From contig OZ244999.1 of assembly GCA_965223265.1 (NCBI GenBank), positions 1,600,001-1,664,000 on the forward strand: DNA of 64,000 nt, given 5' to 3'. The notes below the pieces were generated by a model, which saw only the letters and a list, made by a program, of their open reading frames with translations, had not been told where the DNA came from and did not search any database. The translations under genes and the position numbers were made by a program. Source of the DNA: Planctomycetota bacterium (GTDB lineage Bacteria > Planctomycetota > UBA8108 > SXIK01). Of this stretch, positions 1 to 64,000 are shown piece after piece; positions within the stretch are counted from its first letter, which is position 1, and each line of letters opens with the position of its first letter.

Positions 1-47
1 GTAACTGGAGGCCGTAAGCCGTGGCTCGGTCTTACGGAGCCAAGTGA

Positions 48-860
48 ATGTACAGCATCGGTGACTTCTCGCGGATGAGCCGACTCTCAGTCAAGACGCT
101 GCGTTTCTATCACGAAAAAGGGCTGCTCATACCCGCGGCGGTCGATGAGCAGACAGGCTATCGCTACTATAGCGACGACAACCTGCTCGTGGCGCGTCTC
201 ATCGTTGCGCTGCGAGACATGGAGTTCTCTTTGAGCGATATCGCGACGATTCTTGCGGACCGCGAACACGACGTGGATCTCGTCGAGCACCTGGAGCGAC
301 AGAAGAAAACGCTTGTCGAGCGACTGACTCACTATCGCGACTTGGTGAAAAAGATCGACGAGGTCATTCGCATGGAACGTCAATCACAGGAGATTGATCA
401 AATGTTCACGGCTTTAGAGGTTCAAGAGCGCACGACAGAGCCCATACTCATCGCGGGGCTCCGCATGAAAGGCAAGTACCACGAGTGCGGCGACGGGTTT
501 TCCAAAATCGCGAAGGAGGTCGGGCGCTACATTTGCGGCAAACCTATGCTGCTGTGCTACGACGACGAGTACCGCGAGGAGGATGCCGATTTCGAACCTT
601 GTTTCCCGATCCGCAAGGAGGTGTCAGTGTCTGGTCTTGACGTGCGGAGACTCCCTAACTGTCGCTGCGTCACCTTGGTGCATCAAGGTCCCTACGATAC
701 ACTGAACCGATCTTACTCCGTCGCGTTGGGCCATGCACGGCAGCAAGGCTACGAGCTCGCTGTGCCATCACGCGAGGTCTACCTCAGAGGCCCAGGTATG
801 CTGTGGAAGGGGAATCCGAAGAAGTACTTGACCGAGATTCAATTGCCAATCGCAGAGTGA
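48..860 (+). CDS. MerR-family transcriptional regulator with C-terminal GyrI-like effector-binding domain (BmrR-like)
   Basis: N-terminal YSIGDFSRMSRLSVKTLRFYHEKGLL..GYRYY MerR HTH; C-terminal HQGPY...SREVYL...TEIQLP GyrI-like motif. Confidence 0.92.
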   Translation: MYSIGDFSRMSRLSVKTLRFYHEKGLLIPAAVDEQTGYRYYSDDNLLVARLIVALRDMEFSLSDIATILADREHDVDLVEHLERQKKTLVERLTHYRDLVKKIDEVIRMERQSQEIDQMFTALEVQERTTEPILIAGLRMKGKYHECGDGFSKIAKEVGRYICGKPMLLCYDDEYREEDADFEPCFPIRKEVSVSGLDVRRLPNCRCVTLVHQGPYDTLNRSYSVALGHARQQGYELAVPSREVYLRGPGMLWKGNPKKYLTEIQLPIAE

Positions 861-866
861 CACGTG

Positions 867-1343
867 ATGGCGAAGAAAAAGTCATGGCAGGAAAAGCTGG
901 CGGACGACAAGGACCTTCCCAAGGTCGAAAAGATCACGGGTAAGATGTCGACGCGCTGGGGTCGAGGCACGGTCGTGATCCCGGCGCCGCGTGAGGTCGA
1001 CGCCGCCATGCGCAAGGTCAGGCGCGGCAGACTCACAACCATCGACCAGATTCGAGAAGTCTTGGCCGAGAAGCACGGCGCGACCATCGCTTGTCCGATG
1101 ACCACGGGCATCTTTGCCTGGATCGCGGCGCACGCGGCTGACGAAGCGGAGAGTGCTGGGCGCAAGCGCATCACCCCGTACTGGCGAACGCTCAAGGCCG
1201 GGGGACAGTTGAATCCTAAATACCCTGGAGGCGAAGAGAACGTTGTCGCTCGGCTAGAGGCCGAAGGGCACAAGATCGTGAAAAAGGGGAAACGTTACCT
1301 CGTCGAGGACTTCGAGCGCTCCCTCATCAAGGTGAAGCTATAG
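867..1343 (+). CDS. MGMT-family / alkyltransferase-like DNA-binding protein
   Basis: VRRGRLTT..IACPMTTG..ITPYWR..G.LNPKYPGG..LEAEG resembles the MGMT C-terminal domain, with PYWR in place of catalytic PCHR. Confidence 0.75.
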   Translation: MAKKKSWQEKLADDKDLPKVEKITGKMSTRWGRGTVVIPAPREVDAAMRKVRRGRLTTIDQIREVLAEKHGATIACPMTTGIFAWIAAHAADEAESAGRKRITPYWRTLKAGGQLNPKYPGGEENVVARLEAEGHKIVKKGKRYLVEDFERSLIKVKL

Positions 1344-1414
1344 CTTCGAGCGGAGGCTCGTTCCACTGAGACGCGCCGAGACGTGCCCGACGGTGGCGAA
1401 ACGAAAGCCAGCCA

Positions 1415-3052
1415 CTAATCGATCCTCTTGCTCACCACGCCGCTCGGCCTCCAACCGATGCGGTGTGCTCGCGCGTTGATCGTGGTGCCGGACGCAATCG
1501 GAAAAGGCTTGGAATAGAGTAACCACCGATCCTCCGCGCTGCCGTCGATCTGGTAGGCGATGGAAGCTCCCTCGCTGGCGCCGGCGATGCGGACGACACG
1601 CATCGCGCCGTCGCGACGCAGCAACTCGACTGTCGGGAGAGCGGTCTCGGGTTGGTCGCCTTCGGGAGGCCAGAGCTTTTTGATGAGCTCTTTCTCCGGG
1701 ATGTGCCCGAGGTCGCGATAGCGTTCAGTCCACATCTCATGTGCGCGTCGTAGCTCGGCGAGTTTCTCGAAGTGGAGCGGGTCAGATGCCAGGTTGTGGA
1801 TCTCGTGCGGGTCCACCTCAGTGTCGTAGAGCTCTTCGAGGGGTTTCCGTGTGGCGGAGAGTTGCCACTGCTTCGGCCCGAGCTTTCCCGCCTTCGTGAG
1901 TCGATGGATCTCCTGCATGATCGCAGCCTGATCGCGGTAAGGGATGTAACCGATGTAAGGAAGGTCGGGGCGATAGTTCCGCACGTACTTAAAGCGCGCG
2001 TCGCGGACGGCGCGGATGGTCTCGGGAGCCGGATCCATGCGGTCGCGTGCGGCGTAAATGTATTTGCGTCCTGCTTTCTTCTGGTCACCAAGAAAGGCTC
2101 TGCCTTCCATGTGCGCGGGAATTGGAACTCCTGCGAGCGAGAGCACGGTCGGAGCGAAGTCCACAAAGCTGACGAGGTCGTCACTGGTCGATCCAGCGCC
2201 TCGACCGTCAGGGAAGCGGACGATGAGCGGAACGCGAATGCCGGAATCGTAGACCCAGCGCTTCATGCGCGGCAGACCGTCACCGTGGTCGCTGAAGAAA
2301 AAGACGATCGTCTCGTCGGCGAGGCCGTCTTCTTCGAGTTCCTGCAGAACGCGGGCGATCTGCCCGTCCATCGCGGCGATGTTGTCGTAGTGCCGTGCCA
2401 CATCGCGGCGCACAATGGGCGTGTCGGGATAGTAGGGCGGTAGTTCAACTCTCGCCGGGTCAGTGACGACCGGAGAGCGCTGTTTGAAGGTGCCGCTCTC
2501 ATGTGTCACCGTGAAGTTGAACACGGCGAAGAACGGCATGTCGCCCTTTGGCCGATTTCGCCAGTGAGCGGTCTTCGAGCTCTCGTCCCATGCTGTGATC
2601 GGTGGTATGAACTGGTAGTCGGTTTTCACGTTGTTCGTGCAGTAGTACCCTGCGGCACGTAGGTACTCTGTGAAGCATCGGGCCTCCGGTGGCGGGACGG
2701 CTTCGTACGTGGGGATCGCGAGGAGTTTCGGGTCGGTGATCCTGTGGAGCGACGCGGTGCGCTTCCAGGTGCGCATCGCCATAGCTCCGGTGGACGTCGG
2801 GTACATTCCCATGATCAGCGCATGTCGATTCGGAGCGCAGACGCCGTAAACACCAAAAGCCCGCGTATAGCGGAGGCCTTCACTCGCCAGTCGGTCAACG
2901 CTCGGTGTCGGCACGGTCTGGTCGCCGTAACAGCCCAAACGAGGGCTCATGTCCTCGACGGTGATCCAGAGGATGTTCAGCGGCGCAGCCTGAAGCGGAG
3001 CCGCTAGCGTCGCTATCGCGACGAGGAGGATAAGTCGTAGCTCTAGGTGCAC
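1415..3052 (-). CDS. Secreted sulfatase (formylglycine-dependent)
   Basis: NILWITVED, CAPNR FGly motif, FSDHG, EELYD..DPHE.HNLA; signal peptide follows GTG at 3052 (start uncertain, ORF open to 3175). Confidence 0.92.
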   Translation of the reverse strand: MHLELRLILLVAIATLAAPLQAAPLNILWITVEDMSPRLGCYGDQTVPTPSVDRLASEGLRYTRAFGVYGVCAPNRHALIMGMYPTSTGAMAMRTWKRTASLHRITDPKLLAIPTYEAVPPPEARCFTEYLRAAGYYCTNNVKTDYQFIPPITAWDESSKTAHWRNRPKGDMPFFAVFNFTVTHESGTFKQRSPVVTDPARVELPPYYPDTPIVRRDVARHYDNIAAMDGQIARVLQELEEDGLADETIVFFFSDHGDGLPRMKRWVYDSGIRVPLIVRFPDGRGAGSTSDDLVSFVDFAPTVLSLAGVPIPAHMEGRAFLGDQKKAGRKYIYAARDRMDPAPETIRAVRDARFKYVRNYRPDLPYIGYIPYRDQAAIMQEIHRLTKAGKLGPKQWQLSATRKPLEELYDTEVDPHEIHNLASDPLHFEKLAELRRAHEMWTERYRDLGHIPEKELIKKLWPPEGDQPETALPTVELLRRDGAMRVVRIAGASEGASIAYQIDGSAEDRWLLYSKPFPIASGTTINARAHRIGWRPSGVVSKRID

Positions 3053-3335
3053 GTCGGGCTCCAATGTTGTGCGACGCGATGCCATGCGGGGGTCCAATCG
3101 GCGCTTTTTCCTTCGCATTCGACGACTCCTCGTTTGTGGCACCGCTACACCACGGTAACGGTCATCGCAACGCATGTCTCGCGATCAAACTTGTATGCCA
3201 CGTCGAAAAGAGGTGTGCAGCCTCACCAGTTCCGCATAGCTCGGCAGGCTACTCGAGGGTGGCTCGTCCGTTGGCCGATCACGGAAGAGAAAGGTAACTC
3301 GTGATCAACGCTAAGACACAGGAGAGATTTTGAAC

Positions 3336-3364
3336 TTGACAATATCCCCGGCCGCGTCGAGACT
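3336..3364 (+). promoter_or_regulatory. Putative sigma70 promoter (TTGACA-17-GAGACT), possibly giving a leaderless mRNA
   Basis: Perfect -35 hexamer, 17-bp spacer, -10-like hexamer 8 nt before ATG at 3373. Confidence 0.35.
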
Positions 3365-3372
3365 CAATGTGT

Positions 3373-3774
3373 ATGAGTGAGAACACTCCGCTTCAATCGG
3401 TGGCCAGGACGAACCGAAGCCACCATCTGTTCGCGTGCCTGCTGATCGGTTTGATCGCTGCCCTCGTTTTGCCCACTGGCATCGCCTTCCTTGCTGTCGC
3501 TGGCTATTTTGTCTGCTGTGCCGTCTACCATTTCGCGGTGTCGGTGTTGCTTGCGGCTCGCAAGATCGAAACTGGTCGCTTGTCTGCCCGCTCGCCGTTG
3601 GGGCAGAGTTTCTACGCTCTGGCGTCCGCAGGGTGCGGCGCCATAGCACTGCTTCCGCAGGGACTATCGAGCGGAATCGGGTGGCTCATTGGCGCGGCGA
3701 CCTTGCTGTTTCTCGTCGCGGGCTCCTTTGTAGAGCGCAAAGCCGCGTGTCAGAGTCCGTCGAGATCTCACTGA
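3373..3774 (+). CDS. Hypothetical small membrane protein (about 4 TM)
   Basis: Hydrophobic segments; putative promoter directly upstream. Confidence 0.55.
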   Translation: MSENTPLQSVARTNRSHHLFACLLIGLIAALVLPTGIAFLAVAGYFVCCAVYHFAVSVLLAARKIETGRLSARSPLGQSFYALASAGCGAIALLPQGLSSGIGWLIGAATLLFLVAGSFVERKAACQSPSRSH

Positions 3775-4120
3775 GCGTTTCAGCTCGTTTCGGATGACTT
3801 CGTCGAATGGGCTCGCGTTGAAGCCGAAACGTGCTTTGTGCCGCACTCATCGATAGCTGAAGTTTTGGGGCAGCCGGTGCTACGCCGTTGTGGTGGTTGG
3901 GTTATCCCAGCGCCTGTAAAGAAATGACGGGCGAGAAACACCTTCGGCTCGGCGATAGCACGCCATGAACGACGTTTGAGCCGCGCCAAGATGCTCACGG
4001 ACGGTGACGTCCGCGCCGAGTGCGGCGCGTTTCGAAACGACGCTACTGACGCGCTCTTCGCCGCCCTTACATTTTTTGCAGGCGGGGCGACCCGAGTTGA
4101 TCATAGCTGTGGTTTCGACG

Positions 4121-5698
4121 TCACGCGCGACGTGGGAGCTCTGCCGGTGTGATGTGACTGAGGCGTGGAAGGATTTCCTTGAGCCACTCCTCATGCTCCG
4201 GCTTGATGGTGCAGGCTCGAATGCAGACGATCGCGTTGACGTCCCAAAGTTTCACGGGGCCGGCACGCTCGCAGACGCCTCGCGACAGCTTGACGAGCGC
4301 CAAGTGAAGCTCTTGGCGCTTTGCCGACTCGACGAATGCGCGCGCCAGATTCGAGGCCTTTGACGCGGTCTCGGCCTCGATCGCCCAGACCACTACGTCG
4401 AGCTCCGGTGCCGCGATGGGGACAAGACCCGGTGTTTGCTCTACGTGCGCGTGCAGACCCCGCGCAGCTCGCAAGCAACGCTCGAGTCCATCTGAGAACT
4501 CTCCACCCGGCACTGGCGGCGACAACTCGTGCGTCGCCCAGAGGGCCACCGCTGCGGCGCCCGATCTTGAGCATTCGAACGCGCTTTCCCCGAGACTGGA
4601 TTGTTCGGCGGTCTCAAGCTTCCGTGCGCGATCGTTGCGTTTCCTGCCGTCACGGATGCTCGTGGCGTTTGCGTCAACCTCGAATGTGCCGCAACTTTCG
4701 ACTCCGTCGCCGCCCGAGATTCCCTCGGCTGTCGTGTCTGTGCTGTGTGTACCGCACGGGCCAGCACCATCAGCCACGTCATCATCACACGCTACCGCCA
4801 CATAGTACGGTGCCGATTCCTGGCGATAGAACCGCGCCACCGCCGGATCACGGAAGAGCACGCAGCCACAGCCGTACGGCTGGAGCCCGTGCTTGTGCGG
4901 ATCGACGACGATGGAATCGGCCTCGCTCACGGCATCGAACGCGCGTCTCGCAACGCTGCTCGCGTTCGACGCCAGCACGAAGTAGCCGCCATACGCCGCG
5001 TCGACGTGGAGACGGAAATCGAACCGTTCGCGTAGAGCCGAAATCTCTGCCAGCGGATCCACTGCGCCAAGCGCGGTGGTGCCGAGCGTTGCTACGACCG
5101 TGCTGACCTCGCCGGTCGCGAGCAGCGCGGTGAGGGCTCCCACGTCCATGCGACCTCGGTCATCCACTGCGACCTTTCTCAACGGTACCGCAAGCATGCG
5201 ACTGGCTCGCTGGTGGCAAATGTGTGCTTGCTCGGACACCGCGATCGCCTGCCCCGGCGAGAGCTCCCGCGCCACCCAAAGTGCCTCGAAGTTCGCCACC
5301 GTGCCGCCGCTGGTGAGATGCCCGAGGTGCGTTTGCCAACCAAACATCGCCGCCAGCGCTGCGACCGCCTCCCTCTCCATTTTGGAACTCACGCGCCCGC
5401 CGTCGGCCGAGTGATTGTTCGGGTTCAGCCACAGCGCCAGCGAGTAAGCCAATCGCGCAACGGGATGCGGCGGTTTCTGCATGTGCCCGACGTAGAGCGG
5501 GTGGTGGTACGGCGTCTCCGCGCTTAAACGCTCCGCCACTCGCACCAGCACTTCTCGCATCGACGCCCGCTCGTCCGAGGAGTTCGACGAGGTGTTCGTT
5601 CTGCGCGAAGTGCTTAGGCTTGGCAGGTCATCGAAACCGGCCACTAGGCGTGCCACCGCTGCCTTCAGATCGTCGAGTTCTTGGAAGTCAAAGTTCAT
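4121..5698 (-). CDS. PLP-dependent group II amino acid decarboxylase
   Basis: HPLYVGHM, TSGGTVAN, GTT..GAVD, HVDAAYGG, DSIVVDPHK (PLP lysine). Confidence 0.9.
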   Translation of the reverse strand: MNFDFQELDDLKAAVARLVAGFDDLPSLSTSRRTNTSSNSSDERASMREVLVRVAERLSAETPYHHPLYVGHMQKPPHPVARLAYSLALWLNPNNHSADGGRVSSKMEREAVAALAAMFGWQTHLGHLTSGGTVANFEALWVARELSPGQAIAVSEQAHICHQRASRMLAVPLRKVAVDDRGRMDVGALTALLATGEVSTVVATLGTTALGAVDPLAEISALRERFDFRLHVDAAYGGYFVLASNASSVARRAFDAVSEADSIVVDPHKHGLQPYGCGCVLFRDPAVARFYRQESAPYYVAVACDDDVADGAGPCGTHSTDTTAEGISGGDGVESCGTFEVDANATSIRDGRKRNDRARKLETAEQSSLGESAFECSRSGAAAVALWATHELSPPVPGGEFSDGLERCLRAARGLHAHVEQTPGLVPIAAPELDVVVWAIEAETASKASNLARAFVESAKRQELHLALVKLSRGVCERAGPVKLWDVNAIVCIRACTIKPEHEEWLKEILPRLSHITPAELPRRA

Positions 5699-6111
5699 TG
5701 TTGTTCCTCGCCGTGCGCGAGTTCTTCGGTTTTGTCGGCAGATTTTGTCTCGATCACGGTGCGCCGCTGCCCGTTTTCCGTTTTCGTTTCGTTCGCACCC
5801 TCTGCCGACGCGGCCCGAGCCGTGCGAGCAGCGCCACAGTTTGCCTCAATCCAGAGAGGAAGTCGCCAGGAGAAACGATGGGCGGCGCTCACGGAGAAAC
5901 GACGATCGACGATCGCGCCGGCGGCGTTGCCGTGAACTTCGAGGAATCATCGAATCGTCCGATGGGACGTCGGGTTCGCAGTCGAGTTCGAGGCCACGAG
6001 ACGCGCCTGTGACCTGACGAGCGCGAACACCACTCGTCAGCTCCAGCGTCCGAGCTTTGCGGGTCGGTACGGGCTGGATTTCTCTTTCCTCGCGAGCCCG
6101 TACTCTGCACT

Positions 6112-6417
6112 ATGGACATCGGTTCGGCGGTCACCCACAGTCGTTGCAGCGGCGCCTCGCGCTGCAGATGCTGCATCGTCCGGGAGGCCGAAGCGCTTTT
6201 CTCGCTCAGCGGGCGCTTCTATGCCGACGACGGGGTCATTCGCGTAAGGTCACCTACGAACGCGAGAGCATTGCTCTGGCGTTTTCGTGAGGTAGTCAAA
6301 CTAGGAATGGAGGACACCGGCCGTCTTGCCGAAGAGTCTTTCAGGCTGGTTGTTTTAGTGGGGACCGCAGAGACAACGGGAGCGCGCCATGTCTCTACCG
6401 CCGGGTTGGTACAGTGA
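6112..6417 (+). CDS. Hypothetical small Cys-rich protein
   Basis: ORF overlapping the next gene by 29 nt; no recognisable domain. Confidence 0.3.
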   Translation: MDIGSAVTHSRCSGASRCRCCIVREAEALFSLSGRFYADDGVIRVRSPTNARALLWRFREVVKLGMEDTGRLAEESFRLVVLVGTAETTGARHVSTAGLVQ

Positions 6418-7156
6418 TCTGCTGCATCGCGCCGATCTCGACGCATCGTTCGTCGCCCTTCTGGGGCACGACTGCGGGCAGAGTGAGCTCATGCGGGGTC
6501 GCATCCGATCTCTTCAGATGCGCCCCTCGGCGGCGCAGGCCCATTTTGTCCGAGCCGCACAGGTGATCTCGACCGCGGCCGAAGACATTCCTACCGTCTG
6601 TCTGCGTTTCATCGTCCAGGCGTACACGCTTGAAAACGCTCTGGTGCTCGAGCCTCCAACCAGGGACGCTGAAGTCCCACCCGCGAGCCGGTTCAACGTG
6701 CCCGGGAACGTTTTGGACGAGTACCCGGAGCTCCGCCAAGCTCTAGCGCTTTATCAGTGGGTTCGAGGAATCGCGTTCCTGAACGCAGGCGATGCGCGGG
6801 CCGCGGAACGTGTGCTGTCCGATTTGGTCGGTGCAAGCGACCGTTCGGACTCGGGGGCGCTTCATCGAATCGCGTTGGCGTGCGCGCAGCTCAATCGAGG
6901 ACGTCGAAAGGCATGCGATGAGACGCTGGCGAGCGCGATCGAACGTCTGACGAGCGAGCCCTTGCTTGTGCAGGTCCATGCCGCCAGTGTCCTCCGGGCT
7001 TTTGGGCGGTATCTCCGCGACGACTCTATTGCGAGTCGCTGGGAACGCGAGCTGCGTTCACTGCCCATTCCCGACGACACTCGGGCAGCGTTTGTAGCGC
7101 GTTCAGATTTGATCCTGGGGCGCTCCGGCGACGAATCCGGACTGATGGTTCTGTAG
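6389..7156 (+). CDS. Hypothetical alpha-helical (TPR-like) protein
   Basis: 255-aa ORF with protein-like composition and helical repeats such as RGIAFLNAGDARAAERVL. Confidence 0.6.
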   Translation: MSLPPGWYSDLLHRADLDASFVALLGHDCGQSELMRGRIRSLQMRPSAAQAHFVRAAQVISTAAEDIPTVCLRFIVQAYTLENALVLEPPTRDAEVPPASRFNVPGNVLDEYPELRQALALYQWVRGIAFLNAGDARAAERVLSDLVGASDRSDSGALHRIALACAQLNRGRRKACDETLASAIERLTSEPLLVQVHAASVLRAFGRYLRDDSIASRWERELRSLPIPDDTRAAFVARSDLILGRSGDESGLMVL

Positions 7157-7263
7157 CAGTCGCGCTGCGTGGCACCCGAGTTCCGAAGGGCTCGCTGCCG
7201 TCGACCACGTCTCCGCCCGCCACGTCGGTGTGGCGACTCAACTCGGACCACCGCTCACGACAG

Positions 7264-8352
7264 CTACACGCGCAGCGGATCCCTCGTCGAAGCGGCCGCC
7301 GAGCCACGAAACCGCCCAGGATCGAGGTCGCGGTACGATTTCGCGCCTCGTATGAAATACTCAAAAAGAATGCTGCCTCGCAGGCGCTGCGAGCACGTAT
7401 GGTCCTTTCGTTGGGCTCTCAAGAACCTTCGCTTTCCAAGCATGACCGGAAGCTTTCGATAGAAACCGAAATGCGCCGCCGCCACTGCGAGTGCATGCCT
7501 TGCCTTCCCCACGGCAAGAAAGCGTACGAGTGCTACACCGTCGAGAAGCGTACGACGCAGGATTCTCACCGTCACGGAAGAATCGTGATCGTTCTTCAGC
7601 AGCATGAACAGACTGTTGCGGAAGTTCAGTAGGGTCTTTCTTGCGCTGCCATACTCAAGTGTGCCTCCTCCAAGATGATACACGTGGGATCCGGCGCAGC
7701 ACCAAATACGGCGTCCTGCATTCTTGAGCCGCCAACACAGATCGATTTCTTCCATATGAGCGAAGAAGTCTTCGTCGAAGCCGCCGGTGTCGTGGAAATC
7801 GCGCGCACGCACGAACAGACAGGCTCCCGAGGCCCAGAAGGCCTCACAGTCTTCGTCGTACTGTTCAGCGTCGGTTTCCCTCTCGTCAAAGAGGCGGCCG
7901 CGGCAGAAGGGATAGCCATCGTCGTCAATGAACCCTCCTGCTGCTCCAGCGTACTCGAATTTGGACGGCTCCGAGAGTGAGAGAATCTTCGGTTGGCATG
8001 CCGCGACTTCGTCGTGCGTTGCCAGAAAATGGGTGCAGGGTTCAAGCCAGCCGTCGGTGACTTCGACGTCGGAGTTGAGAAGTACGTAGATGTCCGCGTC
8101 GATGCGGGAGAGAGCTCGATTGTAGCCAGTGGCGAAACCCAGATTCTGTCCAAGAAGCAGAACCTTGACCTCAGGAACGGAACGCCTAACGAACTCGATC
8201 GACCCGTCGGTCGATCCGTTGTCCGCGACCCACACCTCAGCGCTTCGAGATCGTTCGACAACAGACGGAAGAAAGCGTCTGAGCAGCTCGCAGCCGTTGT
8301 AGTTGAGGATGACGATTGCGATTTTTTGAGCCATTTTTGCGTCAAGGCTCAT
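7264..8352 (-). CDS. Glycosyltransferase family 2 (WbbL-like)
   Basis: IVILNYNG, ADNGSTDGS, NLGFATGYN, LLNSD, GGFDEDFFAHMEEIDLCWR. Confidence 0.93.
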   Translation of the reverse strand: MSLDAKMAQKIAIVILNYNGCELLRRFLPSVVERSRSAEVWVADNGSTDGSIEFVRRSVPEVKVLLLGQNLGFATGYNRALSRIDADIYVLLNSDVEVTDGWLEPCTHFLATHDEVAACQPKILSLSEPSKFEYAGAAGGFIDDDGYPFCRGRLFDERETDAEQYDEDCEAFWASGACLFVRARDFHDTGGFDEDFFAHMEEIDLCWRLKNAGRRIWCCAGSHVYHLGGGTLEYGSARKTLLNFRNSLFMLLKNDHDSSVTVRILRRTLLDGVALVRFLAVGKARHALAVAAAHFGFYRKLPVMLGKRRFLRAQRKDHTCSQRLRGSILFEYFIRGAKSYRDLDPGRFRGSAAASTRDPLRV

Positions 8353-8426
8353 GTCCTATAAGGGACCCTTCTCTCAATTGTCGGCAAACCGAGGACGACT
8401 GGCCACGTTGTCAGACCACCAGTCAC

Positions 8427-10769
8427 TCACTGAGGAAGTCCAAGGCTTGGCGTTGGGCCAAGTGGCGCCGACCCACGGCCGGGAAGTCCTGAGGGCATCG
8501 TTGGCACACCCGGTCTGGGAGCGCTGCCGAATGGCGCCGTCGGTACGCCTGCATTCGGTATCGACGGCTGAGGCACTGCGGGCATTTTGGGGCTCTTTTC
8601 TTGATCGCCGGGAGATTCTTTTGTCGCTGCTGCGATGAATTCCCTGTCGGTCTCGAGCTGGTCCTCTCCGAACTTTGAGGTGACGAACGATTCGAATTCG
8701 TCTTGTACTTCGGCATCTTGAGGTCTTTTGAGAAGATAGCTCAGATAGTCCGCCCGTGCGTTGTGTCGATATCCTACGGCGCGATAGGCGCGTGCCCTTG
8801 ACAGTAGGAAGATCAGATTGTTGGGTCGCAATGCGACCGCCTCGTTGAATAGTGAGAGCCCGTCGTCGTAGCGCTCCAACGAGTAATACGCCATAGCGAG
8901 GTTCGCTACCGCCAGAGCATACTCTGGGTCGAGTCGAAGCGCTTCTTCGAGGAGCTCAGTCGCATGTTCTGGCATTTCAGCTTCGGCAAGGGTGCCGCCC
9001 AGATTGTTCAGCGCCTCCTTGAGACCCCAGGAGTACTCCGCGGCCCGAAGAATTGCAGCCGCAGCAGTTTCTTTGTCGTCGAGAGCGATTGCGGTGCGAG
9101 CCCGTGCGTAGTAGTAATCCGACAAGATCAGGTCAACGCCAAAGGCTCCCGAAGGGCGTTCAAGGCTTGCTGGCCGAAACGAAAGCGCGTCCCACGTCTC
9201 CGTCAGCTGCTCACCATCCGGAGTTTGGCCACCGTCGACCACCTCGAACACAAGTCCAGACGTCTGTAGCTCGTATCCCCCGAGTCCTTCCTCTTGTTTC
9301 TTGGCCGTCAGATACACCGGGCGAAGTGAGTGTTTGATCAGATAGAGAACTTTTTCCGAGCTCGACTTGCCAAGAGGAGGTGCCACGGGAGGAGGGGACT
9401 CTCTCGAGAACACTTCTCGAAAGATTCTGTCTTCGACGTATCCGTACCGATCTCCGATCAGTACATCCGGCCTGAGCCCTTCGCACGCCTGAAGGTAGAT
9501 CAGGGGAAATGTTGAGTGGTCAGCCGCGGGAAAAATGATGGCTTCCGGTTTCAGGGACGAAAGAATGTTGCGTCCCCATTCGTCTGCCAAGTACTCGTCA
9601 CTATGATCGTTCGCGCGGAAATGGAGAACGAGCGGCGTCGACGCGACCAACACCGCGGCGACGGCGATGGCCGTGCGCGCCTGGGTCCGAAATCGTCGCC
9701 GGACGAAACGCTTACGAAGCCACCGTGCGCAGGCGGAGGCTCCGATTCCGAGCCAGAGAGCGCCGATCGCGTTCGCGGGAAGGAACATGACGCGCGTGAG
9801 GTGCAGATTCTCGCGGTCCGCCGGGTAGTTGAGCAGCCAGATGAAGCCGTAGCTCGTCATCACGAACAGTATCGTGAAGAGGAGCCATGTCGCCAAGTGC
9901 CGTCGCCGTTGAACCGCAAATCCCACGAGGGTAAGGAAAGCAAACGGCACGCCAAACTGTGACGCGAACGACTTGCAGAAACTCCAAGCGAGAATCGCCT
10001 GGTGGGCGAACGTTCGTGGTGTCGGCGTTTCGGACTGCGTGTATTGACGTCTGAGCAAATGGTCTTTGACGGCCGCGAGAGTTTCGGGGTTACCCCAGTC
10101 CATCACAGGATCGACAGCTGATCGTAGTGGTAGATAGAGCACGATCGAGAAACCCAACAAGAACGATAGCGCCATGTTGAGCAGTAGGATCGGCTGGCGG
10201 AAGAGATCCCAGTGGCGAAGGAACACCCAGCCGAGAAACACCGGTAAGAGTGGACCCATGGTACTGTGATTCGTCAAACTGAGTCCGAGTACGAATGCTG
10301 TTCCGTAGAGCCACCGCGTCTTGAACGTGTCTTCAAATCTGAAGAGAAGCCAGATGACACCGAGGAAAAAGAGCACGTTGAGGGTATAGACTTCCGCAAC
10401 GACACTCTGGTTCCAGAAGTCGCGGCTGAAAGCGAATGCGAGAGCTGCGCCGACCGCGATGGATAGACTGTGCGTCCAGCGAAGAACGAGAAGCGCAAGT
10501 ATTCCAACGCTCACGCTACCGAGCGTCGCCGACAGCAGGTTCACCCGCCAGGCCACACTGCCAAACGGTAGAAAGGTGAACGACTTGCCGAGGAGGCACC
10601 AAAGCGGGTAGCCCGGTGGGTGAGCGACACCGAGCGTGTAGGCTGCAGTGATGAGTTCACCACTGTCTTCGCTCGTCACCGTAGGTGCGAGCGTGATCCA
10701 GTAGACCGCGAACGATAGCAGGAAACTGAGCCAGAACGCTCGAATTCGCCGAGAACGAAACCTATTCAC
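8427..10769 (-). CDS. DUF2723 / TMEM260-like GT-C protein O-mannosyltransferase with TPRs and Pro-rich tail
   Basis: TLAPTVTSEDSGELITAAYTLGVAHPPGYPL signature, AEVY, DWGNP, many TM helices, C-terminal TPR repeats. Confidence 0.88.
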   Translation of the reverse strand: MNRFRSRRIRAFWLSFLLSFAVYWITLAPTVTSEDSGELITAAYTLGVAHPPGYPLWCLLGKSFTFLPFGSVAWRVNLLSATLGSVSVGILALLVLRWTHSLSIAVGAALAFAFSRDFWNQSVVAEVYTLNVLFFLGVIWLLFRFEDTFKTRWLYGTAFVLGLSLTNHSTMGPLLPVFLGWVFLRHWDLFRQPILLLNMALSFLLGFSIVLYLPLRSAVDPVMDWGNPETLAAVKDHLLRRQYTQSETPTPRTFAHQAILAWSFCKSFASQFGVPFAFLTLVGFAVQRRRHLATWLLFTILFVMTSYGFIWLLNYPADRENLHLTRVMFLPANAIGALWLGIGASACARWLRKRFVRRRFRTQARTAIAVAAVLVASTPLVLHFRANDHSDEYLADEWGRNILSSLKPEAIIFPAADHSTFPLIYLQACEGLRPDVLIGDRYGYVEDRIFREVFSRESPPPVAPPLGKSSSEKVLYLIKHSLRPVYLTAKKQEEGLGGYELQTSGLVFEVVDGGQTPDGEQLTETWDALSFRPASLERPSGAFGVDLILSDYYYARARTAIALDDKETAAAAILRAAEYSWGLKEALNNLGGTLAEAEMPEHATELLEEALRLDPEYALAVANLAMAYYSLERYDDGLSLFNEAVALRPNNLIFLLSRARAYRAVGYRHNARADYLSYLLKRPQDAEVQDEFESFVTSKFGEDQLETDREFIAAATKESPGDQEKSPKMPAVPQPSIPNAGVPTAPFGSAPRPGVPTMPSGLPGRGSAPLGPTPSLGLPQ

Positions 10770-11373
10770 GATGACTCCGTTTCAGGCTTGCTAAGGCCTT
10801 CTCTCTTTCCGCTTTCTCCTGTGCTGACTCTCCAGCCCTCGATTGAAGGGCCTCTAAGTCAGCCGGGGCACCACTCCGTCCGATGATCTCATAGGCGATG
10901 GAGCGGAGAATCCCGCTTGCTCGTTCTTCGCCAGAGATTTTTCGTGCTGCTTCAAGTGCGGCGACCGGGTCGCGTGTCGCGAGCCATTTCAGCAGCGTGG
11001 TGCGCAGGTGGTTCGGAAAGTACGGATTGTTGAGCGCATCGCGAAGCCTGTCGTCGTGAGCTCGCGAGTTCATGAGGGCGACGACCGCGGCGCGATTTGG
11101 TGCCGTCTCAAGCTGAGCCAGAGCGTCGTCGATCTTGACTTCCGGGAGGGGCTCCAAAACAGGCTCTGAGCTCGCCCTTTCAGCGCACTGGGCGCTGGTC
11201 GCCTCCGAAGTCTCCACGGCCATGCGCAATTCACTGATCGTGATCACCGCAATAAAGACAACGGCCGTCGTGGCAACGATTGGCGGCAGGGTCAACTTGA
11301 GTGCCATCTTTGAATCGTCCGCATCAGAGGGACCTTTTAATGATGTTGGCTTTGTGGTCGGTGTTTCAGGCAT
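10762..11373 (-). CDS. Single-pass membrane protein with HEAT-like C-terminus (candidate anti-sigma partner)
   Basis: One TM helix; ATG overlaps the sigma stop (TAATG) and its own end overlaps the DUF2723 start. Confidence 0.6.
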   Translation of the reverse strand: MPETPTTKPTSLKGPSDADDSKMALKLTLPPIVATTAVVFIAVITISELRMAVETSEATSAQCAERASSEPVLEPLPEVKIDDALAQLETAPNRAAVVALMNSRAHDDRLRDALNNPYFPNHLRTTLLKWLATRDPVAALEAARKISGEERASGILRSIAYEIIGRSGAPADLEALQSRAGESAQEKAEREKALASLKRSHRE

Positions 11374-11966
11374 TACTTCCGCTCCACTTTTAAGATTCGA
11401 CGCAGCTGTGAACGAGCTCTTTGTAGCCGTTTGTACACTGTCCAGTCGGAGACACCTAGTAACTCGGCGATCGTCGGCACGTCGAGATTGTCGAAGTACA
11501 TGAGTCGGACGACGACAGCAAGGTCCTGGGTGAGCGTCTCCAGAAGCAGACTCACCGTCTCCGAGAGCTCTTCTCGATCGTTCTGATGTTCCACCTCGGT
11601 CTGCTTCTCGCGCAGTTCACTGCTCCTCCTGTGCACATAGTTCTTTTCAAAAGCTCTCTTGCGTGCAGCGTCTCTACGCTCAATGTTTTTAACAAGGAAT
11701 CTCGCGGTGCAACACAGATGCCTGAAGAGTCGCTCGGAGGAAACATCCAGCGGCTCCGATTCACACCGTCTCGCAAGAACGACGCTGTACGTTTCTTGAA
11801 CGACATCCTCGGCCTCGATGAATGAGATCCTCCGCGAGGAGATCGCATCGATGTATCCGAGCAATCGAGGGCGTGCCTCCTGAAGCAACGTCCCCAAGTC
11901 ATCCACGTCAAGAGACGAAAGAGTTTCCCTATTCATGGCACCCCCCACCCGGTGATGGACGCTCAA
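11373..11966 (-). CDS. ECF RNA polymerase sigma factor
   Basis: AEDVVQETY region 2; IAELLGVSDWTVYKRLQRARSQLR region 4; start may be ATG 11936. Confidence 0.88.
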   Translation of the reverse strand: MSVHHRVGGAMNRETLSSLDVDDLGTLLQEARPRLLGYIDAISSRRISFIEAEDVVQETYSVVLARRCESEPLDVSSERLFRHLCCTARFLVKNIERRDAARKRAFEKNYVHRRSSELREKQTEVEHQNDREELSETVSLLLETLTQDLAVVVRLMYFDNLDVPTIAELLGVSDWTVYKRLQRARSQLRRILKVERK

Positions 11967-12204
11967 CGCGCCAGGGTCGCGGTGAAGACTAAGGTTCTGT
12001 CTCTAAGAATTTGGTCGCCCGCGAGGAGTTTCTCTTTCCCCGTAATGAGAGATGTCGCGAGTGCAGACTTTTTGGACAAAGAAAAAGCATTTGTCAGAAC
12101 TTTACTTTTTCGTCCAAAGCTGACTGCCGCGCCACATCTCCAGGTATAGGGCCGCGACAGTTTGAGCGCAACCTTTTTTGCAAAGCGACGCCAGGAGGAA
12201 AGAG

Positions 12205-12220
12205 ATGGCAGCTTCCGTAG
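12205..12220 (+). pseudogene. Original 5' end (RBS AGGAGG + MAASV) of the polyprenol-P-mannose synthase gene, separated by an IS
   Basis: Removing the IS and one duplication gives ATG GCA GCT TCC GTA GTC CTT CTT CCT ACC TAC AAC GAG = MAASVVLLPTYNE. Confidence 0.85.
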
Positions 12221-13837
12221 GGGTGGCCATCTCGCATTTGATGATCGCATAAGGACTTACGATGACGAACGCCCTGCTTCGTGACAAATTGGTCGCAGTG
12301 CGAAACGCGGAAGCAGGGCGTGTCGATGAATTTTCGATGAAATGGGCAGAGCCTTTGGTAGAAGGACGCTCGCAAAAAAGTGTTCGACTACGAAAGGATG
12401 CCCAAGATGAAGAGAGATTACATCGATGACGACGCGCTCGATACCCCTGCCTTCGAAGCATTGCGGAACTATCTTCGCGAGCACCGGTCGCAACCGATCG
12501 GCGAGTGTGGGGACTTCGAGGAGCACGAGCGGGAAGTTCACCGTCTGATGTCCGTGTGTGAGACGGAGTTGCTCGCCGAGGATCTCGTTCGACACGACGT
12601 GGAGGCCAAGTACATCCGGGTGGACGGCGTCCGCCACCGCAAAGCGTTTCGCGCCGAGCAGACGTACGTTGGGCAGTCTGGATCGATGAAGGTCGAAAGG
12701 AACGTCTACCAACCCATCGGCGGAGGCCCTTCGGTCTGCCCCCTGGAATTGCGAAGCGGCATTGTCGAGGGGGCGTGGACCCCGCGAGCGGCACGGATCA
12801 TGGCGACCATGGTGGCCGAAATTCCTCCGAGTGACGCCGCGAGCATCATTGCTGAATTTGGTGGCATGGCTCCGTCGAGCAGCAGTTTGGATCGACTACC
12901 AAAACTTCTCTCGGAGGATTGGGAGGCGCACCGATTGGATTGGGAGGAAACCCTTCGCAGCCAGGACCGCGTGCCGACCGAAGCTTCCGTCATCGCCGTT
13001 TCCCTCGACGGCGTACACGTGCCACTGAAGAAGGAGGAGGTGCAGCATGATCCGAACAACAAGAACGGTTATCGCGAGGCAAGCTGCGGGACGGTGACGT
13101 ACCTGGACAAGGACGGCAAGCGAATCTCGACGGTTCGCTTCGCGAGGATGCCAGAGAGCAAGAAGCGAACTCTGAAGGCGCAGTTGGAGGCGGAGTTCAC
13201 CTGGGCGATGGAGCAACGTCCCGACCTTACCGTGGTGAAGATCGCCGACGGTGCTCCGGACAATTGGGAGTTCTTGCAGGAACTTGGAGACGGTTGCGGA
13301 GTCGAAATCCTCGACTTCTATCACGCTGCAGCGCATCTGAAGGAAGCCGCCGATGCGGTCTACGGGACTGAAACTCCGGAAGCCCGGGCATTCTTCCAGT
13401 CGTGGAGAACCACACTGAAGGAGGATCCCCAGGGGGCCGACAAAATCATCCGTGCTGTGCGGTATCGACGGGACAAGGCTGACGGCAAAGCTCGTAAGAC
13501 GTTGACAGCCGCACTGAAATATTTCCGTTCGATGCGAAATGGAATGGAATACCACGCCTACAAGGAAGCGTGCTTGCCGATCGGAAGCGGCGTGGTAGAG
13601 GCCGCGTGCAAGACCCTCGTGAGCGAGCGGCTCAAGCAGTCCGGCATGCGTTGGACGCTACGCGGCGGACAGGCGATTCTGACGCTTCGAAGTCTTCTCC
13701 AAAGCACTCGGTGGGACAATGCCTGGGACGTTCTCGCTCGTTCCTACAAAGCCGAGATCCGAGTCGATGGCCAGCGTCAACACCGACCGCAAGCAGCGTG
13801 AGATGTGCCGCAAATTCGAAATACGAGACGGTCACCC
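12221..13837 (+). mobile_element. Complete IS (ISKra4/ISLre2-like) with TIRs and target duplication
   Basis: Left end GGGTGGCCATCTCGCATTT vs reverse complement of right end GGGTGACCGTCTCGTATTT; flanking direct repeat CTTCCGTAG at 12212-12220 and 13838-13846. Confidence 0.92.
12398..13801 (+). CDS. ISKra4-like DDE transposase
   Basis: SLDG, IADGA..NW, LDFYHA..HL, LPIGSGVVEAACK..RLK.SGMRW motifs. Confidence 0.9.
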   Translation: MPKMKRDYIDDDALDTPAFEALRNYLREHRSQPIGECGDFEEHEREVHRLMSVCETELLAEDLVRHDVEAKYIRVDGVRHRKAFRAEQTYVGQSGSMKVERNVYQPIGGGPSVCPLELRSGIVEGAWTPRAARIMATMVAEIPPSDAASIIAEFGGMAPSSSSLDRLPKLLSEDWEAHRLDWEETLRSQDRVPTEASVIAVSLDGVHVPLKKEEVQHDPNNKNGYREASCGTVTYLDKDGKRISTVRFARMPESKKRTLKAQLEAEFTWAMEQRPDLTVVKIADGAPDNWEFLQELGDGCGVEILDFYHAAAHLKEAADAVYGTETPEARAFFQSWRTTLKEDPQGADKIIRAVRYRRDKADGKARKTLTAALKYFRSMRNGMEYHAYKEACLPIGSGVVEAACKTLVSERLKQSGMRWTLRGGQAILTLRSLLQSTRWDNAWDVLARSYKAEIRVDGQRQHRPQAA

Positions 13838-15501
13838 CTTCCGTAGTCCTTCTTCCTACCTACAACGAGCGTGAGAACATACGACAGATTCTTCCACGAC
13901 TCGGTGCACTTCGCAGCGTCGATGTATTTGTCATCGATGACTCTTCACCCGATGGCACAGCAACGCTTGCGCGTTCGCTGGGGAAAGAGATCGGCGGAGT
14001 CTCGGTCATCGTTCGCAAAGAGAAACAGGGACTCGGAAGAGCTTACGTTCACGGGCTGAAGCGCGCGCTTGCGGAGGGGTACGAACGCATCGTTACGATG
14101 GATGCTGACCTTTCCCACTCGCCCGAGGACGTGCCACGTCTACTTAACGGGCTCGAAAGCGCCGAGGTTGCGATCGGATCGCGGCACGTAAGTGGGGGCG
14201 GGGTCGAGGATTGGCCCCTGTCTCGTCGGGTTTTGAGTCGCTGCGGCAGCCTCTATGCAAGGACACTGCTTCGCCTCCCGGCGAGTGACGTGACCAGTGG
14301 ATTTCGAGCCTATCGTGCGGAAGCACTGGAGTATCTCGATTGGGACGAATTCGAGTCGAACGGGTTTGTCTATCAGATCGAGATTCTGCGCCGGATTCTT
14401 GACATCCCCGGTGCGCGCGTGAGTGAGGTTCCTATTGTTTTTCGTAACAGAAGGTTGGGTGACTCTAAGCTGTCGCATGGCATTGTCACGGAAGCGATCG
14501 CTGAAGTTGCAAAGCTTTGTCTCAGGAAGAGATCGATCCCGGAGCGCTGCTTTGTGCCGCCTGACTCCAAAGTGCAGTCGAGCCTTGAGCATTTCGTCGA
14601 TGTCGAGGCGTTTGCCGCTGCGCGTTCTTTACGCAATTATGATTATAGTTCGGCGGATGATCTACTCCCTACAGACTACGCAAAATCTAGACTCTTCCGC
14701 TCTGCAAAGCAACGGAGCTTGATAGGACGTTCTCGCGACAACGATTCAGGCCCTTCGGCGGCTCCAAGGGCCTTTGACGGGAAGGAATGCGACTACGTGC
14801 TGCTCGGGGCAGAGCCTGCGTCGGTGGCGACCCGACGGTACTTGAGTGTCCTACAGCGCGACCCGAACGTCGCCGCCGTCGGCGGACCGGCGGTTCCGGC
14901 CGCAGGTCAGGCCGAGGGGCTCACAGAGTCGGTTCTCGGGGACCCGTGGATTGTCGGTCGTCGCGCTGCACGCTGGCGGAGCTTCGGCTGTGCACGTTTC
15001 GTGGATGAGCGTGAGCTCAGTCCTGCGAATCTTTGCGTCCGTAAGGCGCTCGTTGCGCGAGATCACGACTCCTGCAGCGCACGAGGCTCCGAGGTGACTG
15101 AAGTTCTCGGGCGACTTCGTCGTCGTGGTTTGCGTCTGGTCTACGACCCGAAGTCGTCAGCCGAGCGAAGCGCCACCACGAGACTCCAGCGGCGGGGGCT
15201 CTTTTCCGCAGGAATCGCTGAGGGCCGCCTGTGCACGCGGAGACGCAGCCTCACCGGGGCCGTGACGCTGCTGGGTGGTGTCGTGCTCGCGCTGTTGGCA
15301 TGGCGAAGCGGTCACGTGGCGGCCGTTCCTCTCGCTCTTGGAGCGACCTACGTCGCGTATCTCGGCGTCGTCGCCGCGCGTCATCTTCGCAAACGCAAGA
15401 CACTTCGCGCCGCGATGGCGATCGCCGCGCTCGGTTGTCTGTGGCAACTCGGTTACTTGGTGGGATCCGTCCAGGGATTCTTCTCGGCACGATCTACGTG
15501 A
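13798..15501 (+). CDS. Polyprenol monophosphomannose synthase (DPM1-like GT2) fused to a degenerate second GT2-like region and TM helices; IS-interrupted, possible alternative GTG start
   Basis: PTYNERENI, IDDSSPDGT, GLGRAY, MDADLSH, D.TSGFRAY, EVPIVF..R..G.SK; in-frame GTG at 13798 overlaps the transposase TGA. Confidence 0.8.
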   Translation: MRCAANSKYETVTPSVVLLPTYNERENIRQILPRLGALRSVDVFVIDDSSPDGTATLARSLGKEIGGVSVIVRKEKQGLGRAYVHGLKRALAEGYERIVTMDADLSHSPEDVPRLLNGLESAEVAIGSRHVSGGGVEDWPLSRRVLSRCGSLYARTLLRLPASDVTSGFRAYRAEALEYLDWDEFESNGFVYQIEILRRILDIPGARVSEVPIVFRNRRLGDSKLSHGIVTEAIAEVAKLCLRKRSIPERCFVPPDSKVQSSLEHFVDVEAFAAARSLRNYDYSSADDLLPTDYAKSRLFRSAKQRSLIGRSRDNDSGPSAAPRAFDGKECDYVLLGAEPASVATRRYLSVLQRDPNVAAVGGPAVPAAGQAEGLTESVLGDPWIVGRRAARWRSFGCARFVDERELSPANLCVRKALVARDHDSCSARGSEVTEVLGRLRRRGLRLVYDPKSSAERSATTRLQRRGLFSAGIAEGRLCTRRRSLTGAVTLLGGVVLALLAWRSGHVAAVPLALGATYVAYLGVVAARHLRKRKTLRAAMAIAALGCLWQLGYLVGSVQGFFSARST

Positions 15502-15598
15502 CCGCGGCGCGGCCTGTTGCCGCCATCCGATCCGTCCTCGCAATTCAAATCAGGAGAGGCCGACTTTGGCCATAGTCTAACCAAGGTGGAGACCAGAG

Positions 15599-16426
15599 AT
15601 GAAACGTATCGCGCTTTCGTCCTGCATGGCAGTGCTTGTTGCGGCTGTGTGTTTCATTGTCGTTCGCGGCGTCGGAGTGCGTGCGGCGCAGGAGTCACCC
15701 CTTTCGTTCTTTGCGACGCCGAGCGTTGTGCCGCCGGGGGAAGGCTGGGTCTTCATCGGCGGCAAGGACGGACTACCAGAGGACGCGCGCGTTGACAGCC
15801 TCAGCGGTGACGTTGTGGTTCTCGAGACGCAGCGCCTTTCAAGGACGTCCATGGCCGTGCGACTGCAGGTGGGTACGCAGGCGCTGGGGAATCTCCTCCT
15901 GCTGAGCTCCGAACTGCTGGCGGCGTCTGAGGAGGTGGCTGTTGTCCGCGGTTTCAATGCCATGCCACTGCTGACGGATCCCGCCAACTACACCGAGGAC
16001 GACGTGATCGACGGCAAGCTGATCGTCGATGACGAGCATTTCATCTACGCGTTCCATCCAGCCCCGGACGTCGAGCTCGACGCGGTGCGTGTCCACAACC
16101 GCCAGACCGGGAGGTGGCACACGCTGGAGTACGGGGAGGAGCGTGCGATTGAGGCGGTGCGCGACGAAGAGCGGCGGGCCCGAGTCGCGGCCGACCCGAA
16201 CTTTCACGAGACCGACGAGCTCATCTCGCTCCCCGACACCGACGGCGATGGCATTTACGACTTCGAGGAAGAGCCTGAGCCAGAAGTTGCTCGTCCCGAT
16301 TTTGTCGGCGTGACGGTCGTTCCCGGCGACAACGTGATCGACGTCGTCGCGATCGACACGCTAGGGAACGCATCGTGGGAGACGCTCTATGTATTCTCGC
16401 TTGGCAGCGCAGAGGAGGCGAGGTGA
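15599..16426 (+). CDS. Exported Ig-like protein with acidic DTDGDG (Ca-binding-like) insert
   Basis: N-terminal signal/TM; PGDNVIDVVAIDTLGN Ig-like strand pattern; 3 bp upstream of the RHS gene. Confidence 0.7.
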   Translation: MKRIALSSCMAVLVAAVCFIVVRGVGVRAAQESPLSFFATPSVVPPGEGWVFIGGKDGLPEDARVDSLSGDVVVLETQRLSRTSMAVRLQVGTQALGNLLLLSSELLAASEEVAVVRGFNAMPLLTDPANYTEDDVIDGKLIVDDEHFIYAFHPAPDVELDAVRVHNRQTGRWHTLEYGEERAIEAVRDEERRARVAADPNFHETDELISLPDTDGDGIYDFEEEPEPEVARPDFVGVTVVPGDNVIDVVAIDTLGNASWETLYVFSLGSAEEAR

Positions 16427-16429
16427 GAC

Positions 16430-19400
16430 ATGAATAGCAAACGACTCTCTGATCTCACGCAGTCCCTAGACAAGAAGAAATCACACTCACTGACGAGGTC
16501 CAAGATGAAAGAGCACCTGCGAGGACGCCGGGCAGAGTTGTACTTCACGGCCGTTGGTCTCACGCTTCTGACGGCGCTTTTTGCTGCGTACTTGACCGTA
16601 CGTCAGGTGAAGTCTGCTTCTGCTGTCTACGAGAGTGGCCCGCGGCTCTTTTCTCAGTCGACAAGCGAGGTGGTCCCGGGAGCAAGCCAGCAGGTGCTGG
16701 TGGTTGGAGAGGAAACTCACTTCGGACCAGAAAGCACGATTCACAGCGAAGTAGACGGCGTCTACTTCGACTCGGTCGGGTTTGCCTCGGAGGGCGAACT
16801 CTGGTTCAGCATTTTCGTCACGAGCGAAGCGCAGAGAGCCGAGGGGTCTGAGATCCCGGTGAGCGTGCACTCGCCGAAGCGCGATGGCACGGTGGAGGAG
16901 CTGCCGCTGAGCTTGCGCCTGACCCACCGTGCGGCGCCCCTCGAGCTCGATCTGGTCAATCTACCCGACGACGGCGAAGCTGTCGTGCCGACGGAGCACG
17001 CCATGCTCGGCTACGAGCCTCGCGGCTACGCTCCCTTTCACTTGGAGGTCGTGAATCTCGAGACCGGAGAGACGCAGAGGCAGGAGACACAGCAAAAGCG
17101 TGAGCACTTGGGGGTGCCGCTCGAGCTCGGCGTGAATGCGTTTCAACTCACTCTTCGCGACGCGCTGGGGCGAGAGGTCACAGAAGTCGTCGAGGTCTAT
17201 CGAGAAAGCCCGGAAGCGAAGCAGCTAGCCGCCGCATTCAAGGCTGAAATGGCCTTCATGGCCGACTACACGGGGCAGCCGACTCAGTGGTCCTCGGACC
17301 CAAGCGAGCAGGTGGCGGCGAGTGACTGTGTGCTGGGGAATAGCCTGATCGGCTGCGGCGCCGGTGGTGGCTGCGGCGGAGGAGGCATCTCCGCCCCGCC
17401 AAATGATTACGTCACGAGTCTCGGCGGTGTCGATGTACGCGGCGACGGAGTGCTGCTTCACAACGGGCAGTTCCGCCACGAGGTGGTCGATATGGTCATC
17501 CGCGGCCGTGGGCTCAATTTTACGTTCAAGCGCACGTACCAGAGCGGCAACTACGACAAGCTCGACGGATACCTTGGGGCGGGCTGGGACTTCAACTGGG
17601 GGACTCACTTTCTCAACACCGGAAAATTCTCCCGTGGGGACAATCGACGCGACACCTACAGCAACCTTCAGAAAGTTGGAGGCGAGCAGGTCTTTCAGAC
17701 GCATCCCAAAGGTTACTACGACATCAAAACGTACACGAAGACGAGCGAAATCTTCCAGATCAAACGCAACGGACTCGAGCAGACGTTTGACGAGGCGACG
17801 GGACGCCTGAAAAGTCGCGAGGACCGCTATGGCAACCTATTCACCGCGTCCTACAGCATCGCCGGCAAGATGACGAAGCTCACCGACACGCTTGGGCGTG
17901 AGATCTCGTTCCTTTATCACACCTCGGGCGACGGGCAGGGGCGTCTGCGGAAAGTGGAGGATTTCGATGGTCGTCAAGTAGAGTACGAGTACGCATCAAA
18001 GGGAGGGCGCATCGTCCTGACAAAAGTGAAATACCCGTCGACGTCATGGATCAATGAGTCGGGAAATCCGGTGACTCAAAGTCGTACGAACGAGTACGAG
18101 TATGACAACACCAACGGTCGCCTAACGGCAGTCGTTGACGGGCGAGGGAACACGCGAGTCGACAACGCGTATGATGCCAACGGCCGCGTCACTGCACAAA
18201 CGGTCTACGGCGGCGCGTCTGACTACACGTTCGACTACACCGTGAGCTCTGGAAAAGTCGACGACGTTACCTATGTGACTCCTGAAGGAAACGAGTCGAG
18301 GTTCTATTTCGACTCCTCAGAGCATCTTTCGACGAAGGTCGAAGTTGACTACAAGGCGCTCGGCGCCACCACAACGTCGACGGCGACGACTCTGATCACC
18401 CGCGGATGTGACTGCACCGTGCCAACCGCTGTGCAAGAGCCTGACGACGGCTACACAGAGTGGACGATCGATAGCGATGGCAACGTGACGGAGGTGCTCC
18501 AGTATTTTGACGACCAGAGCCCGTACACGAAAACGGCGGGATCTGACCTCGTGAAAAAGGCCTACCACGCGCCGGTTTCAGACACTGAGTTCGGCGTCAT
18601 GACGAAGTTCGTTGGGCCGATGGCGTTCACCGCAACTCCCGATGAGAACAAGTACGCCATAGAAATTACCTACGACACGAGCGGAAATCCGACTGACATC
18701 ACGAAAGCAGATACAACGAATCCTACTCAAACACTCGTCATCGAAGAGAGGACGTATAACAGCTATGGACAACTGCTCACGGTCTCGGGTGAAGAGGGCA
18801 TGGAAACCAACTATACGTACTTCACGTCCGGAACTCAGGATGGGTACTTGGAAAAAGTCCGTGTGAAATACAGGACCACCGCTTCGTATCTAGAGACCGT
18901 CTTCACATATAACGTCTTTGGTTTTATCGCTTCAAGACGAGATCCAGAAGGGAACTATACGTCTTTCTCTCGAAACGATGAACAAGTCGTTACGATCGTG
19001 ACGTCTCCCTCGCCGTTTTCTTACAAGACGCACACGGATTACAACCTGAACCGGCAGGTGGTCAAGACTGAACTCGAGAACCGCCACGGAACTGGTGCAC
19101 GAATCACCGGTAACGAATATTGGGAAACTGAGTTTCTCTACGACGCAGCGGGAAATCTCACGACACAAAAACGTGAAATTAGCCAATCGGGGGCGACTGT
19201 AACGTGGGCAGAAATCGACCGCGAGTACGACGACGACTACCGGCTCACTCTGGTTCGCGATCCTGAGAACCGTGAGACGAAGTTTGAGCTTGACGAGCGT
19301 GGCCTACCGACCAAGGTGCGACGAGGAAACGGCTCAGCTGACGAGAGCGTTGTCGAGCGGGACTTTGACGTGGACGGTCAGCTTGTAGAAATCACTGAAT

Positions 19401-22294
19401 CGTTTCAGAACCCCGGGAGTGCGACCGTTCACGAGAAGGTTGCGCGACTGGATTACGACGAGTTTGATCGACTGCTTCGAGTCCACGATGGTCCTTCTGG
19501 AGGAGCCGCGGACAACTTTCGCCGTCTCTACTATGACCTTGCGAGTCGGGTGACACTTCAGCGTGAATATGCTGCCGGGGCAACGGAGGGGGTGACTGCG
19601 CCTCTTCGGTCGCGTTCGATGGAGTATGACGAGCGAGGCCGACTTACACAATTGGAGCGGGGCGAAACTCTGTCTGACCAAATAACCTTTGAATTTGACA
19701 GAGCTGATCGATTGACCAAGAGAACGGACGACAACTCCAATGCGACGACGTTCGAATACGATGAAGCAGGAAGGGAGACCAAGAGGATTTTGCCTTCGAT
19801 CAATGGCCTCTCGACAGGTGAGAATTATACGCTTCTCGATTTCGACAAAAACGGAAACGTGACCAAAAGAACGTCTCACCAAGTTCAGACCGTCGCTCCG
19901 TCCTATACGAGCCACGATTTTGTATGGGAGATGACGTACGACGATCTCAATCGTCTCTCAACAGCAACCTTCAACGGTCATGACGGTTCGATTGGATATG
20001 ATCCTGTCTACACAGCAGACACATACGATACTAGGCATCTGTTGATCAAGCACACCAGTGTCGACGATGTTCCAACGGAGTTCGACTACGACGGTCTTGG
20101 CCGGTTAAAGGAGACGCGGGTGAATGCCGGAGGTTCGAGTCCTTCGGAGATAACCTTCGGAGTTGCCTACGACAAGTCCGGAAATGTGACGACGAGAACC
20201 GATGATGATGCAAACGATACCGACTACAGCTATGATGCACAGAATCGTTTAACGAAGATCGAGCATGCTGATGGTGATTGGCAGGAACTTCTGTATAACG
20301 ACCTCGGGAGAGTTGAAGAGCGATCGTACGGTAATGGGGCTTCAGAAAATCACAAAACTGAGCATCACTACAATACCTTGGGGCTCCTCACCAAGAGGTC
20401 GGTGAGCTGGACAACAACTCCGACTTGGCAGGACTACAATGAATACAAGACAACGGATGAGACATTCTCATACGACGGCGTCTATCGTTTGACTGAGGCC
20501 GATGACGACGACACACGAGTCGATATCGTTTACAACGAACTCGATCAGGTGACATCAGAGAAGCTGGACATCAAGGTGTCAGGATCTTGGAAAGGCGTCA
20601 AGACAACTTCCTATACTTGGGATGACACAGGAAGGCAGCTTGAACAGATTGACTACCCGGTTTCGTCCATCAGTTTTGAGTACACGAGCGACGAACTGGA
20701 TCGCATTGAAACAATCACGCATCTCGGTAGCTCTGTCGACCGAAAGATGGTCGAGTATTTCTATGAGGGTCCAGGTTCTCGAGTCATTGAGCGCCACAGA
20801 GCGTTCGACCTTGACGATACCAGCTCAATCAAGCACTTCAATTCTGACTACGAATACGATGCGCTTGCCCGCTTGACGACGATCGATCACAAAGTGAAAT
20901 CTTACACGAGTGGTGGGTCGTCCTCCGAGGCGACGATCCGGGCCTTCGATTCGACATGGGGAGACGGAACGTCTGGAAAGGCTTTTCAGCGATCAAGCTA
21001 TACCATTTCGGATTCTCTTGGGACCTTGGAAGACCACGATTATCTCTACGACAATGCTGGTCGGATGGTTGAAGACAAGCGCAAGATCGGGACCGATCCG
21101 ATCGAGGACTTCGATTACGACATTCAGAGTACGCAGTTCTTCAAGGAGCGGACGAAGGATGACGCTTCTCCTGCCGAAATCTCGTTTGTCAAAGCCACGG
21201 ATGGAAGTCTTCAGGCGACGAGCTACACCGAGGTGTCGACCAAGAATCTTACCTATGATACTGTCGGCAATCTCACATCGGATGTGTCATCCGACTACTA
21301 CTACGATCATGAAAATCGGCTTGTCTTTGCCGATGGGGGAGCCCCGTACTGGTTTCGATATGATGCGCTCGGACGGCTGGTGGAAGAAAACAAGGACGGA
21401 ACGCAGACCCTCTTCTACTACGCGCTGGGGCACATTGTTCAGGAGGTCAATACCTCTGGCGTATTGCAGTGGTTGAATCTCTTCGGCGTTGGAGCGGACG
21501 AGATCGTCTATACGGGGAAGAAGGGGTTTGGGAAGTTGACGACCCACCGGTTCCCTCTAACGAATCACTTGGGGTCAGTCGTGCTTGTTGTGGACGACTC
21601 GAATGTGGTGCAAACGACGGTTTCGTACGATACCGCATACGGTGAGACGACTGTTACAGGCTCTCACAACTATCCGTATGGATTTACTGGGAAACGGTAT
21701 TTTGACGGTGTCGACATCTATCACTACCGTACTCGGGCGTACTATCCGAAGCTTGGCCGATTTTTTCAAAGAAGATCCGAGGTCGCCTGGGAGGACCTAG
21801 GATATTCGTACGCCGAAGGAGATCCAATTAACAATGCTGACCCATCCAACTATATTCCGTTGACAGGGCGATCTAGATCTCGAACACTCGATACTCTTGG
21901 TATTCCTCTCAACAATTTTGGCCCATCCAACGATATCCTGTTGACAGAGCGATCTAGGTTTCGAACACTCGACACTCTTGGTATTCCTCCTAGTCCACCA
22001 GATGATGGATTCTCGCTTCCAAATAATTGCAATCTTGAGACCGTCATTTTTTGGTGCACATCATGTGCGTATTGTCTTAAGCCGCCTCGTAATCCGGCTC
22101 CAGTGTGCAATGGTGCTTGTGCTTCCTGTTTTTACTGTATCGGGAGGAAAGCGATTGACTTTATACCTGAGCTTCCTCCTCGTAAGCCGAAATGTCCAGA
22201 CTTTTGCAATATAGAATGCGATAATTGGGATCCGTGTCTTTGTGGTCCCAGCGATCCATATTATGATGACGTGGAATGTGGACACGATGGGTGA
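16430..22294 (+). CDS. Membrane-anchored RHS/YD-repeat protein with N-terminal Ig-like domains and Cys-rich C-terminal domain
   Basis: Many YD..GRL repeats; FKRTY.S..GYLGAGW (DUF6531-like); core YGFTGKRY..YHYRTRAYYPKLGRF...DPINNADPS; N-terminal TM helix. Confidence 0.93.
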   Translation: MNSKRLSDLTQSLDKKKSHSLTRSKMKEHLRGRRAELYFTAVGLTLLTALFAAYLTVRQVKSASAVYESGPRLFSQSTSEVVPGASQQVLVVGEETHFGPESTIHSEVDGVYFDSVGFASEGELWFSIFVTSEAQRAEGSEIPVSVHSPKRDGTVEELPLSLRLTHRAAPLELDLVNLPDDGEAVVPTEHAMLGYEPRGYAPFHLEVVNLETGETQRQETQQKREHLGVPLELGVNAFQLTLRDALGREVTEVVEVYRESPEAKQLAAAFKAEMAFMADYTGQPTQWSSDPSEQVAASDCVLGNSLIGCGAGGGCGGGGISAPPNDYVTSLGGVDVRGDGVLLHNGQFRHEVVDMVIRGRGLNFTFKRTYQSGNYDKLDGYLGAGWDFNWGTHFLNTGKFSRGDNRRDTYSNLQKVGGEQVFQTHPKGYYDIKTYTKTSEIFQIKRNGLEQTFDEATGRLKSREDRYGNLFTASYSIAGKMTKLTDTLGREISFLYHTSGDGQGRLRKVEDFDGRQVEYEYASKGGRIVLTKVKYPSTSWINESGNPVTQSRTNEYEYDNTNGRLTAVVDGRGNTRVDNAYDANGRVTAQTVYGGASDYTFDYTVSSGKVDDVTYVTPEGNESRFYFDSSEHLSTKVEVDYKALGATTTSTATTLITRGCDCTVPTAVQEPDDGYTEWTIDSDGNVTEVLQYFDDQSPYTKTAGSDLVKKAYHAPVSDTEFGVMTKFVGPMAFTATPDENKYAIEITYDTSGNPTDITKADTTNPTQTLVIEERTYNSYGQLLTVSGEEGMETNYTYFTSGTQDGYLEKVRVKYRTTASYLETVFTYNVFGFIASRRDPEGNYTSFSRNDEQVVTIVTSPSPFSYKTHTDYNLNRQVVKTELENRHGTGARITGNEYWETEFLYDAAGNLTTQKREISQSGATVTWAEIDREYDDDYRLTLVRDPENRETKFELDERGLPTKVRRGNGSADESVVERDFDVDGQLVEITESFQNPGSATVHEKVARLDYDEFDRLLRVHDGPSGGAADNFRRLYYDLASRVTLQREYAAGATEGVTAPLRSRSMEYDERGRLTQLERGETLSDQITFEFDRADRLTKRTDDNSNATTFEYDEAGRETKRILPSINGLSTGENYTLLDFDKNGNVTKRTSHQVQTVAPSYTSHDFVWEMTYDDLNRLSTATFNGHDGSIGYDPVYTADTYDTRHLLIKHTSVDDVPTEFDYDGLGRLKETRVNAGGSSPSEITFGVAYDKSGNVTTRTDDDANDTDYSYDAQNRLTKIEHADGDWQELLYNDLGRVEERSYGNGASENHKTEHHYNTLGLLTKRSVSWTTTPTWQDYNEYKTTDETFSYDGVYRLTEADDDDTRVDIVYNELDQVTSEKLDIKVSGSWKGVKTTSYTWDDTGRQLEQIDYPVSSISFEYTSDELDRIETITHLGSSVDRKMVEYFYEGPGSRVIERHRAFDLDDTSSIKHFNSDYEYDALARLTTIDHKVKSYTSGGSSSEATIRAFDSTWGDGTSGKAFQRSSYTISDSLGTLEDHDYLYDNAGRMVEDKRKIGTDPIEDFDYDIQSTQFFKERTKDDASPAEISFVKATDGSLQATSYTEVSTKNLTYDTVGNLTSDVSSDYYYDHENRLVFADGGAPYWFRYDALGRLVEENKDGTQTLFYYALGHIVQEVNTSGVLQWLNLFGVGADEIVYTGKKGFGKLTTHRFPLTNHLGSVVLVVDDSNVVQTTVSYDTAYGETTVTGSHNYPYGFTGKRYFDGVDIYHYRTRAYYPKLGRFFQRRSEVAWEDLGYSYAEGDPINNADPSNYIPLTGRSRSRTLDTLGIPLNNFGPSNDILLTERSRFRTLDTLGIPPSPPDDGFSLPNNCNLETVIFWCTSCAYCLKPPRNPAPVCNGACASCFYCIGRKAIDFIPELPPRKPKCPDFCNIECDNWDPCLCGPSDPYYDDVECGHDG
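21841..21989 (+). repeat. Imperfect direct repeat (about 68 bp, 81-bp period) at the RHS core/tip junction
   Basis: CCCATCCAAC..TTGACAG.GCGATCTAG..TCGAACACTCGA.ACTCTTGGTATTCCTC at 21841 and 21922. Confidence 0.9.
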
Positions 22295-22389
22295 TATTCG
22301 GTGGATTTAGCGATGAGGGTAGGCCAGAGATGGGGCGTCTGAGTGGGTGATCTGACGGAGCAGGTTCACGGACTGTACGCAGTACTTTG

Positions 22390-22513
22390 AGATCTCCTAC
22401 AGTCCGAGTGGGTAGGTTCCTGGTAGTGGAGGGTCAAGCTGGACACCTCCGCTGTTGAGAAAGAGCATGGCGATCAAGGCGGAGGCGCTGTGAAAACCGA
22501 AGGCGCGCCTTCG
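22390..22513 (-). pseudogene. ISL3-like transposase 3' remnant with IS end
   Basis: Minus strand reads RRRAFGFHSASALIAMLFLNSGGVQLDPPLP followed by ACCCACTCGGACTGTAGGAGATC. Confidence 0.6.
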
Positions 22514-23024
22514 GCTTAGCGCTTCCGCCTTGATCACGCCGCTCCTCTCAGCAGCGCCACAAGCCAGCTTGACGCTCCGGTAAGAGCGGTTCTTGTCCTC
22601 GGGGGAAAACGCGCTGCGCTCTCGGCCTCGAGACGAAGATGCTCACAAGGACTCACACTAGCAGAACACGGCCGAACAGAGCGTCCACACAGACCACAAC
22701 GGCCTAAGCAGCCGTTGACGTTGAAGATCAGTGGCTCGCTTTACGCCTCCGATTTCGCACCTCAGATCTATAAGGCCCCGGAATCTGGTTTTCCGTGGCT
22801 TTTTTAGGGATTTATGGACGTTCTTAATCGCTGGGTGTGGCATACTTTGACACGTGGGAGGGGGGCCAGATTCTTTGGATATGGAATTCTCATTCTGCCC
22901 GGATCACTCCGCGCTGAGGACGAACCCGTGGGTGAAGATACGAGAATCATGATGTTTTTCGGGGAAAAGGTTGAGGATCGTTTTTGGAAGGCTTTCGTCC
23001 GGTCCTTAGTAATCAGGTACACAG

Positions 23025-23228
23025 GTGCTATGGATGTTGTTCACGAAGTGGAACTTCTTCATTTGTGTGTTGCTTGTTGCAGGCGTTGTATGCCAAGGCG
23101 ATGACTCCACGGAATCTGGTGAACGTCGGATCGAAATGGCGAAGAAGCTTCTAAGAGACGGAGTATTTACCAGTTCTTCCATTGATGAATACCTGGGCGC
23201 GTGCATTGAGCGTCTACAAGCACTAATG
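23025..23228 (+). pseudogene. 5' part (signal peptide) of the TlpA-family gene, split by an IS
   Basis: WNFFICVLLVAGVVCQG signal-like; excising the IS gives IERLQALM|RPDPKAAERLL in frame with the TlpA ORF. Confidence 0.8.
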
Positions 23229-24817
23229 AGTTCCTGTTGCGGAAAGCGATGGACGACGGACTCCTGTTGAGGATTCGGGCGTCATCTGAACGCATCGAGT
23301 AATGCTTGCAAAAAAGAAGCGCATTCATATTCTCCAAGGTTGCAACCCGAAAGGAGGAAGAGAATGCGCTTGAAATCTGATCCGCAGCAGTATTTCCACT
23401 GGTCGACAGCATCGACGTCGAAGATCGTACGGGAGTACGAAGAGAAGTACAACAAGATCAGCGAGATTCTCGATCGGAACCCGGAGATCCTCACCCTCGC
23501 CGCTCGAGATCTCGGAAAGCTCTCGACGGGGAGGCGGAAGGGGCGGAAGGCGACGTTTACCGCGGAGAATCTCCTGCGGGCGCTCGTCGTCCATCAGATC
23601 GAAGGCACCGCGTTTCGGGGAACGGTGATCCGACTGGCTCACAACTCTTTCTTGCAAGACTTTTTGCGACTCGGCACACGACCGGTGATGGATCATTCGC
23701 TTCTCTGTCGGGCTTTTGGCGCTATCGGCCCGGCGACGTGGGGAAAGATCAACGACGCCCTTCGTGAATATGCGCTCGGCGAGGAGCGGATTTCTCCCGA
23801 GACGCTCCGGGTTGACACAACCGTCGTCGAATCGAACATCCATTGGCCGACGGACTCGTCGCTTCTTTGGGACGGCTGGAGAACGCTCTATCGCCTGCTC
23901 AGGAAAGTCTCAACGCACGAGCCGGGGCTGGTCGACAGCCGTTTCCACCAGCGCAAGGTGAAGAAGCTCCATCTCTTCGTGACGCGCTATTCGACGAGTT
24001 CGAGCAAGAAGCGTCAGAGACAGGTGAGGCGATCGCAGAAGAAACTCCTTTCGCACCTAGAACGAATCCTGCGGTTTTCTCGGGTTTTCAGTCAAGAGGC
24101 GAGAGAGCTCGCCGACGTATGGATCTGCGCGATCGGGCTCGAGATCGAGTCGTATCTCCCAAAGATCGAAAAGGCACTACGAGTTGCGAAGCGAGCGTGG
24201 ATCGACAGGGAGGTCGTACCGGCGAAGGAGAGAATATTCAGCATCTTCGAGCATCACACAGAGCTGATCAAGCGGGGCCGACGTCACAAGCCAGTGGAGT
24301 TCGGCCACATGGTCCTTCTCGGCCAGACGAACGAGAAGTTCATCACGCAGTGACGTGATGCGAAAGAAATTCCGGACTCGAATGAGGACATTCCAAGCGC
24401 CATGGAAGGTTTTCGGTGGTGGCCGACAAGGGATTTTGTGGCGACGTGAGGCGGAGCTGCGCGAAAAGGTGAAGGTGCTCGCAATCCCCAGCGCCTCAAA
24501 GAAGAGGCGTTCGTCGCGCTGCAGCATTTTCGAGCTCATCGAAGGCTCGAGACAGTATCGAGATTTAGGAATTTCGAAAGCCACGTGGCGCTCGGCGTCT
24601 TTTGCCACAACCTTGTACTTCTAACAGGTCCGCCTGGAAAGTGAGCTCACCGAGATAGATTCGACTGCCAAGAAAACAACGAAGGAAAGGGATGGTCGCT
24701 CCAGATTTCCTCGACTCGACTATACTTCACGCGATCGGCTTGACGATCGCGCAGGTCCTGGCGGAGCGATCGAGCAGACCGGTAGGTGGCTGATGCGTGC
24801 GAGTTTCAACAGGAACT
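23229..24817 (+). mobile_element. Decayed IS (ISNCY/IS5-like DDE) with intact TIRs
   Basis: TIR AGTTCCTGTTG / CAACAGGAACT; duplication AATG (extendable to CTAATGAG) on both sides. Confidence 0.88.
23364..24640 (+). pseudogene. ISNCY/IS5-like transposase pseudogene
   Basis: RVDTTVVESNIHWPTDSSLL, IKRG..HKPVEFG; premature TGA at 24351; later ADKGF and IEGS motifs lie in shifted frames. Confidence 0.85.
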
Positions 24818-24818
24818 A

Positions 24819-25748
24819 ATGAGGCCGGACCCGAAGGCCGCGGAACGTTTGCTAGCCGACATGGAGGTCCTGCTTTCGGCGGTGCACGTGGCAGATGAGG
24901 AGTTAAAACCGTTGTTGCGTCGAGCCCGCGCTGTTGTCCCTGCCTACCGAAGACGACTGAAGATCATACATACCCCGATGGAAACATTGGAGACACGGTT
25001 GGAGAAGAATCCGGAAGACGTCGAGACGGTACGGAGCTACTACTTGAAATTGAGGGAGACCCTCCGTCAAGCGCTCCGCGGAGACCTGAAGCAGGTGGAG
25101 CGTATGGTAGTAGACGCGGAGGGGCGTCTGAGGGAGGTGCAGAAGGCTGTGACGGACGAGGCAGCCAAGCGGGAGATTCGTCTCGTACTGAAATACTTGG
25201 GGTCGATGGATCGAACCATGGAAGCTGTCAGAGCGCGACGTGCGATGGTCGGGAAGGACGCTTCGACCCAAAATTTCGGCGATTGGATAAACTCGGAACC
25301 GATCTCTCACGACGATCTGAAGGGACGTGTCGTACTTTTGGATTTCTGGGCGGTTTGGTGTGGGCCGTGCATCGCGACTTTCGGTCACCTCCGCGCGTGG
25401 CACGAGAGGTACGCGGCGGATGGACTGATGATCATCGGGGTCACTCGTTACTACGGCTACGCGTGGAACAACGTCCAGAAGCGTGCATACCGTTCACCTG
25501 GGAAGATCACACCAACCAGTGAACGCAAAATGCTCGAGGAATTTGCAGCACATCACGAGTTGCCATATCCGTTCGTCGTGCAACGGGATGGTGCCTTGGC
25601 CGGAGATTACCGGGTCCACAGCTTGCCGCATGTCGTATTGATCGACCGCAAGGGTAAAATCCGCCTAATGCGAGTTGGTAATACCCTCGAAAACACTCGA
25701 GAGGTAGAAGCTATGATTGACACTCTGATTCGGCAGCGTGACTCCTAA
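24819..25748 (+). CDS. TlpA-family thiol-disulfide reductase, 3' part (helical region + thioredoxin domain)
   Basis: LKGRVVLLDFWAVWCGPC, LPHVVLIDRKGKIR; residual in-frame ATG at 24819. Confidence 0.85.
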   Translation: MRPDPKAAERLLADMEVLLSAVHVADEELKPLLRRARAVVPAYRRRLKIIHTPMETLETRLEKNPEDVETVRSYYLKLRETLRQALRGDLKQVERMVVDAEGRLREVQKAVTDEAAKREIRLVLKYLGSMDRTMEAVRARRAMVGKDASTQNFGDWINSEPISHDDLKGRVVLLDFWAVWCGPCIATFGHLRAWHERYAADGLMIIGVTRYYGYAWNNVQKRAYRSPGKITPTSERKMLEEFAAHHELPYPFVVQRDGALAGDYRVHSLPHVVLIDRKGKIRLMRVGNTLENTREVEAMIDTLIRQRDS

Positions 25749-25753
25749 GGCAA

Positions 25754-25943
25754 TGAAACCTGTCCCAGGTTCGTTTTTCGAGCTCGCGGGGAATCCGTGA
25801 CTTGTTGCGGCGGGCAACTACTTCGAGCCACCGAAAACGCTTGCTCAACCTGAAACCTGTCCCAGGTTCGTTTTTCGAGTTTGCGGGGAATCCGTGACTT
25901 GTTGCGGCGGGCAACTACTTCGAGCCACCGAAAACGCTTGCTC
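25754..25943 (+). repeat. Tandem 93-bp near-identical repeat (97-bp period) containing a REP-like palindrome
   Basis: Copies at 25754-25846 and 25851-25943, each starting TGAAACCTGTCCCAGGTTCG. Confidence 0.9.
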
Positions 25944-26100
25944 CGCGGCGGACCGTCGGCAAAGACAATTTTTTTCGTGACGAAGGCGGTATCTTCATGC
26001 AGTTACCGCAATTTGTAGACGCAAGGTGGCAGTCGAGCTGTACCGGACTCGAAATTGACGCGCCGCGTACGAATCTATGATGACAAGTTCATGCAGCCCG

Positions 26101-27003
26101 CTACGGCGGCATTGGCGCACAGCGTGCCGCGAAGTGCACGCGCATCCAGTACGTTCCGTACGGGAAGAGCGCTTCGCGAAGGCCGTCGCAGAAGTCTCTC
26201 AGAGCCTGACGATATTCTCTGAGGAACCGTTTGTACTCCATGAGCGCATCGATTCGCCTCTGCTTGTCACGGCACGCAAAGCGAGGGACGAGCTTTCGAC
26301 GCGGCTCACCATTGCCAGGACGAGCTAGCGGACTCTGACGGCGCGCACGCTTGGCGCCCGCGAAACTCTTGCCGCGCCGAGCCATGTCAGCACGCAGTTC
26401 AGCTTCCCGCGTTTGGAGCTTTTCCTCGACGAGTAGCGCGAGCTCCTCGCCTCCGAGCCCGGAGGCGAAATTCGGTGAGGAGATGTTCAACGTGATGCAC
26501 TCAGGCGCCTCGCCAGCGTCCGGAAAGAAGAACGCTGGTCGTTCGACTTCAACACAAGTGCCAAAGTCCTGCGGCGACGAGCGTAGCCCCGGCCACTCGT
26601 CACCGCGCGAGACCAGCCCCGCCGCCACGGGGTTGGCGAGCACGTAGACGATCTTGTCGATGACATCGTCTTCGCCCACGAGCGTCAGGGCATTGTAGGA
26701 TCCGGGCGCCCAAACGTTCTCCCAGCGTCCATAGTATGCATTCAGCGCCCGAGCGATCAGGCAGTTCATATACTGCATGAACGCCGGCAAGTTGCCCAGC
26801 CGATCAGTAACCACCAAGTGATAGTGATTGCTCAGAGCGCAGTAAGCGTGCACGTCAACCGAGAAGCGCTCCGCGCCGCGCGCCAGCAGATAAAGAACCA
26901 CCTGACTCACCGCTTTGGACGGCCGCAGGAGGAATTGGCGCTGCGCACAGCGTCTGGTGATCATGTACGTCGTCCCTGGGATGATTCGTCGCGGCGCTGT
27001 CAT
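26101..27003 (-). CDS. REP-associated tyrosine transposase (RAYT; IS200/IS605 Y1 HUH)
   Basis: PGTTYMITRRC, HAYCALSNHYHLVVTD (HUH), YVLANPVAAGLV....WPG. Confidence 0.88.
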   Translation of the reverse strand: MTAPRRIIPGTTYMITRRCAQRQFLLRPSKAVSQVVLYLLARGAERFSVDVHAYCALSNHYHLVVTDRLGNLPAFMQYMNCLIARALNAYYGRWENVWAPGSYNALTLVGEDDVIDKIVYVLANPVAAGLVSRGDEWPGLRSSPQDFGTCVEVERPAFFFPDAGEAPECITLNISSPNFASGLGGEELALLVEEKLQTREAELRADMARRGKSFAGAKRARRQSPLARPGNGEPRRKLVPRFACRDKQRRIDALMEYKRFLREYRQALRDFCDGLREALFPYGTYWMRVHFAARCAPMPP

Positions 27004-27283
27004 CGCCGTCACGTATAGGCAAACGACGTTCCGCGGCGTCTGAGAGTTGCAAATTCGACGTAAGTCCGCGCTGGAACTCAGTCTCTTCGACACTACCGAC
27101 TCTCGAGGTGTCGCTCAGCTGTTTCGTAATTGCGACAGTGTTCGAATACGGACGCCCGAATCTGACATCGAAGTTTTTTTGTTCGATTTGTGACGATATT
27201 TTGTTGTTTGAGGGGGCGGAAAGATGACCCTGGGAACGGAACAAAAGGAAGATTGATTTGCGGTTTTGCACTGAAGACGGAGC

Positions 27284-27311
27284 TTGCGATTCGATGATTG
27301 AGTCTTAAGAT
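27284..27311 (+). promoter_or_regulatory. Putative sigma70 promoter of the small protein-dcd pair
   Basis: TTGCGA-16-TAAGAT followed by RBS GAGGAGG. Confidence 0.45.
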
Positions 27312-27331
27312 CCGAAGAGGAGGCTAAAGTG

Positions 27332-27583
27332 ATGAACACAGCATGGCTCAAATGTGAAGTGAAACCGGGAATGTTCAGCGATGAGGTCGTCGTCGAGGTC
27401 ACGGCGTCGGACGGGCAGAACAGAGCCTACACGGTCCCCAAAGCAGAGGTCGTCGAGGGCAAGGTTCGAGTGAAGATTGGAGAACGCGAGGGCGTGATGT
27501 GGGCGAAACTTCCCACCGACCATCCGTACCACGCCATCGCAGTTCGAACCGCTGACCTAAGTGAACACCCCGTGCCCGCGTGA
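27332..27583 (+). CDS. Small beta-rich hypothetical protein coupled to dCTP deaminase
   Basis: Strong RBS; its TGA overlaps the GTG of the next gene. Confidence 0.75.
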   Translation: MNTAWLKCEVKPGMFSDEVVVEVTASDGQNRAYTVPKAEVVEGKVRVKIGEREGVMWAKLPTDHPYHAIAVRTADLSEHPVPA

Positions 27584-28170
27584 TCCTCTCCAACGTCGAG
27601 ATCCACAAGGCCCTCGACGCAGGGCGGCTCAAGATTCAGCCTGAGCCGTCCCCGCGGTTCCCGTAGCCAGATAGCAAGGTCCAGTGCCCCTACAACACGA
27701 CTTCCGTCGACCTGCGCCTTGGTCAGGAGATTCTGATCCCAAAGGAGGATCCGCCGTTCAACATCGACTTGAGTATCGGCGCCTTCAAGGAGTTGCTTTC
27801 GCCCGAGAACTACACGAAGCGAACTCTGACAGCGGAGGACAAATACACACTTCCCCGGCGCAAATTCATCCTAGCGAAGACTCTCGAGCACGTGGCGTTC
27901 CACGTCCAAGAGAACGGCCCGACGCTGGCAGCCAGAATCGAGGGGAGGAGTTCGTACGCACGTTGTGGACTTCTCGTGCACTTCACCGCCCCCACAATCC
28001 ATGCCGGGTTCAGCGGCACGATCACACTGGAGATCACGAATCTCGGTGCAGCGGGGATCACGCTTGTAGCCGGAGTCCCCATCTGCCAACTCATCATCGA
28101 AGAGGTCCGGGGCACCCCGTTCGGGAATGAAAGCCAGTTCCAAGGGCAGACGACGCCGGGCGGGACGTAG
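27580..28170 (+). pseudogene. dcd: dCTP deaminase (trimeric dUTPase fold) with in-frame TAG at codon 29
   Basis: MILSNVEIHKALDAGRLKIQP..FP*..SVDLRLG..ARIEGRSSYARCGL.VH.TAP.IHAGF.G.ITLEI.N..ICQL; TAG at 27664-27666. Confidence 0.82.
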
Positions 28171-28239
28171 ACCGGATGTCAGCGAGGCAGCCGTTTCTTG
28201 CTCGATTTACGATGACATCTTGCTGCCGACGATCCAGAA

Positions 28240-28510
28240 ACCCGTATGGGTTCGCAGGTGGGTGAGATCGATCAAGGAAGATTGCCTGTCGAAGTTGATC
28301 CTATTCGGGGAAAGGTCACTACGACGAGCGCTCCTGGAGTACATTGCTCATCGCCACGGCGAACGAAATCACCAGGGAATGGACAACGTCATTCTGTTCC
28401 CGTCACCGGAGGACTCGTCGAACGACGGACTCGTTCGTTGTCGCGAGCGGCTCGGTGGACTGCTGAGGTTCTACCATCGAGATGCCGCATGAGTACTTTG
28501 ACCACACGCG
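28240..28510 (+). pseudogene. Integrase-core (rve) transposase C-terminal remnant
   Basis: RWVRSIKEDCLSKLILFGERSLRRAL.EY..H.ERNHQG...RERLGGLLRFYHRDAA. Confidence 0.75.
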
Positions 28511-28516
28511 AGGACG

Positions 28517-28720
28517 TCAACTCCCCTCTTCGGCCTGCGTGGCTGGTACGCTGCCGGTTGTCGCGGAGCCCTGCTTGAGATCCTTGAGCGTACCAAGCCA
28601 CCGCGCGCTGCTTATCTGAATCCCGAGCTCGTAGAGCTGACCCAAATCCCGTAGGCGCCGGTCAATCGCCTCCGGCGACATATCAACCGTCTTTCTGACT
28701 CGTGTCTTCGTTTCCTTCAA
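28517..28720 (-). CDS. Small helical protein coupled to the nucleotidyltransferase
   Basis: DMSPEAIDRRLRDLGQLYELG; TTG overlaps upstream TGA (alternative start ATG 28681). Confidence 0.55.
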   Translation of the reverse strand: MKETKTRVRKTVDMSPEAIDRRLRDLGQLYELGIQISSARWLGTLKDLKQGSATTGSVPATQAEEGS

Positions 28721-29178
28721 TCTTCTTGACCTTCGAGTTGCTCTATGTCCGCCAAATCCTGCTTGCGGCCAGCCAGGCGCTTCATCCGTACCAGTCCATC
28801 GCGGGACACGGTTCGAATCTGGCGACCCTTCCATTCGAAAACGCCTCGGCCGTTCCAGACTTTCTCGAGACTCGGGCTCACAAGCATGAAGTCAAGCGTC
28901 AGGGTCTCGCTGCCCGAGACTTTCGACACGCGGTGAATGATCTGCTCTTCGGGCCTGCCGAGCCGAAACGGCACTCGCCCTCCTTCAACTGTGAACCCGC
29001 ACTTGGCTGCCACGTTGCGAGCCTTCTCCAGATCTTCCTCCCTAACCAAGAGATCGATATCCTTGGTGAACCGCGGATGCCCGTGAAAGGCAAGCGCCAC
29101 TCCGCCACATAAGGCGTAGTCCAAGCCGGAATCTTCCAGGGCGTTCACGAGTTCCACGAGCTCTTCGTATAGGTTCAT
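28717..29178 (-). CDS. Minimal nucleotidyltransferase (Pol-beta superfamily, AbiEii/DUF6036-like)
   Basis: YALCGGVALAFHGHPRFTKDIDLLV; MKRLAGRKQDLADI. Confidence 0.82.
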   Translation of the reverse strand: MNLYEELVELVNALEDSGLDYALCGGVALAFHGHPRFTKDIDLLVREEDLEKARNVAAKCGFTVEGGRVPFRLGRPEEQIIHRVSKVSGSETLTLDFMLVSPSLEKVWNGRGVFEWKGRQIRTVSRDGLVRMKRLAGRKQDLADIEQLEGQED

Positions 29179-29479
29179 ACAGGACGATGGTCAGTCTTCG
29201 CCAACTCATGTCAGGATGCCGCCGAAAACGAACGAGAATCTCATCCGCTTCTCGGGGACCCGTTCGGTCAGTCGTAGTATTCAGAAGCGATCCCGCCTCG
29301 GTATTCTCCCTTGTCCACCTCAATCAAGTCAACAACCGGCGGTTCTACTGACAGCTCTTCCCGTTGACCCGTATCCACCCGACCCGAGACGCAGAAGGAG
29401 TCCGCGGAGAAGAAGCGAAGACGATACGAGACCTGCGAAACCCGTCCCAGCTTCGTTTTGCGGTGGCGGATTTGTTGTT

Positions 29480-29600
29480 GACGAAGAGGGCCGATTCCCA
29501 TCGGTTCTGCGGGGAGAGCTACTCCGTGCCGTCACGACTGCGCGGCGAGCGACTCCGCACGCGCACCGACCAGGTCAAGATCCCCTGCTACCAGGCGTGA
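29480..29600 (+). pseudogene. Possible IS21 istA fragment
   Basis: Only a short YSVPSRLRGERLR motif. Confidence 0.3.
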
Positions 29601-29630
29601 TCGAACTTCACATGCGCCCACCCACCGCAA

Positions 29631-30443
29631 TCACCCCTCCAGCGGCTGCCACACGAGGATCTCACCCTTCTGCGACACCGCCGCGTCGCCACAATAGTGA
29701 CGATACGATCCGTTCGCCGCGTCGTATGGAATCGCGAAACCCTCGTCTTTGAGCTGTCGCGCATAGAGCCGCAAAAACGTCGGCTCGTAGCTGCAGTCGT
29801 AGGCGAACGTCGGCAGAAGCGGGATCGGCGTCAGCGACACAATCGTGCCGCGCACCATCCAGGCGCCCGTGCGTAGCTCCGCGCCGCCGACGATCAGCGT
29901 GCCGCCCTTCATTTCGAGTCCGGCGAAATCTTTGACGCTGCCCTTGATCGCGATCGTGCCGCGCTTCATGCGCATGCCGACCTCGAGTCCCGCCGAGCCG
30001 CCGATGAGAATCGTTCCGTCCCTCATTCCCGTCAAACTGCCGCGGTACGCCGCGCCCACCTGTCCGCCAGCGTTTCCTGCGACGCGGATCGTCCCGCCCG
30101 ACATCTCACTGCCGACGAAGTCCGACGCGTTCCCCGACACCTCGATCGTCCCGCCCCTCATGTACGCTCCGAGATGCATGCCGGCGTCACCGCTCACCGT
30201 CAACCGCCCGCGCGTCATGCCGCGCCCCAGCCACTTCACCCGACTGACGTCGCCGCGCACCTCGATCTCCTCACTCGCTTCGCCGTCGACATCGAAGAAG
30301 TCTCCGATCGCGCACTGGCGTTTGCCGAGGAACATCGGCAGCTCGTGGATCTCGGCGTTGCTACGGTTCGCCAGCACGTCCGGTGAAATCGCCTCCGCCT
30401 CCAGCGGCACGGTGGGCTGTTCTTTGACGGTCAGAGTGATCAT
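29631..30443 (-). CDS. fwdC: Formylmethanofuran dehydrogenase subunit C (FwdC/FhcC)
   Basis: GXGXG beta-helix repeats, GAAYRGS..GMRDG, LLPTF. Confidence 0.93.
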   Translation of the reverse strand: MITLTVKEQPTVPLEAEAISPDVLANRSNAEIHELPMFLGKRQCAIGDFFDVDGEASEEIEVRGDVSRVKWLGRGMTRGRLTVSGDAGMHLGAYMRGGTIEVSGNASDFVGSEMSGGTIRVAGNAGGQVGAAYRGSLTGMRDGTILIGGSAGLEVGMRMKRGTIAIKGSVKDFAGLEMKGGTLIVGGAELRTGAWMVRGTIVSLTPIPLLPTFAYDCSYEPTFLRLYARQLKDEGFAIPYDAANGSYRHYCGDAAVSQKGEILVWQPLEG

Positions 30444-30491
30444 GTTCAGTCTGTCGATCGGGCCCAGCTTGGAGGTTAACGCTGCACCGCG

Positions 30492-32135
30492 CTACGACGC
30501 TCCGCCACCGCAGTCGCGGATCTCCGCGCCCTCGATCCGTTCCATCTCCACCGGATAGTTCTCAAACGACATCGTGTAGTACTGCTCGAAGAGCGGCCGC
30601 AAGTATTCGCGAATGTTTTCGTCGTGCGACGGTCGCACGACATGCTCGCGCCCGTCGACCACCTTGCGAATGTCACCCTCCTCGACGACCACCTCACCGC
30701 CCTTCAGAACGTAGCGCGGATGCTCAAACATGCGCTGGCGGTCGGCGTCTTCGTTGTAGATCGTCACGTCGCCGTCAGCCCCGACTCCGAGGTGGCCCTT
30801 CGTCGGCATGCCAAGCGCGCGTGCCGGCCCTGCCGACGTGATGATGGCAATCTCCGACAGTGTGTACTCGCGATCGATGTCAGCGAGAACGATGCGGCTC
30901 AGCGCCTTGGGCGGCAGCTCCGCGATACACTCGCGGCGAAAGTCCGCGTTCATCAGCATGTGGATGATCTCAGGATAGCGCCAAAAGCAGGCACCGTTCG
31001 GATGGTCTGTCGTCAAATAGATGCGCCATGGGTCATCGATGAGGAGCAGAAGTTCCAGCCCGACCGCCCACTGCACCGCGTTGACGAGGTTGCTGCCCTT
31101 GTACTTGTACGGCACGATCCCACAGCCAGTTTCGTTCTCGACGTCGAGGTTGCCCCACTTGCGACCGGTCAGCTGGTAGAGAAGGTGCTGCCACGGCCCA
31201 TCCGCCGTGATGGTGACCGCGTCGCCAAAGAGAACCGCGCCCGCATCGGCGGTCAGGTTTTTGTGCGCATTAAAGTACTCCGCCAGCGCCGCCGCCTCCG
31301 AACGCAGCGTGTGCCAATCGTCGCCGCCATAGGCATGGAACTGCAGGTGCGCCATGTGGGCGCGATTCCCTTCGAGCACCTTCATGGTCTCGATCGTTGT
31401 CTTGATATTTCCCGGCGCGCCCAGGTTGTTGCAGTGGAGATGCACTGGATGCGGCAACTGGAGATCGTCGACGATCGACGCCAAGCTCTTGATGATCAGC
31501 GCCGGTGTCACCTTCTTGTAACCTTCCACCGGTTCCGTGAGAACCTTCGCGTCCTTACCCCACTTCCAAGCCGTGACCCCGCCGGGGTTGACCGCTTTGA
31601 CGCCGTAGCCCTTAGCCGACCAGATGTGCCACGCTATGACATCTTTGGCGCGCTCGATCTCGCCTGCTTCCAGCAGGTCGAGCACGATCTCGTTATTCGC
31701 CATGAGGACGCAGCAGGTTTTGTCGACGATCGGCGTGTCGCGTAGTTCTTCGTGCGTGTGCCGCGCGGAAAGTACTGGCACCGCCGCTTCGTTCACCGTC
31801 GTGTAGCCCTGTCCCGCGTAAAGGTAGCCGGTGGCGAACGTCGTCGGCGTCGTCCCGCCGACACCTGCGCGCAGCACGGGGGAGTGGATGAACTTGGCGG
31901 CATTGCGATGGTTCTCCGGCGTCATGGCGCGCGCGAAGTTCAGCGCACCGCCGGCCACATGCGTGTGCACGTCGACGCCGCCGGGGAACACAACCATGCC
32001 CGTCGCGTCGATGTTGCGCGCGCCCGCAGCGTCGAGTTCAGAGACAACGCGCCCACCTGAGATGCAGACGTCTCTCACTTCGCCGTGAATGTCGTTTGCC
32101 GGGTCGTAGACCCTGCCGCCGGTTATGCGCAGCAT
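30492..32135 (-). CDS. fwdA: Formylmethanofuran dehydrogenase subunit A (amidohydrolase)
   Basis: GGVDVHTH, GVKAVNPGG, HLHCNNLG, HLQFHAYG, LTTDHPNG. Confidence 0.95.
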   Translation of the reverse strand: MLRITGGRVYDPANDIHGEVRDVCISGGRVVSELDAAGARNIDATGMVVFPGGVDVHTHVAGGALNFARAMTPENHRNAAKFIHSPVLRAGVGGTTPTTFATGYLYAGQGYTTVNEAAVPVLSARHTHEELRDTPIVDKTCCVLMANNEIVLDLLEAGEIERAKDVIAWHIWSAKGYGVKAVNPGGVTAWKWGKDAKVLTEPVEGYKKVTPALIIKSLASIVDDLQLPHPVHLHCNNLGAPGNIKTTIETMKVLEGNRAHMAHLQFHAYGGDDWHTLRSEAAALAEYFNAHKNLTADAGAVLFGDAVTITADGPWQHLLYQLTGRKWGNLDVENETGCGIVPYKYKGSNLVNAVQWAVGLELLLLIDDPWRIYLTTDHPNGACFWRYPEIIHMLMNADFRRECIAELPPKALSRIVLADIDREYTLSEIAIITSAGPARALGMPTKGHLGVGADGDVTIYNEDADRQRMFEHPRYVLKGGEVVVEEGDIRKVVDGREHVVRPSHDENIREYLRPLFEQYYTMSFENYPVEMERIEGAEIRDCGGGAS

Positions 32136-32184
32136 GCGTGTCGCGTCCGCCTCGTTTCTCTCTGAGTGATCAAACTCGAGCTTG

Positions 32185-32345
32185 ACAGCCCGTTGAAAAA
32201 GTCATTCGGCCGAGAAACTGGCCTCTTCGCGCCCAGCTCGACCGCGTCAATACTCGATAATCCCGAAGATTGCCTGCGTTTGCCGCGGCCGATCTGGACG
32301 CGAAGAGACCAGTTTTCGGCTCGAAGCATTTTTTCAACAGGCTGT
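32185..32345 (-). mobile_element. MITE copy 1 (about 161 bp, palindromic)
   Basis: TIRs ACAGCCTGTTGAAAAA / TTTTTCAACGGGCTGT; near-identical to the copies at 46943 and 55053. Confidence 0.88.
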
Positions 32346-33676
32346 TAAGCGCATGGCACCGTCTTGTACGTCGCCGGCAGCCAAGGCGGCTTCTCTTTCA
32401 CTTTGTCGTAGATCCGTCGCACGATCTCTTCGTCGGTGGGATACGGCGAATCGAGAATCGGCCGTAGCGGCAGCGGAATCTCGTCCATGCGGTAGACCGT
32501 TCCCGGCGCGCTGATGCCCGTGGTGGCGGTCGTGAAGTGAACGCGCGCCAGGTGGCTCGTGTGCGTTACCTTGGGGTCGAGGACGATCGTTGGGATTCTC
32601 GCCAGGTGATCGATCGCCGGCTGCGGCATGGTCGCTCCCGGGTCGGCACCTATGATCAGCGCGGCATCGTTGTCGCCGCGCACGAGCACGTCGATCGTCG
32701 AGAACTCGCCCGGGTTGAAGCGGGGGTAGCCGCGCGACAGGTTGACGCCAAACGGATACCCGGTCGACCAGCGCATGATCACGTCGGCGCCGGTGACGTT
32801 GCCGTGGCCGCGCATCGGCATCGACACGAACTTGGTGAACGCGTTCATCTCGGCGGCGAGCGCTAACGCAGCGGCCGAGTTCATGTGCTTGCCGCGCGTC
32901 ATCGACAGGCCCATGCCGAAGAAGAGAACACCGAAGCGCGCCTTCTTCATACGGTCGACGATTTCCTGCAGCTGCTCAAGTGAAAGGCCCGTCTCCGCCA
33001 CGGCCTCAGCGTCGACGGGCTGGCCCTTGACCAGCGCGCGCATCGTCGTCAGCACCTCGAAGTCTTTCCCCGGTCGCACCTGCAGGAGGATGTCGGCGAA
33101 GCGGCTGCTCAGCGTCTCGCGCACGTCGACGAGCACCATCGTGCGCCCCTTGCGGCCCTCCGGCACGAATTTTCCTTTGGGGGTCAAAGAGTACTTGGTG
33201 AAGTGCCGTGGGTGGCAGTCAGCAGGATTGCCCCCCCAAAAGATCAGGAAGTCCGCCCGGTTCATCACTTCGCCGAGCGTGCAGGTGACTTTGCCACCCA
33301 ACTGGGCGGCGATTTCCGTTGGCCCGTGTCAGAGCGAGGTGTGGCTGTCGACCACGCCTCCGACCAGTTCAGCGAGCGCGACGGCTCCGCGCTGCGTTTC
33401 GCAGGTGGTATTACTGAGGCCGTAGACGAGCGGCATGTTCGCGGCGTAGAGGTACTCCGCCGCAGCGTCGACCGCGTCGTCCACCGACGCCGGCTTGCCG
33501 TCAATCAATGCTTCGGGATAGAGCTTCTCCGCCGTGTGGTTTTTGAACCACGCCTCGCCGAGGCCGCAGGCGCGCTTGGTCTTGGTGATGCGGTCGCCTT
33601 CGGCGTGCAGCTCCATGTCGTCGCACACGCAGCCGCAAAACGTACACGTTGCGTTTTCTACGATCTTTACACTCAT
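32345..33676 (-). CDS. fwdB: Formylmethanofuran dehydrogenase subunit B, predicted selenoprotein (UGA at codon 116)
   Basis: CTFCGCVCDD..C Fe-S motif; VVDSHTSL-TGA-HGPTEIA..TCTLGEV in one frame joining ORFs 33329-33676 and 32345-33301; WGGNP...HPRH; MRGHGNV. Confidence 0.88.
33293..33310 (-). promoter_or_regulatory. Putative bacterial SECIS hairpin
   Basis: GCCGCCC-AGUU-GGGUGGC starting 18 nt after UGA, with GU in the apical loop. Confidence 0.7.
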
Positions 33677-34453
33677 GGCTTCCTAAAAAGTTATCGTCGT
33701 CATCGTCGCGGCGACGACGATGCCGTCTCGCTACGCGGGACTCGTTCGAACGCGCGCAGTCGCGTCGACGAGTTCACTCGAGATAGTGCTCTCGAGCGGT
33801 GATCACTCCGAGTCGTCTGAGCCCAGACTGGGCCGGATGATGAAGCTTCACCCAAGCGCCCGTCCACGAAAGCTGCCGCGGATGCGGCGCGGCATGTAAC
33901 GGCCGACATCGGCGTCGACGAGTTCCCACGCCTGAGGGTCCTCGACGCCGAGCTGGTCGAGCGTCTCGGGAAACTGCGCCTTCTCGACCTCGCTCATTTG
34001 GCGGCGAAGCTCTGGTCTCCCCCGTATGGGGGTGCGTCCTGCGTCCACTGGGATCTTCCTAATCTGTCGTTGTGCTAAACCATTCTGTTGAGGAGCTCAA
34101 GGCTCGTGAGGAGCCAGCGAGCTCACCACATAAGATAACCGAAAGGTCGCTCGACTGGTATGTCCGTGATGACCGGGCGATTCACAACACCAACAATTCG
34201 CTCCCTTCGTTTCTCCGTTGCCTTGTGTTCTATGCCTTCACAGGAGTCGGTTTTCCGTCGATGCGATTTCGAAAGGCGAGAAAACGGAGGAAACCAAGGC
34301 CGGAGACGATCGCCGTCCTTCGCGATCGGACGACAGTTTTAAAACGCCACGGTTGGCGAGGTTTGTTGTCGTAAGTCTCATCCCATCAAGGAAATATGGG
34401 CCGGTGTTCGGGCCCGGGCCAGTCCAAAACCAGCTGCTTTTTGGCAACCGAGC

Positions 34454-34816
34454 TTACTGCGGGGCGTCAATGGCCTCGACTTCGACCTCCCAGCCCTTGG
34501 AGAGCGGCATCCCAGTCCCGTCGGTGCTCTGACCCATGAGCTGGCAAGTCGGCGGGCCGTAGGGCACGAAGATCATGCCGCGCGGCACCTTGCCATCCTT
34601 GCCACCATGTTCCTTGCAGGTGAAGGTGCCCTCGCCGTTCTCGGAGCGCACGCGGAGACTGGCACCCGGCTCGACGCCGAGCTCCTTGATGTCATCCGGG
34701 TGCATGATCAGCGTGGTCACCAAGGCTTGGTACTCGGCGCCTTCCTTACCGACGTTGATCTGTCGCCCTTGCTTGGTCGTGCGACCGGCGTTCATGATGA
34801 AAGTTTTGGCGGCCAA
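34454..34816 (-). CDS. fwdD: FwdD-like molybdopterin dinucleotide-binding subunit
   Basis: GRTTKQG, MHPDD...LG, G.IFVPYGP, TDGTGMP.SKG. Confidence 0.88.
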   Translation of the reverse strand: MAAKTFIMNAGRTTKQGRQINVGKEGAEYQALVTTLIMHPDDIKELGVEPGASLRVRSENGEGTFTCKEHGGKDGKVPRGMIFVPYGPPTCQLMGQSTDGTGMPLSKGWEVEVEAIDAPQ

Positions 34817-34931
34817 CTGAGTCTCTCGCTAGGTGTCAAATCGTGCCCAAATGGTGTCGGTGACAACCAGCGCCAGTGTAACCGCGAAGGCGCAGCACGG
34901 GAATCCCGCGTTTCTCAAGCCGTACGTGGCC

Positions 34932-35885
34932 CTACCTCTTGAGCGCTTCTGGATCCACGACGCCGGACGACCCGGCGCTGAGGACTTTGTGCAGGTGAAA
35001 GTGAAACTTGCCAAGCTTGCCGCCGTAGTTGCCGGCGCCGATGGCGAGAACTCCCTCGCCCGACGCAGTCTCGAGGGCTGTGCGCATGGCCGCGGCGACC
35101 GCCGCTTCGTCCGTGCCATCGATGACGATCTCATAGCAGCAGTTGGCGCCGTCGACGAGCTCGCTCTCGACGCGGCCGCGCTGCGTCGGGCAGAGCGGGT
35201 CGTTGGTCGAGGCCACGAGTCCCTTGTAACGCGAGCCGACCTTGCTGCCGCTGCGGACGACGCCACCGGGGAACGGTGTGATCACGCCGGGCAGCGCAGC
35301 GATCGCTTCGCTGGCGCGCCGCGCTGCGGCGAGTGCGACGGCCTGCGAGCGCGCCTGCAAGATGATGTTGCCACCGGCGATGCCCTTGGCGACCGACGCC
35401 GTCTCACCGACGAGGAATTCGCCATCCATCACTGGGACCCGCCAGTAACGGGTGCCGTCGTGCTTCTTACTCTTTTGATAGCCATCGCCGAAGAAGCGCA
35501 GGTGCTTGCCCAGCGCAATCGTGTCGTGGGATTCTGTCCCGTTGGCGCCGGCCGCGTCACCCAAACCATCGTAGCAGGCGGTGGTGGGGCAGGTCATGAT
35601 GCACTGGCCGACGCGGTTGGGCACCGCTTTGGCGAGCCCGTCGGTCGAAAACCCAAACAGCATCACCGCCGCGCCGGGCCGACCGTCGGGGGTTTCGCCC
35701 GGCGAGAGGTAGCGTTCGACACCCGCCTCGGCGTCGCAGCTGATCACCGACGTCCCATATCCCGCGACGGAGCGGAGCGCCGCCTCAAGCCAGTAGTCGT
35801 CGACAGCGGTGACGATAAGCCGCGCGTAGCGCATGCGAAACGCTTCGGCAAACGTGTCAAGAATCGTGGTCGAGCCGATTTGCAT
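34932..35885 (-). CDS. ftr: Formylmethanofuran-tetrahydromethanopterin formyltransferase (Ftr/FhcD)
   Basis: DTFAEAF, TSVISCDAEAG, TPDGRPG, GQCIMTCPTTA, GSKVGS, YEIVIDG, AGNYGGKLG. Confidence 0.95.
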   Translation of the reverse strand: MQIGSTTILDTFAEAFRMRYARLIVTAVDDYWLEAALRSVAGYGTSVISCDAEAGVERYLSPGETPDGRPGAAVMLFGFSTDGLAKAVPNRVGQCIMTCPTTACYDGLGDAAGANGTESHDTIALGKHLRFFGDGYQKSKKHDGTRYWRVPVMDGEFLVGETASVAKGIAGGNIILQARSQAVALAAARRASEAIAALPGVITPFPGGVVRSGSKVGSRYKGLVASTNDPLCPTQRGRVESELVDGANCCYEIVIDGTDEAAVAAAMRTALETASGEGVLAIGAGNYGGKLGKFHFHLHKVLSAGSSGVVDPEALKR

Positions 35886-36133
35886 AGAGCACTTCCGCAT
35901 TGATCAAGGGCTCACCGCACTTGGCGCCCGCAGCGTCGGAGCAGCTGCGGCGACCGCGAGGTGCGACGTTCGAAGCCTATGAACGTAGCCAGGACCGCGG
36001 TGCGAAGCAACTATTTCCAGGGTTTCGATCGAGGGAGCTGGATCGGCTCGCCGGAGGATGTAGGCGATGCGAATAGCCCGAGTGTGCACCCGCGAAGACG
36101 GCTTCAAGGCTCGTTCTACGTTCGAGTAGTGCG

Positions 36134-39100
36134 CTACTGGCACGCTGCGTTGTCGTCACATTCCGGAACCGGCACGCAAGAGAGCGGAGCTCCCGGGAGA
36201 GAGAGCGGATGAGACTCTCCCGCGTCGGTGAAGAGAAACAGGAGAAGGCCAACACCGTCTGCAAGATCAAGCTCGGAATTCGAGTCATGGTCAAGTAGTG
36301 CGATGTTTCCGGCGGCGTCCACCGACCCATCGCCACATGGGAGTGGCCTCGGGTTGCCTCCGAAGAGGTGCAGGAAGAGGCAGATCGGATCAGAGACGTC
36401 TAGGCCCGCGTTTTGGTCGCAGTCGCCAGGCACTCGAAGTCCACCTTCGCAGTCGTCCGGAATCTCATTCGTGTTCACGTCGGTGGAATCGCCCGCGCCG
36501 ATGTCGCAGGCATCGGGAGCGCCGTTGTCATTGCAGTCGGCCTTGACGAATGGAGCGCTCTCGTTGATCAACAGTGAGACAGTGTCTGATCGATTCGACG
36601 TGGCGATTTCAGGGTAACCGTCGCCGTTGACGTCGAGTTGCACAATCCAGGTAGGTTCCGCGCCAACACCAAACGGGACCGGCGGGGCAAAGCGACCGCT
36701 TCCGTCTCCGAGCATGGCTTCGACAAGATTTGACTCAAGTGAGACGACGAAGATATCCGTATGCCCATCGCCGTCACCGTCAGCGCCGACGGCAGGACGC
36801 GCCGAGCCTGCGCCGTCAGCGAATCCACGAGGGGGAAGGAATCCGCCGTCACTATGGCCGAGCAGAATCGCAGTTCTGGAGCCGGAGCTTCCCCTGGAGA
36901 CGGCGACGTCGAGGATCCCGTCACGGTTGAAATCGGTAGCGAAGAGGTGCCGCGGCGTCGATATAGGACCGAAGATTCTTGGGACTCCGAAGGTCCCGTC
37001 ACCCAGTCCCGGCCACAGACGTATCTCATCGGCATCGCGTTCCGTACTGACCAGGTCGAGGAGGTCGTCGCCGTCGAAGTCGGCGGCGACGAACGCTGTG
37101 GTTTGACTGCTCCGATAGCGAATGCCTTCACGAAAGGATCCGTCTCCAACTCCGAGAAGCACGTTCTCTCCTACTATGAGATCTACTCTCCCGTCATCGT
37201 TGAGGTCGGCCGCCGCGATGTTCAGAGAGATGACTCTGTCCGACGCGAGACTCCGCCGCGAGCCGAATCGGCCGTTCCCAGATCCGAAGTGACCGCTGAC
37301 CGCTGTACTCGGGTGCGTCACCGCGAGATCGATCGCTCCGTCCAGATTGAAATCACCCATCGCAATTCCACTGGGTTTTTGAGCTGTCGGAACTGTCTGG
37401 CTAAACCGAAGTCGATCGACCCCGTCGCTGAGTAGTACCGTTAAATCATGGGAATCGTCGTTCAGCGTCACGACGTCGTCGAACCCGTCGCCGTTGAAGT
37501 CGCCGGCGGCGAGCTTCAGTGGGTCGTCACCGACAGGAAAATCCCTTTGTCGGAACGCAAAACGCCTGTCCGAGAAGTTGCACTCGTCAGGAACTCCGTT
37601 GGTATCACAATCCTCACTCTCACCTGCCAGGATCTCGGCTTGGTCGTCGAACCCGTTGACGTTGCAATCGTTTCGGATTGTTGCGACCACTTCGCATTCG
37701 TCAGGGATGCCGTTTCTATCTGCATCGAGACTATTTCCTGTGGTGACGTCGCACTCATCGGGCGTGTGATTGCCGTTACAGTCGCGACTGCTCGGCTCCG
37801 AGGAGCGATTAACGAACAGCTGTAAACGGCCGCTAGCGGACACGGTTAGCAGCTCCGGTCCGCCGTTGTCGTTGATATCGGAGACAAACAGGCCGACTGG
37901 GCGCCCTTGCGTAGACAGTTCGCCCAGCGACCGAAACGTTCCATCGCCGGCTCCCGTAAACAGTGACACTGAACGGGCAGTCTGATTGACTGTGGCGATG
38001 TCTACCCAGCCGTCTTGATCGACATCAGCGATGGCGCTCAACCGCGGGCGGTCGGCGGTTGTCAAACTCTGGCCGAGTGCGAACCTGCCATCCCCCTCAC
38101 CCAAGGCAACGGTGACCGCGTTCTCCTCGAAACTCGTTGCGATGACATCGAGGCGGCCGTCGTCGTTGACGTCACCAACAGTCAGTGACTGCACCGAGAA
38201 TCGCATTGGGCTGATGAGAGCGCTGTCGAACTCGCCGTTCCCACGGCCGAGGAGCGCGAAAAGAAAGAGAGCGTTCTGATCCTCCGATTCCGCCGTCAAC
38301 AAATCCACGAATCCATCGTCGTTCAAGTCGGCTGCAGCGAGCGCGACCTGGCGATCGCCAAGAGGAATCTGCTGGGTAGACATGAAGTCACCACCTCCGG
38401 ATGCCAAAAGGGTGGTGATTCCAGAATGGTTCAAGATCGCGAGGTCGTCGACGTCGTTGCCATCAAAATTCTCGGCGACGATAGCGAAATGTGGCTCGTC
38501 GACTTCAACGGTGCTGGGATCTGAAAAACCCTCGCCTGCAAGGGACAGGAGGATGTCGACTCGTGCTTCGTTGGGGTAAACGACAGCTATATCAGGCCAC
38601 TCGTCGGAATCGAATCGTCCTAACGCGGCCCACCTTACGTTAGAGATCGCTGTGCGGACGATGGTTGCCTCCGGGAAGTCTCCCGAGCTCTCCTGCTTCA
38701 CGAGCGTCAGGCCGTCCTCCGAATCTGTCATGAGAGCATCAAGATCACCATCGAGATCGATGTCCGCCACCGTCAGCGAGTTCGGCTCATAGCCACCCGG
38801 GAAGCTCCTGGCGTCGTGAAACGACCCTCGGTCTTTGCCTCGATAGAGTGTAACGTCTTCAGAATCTCGGGCGGCGACGATGAAGTCCGCCCAACCGTCA
38901 CCGTCGACGTCCTTCACGACCACACCCAACGCGAATCTCCCGACCGGCAGCCGCACATACTCGCGAAACGTTTCATCCTCGGCGCCTTGAATGAGGATGA
39001 ACTGCTGCGTCACTCGATCCGAGATAGCAAAGTCGACTCGATCGTCGCCGTCGATGTCGATCGGCACCACTTTGTCTGGGTTACCACCAACGTTGAGGAG

Positions 39101-40015
39101 AGGGCGCTGGTCGAACGTGCTTTCCGTAGATCCGACGAAAAGCTCAACGTCCCCCGGAATGGTGACCACGACGAGATCGGAGGCCCCGTCCTTGTTGACG
39201 TCCGTCGCGGTCAGGCCGTAAATCCTCGGCACTTCGATATCTACCGGGGCTCGAAATACTGTATCGCGATCTCCGAAAAGGACGGTCACGTTGTTGCTGC
39301 TAGCTACCGCGACGTCCATGAGTCCATCGCCGTTAAAATCGGCCACCGCCATGTCCATTGGATGACTGCTGATGGAAAAACTCTCCGCTGCCGAAAACGT
39401 TCCTTCGCCCATACCGTCGAGCACGCTGATGCTGGCAGAGTCTGAATTGCCGACCACGAGATCAACAACGGAATCACGATTCATGTCGACGGCGATGACT
39501 TGATTCGGTTCCTCTTGCACCGGGTAATTCGTCGGAGGCTGAAACGTGCCATCGCCGTTGCCGAGCATCACCGTGACGTTGTTCGATCGTGTTTCTACGG
39601 CCGCCAAGTCCATTGCTCCGTCGGCGTTGAAGTCTTCAGCCACCATGGAAACAAACGCCCCGACGTTGAGTGAATCGACCCACCCTCGGGGTGTGTCGCT
39701 GAACGCTGCGAGATGAACCTCGACATCGCCGCTGAGCACGGCGACCGCAAGGTCGATCACTTGATCCCCATCGAAGTCTGCGGCGACGATTGAGGTCGGT
39801 TGGCGGCGAAGGGCCAAGCGTTCACTCGAGTAGAACGGAAACTGAGGCACGTCGAGGCTGTCGGGGACGTCGTTCCCGTTGCAGTCTCCGCCGATCCCAG
39901 CGACGGCGAGCTCCATGCCTCCGGGAAAAACCGTCCAAAGCGAAAGCATAAGCGCGGTCCGGATGACGGGACCTTGCATACTCTGGCAACATACGACGAA
40001 CACGTTCCGTTCCAC
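36134..40015 (-). CDS. Secreted FG-GAP/VCBS repeat protein with DCNxNxxPD repeats and C-terminal dockerin-like domain
   Basis: Many D[F/V]xxDGxxD repeats; DCNGNHTPDECD; PGDCDQNAGLDVSDPICL. Confidence 0.9.
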   Translation of the reverse strand: MERNVFVVCCQSMQGPVIRTALMLSLWTVFPGGMELAVAGIGGDCNGNDVPDSLDVPQFPFYSSERLALRRQPTSIVAADFDGDQVIDLAVAVLSGDVEVHLAAFSDTPRGWVDSLNVGAFVSMVAEDFNADGAMDLAAVETRSNNVTVMLGNGDGTFQPPTNYPVQEEPNQVIAVDMNRDSVVDLVVGNSDSASISVLDGMGEGTFSAAESFSISSHPMDMAVADFNGDGLMDVAVASSNNVTVLFGDRDTVFRAPVDIEVPRIYGLTATDVNKDGASDLVVVTIPGDVELFVGSTESTFDQRPLLNVGGNPDKVVPIDIDGDDRVDFAISDRVTQQFILIQGAEDETFREYVRLPVGRFALGVVVKDVDGDGWADFIVAARDSEDVTLYRGKDRGSFHDARSFPGGYEPNSLTVADIDLDGDLDALMTDSEDGLTLVKQESSGDFPEATIVRTAISNVRWAALGRFDSDEWPDIAVVYPNEARVDILLSLAGEGFSDPSTVEVDEPHFAIVAENFDGNDVDDLAILNHSGITTLLASGGGDFMSTQQIPLGDRQVALAAADLNDDGFVDLLTAESEDQNALFLFALLGRGNGEFDSALISPMRFSVQSLTVGDVNDDGRLDVIATSFEENAVTVALGEGDGRFALGQSLTTADRPRLSAIADVDQDGWVDIATVNQTARSVSLFTGAGDGTFRSLGELSTQGRPVGLFVSDINDNGGPELLTVSASGRLQLFVNRSSEPSSRDCNGNHTPDECDVTTGNSLDADRNGIPDECEVVATIRNDCNVNGFDDQAEILAGESEDCDTNGVPDECNFSDRRFAFRQRDFPVGDDPLKLAAGDFNGDGFDDVVTLNDDSHDLTVLLSDGVDRLRFSQTVPTAQKPSGIAMGDFNLDGAIDLAVTHPSTAVSGHFGSGNGRFGSRRSLASDRVISLNIAAADLNDDGRVDLIVGENVLLGVGDGSFREGIRYRSSQTTAFVAADFDGDDLLDLVSTERDADEIRLWPGLGDGTFGVPRIFGPISTPRHLFATDFNRDGILDVAVSRGSSGSRTAILLGHSDGGFLPPRGFADGAGSARPAVGADGDGDGHTDIFVVSLESNLVEAMLGDGSGRFAPPVPFGVGAEPTWIVQLDVNGDGYPEIATSNRSDTVSLLINESAPFVKADCNDNGAPDACDIGAGDSTDVNTNEIPDDCEGGLRVPGDCDQNAGLDVSDPICLFLHLFGGNPRPLPCGDGSVDAAGNIALLDHDSNSELDLADGVGLLLFLFTDAGESHPLSLPGAPLSCVPVPECDDNAACQ

Positions 40016-40116
40016 AGGAGACCCTCCCTCAACAGGATTTGTAACTGGGACTCATTATATAGCGGACGCGACTCGCAGCGAGATCTGTCTGCGGGATGAG
40101 CGCTCGCGCGTCGTTC

Positions 40117-41145
40117 TCATGGAGGGCCAGGGGGCGAGTGATCACCACAACCAGTGCCGACTCGTCGTCCCGCCGCCGTCAGGGCGCGCATCAAGTCGGC
40201 GACGCGGCCAGCGTCGATCCCACGCCGACGTTCGCCGTCTGCGCAGGCGGCCCCACGGACGGCGAGGACGTCCGCTCCCAGCTCAACCATTGGCGCTACG
40301 TCCTGTCGTCGTAGCGATCCTGCGAGGGCCACCGCGACGCCATTCGCGTGAGCATGTGCGATGAGGCAACTCAGCTCACGAGTGGTCAAAAAGTCTCGTA
40401 GCGAACCCGTCCCTTTGACGAACGTGTCGATCAAGAAGAACGGTAGCCGACGGCGCACGGCGAAATCGAGAACCTGCTGCGGTGCTGGCGCTTTCGCGGC
40501 TGCGTGGTCGGCGTAGGCTACCGCGACGAGGTTTGCCCCGGAGCCGGCGATGCGTTGATACCATGCGTCGAGACAGGCCATCCACGAGTTCGTCGCGTTG
40601 CACGACGAAAGTCCCAGTTTGTAAAGAGCGACGCCAGCGACTGGAAGGAAGGCCTCGGGCGTTTCACACTCGAGCAGCTCACCGAGAGCCGCAGTCACCA
40701 CGACGCGCCGCGACGATCGGATGGTGTCTCCGTTCTCTATGGTCAGTGCTTTGATGACTTCGGCTTGGACGGCTGACGACGCACGACCGAGAGAGCCATT
40801 TGCAGGTTCTTTGATGTCGACGATCGCAGCACCGCCGTTGAGCGCGATCCGTGCCTCCGCGGCATCTCTGACACTGACGAGCAGTCGAGGCGAAACTCCT
40901 GCGTCGGCTGTCGCTCCACGTCGTCCGTTGCACTCGTTCGCAGGCCCATTGGTTCCGCTCTGCAGTGCCGACTGCTTCGCGCTGCGTTCGCGATTGCGGG
41001 CAAATACGCCGCCATCGGAGGGTTGCTGTGATCGCCTCTCTCTCGGTGCCCCCAGATTATCGTCCTGCCGTTCGGGCGCGCGTCGGAAACGACGCGGATT
41101 CGCCGTCTCAGACGTTGGATGGAGTCGATCGCCATCAGGTATCAT
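40117..41145 (-). CDS. mfnB: (5-formylfuran-3-yl)methyl phosphate synthase (MfnB/Orf22, methanofuran biosynthesis); start uncertain
   Basis: RLLVSVRDAAEA..A..GGA.IVDIKEP..GSLG, VAVAYAD, LIDT..K, ALAGSL, AVRGAAC. Confidence 0.85.
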   Translation of the reverse strand: MIPDGDRLHPTSETANPRRFRRAPERQDDNLGAPRERRSQQPSDGGVFARNRERSAKQSALQSGTNGPANECNGRRGATADAGVSPRLLVSVRDAAEARIALNGGAAIVDIKEPANGSLGRASSAVQAEVIKALTIENGDTIRSSRRVVVTAALGELLECETPEAFLPVAGVALYKLGLSSCNATNSWMACLDAWYQRIAGSGANLVAVAYADHAAAKAPAPQQVLDFAVRRRLPFFLIDTFVKGTGSLRDFLTTRELSCLIAHAHANGVAVALAGSLRRQDVAPMVELGADVLAVRGAACADGERRRGIDAGRVADLMRALTAAGRRVGTGCGDHSPPGPP

Positions 41146-41177
41146 GAACGTCATTCGAAGTGAGAAGACCAAACATC

Positions 41178-43412
41178 ATGCGACCACGGAAACCCCTCAT
41201 TCTACTTGCCGCGCTGCTGTCGACAAGCGCGGTCCCGCCGATCCAGGCCGGCGAGGCGACCGGGTCTGATTGGGCGTTCACAGCGCCGACTCGAAGTGAA
41301 CCGCCGGTTCGCGCTGAGCTGAAACACGCAGAGCGTGTCCTTAGTCCGATCGATCAGTTCGTGCTCCGGCGTCTCGAGGACGAGGAGCTCGAGCCTGCCC
41401 CGCCCGCCGATCGTGTCACTCTCGTGCGCCGCGCTTACTTCGACTTGCTGGGGCTGCCTCCGACCCCGGAGCAGGTCGAAAGCTTCGTCGCTGACAGCTC
41501 AGAGGCGGCTTGGTCGCAGCTGATCGACACGCTGCTCGAGTCAAAACACTACGGCGAGCGTTGGGCTCGGCATTGGCTCGACGTCGCGCGCTATGCCGAT
41601 AGTGGCGGCTACGAGACGGATATCTATTACCGCAACGCATGGCGTTACCGAGACTACGTCGTCAAGAGCTTCAACGACGACAAGCCCTATGACATCTTCG
41701 TTCAAGAACAAATCGCCGGCGACGAGTTGTGGCCCGACAACCTCGATCTCGACCCGCGCCGCGTCTACGTCGTCTCTGACAAGAAGCGACGCCATCTCGA
41801 GGCACGCATTGCCACCGGGTTCTATGCGCTCGGCCCGCGCGTCCACGAGTCTGGACTCGACGCCAAGCGGTTCGCCTACGAGACGAGAACCGACTGGATC
41901 GACACGACCGCATCGGCGTTCATGGGCCTGACACTCGCTTGCTCACGCTGCCACGATCACAAGTTTGACCCTTTCACGCAGCAGGACTACTTTTCACTGC
42001 ATGCGGTTTTTGCGAGCGCACGCGAGGTGGATCTGCCGCTCTGGACAGCGATGGAAGAGGCCGACTGGCGCCAATCGTTTCCCAAAATCGTCGCCGTTGA
42101 TGAGGCACGCAAGACTTACGAACGGTTCGTGGCGCAGATCGGCGAGAAGCCGACACCCCAGCAGGAAAAGCGCAAACAAGAGCTTCTCGCCGCTGTTGGC
42201 CAAGCGGTACTGAACCTGCCGCAGCGCGCCGCTGGGCAGGCTGCGGTCGAGTATGAAGGCTTGATGCACATTCCGACCGCGAGCGTTCTCGGTCGCGTTC
42301 ATCCCGCACTCATGGACCCGGTGCATGTGCTCGTTCGCGGCGAGTTGAACAAGCCCAAGGAGCGCGTCGAACCGGCGTTACCGCTTCAGCTGGCGAAGGC
42401 GACAGGAGTCGATCCAGCGCTCGGTTCGCCATTCTCGAGCCGCAAGGACTTCGCGCTGTGGCTGACGCGGCCCGACCACCCGCTCACCGCGCGCGTCATG
42501 GTGAATCGCATTTGGCAGTGGCATTTCGGTCGCGGCATCGTCGAGACGCCGAACGACTTCGGTGCGATGGGGCAGCCGCCATCGCATCCAGAGCTTCTCG
42601 ATTGGCTGGCTACCGAGTTCGTGGCGAGTGGCTGGAAGGTGAAGGCGCTTCATCGGCTGATCATGGACTCCGCGACCTACCGCCAAAGTAGCCGCGTCGG
42701 CGATGCACGTCACCTTGACGTCGACCCCGACAACAATCTGCTCTGGCGCATGAACCGCCGCCGGCTTGAGGGCGAAGCGCTGTGGGACTCCGTCCACGCC
42801 GCCGCGGGCACTCTGAACTTGAGCATGGGCGGGCGCCCCATCGTGCCGCCGCTCGCTGACGACGAAATCGCATCCCTGCGCGACAAGTGGCACTGGGTCG
42901 TTACCAGCGACCCGAAACAGCACACCCGGCGAGGCCTCTATATCATCGTCAGGCGCAACTTTAAGTTTCCGATGTTTGAAGTCTTCGACGCGCCGGTGAC
43001 GTCGGCCAGTTGCCCGACGCGCGACGTGACGACCGTGGCGCCGCAGGCTTTGTGGGGGCTCAACAATCGCTCCGTTTTGCGTCAGGCAATGCACTTCGCC
43101 GCTCGCGTGGCCAAAGAAGCCACACCGACCAGTGTTGTCACTGGGACAGCGGCTGCCGGCGCCGCTGGGGCGACTGAAGATCATGTCCGCGGTGCTCAGG
43201 TCGATCGAGCTTGGCGCATCGCTCTCGGGCGAGCGCCCACGGGTGAGGAAGTCAGCTCGTCCCTGCGGCTGCTCACGCAACTCGAAGCGGAGAACGCCCC
43301 GCTAGACGATCCACCCGCAGAACTCGCGGCGCTACCGCCGGAGCGCGCACAAGCGCTGTCGAAATTCTGCCTGGCGCTCTTCAATCTCTCCGAGTTTGCT
43401 TTTGTCGACTGA
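41178..43412 (+). CDS. DUF1549/DUF1553 (PSD1) planctomycete protein
   Basis: RRAYFDLLGLPPT, YGERWARHWLDVARYADS, CSRCHDHKFDP, PSHPELLDWLA. Confidence 0.93.
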   Translation: MRPRKPLILLAALLSTSAVPPIQAGEATGSDWAFTAPTRSEPPVRAELKHAERVLSPIDQFVLRRLEDEELEPAPPADRVTLVRRAYFDLLGLPPTPEQVESFVADSSEAAWSQLIDTLLESKHYGERWARHWLDVARYADSGGYETDIYYRNAWRYRDYVVKSFNDDKPYDIFVQEQIAGDELWPDNLDLDPRRVYVVSDKKRRHLEARIATGFYALGPRVHESGLDAKRFAYETRTDWIDTTASAFMGLTLACSRCHDHKFDPFTQQDYFSLHAVFASAREVDLPLWTAMEEADWRQSFPKIVAVDEARKTYERFVAQIGEKPTPQQEKRKQELLAAVGQAVLNLPQRAAGQAAVEYEGLMHIPTASVLGRVHPALMDPVHVLVRGELNKPKERVEPALPLQLAKATGVDPALGSPFSSRKDFALWLTRPDHPLTARVMVNRIWQWHFGRGIVETPNDFGAMGQPPSHPELLDWLATEFVASGWKVKALHRLIMDSATYRQSSRVGDARHLDVDPDNNLLWRMNRRRLEGEALWDSVHAAAGTLNLSMGGRPIVPPLADDEIASLRDKWHWVVTSDPKQHTRRGLYIIVRRNFKFPMFEVFDAPVTSASCPTRDVTTVAPQALWGLNNRSVLRQAMHFAARVAKEATPTSVVTGTAAAGAAGATEDHVRGAQVDRAWRIALGRAPTGEEVSSSLRLLTQLEAENAPLDDPPAELAALPPERAQALSKFCLALFNLSEFAFVD

Positions 43413-43420
43413 ATCACAAG

Positions 43421-44896
43421 ATGCGACGAGACTTTGGGAAAATGAACGAAACGCAGACGATCCAAGAGAACGAATCGAGTCGCCATAGCGTTCGTCCCGC
43501 GGGACTGCTCGGTAGACGCGATGTTCTTCGCACTGCGAGCCTCGGGTTCGGCTCATTGGCTCTCGGCGATCTTCTGACGCGGCAGACCCAGGCGGCGACG
43601 CTGAACCCTCTCGCGCCTCGCGAGCCGCATCTTCCTGGGACTGCGCGCAGCGTGATCTTCCTCTTCATGCAGGGGGGGCCGAGCCAATTGGAGACGTTCG
43701 ACCCAAAGCCGGTCCTGACGAAGTATCACGGGCAGTTGCTCCCGAAAGAACTACAGGATTATGATCTGGCGCAGATCAACACGGCCGACTCGACGATCAT
43801 GGCGCCGCAGTTTGCGTTCGAGCGCCATGGAGAGAGTGGACAGCAGGTCTCGAGCGTTTTTCCTCACCTGGCGAAACACGCTGACAAACTGGCGATTATT
43901 CGCTCGCTCCATCACGAGCTCTTCATTCACGGCTCGGCAATGATCATGGTGCATTCGGGCACACAGCTATTGGGGCATCCGAGCGTTGGCGCTTGGGTGG
44001 TCTACGGGCTTGGGTGTGAGAGCGATAACCTACCAGCCTACGTCGCCATGACGGACAGCGTCTTTCGCAACGGCGCGTCGATGTACACATCAGGGTTCTT
44101 GCCGGCGATCTATCAAGGCACCGACATGCGGATCGAGGGCGTGCCGATTCAGAACCTTGTGCGCCCCTCGAGCATCGGCGCGCAGGAGCAGCGGCTTCTG
44201 CTCGATCAGATCGTCGAGTGGAATCGCCAGCACCGAGAGTCACGACCAGGGGATAGTCGCCTGGACGCGCGGATCGCAAACTACGAGCTCGCGTTCCGTA
44301 TGCAGACGGCGGCTCCGGAGATGATGGATCTGTCGCAGGAGTCGGCCGCGACGCGGTCGCTCTACGGCATCGACGACGCTACGTCTGAACGCTTTGGTAA
44401 GATGTGCCTGATGTCGCGCCGCATGGTCGAGCGTGGGGTGCGCTACGTACACTTGATTTCGGGCGGTTGGGATGCGCATGGCAACTGCAAGGGTAACCAT
44501 CAAAACCAAGCGAAGAAAGTCGACCAACCCATCGCCGGCCTCATCACGGATCTGGCACGGCGCGGCCTACTCGACAGCACGCTACTGGTGTGGGTCGGTG
44601 AATTCGGCCGCACACCCATCCGGCAAGGGTCGAACGGACGCGACCACCATCCGTACGGCTTCAGCGGTTGGCTCGCCGGTGGGGGAGTCGTCGGTGGTAA
44701 AACGATCGGGGCGACCGACGACTTCGGTTTCGAGGCAGTCGAAGACAAAGTCCACGTCAACGACCTGCACGCGACGATGCTAGGGCTGCTGGGCATCGAC
44801 CATGAGCGGCTCACGTACCTCTTCGAAGGCCGAGAACGTCGCTTGACCGACGTCGGGGGGCACAACAACTTGGCTCCTCGACTTGTCCGGGCGTGA
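43421..44896 (+). CDS. DUF1501 domain protein (Tat-type signal)
   Basis: GRRDVL signal, FLFMQGGPSQLETFDPKP, EFGRTP, GRDHHP. Confidence 0.92.
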   Translation: MRRDFGKMNETQTIQENESSRHSVRPAGLLGRRDVLRTASLGFGSLALGDLLTRQTQAATLNPLAPREPHLPGTARSVIFLFMQGGPSQLETFDPKPVLTKYHGQLLPKELQDYDLAQINTADSTIMAPQFAFERHGESGQQVSSVFPHLAKHADKLAIIRSLHHELFIHGSAMIMVHSGTQLLGHPSVGAWVVYGLGCESDNLPAYVAMTDSVFRNGASMYTSGFLPAIYQGTDMRIEGVPIQNLVRPSSIGAQEQRLLLDQIVEWNRQHRESRPGDSRLDARIANYELAFRMQTAAPEMMDLSQESAATRSLYGIDDATSERFGKMCLMSRRMVERGVRYVHLISGGWDAHGNCKGNHQNQAKKVDQPIAGLITDLARRGLLDSTLLVWVGEFGRTPIRQGSNGRDHHPYGFSGWLAGGGVVGGKTIGATDDFGFEAVEDKVHVNDLHATMLGLLGIDHERLTYLFEGRERRLTDVGGHNNLAPRLVRA

Positions 44897-44942
44897 GAGG
44901 CTGCGCTCTCGCGACCCTTCTCCTTAAGGACCTGCGACGACT

Positions 44943-46943
44943 ATGTACACCGTGCTCGCGTTCCTGATCTCGTTGATGGTGGCGACAACCTCAGAGGCGT
45001 CGCCCGTCTTGATCATTCCACCGGTCCACATTGGCGATGCCGACCCGGCGACAGAGGGTTTTACGGTCGGCGATGGATTGCCCTTCGAAGGTGCACCGGT
45101 GGATGGTGCGTGGCGTGTCGACTTCGTTGGGGTCGAGCGCTACAAGATCCATCTCGCTACCATGCCGAAGACGTGGACCATGACTGTCCGCGGAGCCGTG
45201 GAGCATGCGAGGAACCACGGTATCGGGGTCGCGGTCTCTCTCCCAGGACGCAAGGCCGTGACGATCCGGTGGATCGGTACGACTCAGCTCACCGACATGG
45301 AGACGAAGGTCGCGCTCGGCGCTGAGCAGGTGCACACGTATCAGATCGCCTACGACGGCGAGCACGCCAGTCTCTGGATCGACGGTGAGCGCGCGATCGA
45401 ACGCATGGCGGTGAGGCGTGCCGATGCGATCGGTGCTGACAATATCAAAGGCTTCTGGATTGGCAGTTTCACGGGACCCGGTACGAGCCGTTCCTCCTGG
45501 AGTCTTTGGAAGTTCGACGAGGGCGTGCGGATCATCGAGAGAAAGTCGCCTGCGCCAGAAGGCGCTGCTCAAGAGGTGCGTGCGCTCGGCTCGCGCCTCG
45601 AGCTCTTTGTCGACGATTGGCTGATCGAGCGCATGACGCCGGCAGTCCGCTTGAAGCTACACCGACCGCAGCCCCTGGAGACGGTGCTGCGTTTCGACAA
45701 GCCGTGGGAGGGGCGGTGGTCTGGATACGTCACAATCGTGACCGACGACGATCGCTACCGCATGTACTATCGAGCTGGACTCCACGAGCCGCCGCGGATC
45801 GAGGATCCCGAGTCGGTCTGTTATGCCGAGAGTCGAGACGGCCTCAAATGGACCAAGCCCGAGCTTGGCCTCTACGAGTTCGAAGGCACGAAGGCGACGA
45901 ACATCGTCTGGCGCGGCGTCGGTTCGCACTGCGGTTTCGGCGTTTTCAAGGACACGAATCCCAACGCCAAACCGAACGAACGCTACAAGGTGCTTTCAAG
46001 TAACGGCTACCAGAAACCGTGCTGGGCTTTTGGGTCGCCGGACGGCATTCGCTGGCATTTGATCCAGGAAGACCCAGTGATCACCGAGTATCGCGGCGTC
46101 GCTGCGGCCTATGACAGCCACTTCTGTACGCGCTGGGACCCCGCAACGCAGCTCTACGTCACCTACCATCGCATCTGGTACCGACCCTTCGAGCCGAAAG
46201 TGCGCTCCGTTGCCATGCGCACGTCGAAGGACTTCATCCACTGGAGCCCACTGCGCCGGATCGACTTTGGCGAGACGGTTCCCGAGCACATCTACACGAG
46301 TGGGATTTCGCCTTATCCTCGGGCACCACACATCTTGCTGGGGTTCCCGCGGCGCTTCTGGCCATCGCGTAAGCGTTACCCGGACGAAGATCTGCTCCCT
46401 GGCGTCTCCGACACCTGTTTCATTTCGAGTCGCGACGGCATTCACTTCGACCGTCGGTTCATGGAATCGTGGATTCGTCCGGGACGCGAGCGGCTGGCGT
46501 GGCTAAGTCGAAGCAACACGGTTGCTCCCGGTATGATTCAAACGAGCGTGGACGAGATCTCTCTTTTCGTCTCGCACGGTTGGGCGGATCCGTCGCAGCA
46601 CGTGCGGCGTTATGGGATCCGCACCGACGGGTTCGTCTCGGTCCATGCCGCATATGGCGTTGGCGAGCTGCTCACGAAGCCGCTGACGTTTGCCGGGCGC
46701 GAGCTGGTGATCAACTGCGCCACCTCCGCTGCAGGAAGCGTGCGCGTGGAAGTGCAGGGCCCGGACGGTCAGCCGATGCCCGGGTTCGCGTTGGCGGACT
46801 GCTCGGAGTTCTTCGGCGACGAGATCGAGCACACGGTCACGTGGCAAGGCGGCCCCGACGTCAGTGCGTTCGCCGGCCAGGCGGTGCGGCTGCGGTTCGT
46901 CATGAAGGACGCGGATCTTTACTCGCTGCGATTTCGGCCTTGA
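44943..46943 (+). CDS. Secreted protein with five-bladed beta-propeller glycoside hydrolase-like domain
   Basis: Signal peptide; ELFVDDWLIE, YAESRDG..WTKP, SRDGIHF, R.DGFVS, ADLYSLRF. Confidence 0.75.
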   Translation: MYTVLAFLISLMVATTSEASPVLIIPPVHIGDADPATEGFTVGDGLPFEGAPVDGAWRVDFVGVERYKIHLATMPKTWTMTVRGAVEHARNHGIGVAVSLPGRKAVTIRWIGTTQLTDMETKVALGAEQVHTYQIAYDGEHASLWIDGERAIERMAVRRADAIGADNIKGFWIGSFTGPGTSRSSWSLWKFDEGVRIIERKSPAPEGAAQEVRALGSRLELFVDDWLIERMTPAVRLKLHRPQPLETVLRFDKPWEGRWSGYVTIVTDDDRYRMYYRAGLHEPPRIEDPESVCYAESRDGLKWTKPELGLYEFEGTKATNIVWRGVGSHCGFGVFKDTNPNAKPNERYKVLSSNGYQKPCWAFGSPDGIRWHLIQEDPVITEYRGVAAAYDSHFCTRWDPATQLYVTYHRIWYRPFEPKVRSVAMRTSKDFIHWSPLRRIDFGETVPEHIYTSGISPYPRAPHILLGFPRRFWPSRKRYPDEDLLPGVSDTCFISSRDGIHFDRRFMESWIRPGRERLAWLSRSNTVAPGMIQTSVDEISLFVSHGWADPSQHVRRYGIRTDGFVSVHAAYGVGELLTKPLTFAGRELVINCATSAAGSVRVEVQGPDGQPMPGFALADCSEFFGDEIEHTVTWQGGPDVSAFAGQAVRLRFVMKDADLYSLRFRP

Positions 46944-47105
46944 CAGTCTGTTGAAAAGTGCGTCGAGTCGAAAGCTGGTCGCTTCACGCCCAGATCGGCC
47001 GCGGCGAACGTAGGTAATCTCCGAGATTGTCATCGAGGCTCGCCGCGGTCGATCTGGGCGTGAAGAGGCTAGTTTCTCGGCCGAATGACTTTTTCAACGG
47101 GCTGT
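46943..47105 (+). mobile_element. MITE copy 2 (more diverged)
   Basis: ACAGTCTGTTGAAAA ... TTTTTCAACGGGCTGT, starting on the TGA of the upstream gene. Confidence 0.85.
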
Positions 47106-47137
47106 TGCGCGTCGGGAAGCGTATCGCCCACCCATCG

Positions 47138-49024
47138 CTAGTCTTCCTCATCTAACTGCGTCAGCCGTGGCTCCGCGGGTCGAATCGTGCTCGCGCTTCC
47201 GGAAGAGGGAGCAGCGCCGACGCCATAGACTGTCAGTCCGGTCGTAGGGTGCTCCCACAGCGGCGTTTGTCCTGGCAACACGTTGGCGCCGCGGGCGGCG
47301 AGCAAAACGACTGGGTACGGCACCTCGGAGGGTTCCACGTGACGCAAGAAGAGTCGCGCGGCCAGGACTCTGCGGTGAGCCAGCCGCCACAACTCCGAAC
47401 TCGGGAGCGGGGTGTTGAGAGAGGTGCGGCCGGCCAAGTACGGCGCGTGGATCTTCTCATCGAGGACGATCGCGTCAGGAGCGGTGTTAGCGCGGATCCA
47501 ACGGTAGGCTTCGACGTAGTCGTCGGCGATGACGCGGTCGAAGTATTGTTTGTAGTGCGGCACGCCAATGAGAGAAGCGAGCAGAATGAGCCCGAGTACA
47601 GCTCCCGTGTTCGCATTGAAAGTGCGCGCGAACGCCGCGAGCGCGACGCCGGCGAAAACTGCAAGGAACGGCAACGCGTCCGTCAAAAAGCGCCCAGGAG
47701 TCAGCGGTGCAATGTCTTTACCCAGGTAACGCACACTCGCCCAGCGGCCGCCGTACTCGAAGAGAAGAAATGCGACGACGAGCACCGCGCTTGAGAGCGT
47801 CGCAACGTTGACTCGGTTCGCGCAGAGCCGGGGAGACCGTGCGAGGACACAGGCGCCGAGCATCGCGAGAACGAGAAAGATTGGGCCCACAGCCGCCGCG
47901 AGTTTCCAGGCTGTGTAAGGCGCCTCGCGGTAGACGAGCAGTCCTGTGTCCGCCACCGAGTACGGCCCGAGGATTTTCGGTGCGAGCGTGAGCGTGAGCA
48001 CGAGCGCTGTGATCGTCCCGCTGACAACAAGTGTGCGAGTTGTCTCGCTGTCACGCCGAACAGCCCAGTTGTAGACGAGCAGCGACCCGAGAACGAAGAC
48101 GGAAGCGGTGAGCGCATGATGGTTGAGGAAGCTGATCGCCACCCAATGCACTGGAAGCGTGTATCGGATTCCGCGGGTCGAGCCGACCCGTGCTAATCCC
48201 GTGAGACTACCGAGGAGGACATAAACCGCCATCAGGTTCGGCAGGCCTCCCCACTCGTAGTAGCCGAGACTGCCGTCTCCTGCGAGCAGCGCGTACGCCG
48301 CTGTCGAGAAGAGGGCGACCTCGCGGCGCCCTGTCGTCGTGCTGACGAGAGAGAACACCTGGAGGGCGGTGAGAATCCCAAACGCTGCCATGGCGAGCTT
48401 GAACACGCTGTGCGTGGGAAGCGCCGTGATCTTGCTGAGAGTGGCGAGGAAGAGGTGCGATCCGATCGGGTATTGAATTTGAACGTTCTCGATGGGCGTG
48501 AGACTGTCCACGTGAGTCTGAGCCGCGAGGATCTTGTCGACGATGACCATGTGGAAGTAGGGATCCCAACCACGTGGATACTCGTGAAAAAACGTCGGTG
48601 CGATCCAGACGGCGGCGATGAGGGCGAAGAGCAGGATGATCCAGAAGCGGGAGACGACGATCTGTCGGTGTGGAAGCGGAGGGGGTGACGGCGCTTTCAC
48701 GAGGTCCTCATGCGACACGCTGACAGGCACGCTCCTTCGTCTCCACGGGCGTATGATCCAGTAGAGCGCCGACGCGGCCGCGAGCACCAGCCAAACGCTC
48801 CACCAGAAGTTCAACGATGCGAGCGTCAGAAAAAACAGAGTCGTGATGGCGAGCGCACAGGCAAACGCGATCGCGTTGAGTCGGTTCTCAAGCGTTGGCC
48901 GAGCATTGACCGTCAGGTGCCAAAGCGTGAAACCCGGCAGGCTGAAAAACACTAGACTGCCTGCAAATGAGAGAAGTTCCATAGCTGTGGCTCGCGTGCG
49001 AGGAATCCACGTGGCTGTCCGCAT
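47138..49024 (-). CDS. Polytopic membrane protein, probable GT-C-type glycosyltransferase
   Basis: More than 12 TM segments; GWDPYFH...YPIG loop; C-terminal WIRANT..DAIVL domain. Confidence 0.65.
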   Translation of the reverse strand: MRTATWIPRTRATAMELLSFAGSLVFFSLPGFTLWHLTVNARPTLENRLNAIAFACALAITTLFFLTLASLNFWWSVWLVLAAASALYWIIRPWRRRSVPVSVSHEDLVKAPSPPPLPHRQIVVSRFWIILLFALIAAVWIAPTFFHEYPRGWDPYFHMVIVDKILAAQTHVDSLTPIENVQIQYPIGSHLFLATLSKITALPTHSVFKLAMAAFGILTALQVFSLVSTTTGRREVALFSTAAYALLAGDGSLGYYEWGGLPNLMAVYVLLGSLTGLARVGSTRGIRYTLPVHWVAISFLNHHALTASVFVLGSLLVYNWAVRRDSETTRTLVVSGTITALVLTLTLAPKILGPYSVADTGLLVYREAPYTAWKLAAAVGPIFLVLAMLGACVLARSPRLCANRVNVATLSSAVLVVAFLLFEYGGRWASVRYLGKDIAPLTPGRFLTDALPFLAVFAGVALAAFARTFNANTGAVLGLILLASLIGVPHYKQYFDRVIADDYVEAYRWIRANTAPDAIVLDEKIHAPYLAGRTSLNTPLPSSELWRLAHRRVLAARLFLRHVEPSEVPYPVVLLAARGANVLPGQTPLWEHPTTGLTVYGVGAAPSSGSASTIRPAEPRLTQLDEED

Positions 49025-49177
49025 GGATGCGGCTGAAGCACCAAGGCCGCTTCACGTTACCGGCCGGTCGGAGATGTGCGCCGCGGTTTTCATCTTCGGC
49101 CGTCTATGGCTCTGACTTCAAACAGGCAGAGGAGCGCCGAGTTGTCACGCACTTCATCGAGTCAGAATGCGTGCGAG

Positions 49178-50965
49178 CTACTTCTTCGTGACGTACGCGT
49201 AGTAGGCGCCGTACTGCGTGCCGTCGGCGGTAGTGAAGAGCGCTGTCATGCGCGTCTGACCTGAGGGGAGCTGCAGCGTGAACGTTACTTCCTTCGCTCC
49301 TGACGTGACGGCTATCTCTTGGTGTCGCTCGCCGATCGCGAGCGTCGCTTTGACCGGCTGGATCGACTTGCCGGGTGTCGTGCGGAATGCCTTCGCACCG
49401 GGGACCGCTGCTCCCGGGGCGAGGGCAGCGTCGATCGCGAGGCCCGTCTCTTCTGGCCAGCGCCGCAAACGCACTTCGTATTCGCCTTCTGCGACGACGT
49501 TGACGTGCCAAAAACCTGTGTTTTCGGCGCCGGTCGTAGCGCGACGGATGTGGGACTGGTTCCACGGCGTCGAACCCGTCGTGATCCAGTCATGCGAAGT
49601 CAGGCGCGCGGGGTTCTCGCGTGGGTGGCCCAGAAAGATCGCGGTGTCACTCGCGAACGTGGGCAGCAGCTCGTCCCACCAAGCATCGTAGAACTCTGTG
49701 AGTCGGCGGACGACCTCCGGGTGAGATGCTGCGACGTCACTCTCTTGTCCGGGATCGTCCTTCATGTCATAGAGTTCTTGACCGTTCACCAGGCGCCAGC
49801 GCGACGTCATGACGGCGCTCTTACGCCACTTGATCGGGTCTTTGACGCGCTGCGAATCAGTTACCAAGATGCGATCCGGCCATGCCTTTCCCTTGCCAGC
49901 GAGGAGCGAGGCGATGCTTCTGCCATCGAACGCCACGCCGGCTGGCGGCGCGATCGTGCACAACTCGATGAGCGTCGGCAGCACATCGACGTGTGCCGTG
50001 ATGGGCGTCACATCGCGCCCTCCGATCAGCCCACCTCGCAGCCAGTGAACGAAGAACGGCACTCGGTGGCCACCGTCGTACTCACTCCCCTTGCTGCCGC
50101 GCATTCCTGCATTGAACGTTTTCGCTCCGGCGGCGGTTCCGTTGTCCGTTGTGAAAATGAAGATTGTGTTCTCTGCCAGCCCTTCGTTCTCAAGGAACCG
50201 GCGTAGCGCGCCGACGTTCGAGTCGATGTTGGCGATCATGCCGTAGAAGTTCGCCAGATGAGTGTCACCAGCACTGGCGTAGGGCTGACTGTATTCCTTC
50301 GGCGCATGCATTGGCCCGTGCGGCGCATTGGTTGCGATGTAGGAGAGGAATGGCTTGCCCGATTTCTTTTGCGCCGAGATGAAACGTTTGGCGTAGTCGA
50401 AGAAGACGTCGGTGCAAAATCCCTTCACGGCTTCTGGCGTACCGTTGTGCCAGTACATGCCGTCGAAGTACGCGTTGTCCCAGTAGTCCGGGGTCTGTCC
50501 GACTCCGCCGCCGCCATGGCGGAGGACTTCGTCGTAGCCGCGGTCCTCTGGTCGATAGGGGTAGTTGTCGCCGAGATGCCACTTGCCGAACATGCCGGTC
50601 GCGTAACCAGCCGCCTTGAACACTTCCCCCATAGTGATTTCATTCGCGCGCAGCATGGACCGCCCCATGATCGTGTGCCAAACACCGGTTCGATTGGTCC
50701 AGCGGCCCGTGAGGAGCGCTGCCCTTGTCGGTGAGCAAGTCGGTGCGACGTGGTAGTCAGCCAAACGCACCGACTCGGCATACAACCGGTCGAGATGCGG
50801 CGTTTTGAGCACCGGGTTACCGTGGCATGCAAGGTCGCCATAGCCTTGATCGTCGGTGATCACGATGACGACGTTCGGCTTGTCTACGGCGAGCGACGAG
50901 GCGGCCGACAGGCACGCGCACACGCAGGAGACAAGTACGAATACCGCTCGGGTCGCAGGATTCAC
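49178..50965 (-). CDS. Arylsulfatase
   Basis: PNVVIVITDDQGYGD, CSPTR, GKWHLG; GTG overlaps the Rpn stop. Confidence 0.93.
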   Translation of the reverse strand: MNPATRAVFVLVSCVCACLSAASSLAVDKPNVVIVITDDQGYGDLACHGNPVLKTPHLDRLYAESVRLADYHVAPTCSPTRAALLTGRWTNRTGVWHTIMGRSMLRANEITMGEVFKAAGYATGMFGKWHLGDNYPYRPEDRGYDEVLRHGGGGVGQTPDYWDNAYFDGMYWHNGTPEAVKGFCTDVFFDYAKRFISAQKKSGKPFLSYIATNAPHGPMHAPKEYSQPYASAGDTHLANFYGMIANIDSNVGALRRFLENEGLAENTIFIFTTDNGTAAGAKTFNAGMRGSKGSEYDGGHRVPFFVHWLRGGLIGGRDVTPITAHVDVLPTLIELCTIAPPAGVAFDGRSIASLLAGKGKAWPDRILVTDSQRVKDPIKWRKSAVMTSRWRLVNGQELYDMKDDPGQESDVAASHPEVVRRLTEFYDAWWDELLPTFASDTAIFLGHPRENPARLTSHDWITTGSTPWNQSHIRRATTGAENTGFWHVNVVAEGEYEVRLRRWPEETGLAIDAALAPGAAVPGAKAFRTTPGKSIQPVKATLAIGERHQEIAVTSGAKEVTFTLQLPSGQTRMTALFTTADGTQYGAYYAYVTKK

Positions 50966-52110
50966 TCTTCCGCGCCTTCGGTGCTGCTGATGCCGATGTC
51001 GTCGAGACGATCCGCCGTCACCGCGCGGTCGAACCACTGTTCGATCTGCTCTCGCGCCGTCGTGGCTTCAACGCTTTGGCGGAGTGCGGTGGGCAGCGCT
51101 CCGAAACGCTGCGTCAGAAGGCGGAGAAGCACGTTCTGCAGCGCGGTCACCGTGCCTTCTTCCCGTCCCTCTTCCCGTCCTTCCTCCCGTCCTTCCCTTC
51201 GTCCGCGTTCGTAGCCTCGTTCCATCATCGCCTCTGCTGCCGTCTTCCCCATCGTCAAGATTTCCTTTCGCTCATCAGCGCTGCGAGTAGCTCGCGTGAT
51301 CGAGTCCTGAAGCGGAATGAATTCATGCTCCTCTCTGTAATGATAGATCATGGCATGGACGTACGAAAGAAGCTCGAGCCACCGTTGGTGCTCTGATCTG
51401 GGTAGCGCCCCCAGCTCTTCGAGGACTTGGTCGAGAAGTCGGGAGAACGGTTTAGGTTGTGAGCGGCGCGCCTTGAGGAGTCTGAGGACGGCACCGAAAC
51501 AGCCGCCACGCCTCGTGAGCTCCGTGCTCGGCGTGCGGGCGAGGTGCACGAAGAACGGCTCGAATCGTGGTGTGCACTTCTCGAAGAGCTCCCCCATGTG
51601 CAACAGATCGATCAAAGTTCCTGGTGTCTCCCAGCGTTGTGTGCCGGTGTAGAAGACTAGCGGCAGAACTGGATGGAGTCGCGGCTCTCCCGAAACACCG
51701 ACTTTGCGAGCAGCCTCACGTCGCTGGCGTTTGTAGATCCGTAGCATGTACTCAAGAAGCCTGAGAGGCATGTCTCGGTCCGGCTCGGATTGGTGTTCTA
51801 TGAGGATATAGATCAAGACCGTACTCTGCGTCGCCCGATTGGTGGCGCGACGCAACGGGGCGGTGAGGACGACGTCCGACTCGCGATGGCGGTAGTCTGG
51901 GCCGACGAAGCTTCCCTTCACGGCTCTCAAACCGTCGAAATCGATTCTGTCGACGACATTGACCTCTGCGATTCGTAGTAGATCGCCGACATTGGCAGGG
52001 TTCTCGAGCAGTCGTTTGATACTGTTCTCTGGGAACTGCCGGACGATGTCGCGCGCCCTACTTGCCAGATCCTTTTCGTTCACAACCGCGCCCCGCTGGT
52101 CAAATGCCAT
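50962..52110 (-). CDS. Rpn/YhgA-like PD-(D/E)XK nuclease (recombination-promoting nuclease family)
   Basis: ESDVVL...IYILIEHQS, PVLPLVFYTG, C-terminal (GREE)n repeats and RLLTQRFG. Confidence 0.88.
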   Translation of the reverse strand: MAFDQRGAVVNEKDLASRARDIVRQFPENSIKRLLENPANVGDLLRIAEVNVVDRIDFDGLRAVKGSFVGPDYRHRESDVVLTAPLRRATNRATQSTVLIYILIEHQSEPDRDMPLRLLEYMLRIYKRQRREAARKVGVSGEPRLHPVLPLVFYTGTQRWETPGTLIDLLHMGELFEKCTPRFEPFFVHLARTPSTELTRRGGCFGAVLRLLKARRSQPKPFSRLLDQVLEELGALPRSEHQRWLELLSYVHAMIYHYREEHEFIPLQDSITRATRSADERKEILTMGKTAAEAMMERGYERGRREGREEGREEGREEGTVTALQNVLLRLLTQRFGALPTALRQSVEATTAREQIEQWFDRAVTADRLDDIGISSTEGAEE

Positions 52111-52322
52111 CGTGCTGAGCCAAACACCCTGTGTGCTGCTCCCGTCACTGCAGCAAATGGAAGCAAACGGATTGCCACGGCAGTCGAATTCGCTCAACTG
52201 GCGCACCCACACGCGGTTCTGTCCGCCACCTTCGACACTTCGGTGAGCCACCTTGTCGAAGTGTCCGTTCCGATCCGCGACAGTCTCGCGAAAACGAGAC
52301 AATGCCCGCGCGCCAAGCGAAT

Positions 52323-54254
52323 TCAGCGGGCGCGAGGACTCTCGAGAATGTGTCGAAGCATGCGGCTGACGTAGCCGTTGGCACGACCTGGCGTGTTTTT
52401 CGCCTTGTGCGGAAGCGATCGGATCTCTTCTTTGACGTGCCCTGGGAGCTCGGGGAGATGGTCGAGAGCATTGAGTGCGGCAACAGCGTGATAGGCTTCT
52501 ACCGCTTCAGGGTTTGCGTTCGCCATCAGGGTGCGGATGGCCCGCTGGCGCGTCGCTGCGTCCTGAGAGTGAATCCCCAAGGCTTCAGCAGCTGCTACTT
52601 GAACGCTGCGGCTGGGGTCGCCGAGAAGCCCAACGAGTTCCGTTTCCAGCTTGCGCACAAGCCCTCGGCCGCGATCGAGGCAGTAGAGTGCCGTCCAGTA
52701 GCGAATGGAGGCGTCGCGCCGGGATGTCAAATAGTTGCGGACCGTCTCGACACTCGCTTCCGGATCCAGGGCCAAGTTGCGTGCTTCACGCAGCTCGGCG
52801 AAGGGGAACTCCTTGAGCGTCCCGATGAGCTCGGCCGGCAGCACGCCCAGTTCGCTGGCCCTGTCGTGCATCATGCCTTCAGGGAAGATGCCAGTGTCGC
52901 GCGTCGCCGCCATGTGTTCGGCGAGGGCGCTTCGGAATCGCTCGAGCGCTGGGCGATGCTTTGGATCGTGGGCGAGGTTCTTCGTCTCGTGTGGATCAGC
53001 GGTGAGATCGTACAGCTCCTCCGGTGCCTTGGGTCGCCAGAAATGCGACTGCACTTCGTTCAATTTGCCGCGACGAAAGAGATCGCGCCACACGCGCGTC
53101 GTCGGCGTCTCGAGCTGATAGTGGAGATCCTGGCAATGCGGCAGGTGCGGCATGAAATGGCGGATGTACGCGAATCGACCGTCGTAGACAGAACGTGACG
53201 AATCCGGGCGCTCGTCCATACGCCCACGGAAGCCGAACGAAAACTCGGGCGCCGGTGCGATGTAGCTGCCGAGAAAAGCATGGCCTTGATGAAACTCGCG
53301 TGGCTTGATCCCAGCGAGTGACAGCACGGTCGGCGCGAAGTCGACGAACCCGACGAGGCGTGTCGTTGATCCACCGTCATGGTAGTCTCGAGGGCGGAGG
53401 TGCTTGAACTGCTCAGGGATGTGAACGATGAGTGGCACGTGGATTCCGGACCAACCAGCGTAGCGCTTGCCGCGCGGCATGCCCGATCCATGGTCCGCCC
53501 AAAAAAAGACGATCGTGCTGTCGGCAACACTCGCCGCCTCGAGGGCCTCGAGTTGTTCGCCGAACCACGTATCCATCTGCGTCAGGCGATCGTAGTACTG
53601 CGCCCAGTCCTTCCTTACCTCTGGCGTGTCCGGATGGTAGGGGGGCAGCGTCACACTGGCTGGATCGTGCTGCGGGCGCGGATTTTCGTCGCGGATTCTG
53701 CTTTCGTGCGTGATTCCCTGATTGAAGACGGCGAAAAAAGGTTGGCCGATGCGGCGGTTCTTGTAGTGGGCTTCCGCCGAGGACTCGTCCCATACCTGCT
53801 CGATCTTCCATTCGAGGTTGTAGTCAGTCTTTCGGTTGTTCGTGCAGTAGTACCCGGCATCGCGCAGATACTCGGTGAAGAGACGGTGCCAACTCGGGCG
53901 CCGCACCTGCGAGCGCATGTGATGGGCACCAAGGGACGTGGCATACATGCCACTGATGATCGTTGTACGTGCTGGTGCGCAGACCGGCGCGGTCGAAACA
54001 GCGTTTTTGTACCGCAGCGAGCGCCGCGCGAATGCATCGACGTTCGGCGTGACGGCGTAGGCGTCACCGTAGCAGCCGAGGTGAGGCCCGTGGTCTTCCG
54101 CGGAAAGCCAGAGGATGTTTGGTTTTGGTGACGAGGCGTGGAGGCTCTCGGACGGCGCTAACGCGACGCTGAGAAGCACCATCGCGACCCATGAGGTCAA
54201 GTCGGTTCGTTCCATGAGTTTCTCGAAAGCAGGGAAAGACCGTGAACGAATCAT
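52323..54254 (-). CDS. Sulfatase with C-terminal HEAT-like repeats
   Basis: PNILWLSAED, CAPAR, WADHG, EELYDL. Confidence 0.92.
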   Translation of the reverse strand: MIRSRSFPAFEKLMERTDLTSWVAMVLLSVALAPSESLHASSPKPNILWLSAEDHGPHLGCYGDAYAVTPNVDAFARRSLRYKNAVSTAPVCAPARTTIISGMYATSLGAHHMRSQVRRPSWHRLFTEYLRDAGYYCTNNRKTDYNLEWKIEQVWDESSAEAHYKNRRIGQPFFAVFNQGITHESRIRDENPRPQHDPASVTLPPYHPDTPEVRKDWAQYYDRLTQMDTWFGEQLEALEAASVADSTIVFFWADHGSGMPRGKRYAGWSGIHVPLIVHIPEQFKHLRPRDYHDGGSTTRLVGFVDFAPTVLSLAGIKPREFHQGHAFLGSYIAPAPEFSFGFRGRMDERPDSSRSVYDGRFAYIRHFMPHLPHCQDLHYQLETPTTRVWRDLFRRGKLNEVQSHFWRPKAPEELYDLTADPHETKNLAHDPKHRPALERFRSALAEHMAATRDTGIFPEGMMHDRASELGVLPAELIGTLKEFPFAELREARNLALDPEASVETVRNYLTSRRDASIRYWTALYCLDRGRGLVRKLETELVGLLGDPSRSVQVAAAEALGIHSQDAATRQRAIRTLMANANPEAVEAYHAVAALNALDHLPELPGHVKEEIRSLPHKAKNTPGRANGYVSRMLRHILESPRAR

Positions 54255-54360
54255 CGCTTTCGCTCATGATAGCAAACATTGGCACGCAGAGGGCCTTTCG
54301 GACTCGACGCCTGTGTGGAAGGGGCGTCGGACAGTGACTGGAATTCAGGAGTCGGTGAGC

Positions 54361-55053
54361 ATGACTGTGGAAATCCTCCATCGAGACGACCTGCAGCGCC
54401 GCGGCTTTGCGGGTCTTCGCGAGCATCGATTGGTGATGGACTCGCGCGTCTTCGGCGCTCGGACGAACCCCGGTACATGGGGTGGAATTGGTAGTCTCGT
54501 CTACCTGGCGGATGCGACTTTTTTGCCCAAAGGTGAAACGGGACTCCACCCGCATCGGCAGATCGATGTGATGTCCCTGATGGTTGACGGCAGAATTCTT
54601 CATCACGGCTCCCTCGAAGATGGTGGCGAGCTACGAGCCGGCGATGTTCAGGTCCAGAGCGCCGGCGCCGAGGGGTTCGAGCACAATGAGGTCAATCCAG
54701 ACGACGACGAGAACCGCATGCTGCAGCTCTGGCTCCTGCCGGAAACGAGCGGATCAGGGGCGGACTACGAAGTTTCTCACCTGGCTCCTGATTCAGGTAT
54801 GACCCGTGTTTACGGTGGCCGGCCGGGCGACGCGAAGACGAGGTTCGAAAGTGGCACTCTCATCGAAGTGGGCAGGCTAGCGGCCGGTGGCGCGGTGACT
54901 CTTCAGCAACCGTTTCTGGCATACGTGTATCAAGGCTGTGGAACGGCGAACGGTGCGAGCGTCGCTGACGGCGATCTCTTTCGTGGCGACGCACTGGACT
55001 TCACGGCGCAATCGGATGCGCAGCTTTTCGTTGCTCGCACAATTGAAGGTTAA
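54361..55053 (+). CDS. Pirin-family protein
   Basis: HPH, VQSAGAEGFEHNE, MLQLW; RBS AGGAG. Confidence 0.88.
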   Translation: MTVEILHRDDLQRRGFAGLREHRLVMDSRVFGARTNPGTWGGIGSLVYLADATFLPKGETGLHPHRQIDVMSLMVDGRILHHGSLEDGGELRAGDVQVQSAGAEGFEHNEVNPDDDENRMLQLWLLPETSGSGADYEVSHLAPDSGMTRVYGGRPGDAKTRFESGTLIEVGRLAAGGAVTLQQPFLAYVYQGCGTANGASVADGDLFRGDALDFTAQSDAQLFVARTIEG

Positions 55054-55213
55054 CAGCCTGTTGAAAAAGTGCTTCGAGCCGAAAACTGGTCTCTTCGCGT
55101 CCAGATCGGCCGCGGCAAACGCAGGTAATCTCCGAGATTTTCGAGTATTGACGCGGTCGATCTGGGCGTGAAGAGGCCGGTTTCTCGGCCGAATGACTTT
55201 TTCAACGGGCTGT
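55053..55213 (+). mobile_element. MITE copy 3
   Basis: TTA-ACAGCCTGTTGAAAAA ... TTTTTCAACGGGCTGT-TAA, starting on the pirin TAA. Confidence 0.88.
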
Positions 55214-55230
55214 TAACTGTCACGGAGCGA

Positions 55231-56967
55231 TCAGGGGCCGAGCCGACGGAAGACGAGAAACGGGACCTCCTGCGGTCGGCCACGTGTCTCGGCGTTGAAC
55301 CAAGCTTGAACAAACGTCGGTCCCGCTTCGAGCGTCGTTTTGAGCGTGATCTGAGCGGTGCCTCCGGCGAACTTCTCTCTTAGGTGGAGATCACCGATTC
55401 TCAGCTCCGCCTCGGTCGCCGTCAGCGATTGACGGATTGCTGCCGGGTGCTGCTGCGACAGCGTCACCTCGTAGGAGCCGCCGCGGACGACTTCCACAGC
55501 GAGCTGCCGTGACTCCTCGAGTAGGTCATGCTTCGTGAGCATGGTCGGGTTCGCCTCCGGCGCGCCGATGACGAGGCGCGAGTGTTCGTCAAATCGTTTG
55601 GAGACATGGTTCCAGTGGCCGTCGTACCACTTCCGTAGATGCGCGACGATGTGCGGGTGCTTGGCTGCGACGTCGTGACGTTGCCCGAGGTCACTGGAAA
55701 CGTCGTAGAGCTTGTCGCCATTGACGAGTCGCCAGCGCTCGGTCAGCACTGCAACTCGGTACCACTTGGGTGGATCCTGGTCCCGATTGACGGCCACGAC
55801 CAAGTTGCGGTCCGGCCACTGTTTTTCGGATCCACCGCGCAGAAGTGGCGTCAACGACACACCGTCGAACGAAATCGTCTCTGTGCCTCGCAGTCCGCAG
55901 AGATCGACGAGCGTCGGCAGCAGGTCAAAGTGCGCCGTCAACCGATCCACGTCGTGCCCGGGAGCTCCACCGATGCCGCCGCCTGGCCAGCGGAGGAAGC
56001 AGGGGACGCGATGGCCACCGTCATACATCGATTGCTTAGCGCCTCTCATACCGGCATTGAACCCCGAGACGACAGCGCCATGATACTTCTCGGCAAGTTC
56101 CAACCCGCCCGTGCCACCGTTATCCGTCATGAAGATGAAGATCGTGTTCTCCTCGAGCTCGAGCTCGCGCAGTTGCTGGCGCAGTCGACCGACGTTCTCG
56201 TCGATATTTGCACACATGCCGTAGAAGGCCGCGCGCTGCTCGGGTATGCCCATCTCAATATAAGGCTTCGAGTACTTCTCTGGGACGCGATAGGGGCCGT
56301 GTGGTGTGTTCGGCGGCAAATAGAGAAAAAAGGGGCGATCACGATTTTCTTCGATGAAGCGGCGGCCTTCACGAAACCAAACGTCGGCGCAATAGCCTTT
56401 CACCTTTTCAGGTCGTCCGCTCCGATAGTACGTGTCGTCGAAGTAGTCGTTACCGGGAAAGTCGGGGAGTTGTCCGACGCCGCCGGAGTAGTGCACGAGC
56501 GACTCGTCGAAGCCGCGGTTCTCCGGCAAGTAGGGATAATTATGACCGAGATGCCATTTGCCGAAGATTGCTGTGCGATAGTCGTTCTTTCGGAAGACGT
56601 CGGCCATCGTCACCTCGTCACGCCGAAGGATTTGTCGGCCGCTCGAGGTATCCCAGACCCCGGCGCGCGCCGCGTACTTGCCGGTCAAGAGTGCAGCACG
56701 CGTCGGAGCGCAGCTTGGATCAACGTGAAAGTCGGTCAGCCGAACGCTTTCGGAGTGGAGCCGGTCGAGGTGCGGCGTCTTGAGGATCGGGTTGCCATGG
56801 CAGCTGAGGTCGCCGTAGCCTTGATCGTCCGTCATGACGAGGACGACGTTCGGTGGTCGAGCGACCGCATTGGAAAAGTGAACCACAGCCAACAGTGCGG
56901 CCAACGCGCCGGCGCGAACGTGCCAAGCCCGACTCGCTGAGAGTTTCGGATGGTGGCGGTTCATCAT
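55231..56967 (-). CDS. Arylsulfatase
   Basis: PNVVLVMTDDQGYGD, CAPTR, GKWHLG, FMTDNG. Confidence 0.93.
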   Translation of the reverse strand: MMNRHHPKLSASRAWHVRAGALAALLAVVHFSNAVARPPNVVLVMTDDQGYGDLSCHGNPILKTPHLDRLHSESVRLTDFHVDPSCAPTRAALLTGKYAARAGVWDTSSGRQILRRDEVTMADVFRKNDYRTAIFGKWHLGHNYPYLPENRGFDESLVHYSGGVGQLPDFPGNDYFDDTYYRSGRPEKVKGYCADVWFREGRRFIEENRDRPFFLYLPPNTPHGPYRVPEKYSKPYIEMGIPEQRAAFYGMCANIDENVGRLRQQLRELELEENTIFIFMTDNGGTGGLELAEKYHGAVVSGFNAGMRGAKQSMYDGGHRVPCFLRWPGGGIGGAPGHDVDRLTAHFDLLPTLVDLCGLRGTETISFDGVSLTPLLRGGSEKQWPDRNLVVAVNRDQDPPKWYRVAVLTERWRLVNGDKLYDVSSDLGQRHDVAAKHPHIVAHLRKWYDGHWNHVSKRFDEHSRLVIGAPEANPTMLTKHDLLEESRQLAVEVVRGGSYEVTLSQQHPAAIRQSLTATEAELRIGDLHLREKFAGGTAQITLKTTLEAGPTFVQAWFNAETRGRPQEVPFLVFRRLGP

Positions 56968-56999
56968 GACCTCAGGAAAGCACGCAGATCAGCTGTCGT

Positions 57000-57377
57000 T
57001 CAAGCCTTGTCGAACGCCATCTGTTTGACCTTCCGCCACGGGCCACGCGCCGCGCGCGTCGTGAGGCGAGTCCAGGCGCAGACGCGGGCAGTCAATGATC
57101 GCCTTCCAATTCTCTTGCGCGCTTCGATGCACACCCAATGGGGATCGAATCCGCTCCACACGCCCGCCACGACGAGATGGTTCGATCCGAGAAACGGAGC
57201 GAGCTCGAAGCGGAAGATGCGCTCGACCTCTTTTTCGGAGTATCCGGAATCTCTCACGATCGTAGCGATCTCTTCGAGTTCACCTTCATTGAGGTCAGAG
57301 TCACGCCACAAGTCCGACATCGCGACCCACACGGGTCGACGTCGCTCTAGCTCGCTGCGCGGTCGAGTGTCTCTCAT
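57000..57377 (-). CDS. Conserved hypothetical protein (DUF7079-like)
   Basis: RRPVWVAMSDLW...SGYS...ELAP....N...AGVWSGFD. Confidence 0.65.
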   Translation of the reverse strand: MRDTRPRSELERRRPVWVAMSDLWRDSDLNEGELEEIATIVRDSGYSEKEVERIFRFELAPFLGSNHLVVAGVWSGFDPHWVCIEARKRIGRRSLTARVCAWTRLTTRAARGPWRKVKQMAFDKA

Positions 57378-57513
57378 GAGATCCCGTTCTCCAAAGGGAG
57401 CTCGTCCGTAGGGGGGCGGCGCGCATCGGTGCGCGTTGAGCTCGGACGCTGGTCGTCGCTCCGACACTCGCCTCGCCTTTTATCGTACCCAATGTGGGGG
57501 GGACGATCGAGCC

Positions 57514-59103
57514 TCAAGAGGCTCCGTAGCCAAGGGCGCGCCCCGGTTGGCCCGCCTCACGGGCGCCCACAGGTTCGCGAGCGGCGAGGATGATGCGGCC
57601 GTTGACGATGACGGTGTCGATTCCCGAGGCCAGGTTGTGTGGATCGGAATAGGTGGCGTTGTCCTGAATCGTGTGAGCATCAAAGACGAAGAGATCGGCG
57701 AACGCTCCAGCGCGCACAACGCCACGGTCGACGAGTCCGAAGCGTTCCGCGGCATGGCCACTCGATTTCCGAACGGCTTCCTCAAGGGAGAAGAGCTTCC
57801 GGTCGCGCACCAGCGGACCGAGCAACCGCGGCACTGAGCCGTAGACTCGTGGATGGACAATGCCATCCGGGAAGTAAATACCGTCACTCCCAAGCATGAA
57901 CTTTTCGTGTTTGAGGAACGGCTCGACGAGAGAGTCCGCCTGCGCCTCATCGGCCGTGCGAAACACGGCGAGCGCAGCGAGGTTCTCGTCGATCAGTAGG
58001 TCGCAGATGGCCTCCGCGGGGCTGCGATCGACGGCACGGGCGTACTCGGCGATCGTGACGCCGTGGTATTGCGAGTTAGCCTTCGACGCCACCCAGGCCA
58101 GGTGAAGGTGATCGACATCCACCCGCATTTCGTCCAGTAGTACTGCGAAGCGTCGCCGCACGGCTGGATCGGCCAACTTTCGCACCACGCCGAGCGGGCC
58201 GTCTTCCCACACTTCGTAGGGCAGAAGAAAATGGAGCATGGTGCTGCCGGGAAAGTACGGGTAGACGTCGAACGAGAAATCGACTTCGTGGACGGCAACG
58301 CGGTCGACGTAGTCGAGCAGTTCTTCGCTTGCTGCGGCCGTCGATGCTTTGAGATGCGAGATGTGGACGGCGACACCGGCGCGCTGACCGATCTCGACGG
58401 CTTCTTTGACGCCGTCAAGGACGCCCTTCTTATAGCGAACGTGCGTGACGTAGAGCCCACGATACGGTGCCATCGCCTGGCACGCGCTGACGAGTTCTTC
58501 GGTCGTTGAGAAGGACTGCGCGACGTAGTCGAGACCTGTGGAGATGCCGACTGCACCGGCTTCCATCGCACGCTTAACTTCTGCTTGGATGATGCGCGTC
58601 TCGGAATCATCTGGCGGTGCGCGTCTCCAGCCGATGGCGAGCGCGCGCGCGTTGGCGTACGGCAGGTGGGCGATGACGTTTTGAGCGCTGTGGCCGTCGA
58701 TCAACCGCAAGTAGTCGGCGATGCTCTTCCAGCCGCGGTAGTCCGTCTGGGAGAGGCCATTGAGCGAACGCAGGTAAAACATCCACTCCGTCGCGGTTTC
58801 CGCTGCCAGAGGAGCATAGGAGATGCCGTCGGCCATGATCACTTCGGTCGTGATGCCTTGGCTCGTCTTCGGCAGGAAGTGTCGCTCCTTGACCAACCAA
58901 CCATCGGAGTGGTTGTGCACGTCGACGCAGCCGGGAGCGACGATGCGGCCCCGAGCATCGACAGTGGAAAGGGCGCGAGTGGGATCAAGTTGGCCGACCG
59001 CAGCGATCCGGTCACCCTGGATCCCGACATCGGCGCGCTGCCGCGGTGCACCCGTGCCGTCGATCACATCGCCGCCGTGGAGGATCAGATCGAATTCAGG
59101 CAT
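57514..59103 (-). CDS. N-acyl-D-amino-acid deacylase (D-aminoacylase family amidohydrolase)
   Basis: IDGTGAP, PGCVDVHNH, GISTGLDY, HISHLK, HPRVYG, GAFADL. Confidence 0.9.
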   Translation of the reverse strand: MPEFDLILHGGDVIDGTGAPRQRADVGIQGDRIAAVGQLDPTRALSTVDARGRIVAPGCVDVHNHSDGWLVKERHFLPKTSQGITTEVIMADGISYAPLAAETATEWMFYLRSLNGLSQTDYRGWKSIADYLRLIDGHSAQNVIAHLPYANARALAIGWRRAPPDDSETRIIQAEVKRAMEAGAVGISTGLDYVAQSFSTTEELVSACQAMAPYRGLYVTHVRYKKGVLDGVKEAVEIGQRAGVAVHISHLKASTAAASEELLDYVDRVAVHEVDFSFDVYPYFPGSTMLHFLLPYEVWEDGPLGVVRKLADPAVRRRFAVLLDEMRVDVDHLHLAWVASKANSQYHGVTIAEYARAVDRSPAEAICDLLIDENLAALAVFRTADEAQADSLVEPFLKHEKFMLGSDGIYFPDGIVHPRVYGSVPRLLGPLVRDRKLFSLEEAVRKSSGHAAERFGLVDRGVVRAGAFADLFVFDAHTIQDNATYSDPHNLASGIDTVIVNGRIILAAREPVGAREAGQPGRALGYGAS

Positions 59104-59203
59104 GTCTCGGTGTTGGTCTCGTGGTCATGGGGCTGCGGCCGCGACTCGGTCTCCGTCCGTCCGTATCCTCTCTTCGTGTGCGTGAGCGTGTGCATTTTTC
59201 AAA

Positions 59204-59410
59204 GTAGCAAGCACACTCCTGGGCTGTGAAGTTTTTAAAACTTGCCGTCGCAACTCACGGACGCCCGGAACGGCACACGGCGTGTGCCTGCTACTTTGAA
59301 GAGCGTGTTGGCGACTTCCTTATAGTAGCAGGCACACGCCGTGTGCCGTTCCGGAAGTTTCCCTGAGTTGCGACGGCAGTTAAAAAACTCACAGCCTCTC
59401 CGTGTGCCGT
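59204..59410. repeat. Nested REP/MITE: about 178-bp palindromic element carrying two inverted GTAG-type REPs, inserted in a third REP
   Basis: Inner REPs GTAGCAGGCACACGCCGTGTGCCGT at 59270-59294 (reverse) and 59325-59349; outer ends GGCTGTGA/TCACAGCC; CTCC at 59216 and 59398. Confidence 0.8.
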
Positions 59411-59664
59411 CCGGTCTCGTGAGCGTGATGCCGATTGTGTGTGCGCCTCGATCTCTGCGTCAAAATCCGTGTGCGGCCTCTGCTTCCGTTTCCATCTCTG
59501 TCTCTGTCCAGTCAGCGCTTCCGTGCGACAACTATCCTAACACCGGGGGTGTCTCAGTCTCACGCATTCGCAGTTTGACAGCAGCGCAGCTGGCCATTCT
59601 CATCGAATCTCTGTCGTTGGCCAGTACGTACTGTGTTGACTGTCATGGAATCGGAGGCGGCGGC

Positions 59665-60726
59665 ATGCATCAAATCCGCCAGTGGCGCAAGGAGCCCGGT
59701 GCGCGTCTTCAAGGTTCGCGCGATCTGGACAGCGCGAAGCTTCAGGCGCCGTGTATCGTGGCGCTGCCGGGAGGTGGCTACCGACTCTTCTACACAGCCG
59801 TCGGACCAGCGAAGCCGTATCCGGCCTGCCAAGGATACATCTTGAGCGCGATTTCGGCAGACGGTCTTCGATTCCGTCCCGAACCGGGGATTCGATTGGC
59901 GCCGGATTCACGCGTGCCTCATAGAAGCCTCCGCCTCATCGCGCCCACCGTTGTACCGCTCGCCGACGGGCGTTGGCGCATGTATGTTGAGTCGCGCGGA
60001 CCAGCGAATCAGCCGACGGTCATCGCCAGTGCGGTTTCCGCGGATCTTCTCGACTGGGAACACGAGGACGGTATCCGTCTCGCGTGCCAAGGCGGCGTCG
60101 GCGGGCCGCGCTACTGCCGACTTTCGGACGGTCGTGGTCGCCTCTATTTTTTTCGATCGGAATTTGGACCAGGAGGACCAGTGCGCGGACCGAGGCTGTC
60201 GCAAAGCGTCGTGAGTGCCATGACGACCGACGGCGTGCAGTTCGAGCTCGAGCCAGGATACCGGCTGCGAGACGGGCACGATGAGTTCGATGCGGTCGGA
60301 ATCACTGGAGCCGAAGTCCTCCCACCGGCAACGTCTAGCGACGCGTGGACGATGTACTATTCCGCTTGGCAAGACGTACCGGCAGGTTCGGAGGTCCCTC
60401 TCCACCCCAGTGCTGATCCGGACGCTGTGGCAAGCGGCAAAAGCGATGACTTTGCGGCGGCATCGATTGCGGCTGACATGGCGGGGTATCGCTCGCGCAT
60501 CTTTGTCGCACACTCGACTGACGGCCTTGCTTGGGAACGTGCGGGGTGCGCGATCGAGGGTGCAGGTTATGGCTCTGAGGGTATTGATGCCGTCCACGCC
60601 GAAGACATGTCTCTCACAAGGATCGGGGAACGAAAGCCCGGGGCGCCTGAAAAGCTTCGGATGTACTACGCCGCTTGCGATAATAACGGAGTCTGGCGCA
60701 TCGCGAGTGCTGTGGCCGAAACGTGA
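59665..60726 (+). CDS. Beta-propeller glycosidase-like hypothetical protein
   Basis: Repeated blades P.VV.L.DG.WRMY...SA.S.DG..W/F; start uncertain. Confidence 0.7.
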   Translation: MHQIRQWRKEPGARLQGSRDLDSAKLQAPCIVALPGGGYRLFYTAVGPAKPYPACQGYILSAISADGLRFRPEPGIRLAPDSRVPHRSLRLIAPTVVPLADGRWRMYVESRGPANQPTVIASAVSADLLDWEHEDGIRLACQGGVGGPRYCRLSDGRGRLYFFRSEFGPGGPVRGPRLSQSVVSAMTTDGVQFELEPGYRLRDGHDEFDAVGITGAEVLPPATSSDAWTMYYSAWQDVPAGSEVPLHPSADPDAVASGKSDDFAAASIAADMAGYRSRIFVAHSTDGLAWERAGCAIEGAGYGSEGIDAVHAEDMSLTRIGERKPGAPEKLRMYYAACDNNGVWRIASAVAET

Positions 60727-60796
60727 GCCATCCACTTGGATGAAAGCTTCACCTGCCGAACGATCATCCAGATCTCGACAACCGGGGAGAAAGATT

Positions 60797-62650
60797 ATGA
60801 ATTACGCGCAATCGAGGGCTTGCCGTGCGCTGTTTTGGGGCGTCGTGACATTAGCCACGCATCTCACGTTCACCTCACACGCCACCGCCGGCCCAAGGAT
60901 GACGATCGACACACCGCTTGCGCCTCCACCTTGGGCTTTGGCGCAGCGCGCACTCCTCCGTGCGAACTACGAAGCGGCCTTGGTGGCGACGGACAAGTAC
61001 ATCGATGTACGAGGTTGGGCGCGGATCACGCCGAACTGGGGCGCCATGGATGGACCTGACGATGTCATGGAGACGTATCGCCATTGGCCCCTCCTCTATG
61101 CCTTGGGGGCGCCCACGGAGATTCTTGAGATCTACAAACGGATCTGGGAGGGTCATCTCGATCAGTTCACCGATTTTCGCGAACCACTCGTCGAAGCCGC
61201 TAAGGACGGGCTTTACTACAAGGAGTTTTGTCCGTCACTCGACTGGGAACACACCGGCGAAGGCATGGCCGCCTGGTACTGGTACGGCCTCGCACGCCCA
61301 GACGACCCGCAGTATTTGATTCGAGCGCGACGTTTCGCTGGCTTCTATATGAATGAAGACCCTGAGGCTCCGAACTACGATCCGAAGCACAAGATCATTC
61401 GCAGCCTCTTCAACGGCAGCCGCGGGCCGCTACTGACGCAGGCGACGGAAGCCGAGTGGGGCGGACCGCCGCGTCCGCGTCACGATCCTCGACCTGGCCA
61501 GCTGCCGCGCACCGAGCGTTGGACGCGGCTCGGTTACACCGTGAGTCTGAGAGGAGACCATCCACAGAACATGCTGGCGACGAATCTCGCCATGACAGCG
61601 TATCTCCTCACTGGCGAGGCGAAGTATCGCGACTGGATCCTTGAGTATATTGATGCATGGGTTGAGCGCGCACGGCGAAACCGCGGCAATCTACCCAGCA
61701 ACATCGGCCTCGACGGCAGCATAGGAGGCGAGTGGGACGGCAAGTGGTGGGGTGGAGTGTACGGCTGGAACTTTCGACCACTCAATGACGATGGCTCGGA
61801 GAACCCGGGCAACAATTATGTCCTTCGCGGCGCTCGCGTCGGCTTCGGAATCGCTTACATGCTCACCCGCGACGCGAAGTACGTCGACACGCTCCGCACG
61901 CAGATCGACAACATGTATAACGCGGCCAAGGTGATCGATGGTGAGCTACGCGTGCCGCACAAGTATGGCGATAACGGCTGGTATGCTTACATCGGCAAGG
62001 AGCAGCGACGTGGCGGCAACACGAACTTTTGGAGTCGGCCAGAGTTGACGGACGTGTACCTTTGGTCGCTCAAGTCTTCCGACTTGCCGCGCCTCGCCGA
62101 TGAGGCGTGGGTCCGGTATCTGCAAGGCCAAGACCCCGGCTTCCCGCTGCGGGCTCTTGCCGACGACCACGAGCTTGTGCGTCAGAAAGTCGAACGAGTG
62201 CGAAAAGACTCAAAGACCACGGACACGCGTCAGTCGGCCGAAATGCACGATCCGACCGCAGTCGACAGCTTGTTCAACCTAATGCTCGGAGCGAACTATC
62301 CTGGTGGTGGTGGCAACGTCGTTCATGCGCAAGTGCGCTATTTCGATCCTGAGGCGAGGCGCCCCGGACTGCCGCCGGACGTCGCTGCGCTTGTCGACAC
62401 GATTCGACCTGAAGGCATCACGTTGACGCTCGTGAACGTCGATCCAGTGCGCGACCGCGAGCTCATCGTGCAGACAGGCGCCTACGCTGAGCATCGCGCC
62501 TCAGCAGTCACTGTGGCGGGCCGCCGCGCGCGTGTCGACGACTCTCAATTCAAGGTGCGTCTGGCACCTGGTGCCGGCGCGCGCATGACGATCGAGATGG
62601 AACGCTACGTCAATCAGCCGACACTCGCTCTGCCTTGGAATCAGGAGTGA
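60797..62650 (+). CDS. Secreted conserved hypothetical protein
   Basis: Signal peptide, RBS GGAG; WGAMDGPDD, DWEHTGEG, GGVYGW. Confidence 0.75.
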   Translation: MNYAQSRACRALFWGVVTLATHLTFTSHATAGPRMTIDTPLAPPPWALAQRALLRANYEAALVATDKYIDVRGWARITPNWGAMDGPDDVMETYRHWPLLYALGAPTEILEIYKRIWEGHLDQFTDFREPLVEAAKDGLYYKEFCPSLDWEHTGEGMAAWYWYGLARPDDPQYLIRARRFAGFYMNEDPEAPNYDPKHKIIRSLFNGSRGPLLTQATEAEWGGPPRPRHDPRPGQLPRTERWTRLGYTVSLRGDHPQNMLATNLAMTAYLLTGEAKYRDWILEYIDAWVERARRNRGNLPSNIGLDGSIGGEWDGKWWGGVYGWNFRPLNDDGSENPGNNYVLRGARVGFGIAYMLTRDAKYVDTLRTQIDNMYNAAKVIDGELRVPHKYGDNGWYAYIGKEQRRGGNTNFWSRPELTDVYLWSLKSSDLPRLADEAWVRYLQGQDPGFPLRALADDHELVRQKVERVRKDSKTTDTRQSAEMHDPTAVDSLFNLMLGANYPGGGGNVVHAQVRYFDPEARRPGLPPDVAALVDTIRPEGITLTLVNVDPVRDRELIVQTGAYAEHRASAVTVAGRRARVDDSQFKVRLAPGAGARMTIEMERYVNQPTLALPWNQE

Positions 62651-62703
62651 ATGCCTCAGATCCCTATTCCTTTTTTGACACGATTTTGCCGGAGACGAAG
62701 GAA

Positions 62704-63432
62704 ATGACCCGATTGTTGATTCTCTTGGCGTTGCCGTCGCTGATCGTTGCCGCCGAGTCACAGCCGCAGGTGGCTCCGCCTGAGTCAGAAGAAATGCGGA
62801 AGATTTTTAACGGCAAGAATCTCGCCGGCTGGGAAGGAGACCCTCGGCTTTGGTCGGTCAAAGATGGTGCGATTCGTGGCGAGACGACACCAGAAAAGAA
62901 AGCGAACGGTAATACCTTCCTGATCTGGGCAGGCGGCGAGACGAAAGACTTCGAGTTGCGTCTTTCGTTTCGCTGTAACGCTACGAACAACTCGGGTATC
63001 CAGTATCGCTCGAAGCATATCCAGACAGGGAAGGTGCGAAACAAGTGGGTCGTGCGCGGCTATCAGCACGAAATCCGTAACCAGATCAAGCTTCCAAGCG
63101 TCGCTGGCTTCATCTACGACGAAGGCGGCAAGCGCGGGCGAACATGTCTCGTTGGGGAGAAGGCGACATGGGAGGACGATGGCAAGAAAGTCACCGCGTC
63201 CCTGATCGATCAAGCCGGTTTCGAGAAGCTCTTCAAACTGAACGACTGGAACGACGTCGTGATCATCGCCAAAGGCAATCACATCCGTCACTACCTCAAC
63301 AACCGCCTGATCCTCGATTTTACCGATAGCCCCGAGCTCGCTCTGCGCGACGGCATCCTGGCGCTACAACTGCACGCCGGCAAACCGATGTGGGTGGAGT
63401 TTAAGAACATCCGGATTCGCGACCTGAAGTAA
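62704..63432 (+). CDS. DUF1080 (3-keto-disaccharide hydrolase-like) secreted protein
   Basis: IFNGKNLAGW, NNSGIQYRS, GYQ, WND..I, LALQLHAG..VEFKNIRI. Confidence 0.9.
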   Translation: MTRLLILLALPSLIVAAESQPQVAPPESEEMRKIFNGKNLAGWEGDPRLWSVKDGAIRGETTPEKKANGNTFLIWAGGETKDFELRLSFRCNATNNSGIQYRSKHIQTGKVRNKWVVRGYQHEIRNQIKLPSVAGFIYDEGGKRGRTCLVGEKATWEDDGKKVTASLIDQAGFEKLFKLNDWNDVVIIAKGNHIRHYLNNRLILDFTDSPELALRDGILALQLHAGKPMWVEFKNIRIRDLK

Positions 63433-63446
63433 CGGTGCGTCCGGTC

Positions 63447-63514
63447 GAGGCGGAGGCGGAGACAGAGGCGGAGGCGGAGACAGAGGCGGAGGCGGAGGCG
63501 GAGGCGGAGACAGA
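63447..63514 (+). repeat. Hexamer microsatellite (GAGGCG/GAGACA)n
   Basis: About 11 hexamer units between convergent genes. Confidence 0.85.
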
Positions 63515-63652
63515 AAGGCCGCACTCACCCACCCACGCCCACGCAAACGCCCACGCAAACCGTCGGCGACAACCGTTACCGAGTTACTCTCAAAAGAAAT
63601 GACGGCAAGAAATGGCTGGGGCGCGCCACTTTAGCAAAATCAGATCAGACGG

Positions 63653-64000
63653 TCAGTAGAGGCAGATGGCCCGCCCCGGCGCGCCATGCGCGCCCCGGAT
63701 TTTGGGCGCCGCGAATAGAAAGTAAGCGTTCTCGGGGATCTCATCGGCATGGATGAGGAACTCGACGCCGACCATGCCTTTGCTGCCGAGCGCCCAGTAG
63801 GTCCAGAGAGCTGCCTTCGGATCGACGCCGCCGAGCGTTGGTCCGTCGGTCGCGATGCAGCGGATGCCTTTGGCGGCGAGATAGTGAACTGCCGCGGCAC
63901 TGACCGCGGGCCAACCCTCGCTCACACCATTGAGCGGATCGGCCATGCATGCCGTGCCATCAGGAAAGGGCTTGAACGTGCGGTCGCTGTGGGCACTGAC
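63653..64000 (-). CDS. Cyclase-family (kynurenine formamidase-like) protein, 5' end beyond the window
   Basis: AVHYLAAKGIRCIATDGPT...GVEFL...PKIRGAHGAPGRA; frame open to the window edge. Confidence 0.8.
   Translation of the reverse strand, partial: VSAHSDRTFKPFPDGTACMADPLNGVSEGWPAVSAAAVHYLAAKGIRCIATDGPTLGGVDPKAALWTYWALGSKGMVGVEFLIHADEIPENAYFLFAAPKIRGAHGAPGRAICLY

Follow-up and report, generated by a model that had tools for sequence, protein, structure and literature searches.

A selenocysteine-type formylmethanofuran dehydrogenase operon of a planctomycete, with a conserved UGA-containing small ORF between fwdD and fwdB

Introduction

When a bacterial operon joins ftr to the genes of formylmethanofuran dehydrogenase, does it encode a catalytically complete enzyme (Fwd) or the cofactor-less Fhc known from methylotrophs? 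The question is raised by a 64,000-nucleotide stretch of DNA (the window) from a Planctomycetota bacterium (assembly GCA_965223265.1, contig OZ244999.1, positions 1,600,001 to 1,664,000), for which a first-pass annotation had proposed a complete W/Mo enzyme that might be an Fwd/Fhc hybrid or evolutionary intermediate. We find that the enzyme of this locus is a true Fwd and not an Fhc. Taking the locus as a whole, we consider it likely that it encodes a selenocysteine (Sec)-dependent formylmethanofuran dehydrogenase with an FwdABCD core and a W- or Mo-bis-pterin site, co-transcribed with Ftr and serving an oxidative role in C1 metabolism, together with a UGA-decoded small ORF. What the sequence shows directly is the set of genes, their key residues, the machinery for Sec and for the molybdenum cofactor (Moco), and the lack of a paralogue. 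Sec-type Fwd is already known from Planctomycetota; the small ORF beside fwdB is the new part.

Results

Subunits and catalytic residues

The minus strand carries ftr, fwdD, fwdB, fwdA and fwdC, in the order read by the first-pass annotation, although the end coordinate given there (35885) falls 15 nt short of the ftr ATG (35900). Family matches, above NCBIfam equivalog cut-offs for all products but FwdD, bear out the five genes. The formylmethanofuran:H4MPT formyltransferase gene ftr (34932..35900, 322 aa), a homologue of fhcD, exceeds the cut-offs of both NF002554 (407.2 bits) and TIGR03119 (396.3 bits), and its product matches 1ftr_A at 280 bits and 6s6y_D at 277 bits. The pterin-capping domain IV is, as had been claimed, a separate subunit encoded by fwdD (34454..34816, 120 aa), with 38.3 bits to Pfam Molydop_binding (cut-off 26.8), 58.9 bits to 9sfi_S and 50.2 bits to 5t5i_D; the score with the archaeal W-FwdD model NF042908 (73.5 bits) is below the cut-off of 175. 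The fwdB gene (32345..33676, 443 aa) contains a single in-frame TGA at 33329-33331, the Sec codon, and scores 497.6 bits with TIGR03129 (cut-off 327.8). It is followed by fwdA (30492..32135, 547 aa; TIGR03121, 705.9 bits, cut-off 392.75), encoding the amidohydrolase subunit for formyl-MFR hydrolysis or formation, and by fwdC (29631..30443, 270 aa; TIGR03122, 261.2 bits, cut-off 130.65), encoding the beta-helix scaffold subunit. FwdA matches 8rja_A (492 bits) and 5t5i_A (466 bits) better than FhcA (6s6y_A, 356 bits). A 4-HFC-P synthase gene (MfnB-like, methanofuran biosynthesis; PF04476, 168.8 bits) lies at 40117..41172 on the same strand.

Alignment of FwdB with its Methanothermobacter wolfeii counterpart (5t5i_B, 369 bits) pairs U116/H117 with the metal ligands Cys118/His119, R289 with Arg288, and C11, C14, C18 and C37 with the 4Fe-4S cluster cysteines, C16 being an additional cysteine. 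The Fe-S cysteines, Sec-His pair and MRGH arginine noted at first pass are thus all found in the alignment, and the ligand residues give no ground for rejecting a pterin-binding enzyme. Since FwdB scores far higher with solved FwdB chains (385 bits to 9sfi_Q, besides 5t5i_B) than with FhcB of Methylorubrum extorquens (6s6y_B, 48 bits), and since all residues given as lost in FhcB by Hemmann et al. (2019) are retained, the comparisons support a B/D module of the complete Fwd type and not of the cofactor-less FhcB type.

Subunits A to D are homologous to those of archaeal FwdABCDFG (M. wolfeii 5T5I; 8RJA, 9SFI, 7BKB), A and B at 369-492 bits, and the M. wolfeii enzyme shares the metal ligand pair, the arginine, the cluster cysteines and a separate FwdD. 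The window enzyme differs in having Sec in place of Cys118, and its operon in the co-transcribed ftr, in an extra small Sec-ORF between fwdD and fwdB, and in lacking polyferredoxin genes: as first noted, FwdF and FwdG are absent from the window ORFs scanned, and no ferredoxin or polyferredoxin gene was found among these ORFs or in segments inserted into related operons. Nor did a conserved acceptor gene emerge across related operons. The host, unlike those of archaeal Fwd, is bacterial and probably aerobic. With FhcABCD of M. extorquens (6S6Y), as described in the passages of PMC6926001, the locus shares the pathway position after Mch and the linkage of ftr/fhcD to the A, B and C genes, and FhcA and FhcC are homologous to FwdA and FwdC (356 and 124 bits); FhcB, by that account, has lost the ligand, the histidine, the arginine, the Fe-S domain and FwdD, all of which the window operon retains.

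Genome capacity and direction of the reaction

The genome contains tRNA-Sec, SelA (548 bits), SelD (309 bits) and SelB (324 bits, rising to 355.8 when neighbouring in-frame matches are added). Moco synthesis genes, which had been named as a check on the pterin enzyme, are present as well (MoaA, 388.8 bits; MoeA adjoining a MobA-like gene; FdhD, 229 bits), as are Mch (378 bits) and two copies of Fae. No second copy of Ftr or of FwdA, B, C or D (Fwd/Fhc) was detected in the genome by tblastn. The best match to the ModA model reached 38.5 bits, below the cut-off of 62.5, and corresponds to a tandem SBP_bac_11 protein.

On these grounds the enzyme would be the only formyl-MFR-converting enzyme of the genome and would close an H4MPT-linked route of formaldehyde oxidation, for which we infer the direction, the metal and the acceptor. 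Formyl-H4MPT produced via Fae and Mch would be turned into formyl-MFR by Ftr and hydrolysed by FwdA, the Sec-ligated metal of FwdBD would oxidize the formate to CO2, and the FwdB 4Fe-4S cluster would pass the electrons to an acceptor encoded outside the operon.

Two other functions have to be weighed. The enzyme might run reductively, from CO2 to formyl-MFR as in methanogens, and feed C1 assimilation; its subunits do match the CO2-reducing archaeal enzyme, and all reaction steps of the family are reversible. The operon, however, has no gene for an FwdF/G-type polyferredoxin or another low-potential donor, two Fae copies and Mch are typical of an oxidative formaldehyde route, and the host lineages are mostly aerobic heterotrophs, so that we hold this direction to be improbable. 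Alternatively, formate might be released by the complex acting as an Fhc-type formyltransferase/hydrolase, in which FwdB would be a mere scaffold. Consistent with this are the presence of ftr, as of fhcD in methylotrophs, a separate Sec-containing formate-dehydrogenase-like frame elsewhere in the genome, and the match of FwdC to FhcC, which reaches the C-terminus (residues 18-264), whereas four of five archaeal FwdC chains match no further than about residue 205-213 and the fifth, 9sfi_R, as far as 229. Yet the Cys/Sec ligand, histidine, arginine, 4Fe-4S domain and FwdD are retained here and in 80/80 relatives even though this costs a Sec codon, and the low FhcB score as well as the long, fully supported branch described below speak against a scaffold, a reading that we regard as very improbable.

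Distribution of the Sec-type operon

At least 80 species genomes from several phyla carry the Sec-type operon, with the fwdB TGA at the same position in 80/80 relatives and fwdD upstream of fwdB in 77 of 80 loci, while ftr lies upstream on the same strand in only 23 of 80, making its linkage optional. In a FwdB tree of 25 rows, 16 of them Sec forms, the latter constitute one group (support 100/100) that is sister to Cys-type FwdB, and a branch of length 1.63 parts the two from degenerate FhcB-like planctomycete forms. The intermixing of phyla within this Sec group suggests that Sec-type Fwd has spread horizontally. The degenerate B subunits from six loci of other Planctomycetota (L229-L234) are 30-45% identical to the window FwdB and mostly keep the N-terminal Cys motif, but at the ligand position they show Ser, Gly, a deletion, or Cys combined with a changed MRGH motif, and they adjoin neither fwdD nor the small ORF.

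Of the earlier reading, a complete Fwd distinct from cofactor-less Fhc is supported, while the notion of a hybrid or intermediate is not. Besides the tree, the wide occurrence and the optional ftr linkage, the FwdC model (AlphaFold2, pLDDT 94.4) fits FwdC and FhcC equally well (TM 0.87 to 5t5i_C, 0.88 to 6s6y_C), and a Sec-type fmdB operon had already been published. Kim et al. (2016; PMC4807772) describe fmdD-fmdB-fmdA-fmdC with Sec-FmdB in Rhodopirellula sp. P2, a Lake Washington fosmid and Ca. Methylomirabilis oxyfera, an operon of the same type with the same selenoprotein, and from the same phylum as the window, which adds ftr directly upstream. In the passages considered from that paper and in its Table S9, FmdB is the only selenoprotein given for the operon, no SECIS is reported and the small ORF is not mentioned.

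A conserved small ORF with its own UGA

The spacing between fwdD and fwdB is 780 nt, and within this gap lies a conserved small ORF that has a TGA and a hairpin of its own; both gap and ORF had been overlooked at first pass. We consider it a second, previously unannotated gene, and found no published description of it. It runs from ATG 33997 (alternative GTG 34048) to a stop at 33803-33805 on the minus strand (33803..33997), with the Sec TGA at 33848-33850 and 14 codons of read-through beyond it. The gene is single-copy in the genome and conserved in 79/80 related loci, with the motif G-R-[FY]-M-P-R-R-x-R-G-S-x-x-G-R-x-L-G-U-x-F. Its invariant residues are encoded by 4-6 synonymous codons, indicating purifying selection at codon level ahead of the TGA. 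The Phe at +2 is invariant (TTC 51, TTT 29) and a hydrophobic residue at +4 is also conserved, yet conservation as a whole is limited to the 18-26 residues before the UGA, the N-terminus and tail being variable. The product has no match in Pfam, NCBIfam or PDB; folded alone, it is predicted to form a beta-hairpin (pLDDT 84-88). An HMM search for it gave 208 matches, of which nearly all of the best 150 stop exactly at the residue preceding the TGA; among those listed, P0069, P0070 and P0081 are exceptions.

Hairpins follow both TGAs. That of fwdB, its SECIS (33293..33310, minus strand; GCCGCCCAGUUGGGUGGC), begins 18 nt past the TGA and is near-invariant in nucleotides across 80 relatives, third codon positions included, where neighbouring codons vary; its fold in isolation does not reach significance (z = -0.57). 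The SECIS-like hairpin of the small ORF (33819..33835, minus strand), close to it in sequence, has a G+C-rich stem and an RGU-containing apical loop. RNAalifold on 80 sequences predicts six pairs, five with compensatory changes, with 94.7% of cells paired and a covariation that 0 of 500 shuffles reached.

If the two TGAs were ordinary stops, fwdB would be split or a pseudogene and the small ORF a short peptide gene ending at the TGA, which is where gene callers do terminate both products. Against this, the codon is TGA in 80/80 at both sites (for the small ORF, 79 loci and the window) and never TAA or TAG, whereas the downstream stops of the small ORF are mixed (TGA 40, TAG 24, TAA 16). The frame is open on either side of the TGA, and no in-frame stop falls within 11 codons past that of the small ORF in any of the 80 sequences, as opposed to 5/80 and 19/80 in the other frames. 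With hairpins at SECIS distance from both TGAs and complete Sec machinery in the genome, ordinary termination is scarcely credible.

Discussion

The UGA of the small ORF would be decoded as Sec via its own hairpin, and the question becomes whether the product acts in trans or the act of decoding serves as a signal. Our tentative preference, at a little under an even chance, is a selenopeptide of ~65 residues, basic in its core and acidic in its tail, acting in trans as an accessory partner of Sec-type FwdBD. Maturation, redox protection of the Sec/metal site and electron exit are examples of what it might serve. The predicted isolated fold counts in favour of such a peptide, as does the position of the gene, which stays next to fwdD in 3/79 loci where unrelated ORFs of 1.4-2.1 kb precede fwdB; in 4/120 pattern loci, among the matches listed, no fwdB motif lies within 908 nt. 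The main alternative, which we think somewhat less likely, is that the small ORF is a cis-acting, selenium-sensing leader of fwdB. With Sec-tRNA and SelB, ribosomes would then pass the UGA toward the fwdB start and permit fwdB translation or transcription, whereas without selenium they would terminate or stall and the Sec-dependent fwdBAC would be off, the conserved peptide acting within the ribosomal tunnel.

Several observations fit such a sensor, and some of them weigh against the trans-acting peptide. The confinement of conservation to the roughly 25 residues before the UGA is what a regulatory nascent peptide would be expected to show. The UGA appears obligate, with the TGA form of the motif pattern in at least 120 genome and at least 120 metagenome stretches and the TGY form in none of either; a single Cys homologue, P0069 on one 1068-bp contig, was seen among the matches listed. 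The ORF was found only beside Sec-type fwdB (79/80 loci), an HMM search within ±2.5 kb of nine non-Sec fwdB/fhcB loci (three Cys-type, six degenerate) giving no match (best E 0.84), and among the pattern matches listed 112 of 120 loci have it immediately ahead of fwdB. In 34 of the 77 loci measured its read-through stop is no more than 30 nt from the fwdB start or overlaps it, with 14 overlaps, ten of these in the form ATGA, and its hairpin resembles the fwdB SECIS. What tells against the sensor, apart from the intervening ORFs and the loci with no nearby fwdB motif, is a distance from stop to fwdB of up to 256 nt (129 nt in the window), the conserved Phe and hydrophobic residue past the UGA, and a spacer whose terminator-like signals do not exceed chance and which gives no significant fold. 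Moreover, no attenuator or leader built on a Sec codon is known to us.

TnaC, SecM and the trp leader are regulatory leader or arrest peptides, and E. coli selAB has a SECIS-like element. The small ORF resembles leader peptides in being a short upstream frame conserved just before a critical codon, where decoding by a scarce aminoacyl-tRNA could signal, although its sequence is unrelated to those of TnaC, SecM and the trp leader. For the preferred trans-acting selenopeptide, the nearest likeness is VhuU, a separately encoded small selenopeptide subunit of Methanococcus voltae hydrogenase that carries a UxxC motif and was split off from the C-terminal end of the large subunit. Unlike VhuU with its large-subunit origin, the window peptide has no similarity to FwdD or to the N-terminal part of FwdB (hhalign E 0.7 and 0.13). 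Like VhuU, for which Table 1 of PMC13188914 has an MvhA/VhuA/VhuU entry, it would be a tiny, separate Sec peptide encoded within the operon of a large metalloenzyme.

A complete formylmethanofuran dehydrogenase operon

The window (bases 1600001-1664000 of one 9.18-Mb contig) has a planctomycete-like gene content, with PSD1/PSCyt2 and DUF1501 pairs, many sulfatases and FG-GAP proteins, and carries on its minus strand the genes ftr (34932-35900), fwdD (34454-34816), fwdB (32345-33676), fwdA (30492-32135) and fwdC (29631-30443). As Ftr and FwdB (497.6 bits) scored above the cut-offs of their NCBIfam equivalog models, FwdA above that of TIGR03121 (705.9 bits), FwdC above that of TIGR03122 (261.2 bits) and FwdD above that of Pfam Molydop_binding, the gene set reported by the first-pass annotation is real. 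With the archaeal W-FwdD model NF042908, FwdD reached 73.5 bits where 175 are required, and it matched the FwdD chains of solved structures with 50-59 bits. The fwdB frame contains one in-frame TGA (33329-33331), which is predicted to be read through.

Judged from its genes and residues, the locus is predicted to be of the complete formylmethanofuran dehydrogenase (Fwd) type and not a formyltransferase/hydrolase complex (Fhc). The same had been proposed by the first-pass annotation, and several lines of evidence bear it out. FwdB aligned with archaeal FwdB/FmdB chains of solved structures at 385, 377 and 369 bits, as opposed to 48 bits with FhcB of Methylorubrum extorquens (6s6y_B). Its selenocysteine (Sec) U116 and H117 pair with Cys118/His119 of Methanothermobacter wolfeii FwdB (5t5i_B) and R289 with Arg288, while C11, C14, C18 and C37, which are invariant in 73 relatives, pair with the 4Fe-4S cysteines of archaeal FwdB. 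According to Hemmann et al. 2019 (PMC6926001), those same residues, FwdD and the N-terminal cluster domain are what FhcB has lost. The description of an Fhc as having a B subunit without ligand, Fe-S domain and FwdD does not fit the window, which has all of them. The claim had been made to depend on the pterin-binding residues, and it stands, the ligand residues being present in the alignment. FwdA likewise scored 466-492 bits with archaeal FwdA versus 356 bits with FhcA. Ftr matched archaeal Ftr (280 bits) and FhcD (277 bits) equally. FwdC can be aligned with FhcC as far as residue 264; of its matches to five archaeal FwdC chains, four end at about residue 205-213 and the fifth, to 9sfi_R, at 229. 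In an Fhc, Ftr (FhcD) docks on the C subunit by way of an Fhc-type C-terminus, and ftr adjoins the fwd genes in the window. An AF2 model of FwdC (pLDDT 94.4), with a C-terminus made up of one helix and a beta-hairpin, superposed on FwdC at TM 0.87 and on FhcC at TM 0.88; because it fits both alike, we dropped it as a discriminator.

Also as claimed at first pass, no FwdF/FwdG polyferredoxin gene was present among the window ORFs scanned, and none was found in the inserts of related operons either. Such inserts, 0.8-1.8 kb long and composed of unrelated small ORFs, lie between fwdB and fwdA in nine relatives with operons of the Gemmataceae type (L028, L033, L035, L038, L041, L042, L046, L047 and L049). 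We rejected those of Gemmataceae loci as electron-partner genes, as their ORFs are unrelated and toxin-antitoxin-like by sequence; inserts of this type look like putative toxin-antitoxin or nuclease modules.

Capacity of the host

The genome is predicted to enable its host both to make the bis-pterin guanine dinucleotide cofactor and to insert Sec. It encodes tRNA-Sec, SelA (548 bits), SelB (domains confirmed) and SelD (309 bits) on the one hand, and MoaA (389 bits), FdhD (229 bits) and MoeA adjoining a MobA-like nucleotidyltransferase on the other, the MobA model scoring 78.6 bits, below its own cut-off. A genome devoid of molybdopterin genes would have spoken against the first-pass claim; with MoaA, MoeA, the MobA-like protein and FdhD in place, the claim holds. 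The search for mch and fae was equally successful, yielding Mch (378 bits) and two Fae genes. The search for molybdate or tungstate uptake in the genome identified no system: the ModA model reached 38.5 bits (cut-off 62.5), with the match falling in a tandem SBP_bac_11 protein. Tblastn with all five proteins returned no second copy of Ftr, FwdA, FwdB, FwdC or FwdD in the genome, and the locus is thus the organism's only formyl-MFR enzyme.

The SelD match (G000:C1:3460739-3461653, in the window's genome) lies inside an open frame of 790 aa, the model being 311 positions long, and the length of this frame suggests a fusion protein. We also note two further molybdopterin oxidoreductase genes outside the locus (G000:C1:8399754-8400425 and G000:C1:9125570-9127750); one, a candidate formate-dehydrogenase-like selenoprotein, lies in a frame of 933 aa that contains a single in-frame TGA, and the other combines Fe4S4, Molybdopterin and Molydop_binding domains.

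A horizontally spread Sec-type lineage

With one genome scanned per species, at least 599 stretches matched; 517 of them encode a relative, and we analysed the best 80 of these 517 (72-86% identical). Their hosts are Planctomycetota, Acidobacteriota, Gemmatimonadota, Rokubacteria and Alcaligenaceae MAGs. The Sec position of fwdB is TGA in all 80 loci, and fwdD lies upstream in 77. The placement of ftr is far less regular: it lies upstream in the same orientation in 23 loci, upstream in the opposite orientation in three and downstream of fwdC in four, and it is missing from the flank examined in 42, the flank being too short to judge in the remaining eight. Of 151 genomes sampled evenly from the phylum, six had a B subunit above the family cut-off, with TGA in the window's genome only. 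Nine other B genes of the phylum (L226-L234, from genomes G003, G110, G128, G042, G146 and G068) form a graded series: three, 58-59% identical, are of the Cys type and retain MRGH intact, with fwdD adjoining one of them; three keep Cys-His with an altered MRGH; and the last three have Ser, Gly or a deletion at the ligand position. Most of the nine keep the N-terminal Cys motif, and three of these genomes hold two different B forms.

An IQ-TREE phylogeny was built from the window, the nine non-Sec B genes and 15 of the 80 Sec loci, 25 rows in all, with the other 65 Sec loci omitted. It placed the Sec forms in a single clade (100/100) whose sister group is the Cys forms (100/99), and phyla are interleaved within the Sec clade. 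A branch of length 1.63 (100/100) splits Sec and Cys forms from the degenerate forms (L229-L234), in a tree whose bootstrap had not fully settled and in which long branches lead to the degenerate rows. The FwdB/FhcB phylogeny called for at first pass hence groups the Sec forms with Cys-type FwdB and apart from the degenerate forms. The accompanying idea of an Fwd/Fhc hybrid, possibly an evolutionary intermediate, finds no support, since the Sec clade joins the Cys-type FwdB and is removed from the degenerate forms by the 1.63 branch. The Sec-type locus is, on its sequences, a horizontally spread, predicted fully functional Fwd lineage, and probably no half-way form.

The enzyme type itself is already published. 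A Sec-containing FmdB in an fmdD-fmdB-fmdA-fmdC operon was described from Rhodopirellula, a Lake Washington fosmid and M. oxyfera (Kim et al. 2016, PMC4807772), and bacterial FwdB are listed by Wells et al. 2023 (PMC10100899). An opinion paper states that Planctomycetes lack fwdD (Chistoserdova 2016, PMC5020050), and the present operon corrects that common view. The enzyme at the end of the formaldehyde oxidation route is described here as a selenium-dependent, predicted redox-active Fwd in place of an Fhc hydrolase, and the putative hosts of a route ended in this way include many Planctomycetota, Acidobacteriota and Gemmatimonadota and other bacteria. With a redox-active Fwd as the last step, these bacteria would gain very low-potential electrons from C1 oxidation.

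A probable small second selenoprotein gene between fwdD and fwdB

The real novelty of the locus is a small, probable second selenoprotein gene. The gap between fwdD and fwdB measures 780 nt in the window and 192-700 nt in nearly all relatives; we rejected a repeat or mobile element as its content, the sequence being unique in the genome. Tblastn revealed a conserved peptide in one frame of the gap in 79 of the 80 loci, the sole miss (L020) having no upstream DNA. In the window this frame is a small ORF at 33803-33997 (minus strand) with a TGA at 33848-33850. Its conserved block, W-E-x-[IV]-[ED]-x-G-R-[FY]-M-P-R-R-[IV]-R-G-S-x-x-G-R-x-L-G, ends at TGA in 80 of 80 sequences (the window counted), and past the TGA the frame continues with x-F-x-[VI]-P and then with 11-54 residues of a variable tail, acidic in many cases, before it closes at mixed stops (TGA 40, TAG 24, TAA 16). 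Each invariant Gly, Arg, Pro, Ser or Leu of the block is encoded by four to six synonymous codons, and the Phe two codons past the TGA is invariant while its codon varies (TTC 51, TTT 29). No sequence has a stop within 11 codons after the TGA (0/80), compared with 5/80 and 19/80 in the other two frames.

A G+C-rich hairpin with a 6-bp stem starts 11-15 nt past the TGA and has G-U in its apical loop in nearly all 80 aligned sequences. Its stem positions are paired in 94.7% of cells, with compensatory changes in five of the six pairs (one such pair of columns has UA 37, CG 35 and UG 7 and none unpaired). This covariation was reached by none of 500 shuffles, and only 27-49% of cells pair when the 3' partners are shifted by 1-3 columns. 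Stem and loop are near in sequence to the SECIS of fwdB, which stays nearly constant, third codon positions included, throughout the 80 loci; the post-UGA stretch of fwdB folded by itself was not significant (z = -0.57). An Rfam scan of 29000-36500 assigned neither hairpin to any family, SECIS or other, and returned only one sub-threshold chance match. We consider it very probable that the small ORF is translated through its Sec codon.

Searching 1.84 billion representative proteins (cluster representatives) with a small-ORF profile gave 208 matches, and almost all of the 150 listed stop exactly at the residue preceding the TGA, where gene callers cut. Among the matches listed, P0070 has W at the Sec position (TGA read as Trp), P0081 diverges past it, and P0069, from a single 1068-bp contig, is the only Cys form, with the downstream residues kept. 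The DNA of P0069 was not found in the species-genome or metagenome contigs scanned, and this Cys form may have arisen recently or reflect a sequencing error. The DNA motif with TGA occurred in at least 120 species-genome and at least 120 metagenome stretches, and with TGY in none of either. Scans of Pfam, NCBIfam (78 members scanned) and PDB sequences gave no match to the family, an ESM Atlas search gave no usable match, and databases name the proteins only 'hypothetical protein'. The small ORF is single-copy in the window's genome, and its HMM found no copy beside any of the nine non-Sec B genes, where the best E-value was 0.84. Its origin as a split-off piece of a neighbour was rejected, as hhalign detected no relation to FwdD or to the N-terminal part of FwdB.

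The small ORF does not appear in Table S9 of Kim et al. 2016 (PMC4807772), nor in the operon section and the searched parts of the family table of a 2026 selenoproteome review (PMC13188914). We found no published description of it, although subscription journals and supplements may hold one. With 208 profile matches and at least 120 genome stretches, it represents a widespread, predicted small selenoprotein gene for which we found no description.

What the small ORF may do

Our leading, still tentative reading, to which we give slightly less than an even chance, is that the small ORF encodes a trans-acting selenopeptide partner of FwdBD. Consistent with a product that works as a peptide, residues past the Sec are conserved, a +5 basic core is joined to an acidic tail, and the peptide modelled alone with its alignment forms a beta-hairpin at pLDDT 84-88 (mean 77.7). 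Gene order argues for a partner in trans where the small ORF is parted from fwdB: it still adjoins fwdD in three loci with 1.4-2.1 kb of unrelated ORFs inserted before fwdB, and the fwdB motif is absent within 908 nt in four of the 120 pattern loci listed.

Gene order can also be read in favour of a cis-acting, selenium-sensing leader that would permit fwdBAC expression only with selenium, an explanation we regard as rather unlikely and which would be the first selenocysteine-codon attenuator. Here, the UGA and SECIS of the small ORF would test the supply of Sec-tRNA/SelB, and its conserved nascent peptide would tune termination against Sec insertion. In line with such a leader, fwdB follows directly in 112 of the 120 pattern loci listed, and of 77 loci, 14 have a read-through stop that overlaps the fwdB start, in 10 cases as ATGA, and a further 20 have it no more than 30 nt from that start. 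The UGA is moreover obligate, Cys forms being virtually absent; the small ORF is seen with Sec-type fwdB only; and conservation is confined to the stretch that would occupy the ribosomal tunnel with the UGA in the A site. The spacer between the small ORF and fwdB folded into nothing usable (z = -1.54), and a terminator scan found 6 against 6.1 expected. What probability remains beside the selenopeptide partner and the leader goes to a dual or other role. Sec-peptide partner or selenium-sensing leader alike, the small gene is an experimental handle on how a selenoenzyme operon is built or regulated in bacteria.

Further observations on the locus

The end of fwdD and the Sec codon of the small ORF lie 604 nt apart in the window; the median for relatives is 211 nt. 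The stretch that separates the stop of fwdD from the start of the small ORF (33998-34453, minus strand) is unusually long and unique in the genome, with no convincing ORF. An octamer that begins with the GA of the small-ORF TGA is a palindrome (window 33842-33850; columns 5-12 of alignment A1) and changes in step: most loci read GAACGUUC, those of the window's group read GAAGCUUC, and other loci have G-U variants.

The region is flanked by genes for a PLP-dependent decarboxylase (4121-5698, minus strand) and, likewise within the window, an MfnB-like 4-HFC-P synthase (40117-41172, minus strand), which are possible methanofuran biosynthesis genes. Directly downstream of fwdC lies an AbiEii-like nucleotidyltransferase gene (28717-29178, minus strand), and the plus strand carries an RHS-repeat protein of 1954 aa (16430-22294).

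Follow-up and report, generated by a model that had tools for sequence, protein, structure and literature searches.

Vorholt et al. reportedly described, in 1997, a selenium-dependent FwuB of Methanopyrus kandleri and selenocysteine (Sec)-containing FwdB proteins of the Methanococcales. A 2026 review (PMC13188914, Table 1) places FwdB among the selenoprotein families found in bacteria as well as in archaea, and the main text of Kim et al. (2016) describes a Sec-containing FmdB in the Rhodopirellula-like planctomycete 'P2' and in a Lake Washington fosmid and proposes horizontal transfer (PMC4807772). The related FhcB subunit carries Ser in place of the ligand Cys and is described as being without His119, Arg288, the [4Fe-4S] domain and FwdD (PMC6926001). 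The Sec-type FwdB reported here adds a new member to an already described kind; the novelty implied by the initial annotation does not hold, as a Sec-FmdB encoded in the same operon of a planctomycete was published in 2016 (PMC4807772). The main text of that paper mentions neither a SECIS analysis of fmdB nor a small ORF between fmdD and fmdB, and its supplements may bear on both.

The locus lies in a 64,000-nucleotide stretch of bacterial DNA (the window), whose assignment to a probable planctomycete fits the PSCyt2/PSD1 and DUF1501 genes nearby. The gene for subunit B comprises the following features:

32345..33676, minus strand: fwdB/fmdB, formylmethanofuran dehydrogenase subunit B, 443 aa, predicted Sec at codon 116 (TIGR03129)
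33329..33331, minus strand: UGA predicted to be read as Sec (U116) at the Mo/W ligand position, aligned with Cys118 of 5t5i_B
33293..33310, minus strand: SECIS-like hairpin of fwdB, 7-bp stem, loop AGUU (-13.1 kcal/mol, 586/595 cells paired)

As had been proposed from the DNA alone, two separate ORF pieces form one frame, with 33676..32345 of the minus strand open for 443 aa and interrupted by a single in-frame TGA at 33331..33329. This TGA is codon 116, in the context ...DSHTSL-U-HGPTEIAAQLGG, and translation with table 11 cuts the frame there into pieces of 115 and 318 aa. Residues 1–421 of the 421-residue profile TIGR03129 were matched across the TGA (497.6 bits, cut-off 327.8), and a scan of the genome with the same profile returned fwdB (493.3 bits, one TGA inside) as the sole gene above the cut-off. 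The identification came from NCBIfam, no Pfam family being found in FwdB at E up to 0.001, and the matches in the PDB include 9sfi_Q (2.9e-114), 8rja_B and 5t5i_B (2.6e-109). The prediction that automatic annotation would split the gene was borne out by the public databases, in which all 31 proteins at 82% identity or more are C-terminal fragments of 306–329 aa.

Alignment with Methanothermobacter FwdB agreed with the earlier placement of the UGA at the position of the W/Mo-ligand Cys, Cys118 in M. wolfeii; U116, H117 and R289 of FwdB align with C118, H119 and R288 of 5t5i_B. Cys118 is named as the catalytic residue of M. wolfeii FwdB, and roles are likewise given for His119 and Arg288 (PMC6926001). 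FwdB keeps the Sec-His pair of the active site and the Arg of PMRGH, and a separate FwdD cap domain is also kept. At the N terminus C11, C14, C18 and C37 do not vary across 46 sequences and align with cysteines of the PDB FwdB chains, and the CxxCxxxC...C that they form is a predicted [4Fe-4S] cluster motif. Since every feature of a redox-active FwdB is kept, the protein is not the cofactor-less FhcB scaffold of methylotrophs.

The TGA is present at this codon in 93/93 of the closest loci (85 distinct sequences, 74–100% identity), all full-length and with frames otherwise intact. It is kept in full-length orthologues within the same order (12/12) and in the 80/80 best loci drawn from 517 relatives. 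As the 93 loci are related and seven are duplicate records of the same genomes, these counts do not represent independent events. The suggested comparison for Cys/UGA alternation revealed that homologues do switch at this codon, some having TGA and others encoding Cys or a different residue: 24 non-TGA homologues have Cys (10) or Gly, Ser or other residues, and among the best 120 database proteins the 89 that span the codon have Cys (72), Thr (10), Ser (5), Tyr (1) or Arg (1), all at 75% identity or less. The possibility of TGC or TGT in the reads was approximated with contigs assembled from two samples, each represented by one public run. These runs may themselves be the source of the assembly, and the contigs displayed no differences from the sequence; a contig of one run (X3) spans the whole of 33200..34100, and two contigs of the other (X1) cover 33200..33305 and 33293..34100.

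The hairpin following the UGA had been described as a 7-bp stem with an AGUU loop, beginning 18 nt downstream, and was found as such: GCCGCCC (33310..33304) pairs with GGGUGGC (33299..33293) around a loop at 33303..33300. The 18-nt spacer (CACGGGCCAACGGAAAUC) and the 7-bp stem arm together place the start of the loop 25 nt after the UGA. The hairpin forms part of the minimum-free-energy fold, with a fold energy that is ordinary for G+C-rich sequence (over 81 nt z = -0.69, with 44/200 shuffles folding at least as well; over 42 nt z = -1.38, with 16/200 at least as good), and single-sequence z-scores, which range overall from -0.29 to -2.2, are not decisive as evidence. In one sequence alone the fwdB hairpin is nothing beyond chance, whereas the comparison of relatives goes beyond chance. 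In the proposed check of conservation and covariation the hairpin was kept in 85/85 distinct UGA forms; the stem changes are from G-C to G-U only, with no two-sided change. Stem cells are paired in 586/595 cases across the 85 distinct TGA sequences, compared with 172–338/595 when the 3' arm is slid by 1–3 columns, and the hairpin is absent from the 24 non-UGA homologues, where folding of the corresponding 18 nt yields no more than 0 to -5.1 kcal/mol.

Codons +7 to +10 hardly vary at their third positions, whereas flanking four-fold codons are free to do so. In the 85 distinct sequences Ala +7 is encoded by GCC 79 and GCT 6 times and Ala +8 by GCC 83 and GCT 2 times, with Ala +25 as a control having GCG 24, GCC 44, GCA 6 and GCT 9; Gln is CAG in 85/85 and Leu +10 is TTG in 85/85, whereas Leu +18 uses six codons. 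Because the residues AAQLGG are invariant, it is the synonymous sites by themselves that carry the case for constraint at the RNA level. The quoted model of a bacterial SECIS has a loop of 3–9 nt, a stem of 4–16 bp, a G in the first two loop positions, a spacing of 16–37 nt and an energy of -7.5 kcal/mol or lower (PMC13188914, Fig. 2 legend), and the fwdB hairpin falls within these values with its 4-nt loop, G-U at loop positions 2–3, 7 bp, 25 nt and -13.1 kcal/mol. Archaeal SECIS elements, by the same review, usually lie in the 3' UTR (PMC13188914). The element here is within the coding region, directly after the UGA, and so fits the bacterial type to which it had been assigned. An Rfam search at a permissive threshold over 33150..33450 and 33600..34520 returned no SECIS family or riboswitch, the best E value (0.014) being to an unrelated viral hairpin, at chance level.

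The machinery for Sec insertion, the presence of which had been named as a check, is complete in the same 9.18-Mb single-contig genome as fwdB, with selA (548.1 bits), selB (355.8 bits), selD (308.8 bits) and tRNA-Sec (70.3 bits on RF01852) all present and a tRNA-SeC with anticodon TCA reported by ARAGORN. The genome also encodes a further predicted selenoprotein, fdhA (TIGR01591, 739.7 bits), which contains a single TGA and a hairpin whose loop is GGUCU. By comparison, UGA116 was shown to occupy the predicted Mo/W-ligand position, with the hairpin 18 nt downstream and selA, selB, selD and tRNA-Sec in the genome. The split gene is very probably a single fwdB whose UGA would be decoded as Sec by way of the coding-region hairpin, and the earlier description of a 443-aa selenoprotein is supported by TGA conservation, Sec machinery, hairpin and ligand position. 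SelB carrying Sec-tRNA(Sec) would bind the hairpin, and the ribosome would then insert Sec instead of terminating.

Three other explanations of the interrupted frame were considered. The splitting of the frame by table 11 and by the gene callers of the public databases is what a pseudogene with a nonsense mutation, or a sequencing error, would produce, yet the same TGA occurs in all 85 distinct sequences with frames otherwise intact, TIGR03129 is matched end to end, and the contigs of two runs from two samples are identical; fwdB is moreover the sole FwdB-family gene of a genome that retains the rest of the pathway. Both readings are contradicted by the conservation of the TGA, and their probability is negligible. 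Near-cognate or reassigned decoding, in which the UGA would be read as an ordinary residue (Trp, Cys or Gly), would by itself give an open frame. This is very improbable given that TGA is a normal stop elsewhere in these loci, ending fwdB itself and 40/83 of the read-through frames of the small ORF described below, that the position in question is a Cys/Sec metal ligand, and that a complete Sec machinery accompanies a conserved SECIS-type hairpin. There is similarly little chance that FwdB serves as an FhcB-type scaffold in a formyltransferase/hydrolase complex that releases formate without redox chemistry. The H4MPT pathway of methylotrophic bacteria does end with Fhc (PMC6926001), fhcD is in the same operon, and in some relatives at 60–69% identity the ligand is replaced by Thr, Ser or Arg; against this, the [4Fe-4S] motif, ligand, His, Arg and FwdD gene that FhcB has lost are all kept, and the cost of Sec insertion makes it unlikely at a non-catalytic site. 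An FhcB identity, defined by loss of ligand, His, Arg, Fe-S domain and FwdD, was consequently rejected, and Sec-type FwdB is retained as the reading.

The operon has the order fhcD - fwdD - small ORF - fwdB - fwdA - fwdC, and its other assigned genes, with one located upstream, are:

34932..35900, minus strand: fhcD/ftr, formylmethanofuran--tetrahydromethanopterin N-formyltransferase (TIGR03119, 396.3 bits, cut-off 292.6)
34454..34816, minus strand: fwdD-like gene, molybdopterin dinucleotide-binding 'fourth domain' (PF01568, 38.3 bits, cut-off 26.8)
30492..32135, minus strand: fwdA, subunit A, amidohydrolase (TIGR03121, 705.9 bits, cut-off 392.75)
29631..30443, minus strand: fwdC, subunit C (TIGR03122, 261.2 bits, cut-off 130.65)
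40117..41172, minus strand: 4-HFC-P synthase-like gene, ~4 kb upstream of the operon (PF04476, 168.8 bits)

The fwdD-like product matches FwdD chains of the PDB (9sfi_S, 5.8e-15; 5t5i_D, 2.9e-12) and scores 73.5 bits on NF042908, below its cut-off of 175. The PF04476 family presumably acts in methanofuran biosynthesis (MfnB), and mch and two copies of fae are also found in the genome. The enzyme would catalyze the last step of tetrahydromethanopterin/methanofuran-linked C1 oxidation, in which FwdA would hydrolyse formyl-methanofuran and the Sec-pterin center would oxidise the resulting formate to CO2, with the reverse direction also possible. No FwdF/G-type ferredoxin gene was found among the ORFs of the operon, and for this reason the redox partner, and hence the catalytic direction, can only be inferred.

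The gene between fwdD and fwdB has no assigned family and comprises the following features:

about 33806..33997, minus strand: small ORF with internal TGA, candidate 64-aa selenoprotein (90/93 loci, no family)
33848..33850, minus strand: internal UGA of the small ORF, candidate Sec50 (TGA in 83/83 distinct sequences)
33820..33834, minus strand: SECIS-like hairpin of the small ORF, GGCCC-AGUCU-GGGCU, loop starting 18–19 nt after the UGA

The small ORF occupies this position in 90/93 loci, and its candidate product is MSEVEK...GRYMPRRIRGSFRGRALG-U-SFIIRPSLGSDDSE, with an uncertain start for which GTG at 34048 is an alternative. The internal TGA is invariant (83/83) while the following in-frame stop varies (TGA 40, TAA 24, TAG 19), and the frame past the TGA extends for 12–38 codons with a mode of 14. 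Phe, with TTC and TTT both in use, is found at +2 after the TGA in 83/83. Indels past the TGA are in multiples of three, and in one subgroup the frame has the common ending ...DGQ[LI]RR, its codons differing synonymously. Conservation is limited to approximately the last 27 residues before the UGA, where the motif GR[YF]MPRR[IV]RGSxxGRxLG is kept with free use of synonymous codons (Gly 4, Arg 4–7, Leu 5), and the N terminus is variable. The hairpin folds at -9 kcal/mol with a z of -0.29 in the window. Its 5-bp core is 98.1% paired in alignment A1, compared with 27.6–50% in slid controls; three of the five core pairs change on both sides (pair 34-44 is CG 37, UA 27 and UG 8 times), and its covariation score was reached by 0/500 shuffles. 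Loop size, stem length, G-[G/U], spacing and energy all lie within the bacterial SECIS values quoted above.

Strong matches to the small ORF are confined to 6/401 genomes, which are those with a TGA-type fwdB. A tblastn search of the whole genome gave one copy, the remaining matches having E values of 0.25 or worse. No family was found in Pfam or NCBIfam at E up to 1, the best match among PDB sequences (E 0.8) was to JmjC demethylases by chance, and nothing resembling the small ORF is present among the 119 families in Table 1 of the review (PMC13188914). Of 70 database relatives, 69 end at the TGA and one, on a 580-nt contig (P0054), continues with Cys after ...LG. In three loci (L073, L089 and L094) other ORFs separate the small ORF from fwdB, and the small ORF still adjoins fwdD; a scan of the inserts gave one weak AbiEii-like match in L073 and nothing recognised in L089. 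Some relatives have inserted ORFs on either side of fwdB, separating it from the small ORF or from fwdA; these were considered as redox partners and rejected, having weak AbiEii-like or PIN matches or none. Of 82 distinct loci, 22 have a read-through stop overlapping the predicted start of fwdB (16 at -4), and in 24 more it lies within 15 nt of that start (46/82 in total); the gap is 126 nt in the window and exceeds 150 nt in five loci, three of them with inserted ORFs. A complex prediction that combined FwdD, FwdB (as the two table-11 pieces) and, as the partner, the small-ORF product ending at the TGA scored 0.00, which speaks neither for nor against binding.

Soil metatranscriptome contigs from relatives at 80–90% span the TGA of fwdB and reach over a part of the small ORF; as these contigs carry no transcription level and the library may contain DNA, the cover is a hint at most, and stretches outside it carry no meaning.

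Sec is probably inserted at the small-ORF UGA, where the small ORF, too, would use its own hairpin. It would represent a small selenoprotein family not described before, linked to Sec-type FwdB in Planctomycetota and in metagenome-assembled genomes labelled Acidobacteriota, Rokubacteria and Gemmatimonadota, which is a much likelier reading than that of a selenium gate. We consider it an even prospect that the product is a translated selenoprotein of ~60–75 aa with a role peculiar to the Sec-type Fwd enzyme, either as one of its subunits or in its maturation. This is consistent with a motif kept at the protein level while synonymous sites are free, the fixed inner TGA followed by a varying stop, the Phe at +2, the indels in threes and the shared subgroup end, the covarying hairpin, the confinement of strong matches to genomes with TGA-type fwdB, and the three loci where the ORF stays by fwdD when parted from fwdB. 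Against it stand the want of a clear Cys homologue (one of 70 relatives has Cys), the variable N terminus and absence of a redox motif around Sec, and the failure of the Pfam, NCBIfam and PDB searches to give a family, fold or partner. The TGA could instead be a true stop, with the hairpin acting in mRNA stability, as a processing site or as an attenuator. Every gene caller ends the ORF there; TGA is also a common stop in G+C-rich genomes, and the hairpin energy in the window is ordinary for its composition. This explanation is distinctly unlikely, however, given that neither TAA nor TAG replaces the TGA in any of 83 distinct sequences, in contrast to the varying next stop, that all 83 have 12 or more open codons past the TGA with indels in threes, that the loop G-U and spacing are as in the bacterial SECIS model, and that no U-run follows the stem.

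The small ORF could also be a selenium-sensing leader that couples translation or transcription of fwdB to the capacity for Sec insertion, which we regard as doubtful. Only ribosomes decoding the small-ORF UGA as Sec would reach the end of the ORF near the fwdB start, and the peptide conserved ahead of the UGA would exert its effect within the ribosome. The restriction of conservation to ~27 residues before the UGA behind a variable N terminus, the proximity of the read-through stop to the fwdB start in 46/82 distinct loci, the occurrence of the ORF only with TGA-type fwdB and the lack of a Cys-type paralogue as a fallback in the genome all point in this direction. The 126-nt gap in the window, the five loci with gaps above 150 nt (three with inserted ORFs) and the residues past Sec, which look selected as protein, argue against it. 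That the small U-ORF is a selenium gate licensing fwdB expression, with recoding as the nutrient sensor of a selenoprotein operon, is unlikely. The selenoprotein and leader readings are not mutually exclusive.

These data predict a cofactor-bearing, selenium-dependent formylmethanofuran dehydrogenase in the planctomycete studied here and across a wide clade of bacteria from soil and freshwater. The main value of the Sec fwdB finding lies in annotation, as gene callers cut the gene in two, and in physiology: as the genome is without a Cys-type fwdB copy, the H4MPT-linked C1 pathway should depend on selenium supply. The small ORF, if true, would be a second Sec-encoding gene of the same operon, with a covarying SECIS and no described family. 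As a subunit it would add a new component to a well-studied enzyme family, and as a leader it would show how bacteria spare the translation of a selenoenzyme when selenium is short.

FwdB matches its counterpart in the M. wolfeii FwdABCDFG complex (5T5I) over residues 5–428, and the operon here also encodes homologues of FwdA, FwdC and FwdD. The ligand is Cys in the archaeal enzyme and Sec in the planctomycete; no gene for the FwdF/G polyferredoxin of M. wolfeii was seen in the operon here, which, unlike the M. wolfeii system, has a formyltransferase gene and the small U-ORF. The host is a bacterium, in contrast to M. wolfeii, and the direction of catalysis here is probably oxidative. TnaC is a regulatory nascent peptide acting at a stop codon. 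Like TnaC, the small ORF is a short ORF upstream of a gene that it might regulate, with conserved residues before the UGA; the two have no sequence similarity and the small-ORF UGA is probably decoded as Sec, so that the likeness is one of analogy only. The FhcABCD complex of Methylorubrum extorquens (6S6Y) belongs to a bacterial H4MPT/methanofuran C1 pathway and has homologous A, B, C and D (formyltransferase) subunits. FwdB retains all the features that FhcB is without, and archaeal FwdB chains of the PDB match it at 369–385 bits, compared with only 48.3 bits for M. extorquens FhcB (6s6y_B).

In the archaeal FwuB and Sec-FwdB proteins, as in FwdB here, it is the UHxP ligand motif of TIGR03129 that carries the Sec (PMC13188914, Table 1). 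Their SECIS elements differ, being usually in the 3' UTR in archaea (PMC13188914) and, in fwdB here, inside the coding region directly after the UGA. The hairpins of fwdB and the small ORF both lie within the bacterial SECIS consensus as quoted in the review (PMC13188914), and binding of SelB to them is putative. Among the closest described systems is that of 'P2', which, by the main text of its description (PMC4807772), has in common with the present one a planctomycete host, a Sec-type fmdB, an fmdD-fmdB-fmdA-fmdC operon and genes for Sec insertion. 'P2' has both Sec and Cys forms (PMC4807772), whereas the genome analysed here, which is a different one, has the Sec form only.

The minus-strand frame at 33676..32345 reads as 443 residues, interrupted at codon 116 by a single TGA (33331..33329). 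The surrounding residues are DSHTSL-U-HGPTEIAAQLGG, where U is selenocysteine (Sec); translation table 11 divides the frame into two ORFs of 115 and 318 residues. The initial annotation had proposed a Sec-encoding formylmethanofuran dehydrogenase subunit B (FwdB) with a bacterial SECIS element, and its coordinates and numbers for gene and hairpin all agreed with the sequence. The joined frame, TGA included, aligns over the full length of the NCBIfam profile for this subunit, TIGR03129, at 497.6 bits (cut-off 327.8), a Pfam search with FwdB gave no match, and the genome scan revealed no second FwdB-family gene above cut-off in the same genome. The closest solved structures are archaeal FwdB chains (9sfi_Q, 2.9e-114; 8rja_B, 7.4e-112; 5t5i_B, 2.6e-109). 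Alignment with 5t5i_B places U116, H117, and R289 on Cys118, His119, and Arg288, the FwdB catalytic residues according to excerpts of the Fhc structure paper (PMC6926001), so that the UGA does lie at the catalytic cysteine position of archaeal FwdB, as had been claimed. C11, C14, C18, and C37, the cysteines of the N-terminal [4Fe-4S] motif, show no variation among 46 sequences. Chain 9sfi_Q, deposited as "Molybdopterin oxidoreductase," carries an unknown residue X aligned with U116 and may be a solved Sec-type FwdB.

The gene belongs to a minus-strand operon with the order fhcD/ftr-fwdD-small ORF-fwdB-fwdA-fwdC, among whose ORFs no FwdF/G-like gene was seen. The features of the locus, with a second selenoprotein gene of the same genome, are as follows.

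35900..34932, minus strand, fhcD/ftr
34816..34454, minus strand, fwdD (FwdD-like, Pfam PF01568), upstream of fwdB
33806..33997, minus strand, small ORF between fwdD and fwdB, with inner TGA at 33848..33850 and hairpin at 33820..33834; also found in relatives' loci L023-L034 and L061-L140
33676..32345, minus strand, fwdB
32135..30492, minus strand, fwdA
30443..29631, minus strand, fwdC
G000:C1:8399754-8401757, plus strand, fdhA (formate dehydrogenase alpha), outside the window, with an in-frame TGA in ...NCSRA-U-HAPT...

A gene for 4-HFC-P synthase, which we take to act in methanofuran synthesis, lies 4 kb upstream of the operon, and the genome also has mch and two fae genes. An NTP_transf_5/AbiEii-like ORF sits just 3' of fwdC (28717..29178, minus strand). 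Several relatives carry 1-2 kb of additional ORFs within the operon, separating fwdB either from the small ORF or from fwdA (L073 1905..4000, L089 2575..4000, L075 5306..6874), with weak matches to AbiEii-like nucleotidyltransferases or PIN domains. Adjacent genes at 41160..44896 (plus strand) encode PSCyt2/PSD1 (DUF1549/DUF1553) and DUF1501 domains, a pair typical of planctomycete genomes, which fits the initial guess of a planctomycete.

Conservation of the UGA was examined in three samples. Among 40 relatives, each of the 12 full-length orthologues, all from the same order (79-86% identity), has one TGA, at the same codon, and the best 80 of 517 relatives in a scan of species-representative genomes (74-86% identity) have TGA there in 80/80; as seven of the loci duplicate genomes already counted, the 93 closest loci represent 85 distinct sequences. 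By record title, TGA-type loci come from Planctomycetota (Gemmataceae, Pirellulales, Singulisphaera, Rubripirellula) and from metagenome-assembled genomes labeled Acidobacteriota (Vicinamibacterales, Terriglobia), Rokubacteria, Gemmatimonadota/Longimicrobiales, and one Alcaligenaceae, a spread in L061-L140 that suggests horizontal transfer of the whole operon or mislabeled bins. An even sample of the phylum yielded a FwdB homologue in 27 of 401 genomes, with TGA only in the six of the same order; six homologues at 58-61% identity carry a Cys codon (TGC or TGT) in SVCHGPSG, and at greater distance the residue is Cys, Gly, Ser, or another. Restricting the 5962 database proteins to the best 120 left 31 fragments of 306-329 residues, at 82-100% identity and starting past the TGA; the remaining 89, all at ≤75% identity, span the codon with Cys (72), Thr (10), Ser (5), Tyr (1), or Arg (1). 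The TGA and Cys forms, together with the fragment entries, indicate that Sec/Cys alternation is real and that public gene calls split the Sec form; the former had been named as a check and the latter anticipated. Full-length relatives in which Thr, Ser, or Arg takes the place of the ligand (60-69% identity; P0077, P0078, P0080, P0081, P0082, P0088, P0097, and P0100) retain much of the surrounding motif, e.g. DSHTSLTHGPTKIAAQLV, and may represent a stage intermediate between the redox-active FwdB and the FhcB scaffold.

The complete Sec machinery for which a search had been advised is present in the genome, a single contig of 9.18 Mb with a marker-gene completeness of 91.65%: selA (548.1 bits), selB (355.8 bits, C-terminal part included), selD (308.8 bits), and tRNA-Sec (70.3 bits on RF01852; called tRNA-SeC with anticodon TCA by ARAGORN). 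The selD match (G000:C1:3460739-3461653, plus strand, outside the window) covers ∼305 residues of a 790-residue open frame, whose product may be a fusion of SelD with a further domain. The fdhA gene (TIGR01591, 739.7 bits) has one TGA, followed after ∼15 nt by a hairpin with loop GGUCU. G-U, with a C-rich 5' arm ahead of it, is common to the three SECIS loop candidates of this genome.

In fwdB, a 7-bp hairpin, GCCGCCC-AGUU-GGGUGGC (33310..33293), begins 18 nt past the UGA and is part of the minimum-free-energy fold. Excerpts of a 2026 review (PMC13188914, Fig. 2 legend) give the bacterial SECIS model as a loop of 3-9 nt with G within its first two positions, usually then G or U, on a 4-16-bp stem, with 16-37 nt from UGA to loop and an energy ≤ -7.5 kcal/mol; the hairpin agrees on all four counts (loop AGUU, 7 bp, 25 nt, -13.1 kcal/mol). 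No Rfam family matches this region. The single-sequence fold energy is unexceptional for the composition (z -0.69 and -1.38), and significance must come from comparison. Across the 85 distinct sequences, 586/595 stem cells are paired (slid controls, 172-338/595), and the equivalent 18 nt in 24 non-TGA homologues fold at 0 to -5.1 kcal/mol; conservation in UGA-containing homologues was thus borne out. Because the residues AAQLGG are invariant, synonymous sites were compared instead. Ala +7 is GCC 79, GCT 6 and Ala +8 is GCC 83, GCT 2, with control Ala +25 using GCG 24, GCC 44, GCA 6, and GCT 9; Gln +9 is CAG and Leu +10 TTG in 85/85, whereas Leu is encoded by six codons at +18 and by CTC 28, TTG 33, CTT 23, and TTA 1 at -1. 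Stem changes keep G-C or G-U pairs, except at the terminal pair (7 cells) and in two G-G cells. Of the covariation proposed as a check, pairing and synonymous-site constraint stood, but no pair changed on both sides, so that strict covariation is not shown for this hairpin. Collectively, the comparison shows a putative SECIS-type hairpin under RNA-level selection.

Had reads carried TGC or TGT, the proposal would have been in doubt; contigs from public runs X1 (33200..33305 and 33293..34100) and X3 (one contig over 33200..34100) match with zero differences, covering both the fwdB TGA and that of the small ORF. Both runs belong to one study, each from a different sample, and the assembly itself may have been built from them. 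The fwdB TGA is also spanned by contigs of relatives in a soil metatranscriptome, at most a hint that the gene is transcribed.

The 775-nt spacer between fwdD and fwdB holds the small ORF, which under table 11 ends at TGA 33850..33848. By tblastn and motif scans it is present in 90/93 loci, the misses being two contigs cut just upstream of fwdB and L134, which is without the ORF. The N terminus is variable, and the last ∼27 residues before the TGA are conserved as protein (AWExIxxGR[YF]MPRR[IV]RGSxxGRxLG) with free synonymous variation (invariant Gly with 4 codons, Arg with 4-7, Leu with 5). The inner TGA is found in 83/83 distinct sequences, and the next in-frame stop is TGA (40), TAA (24), or TAG (19), leaving the frame open for 12-38 codons (mode 14, 34/83). 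Past the TGA, the second residue is Phe in 83/83 (TTC or TTT), length differences are multiples of three, and an end ...DGQ[LI]RR, with synonymous changes, is common to one subgroup. In the 401-genome sample, strong matches to a profile of the pre-UGA part (67-72 bits) occur in exactly the six genomes with TGA-type fwdB; weak hits (≤22.5 bits) occur in 14 others, which include none of the six with a 58-61% Cys-type homologue.

A hairpin starts 12-13 nt past this TGA (majority form CCGCCC-GGUUC-GGGCGG; here GGCCC-AGUCU-GGGCU, 33834..33820), with an invariant or nearly invariant loop G-U. In a 73-sequence alignment its 5-bp core is 98.1% paired (slid controls, 27.6-50%), both bases of the pair vary in three of the five positions (C-G 37, U-A 27, U-G 8 in one pair), and the covariation score was reached by 0/500 shuffles. 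The C-G to U-A switch exchanges Pro for Ser and Gly for Asp together, indicating that RNA pairing is kept, rather than the residues.

The small ORF may well encode a small selenoprotein, a subunit or maturation factor of the Sec-type enzyme; this is our first choice, held with about even confidence. The residues past Sec look selected as protein, and the ORF stays next to fwdD in L073, L089, and L094 although other ORFs part it from fwdB (of the two loci scanned, one intervening ORF in L073 has a weak AbiEii-like match and none was recognized in L089). A role as a selenium-sensing leader, compatible with a subunit or maturation factor, is a serious alternative that we consider rather less probable. 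The stop of the read-through frame and the predicted start of fwdB overlap in 22 loci (16 at -4) and are ≤15 nt apart in 24, in total 46/82 distinct loci, an arrangement that suggests translational coupling, although the gap is 126 nt in the window itself. Such an arrangement is meaningful only with decoding of the inner UGA. A third reading, in which the TGA is a true stop and the hairpin unrelated, is unlikely. Of 70 database relatives, all unnamed or "hypothetical protein," 69 stop precisely at ...LG, whereas Cys follows in the remaining one, from a 580-nt contig. The small ORF has no Pfam or NCBIfam family and its protein no PDB relative; nothing like it appears among the 119 families of Table 1 in the excerpted review (PMC13188914), and the deep-Sep paper has no mention of formylmethanofuran or planctomycetes. 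The family was not found described in the literature searched, and its absence from print rests on that search and the two family libraries.

Taken together, these data confirm the original observation and support its interpretation: the gene very probably encodes a cofactor-bearing FwdB whose UGA is decoded as Sec. Comparison shows the UGA in the ligand codon, the SECIS-type hairpin, and the complete Sec machinery, and the steps that would follow are inferred. SelB and Sec-tRNA would bind the fwdB hairpin, with Sec inserted; FwdB and FwdD would hold a bis-pterin Mo or W center with Sec as ligand; and, with FwdA, FwdC, and the formyltransferase, formyl-H4MPT would be converted via formyl-methanofuran to CO2, an oxidative direction in keeping with the presence of fae and mch.

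FhcB of M. extorquens (6s6y_B), which carries no cofactor, scores just 48.3 bits against this FwdB. According to excerpts of its structure paper (PMC6926001), it has lost FwdD (the "fourth domain") and the N-terminal [4Fe-4S] domain besides the three catalytic residues. Excerpts of Kim et al. [quoted passage not shown] The Sec-type FwdB therefore belongs to an already described kind, and it is the conserved second U-containing ORF, directly testable and with a covarying SECIS candidate, that raises the interest of the locus.
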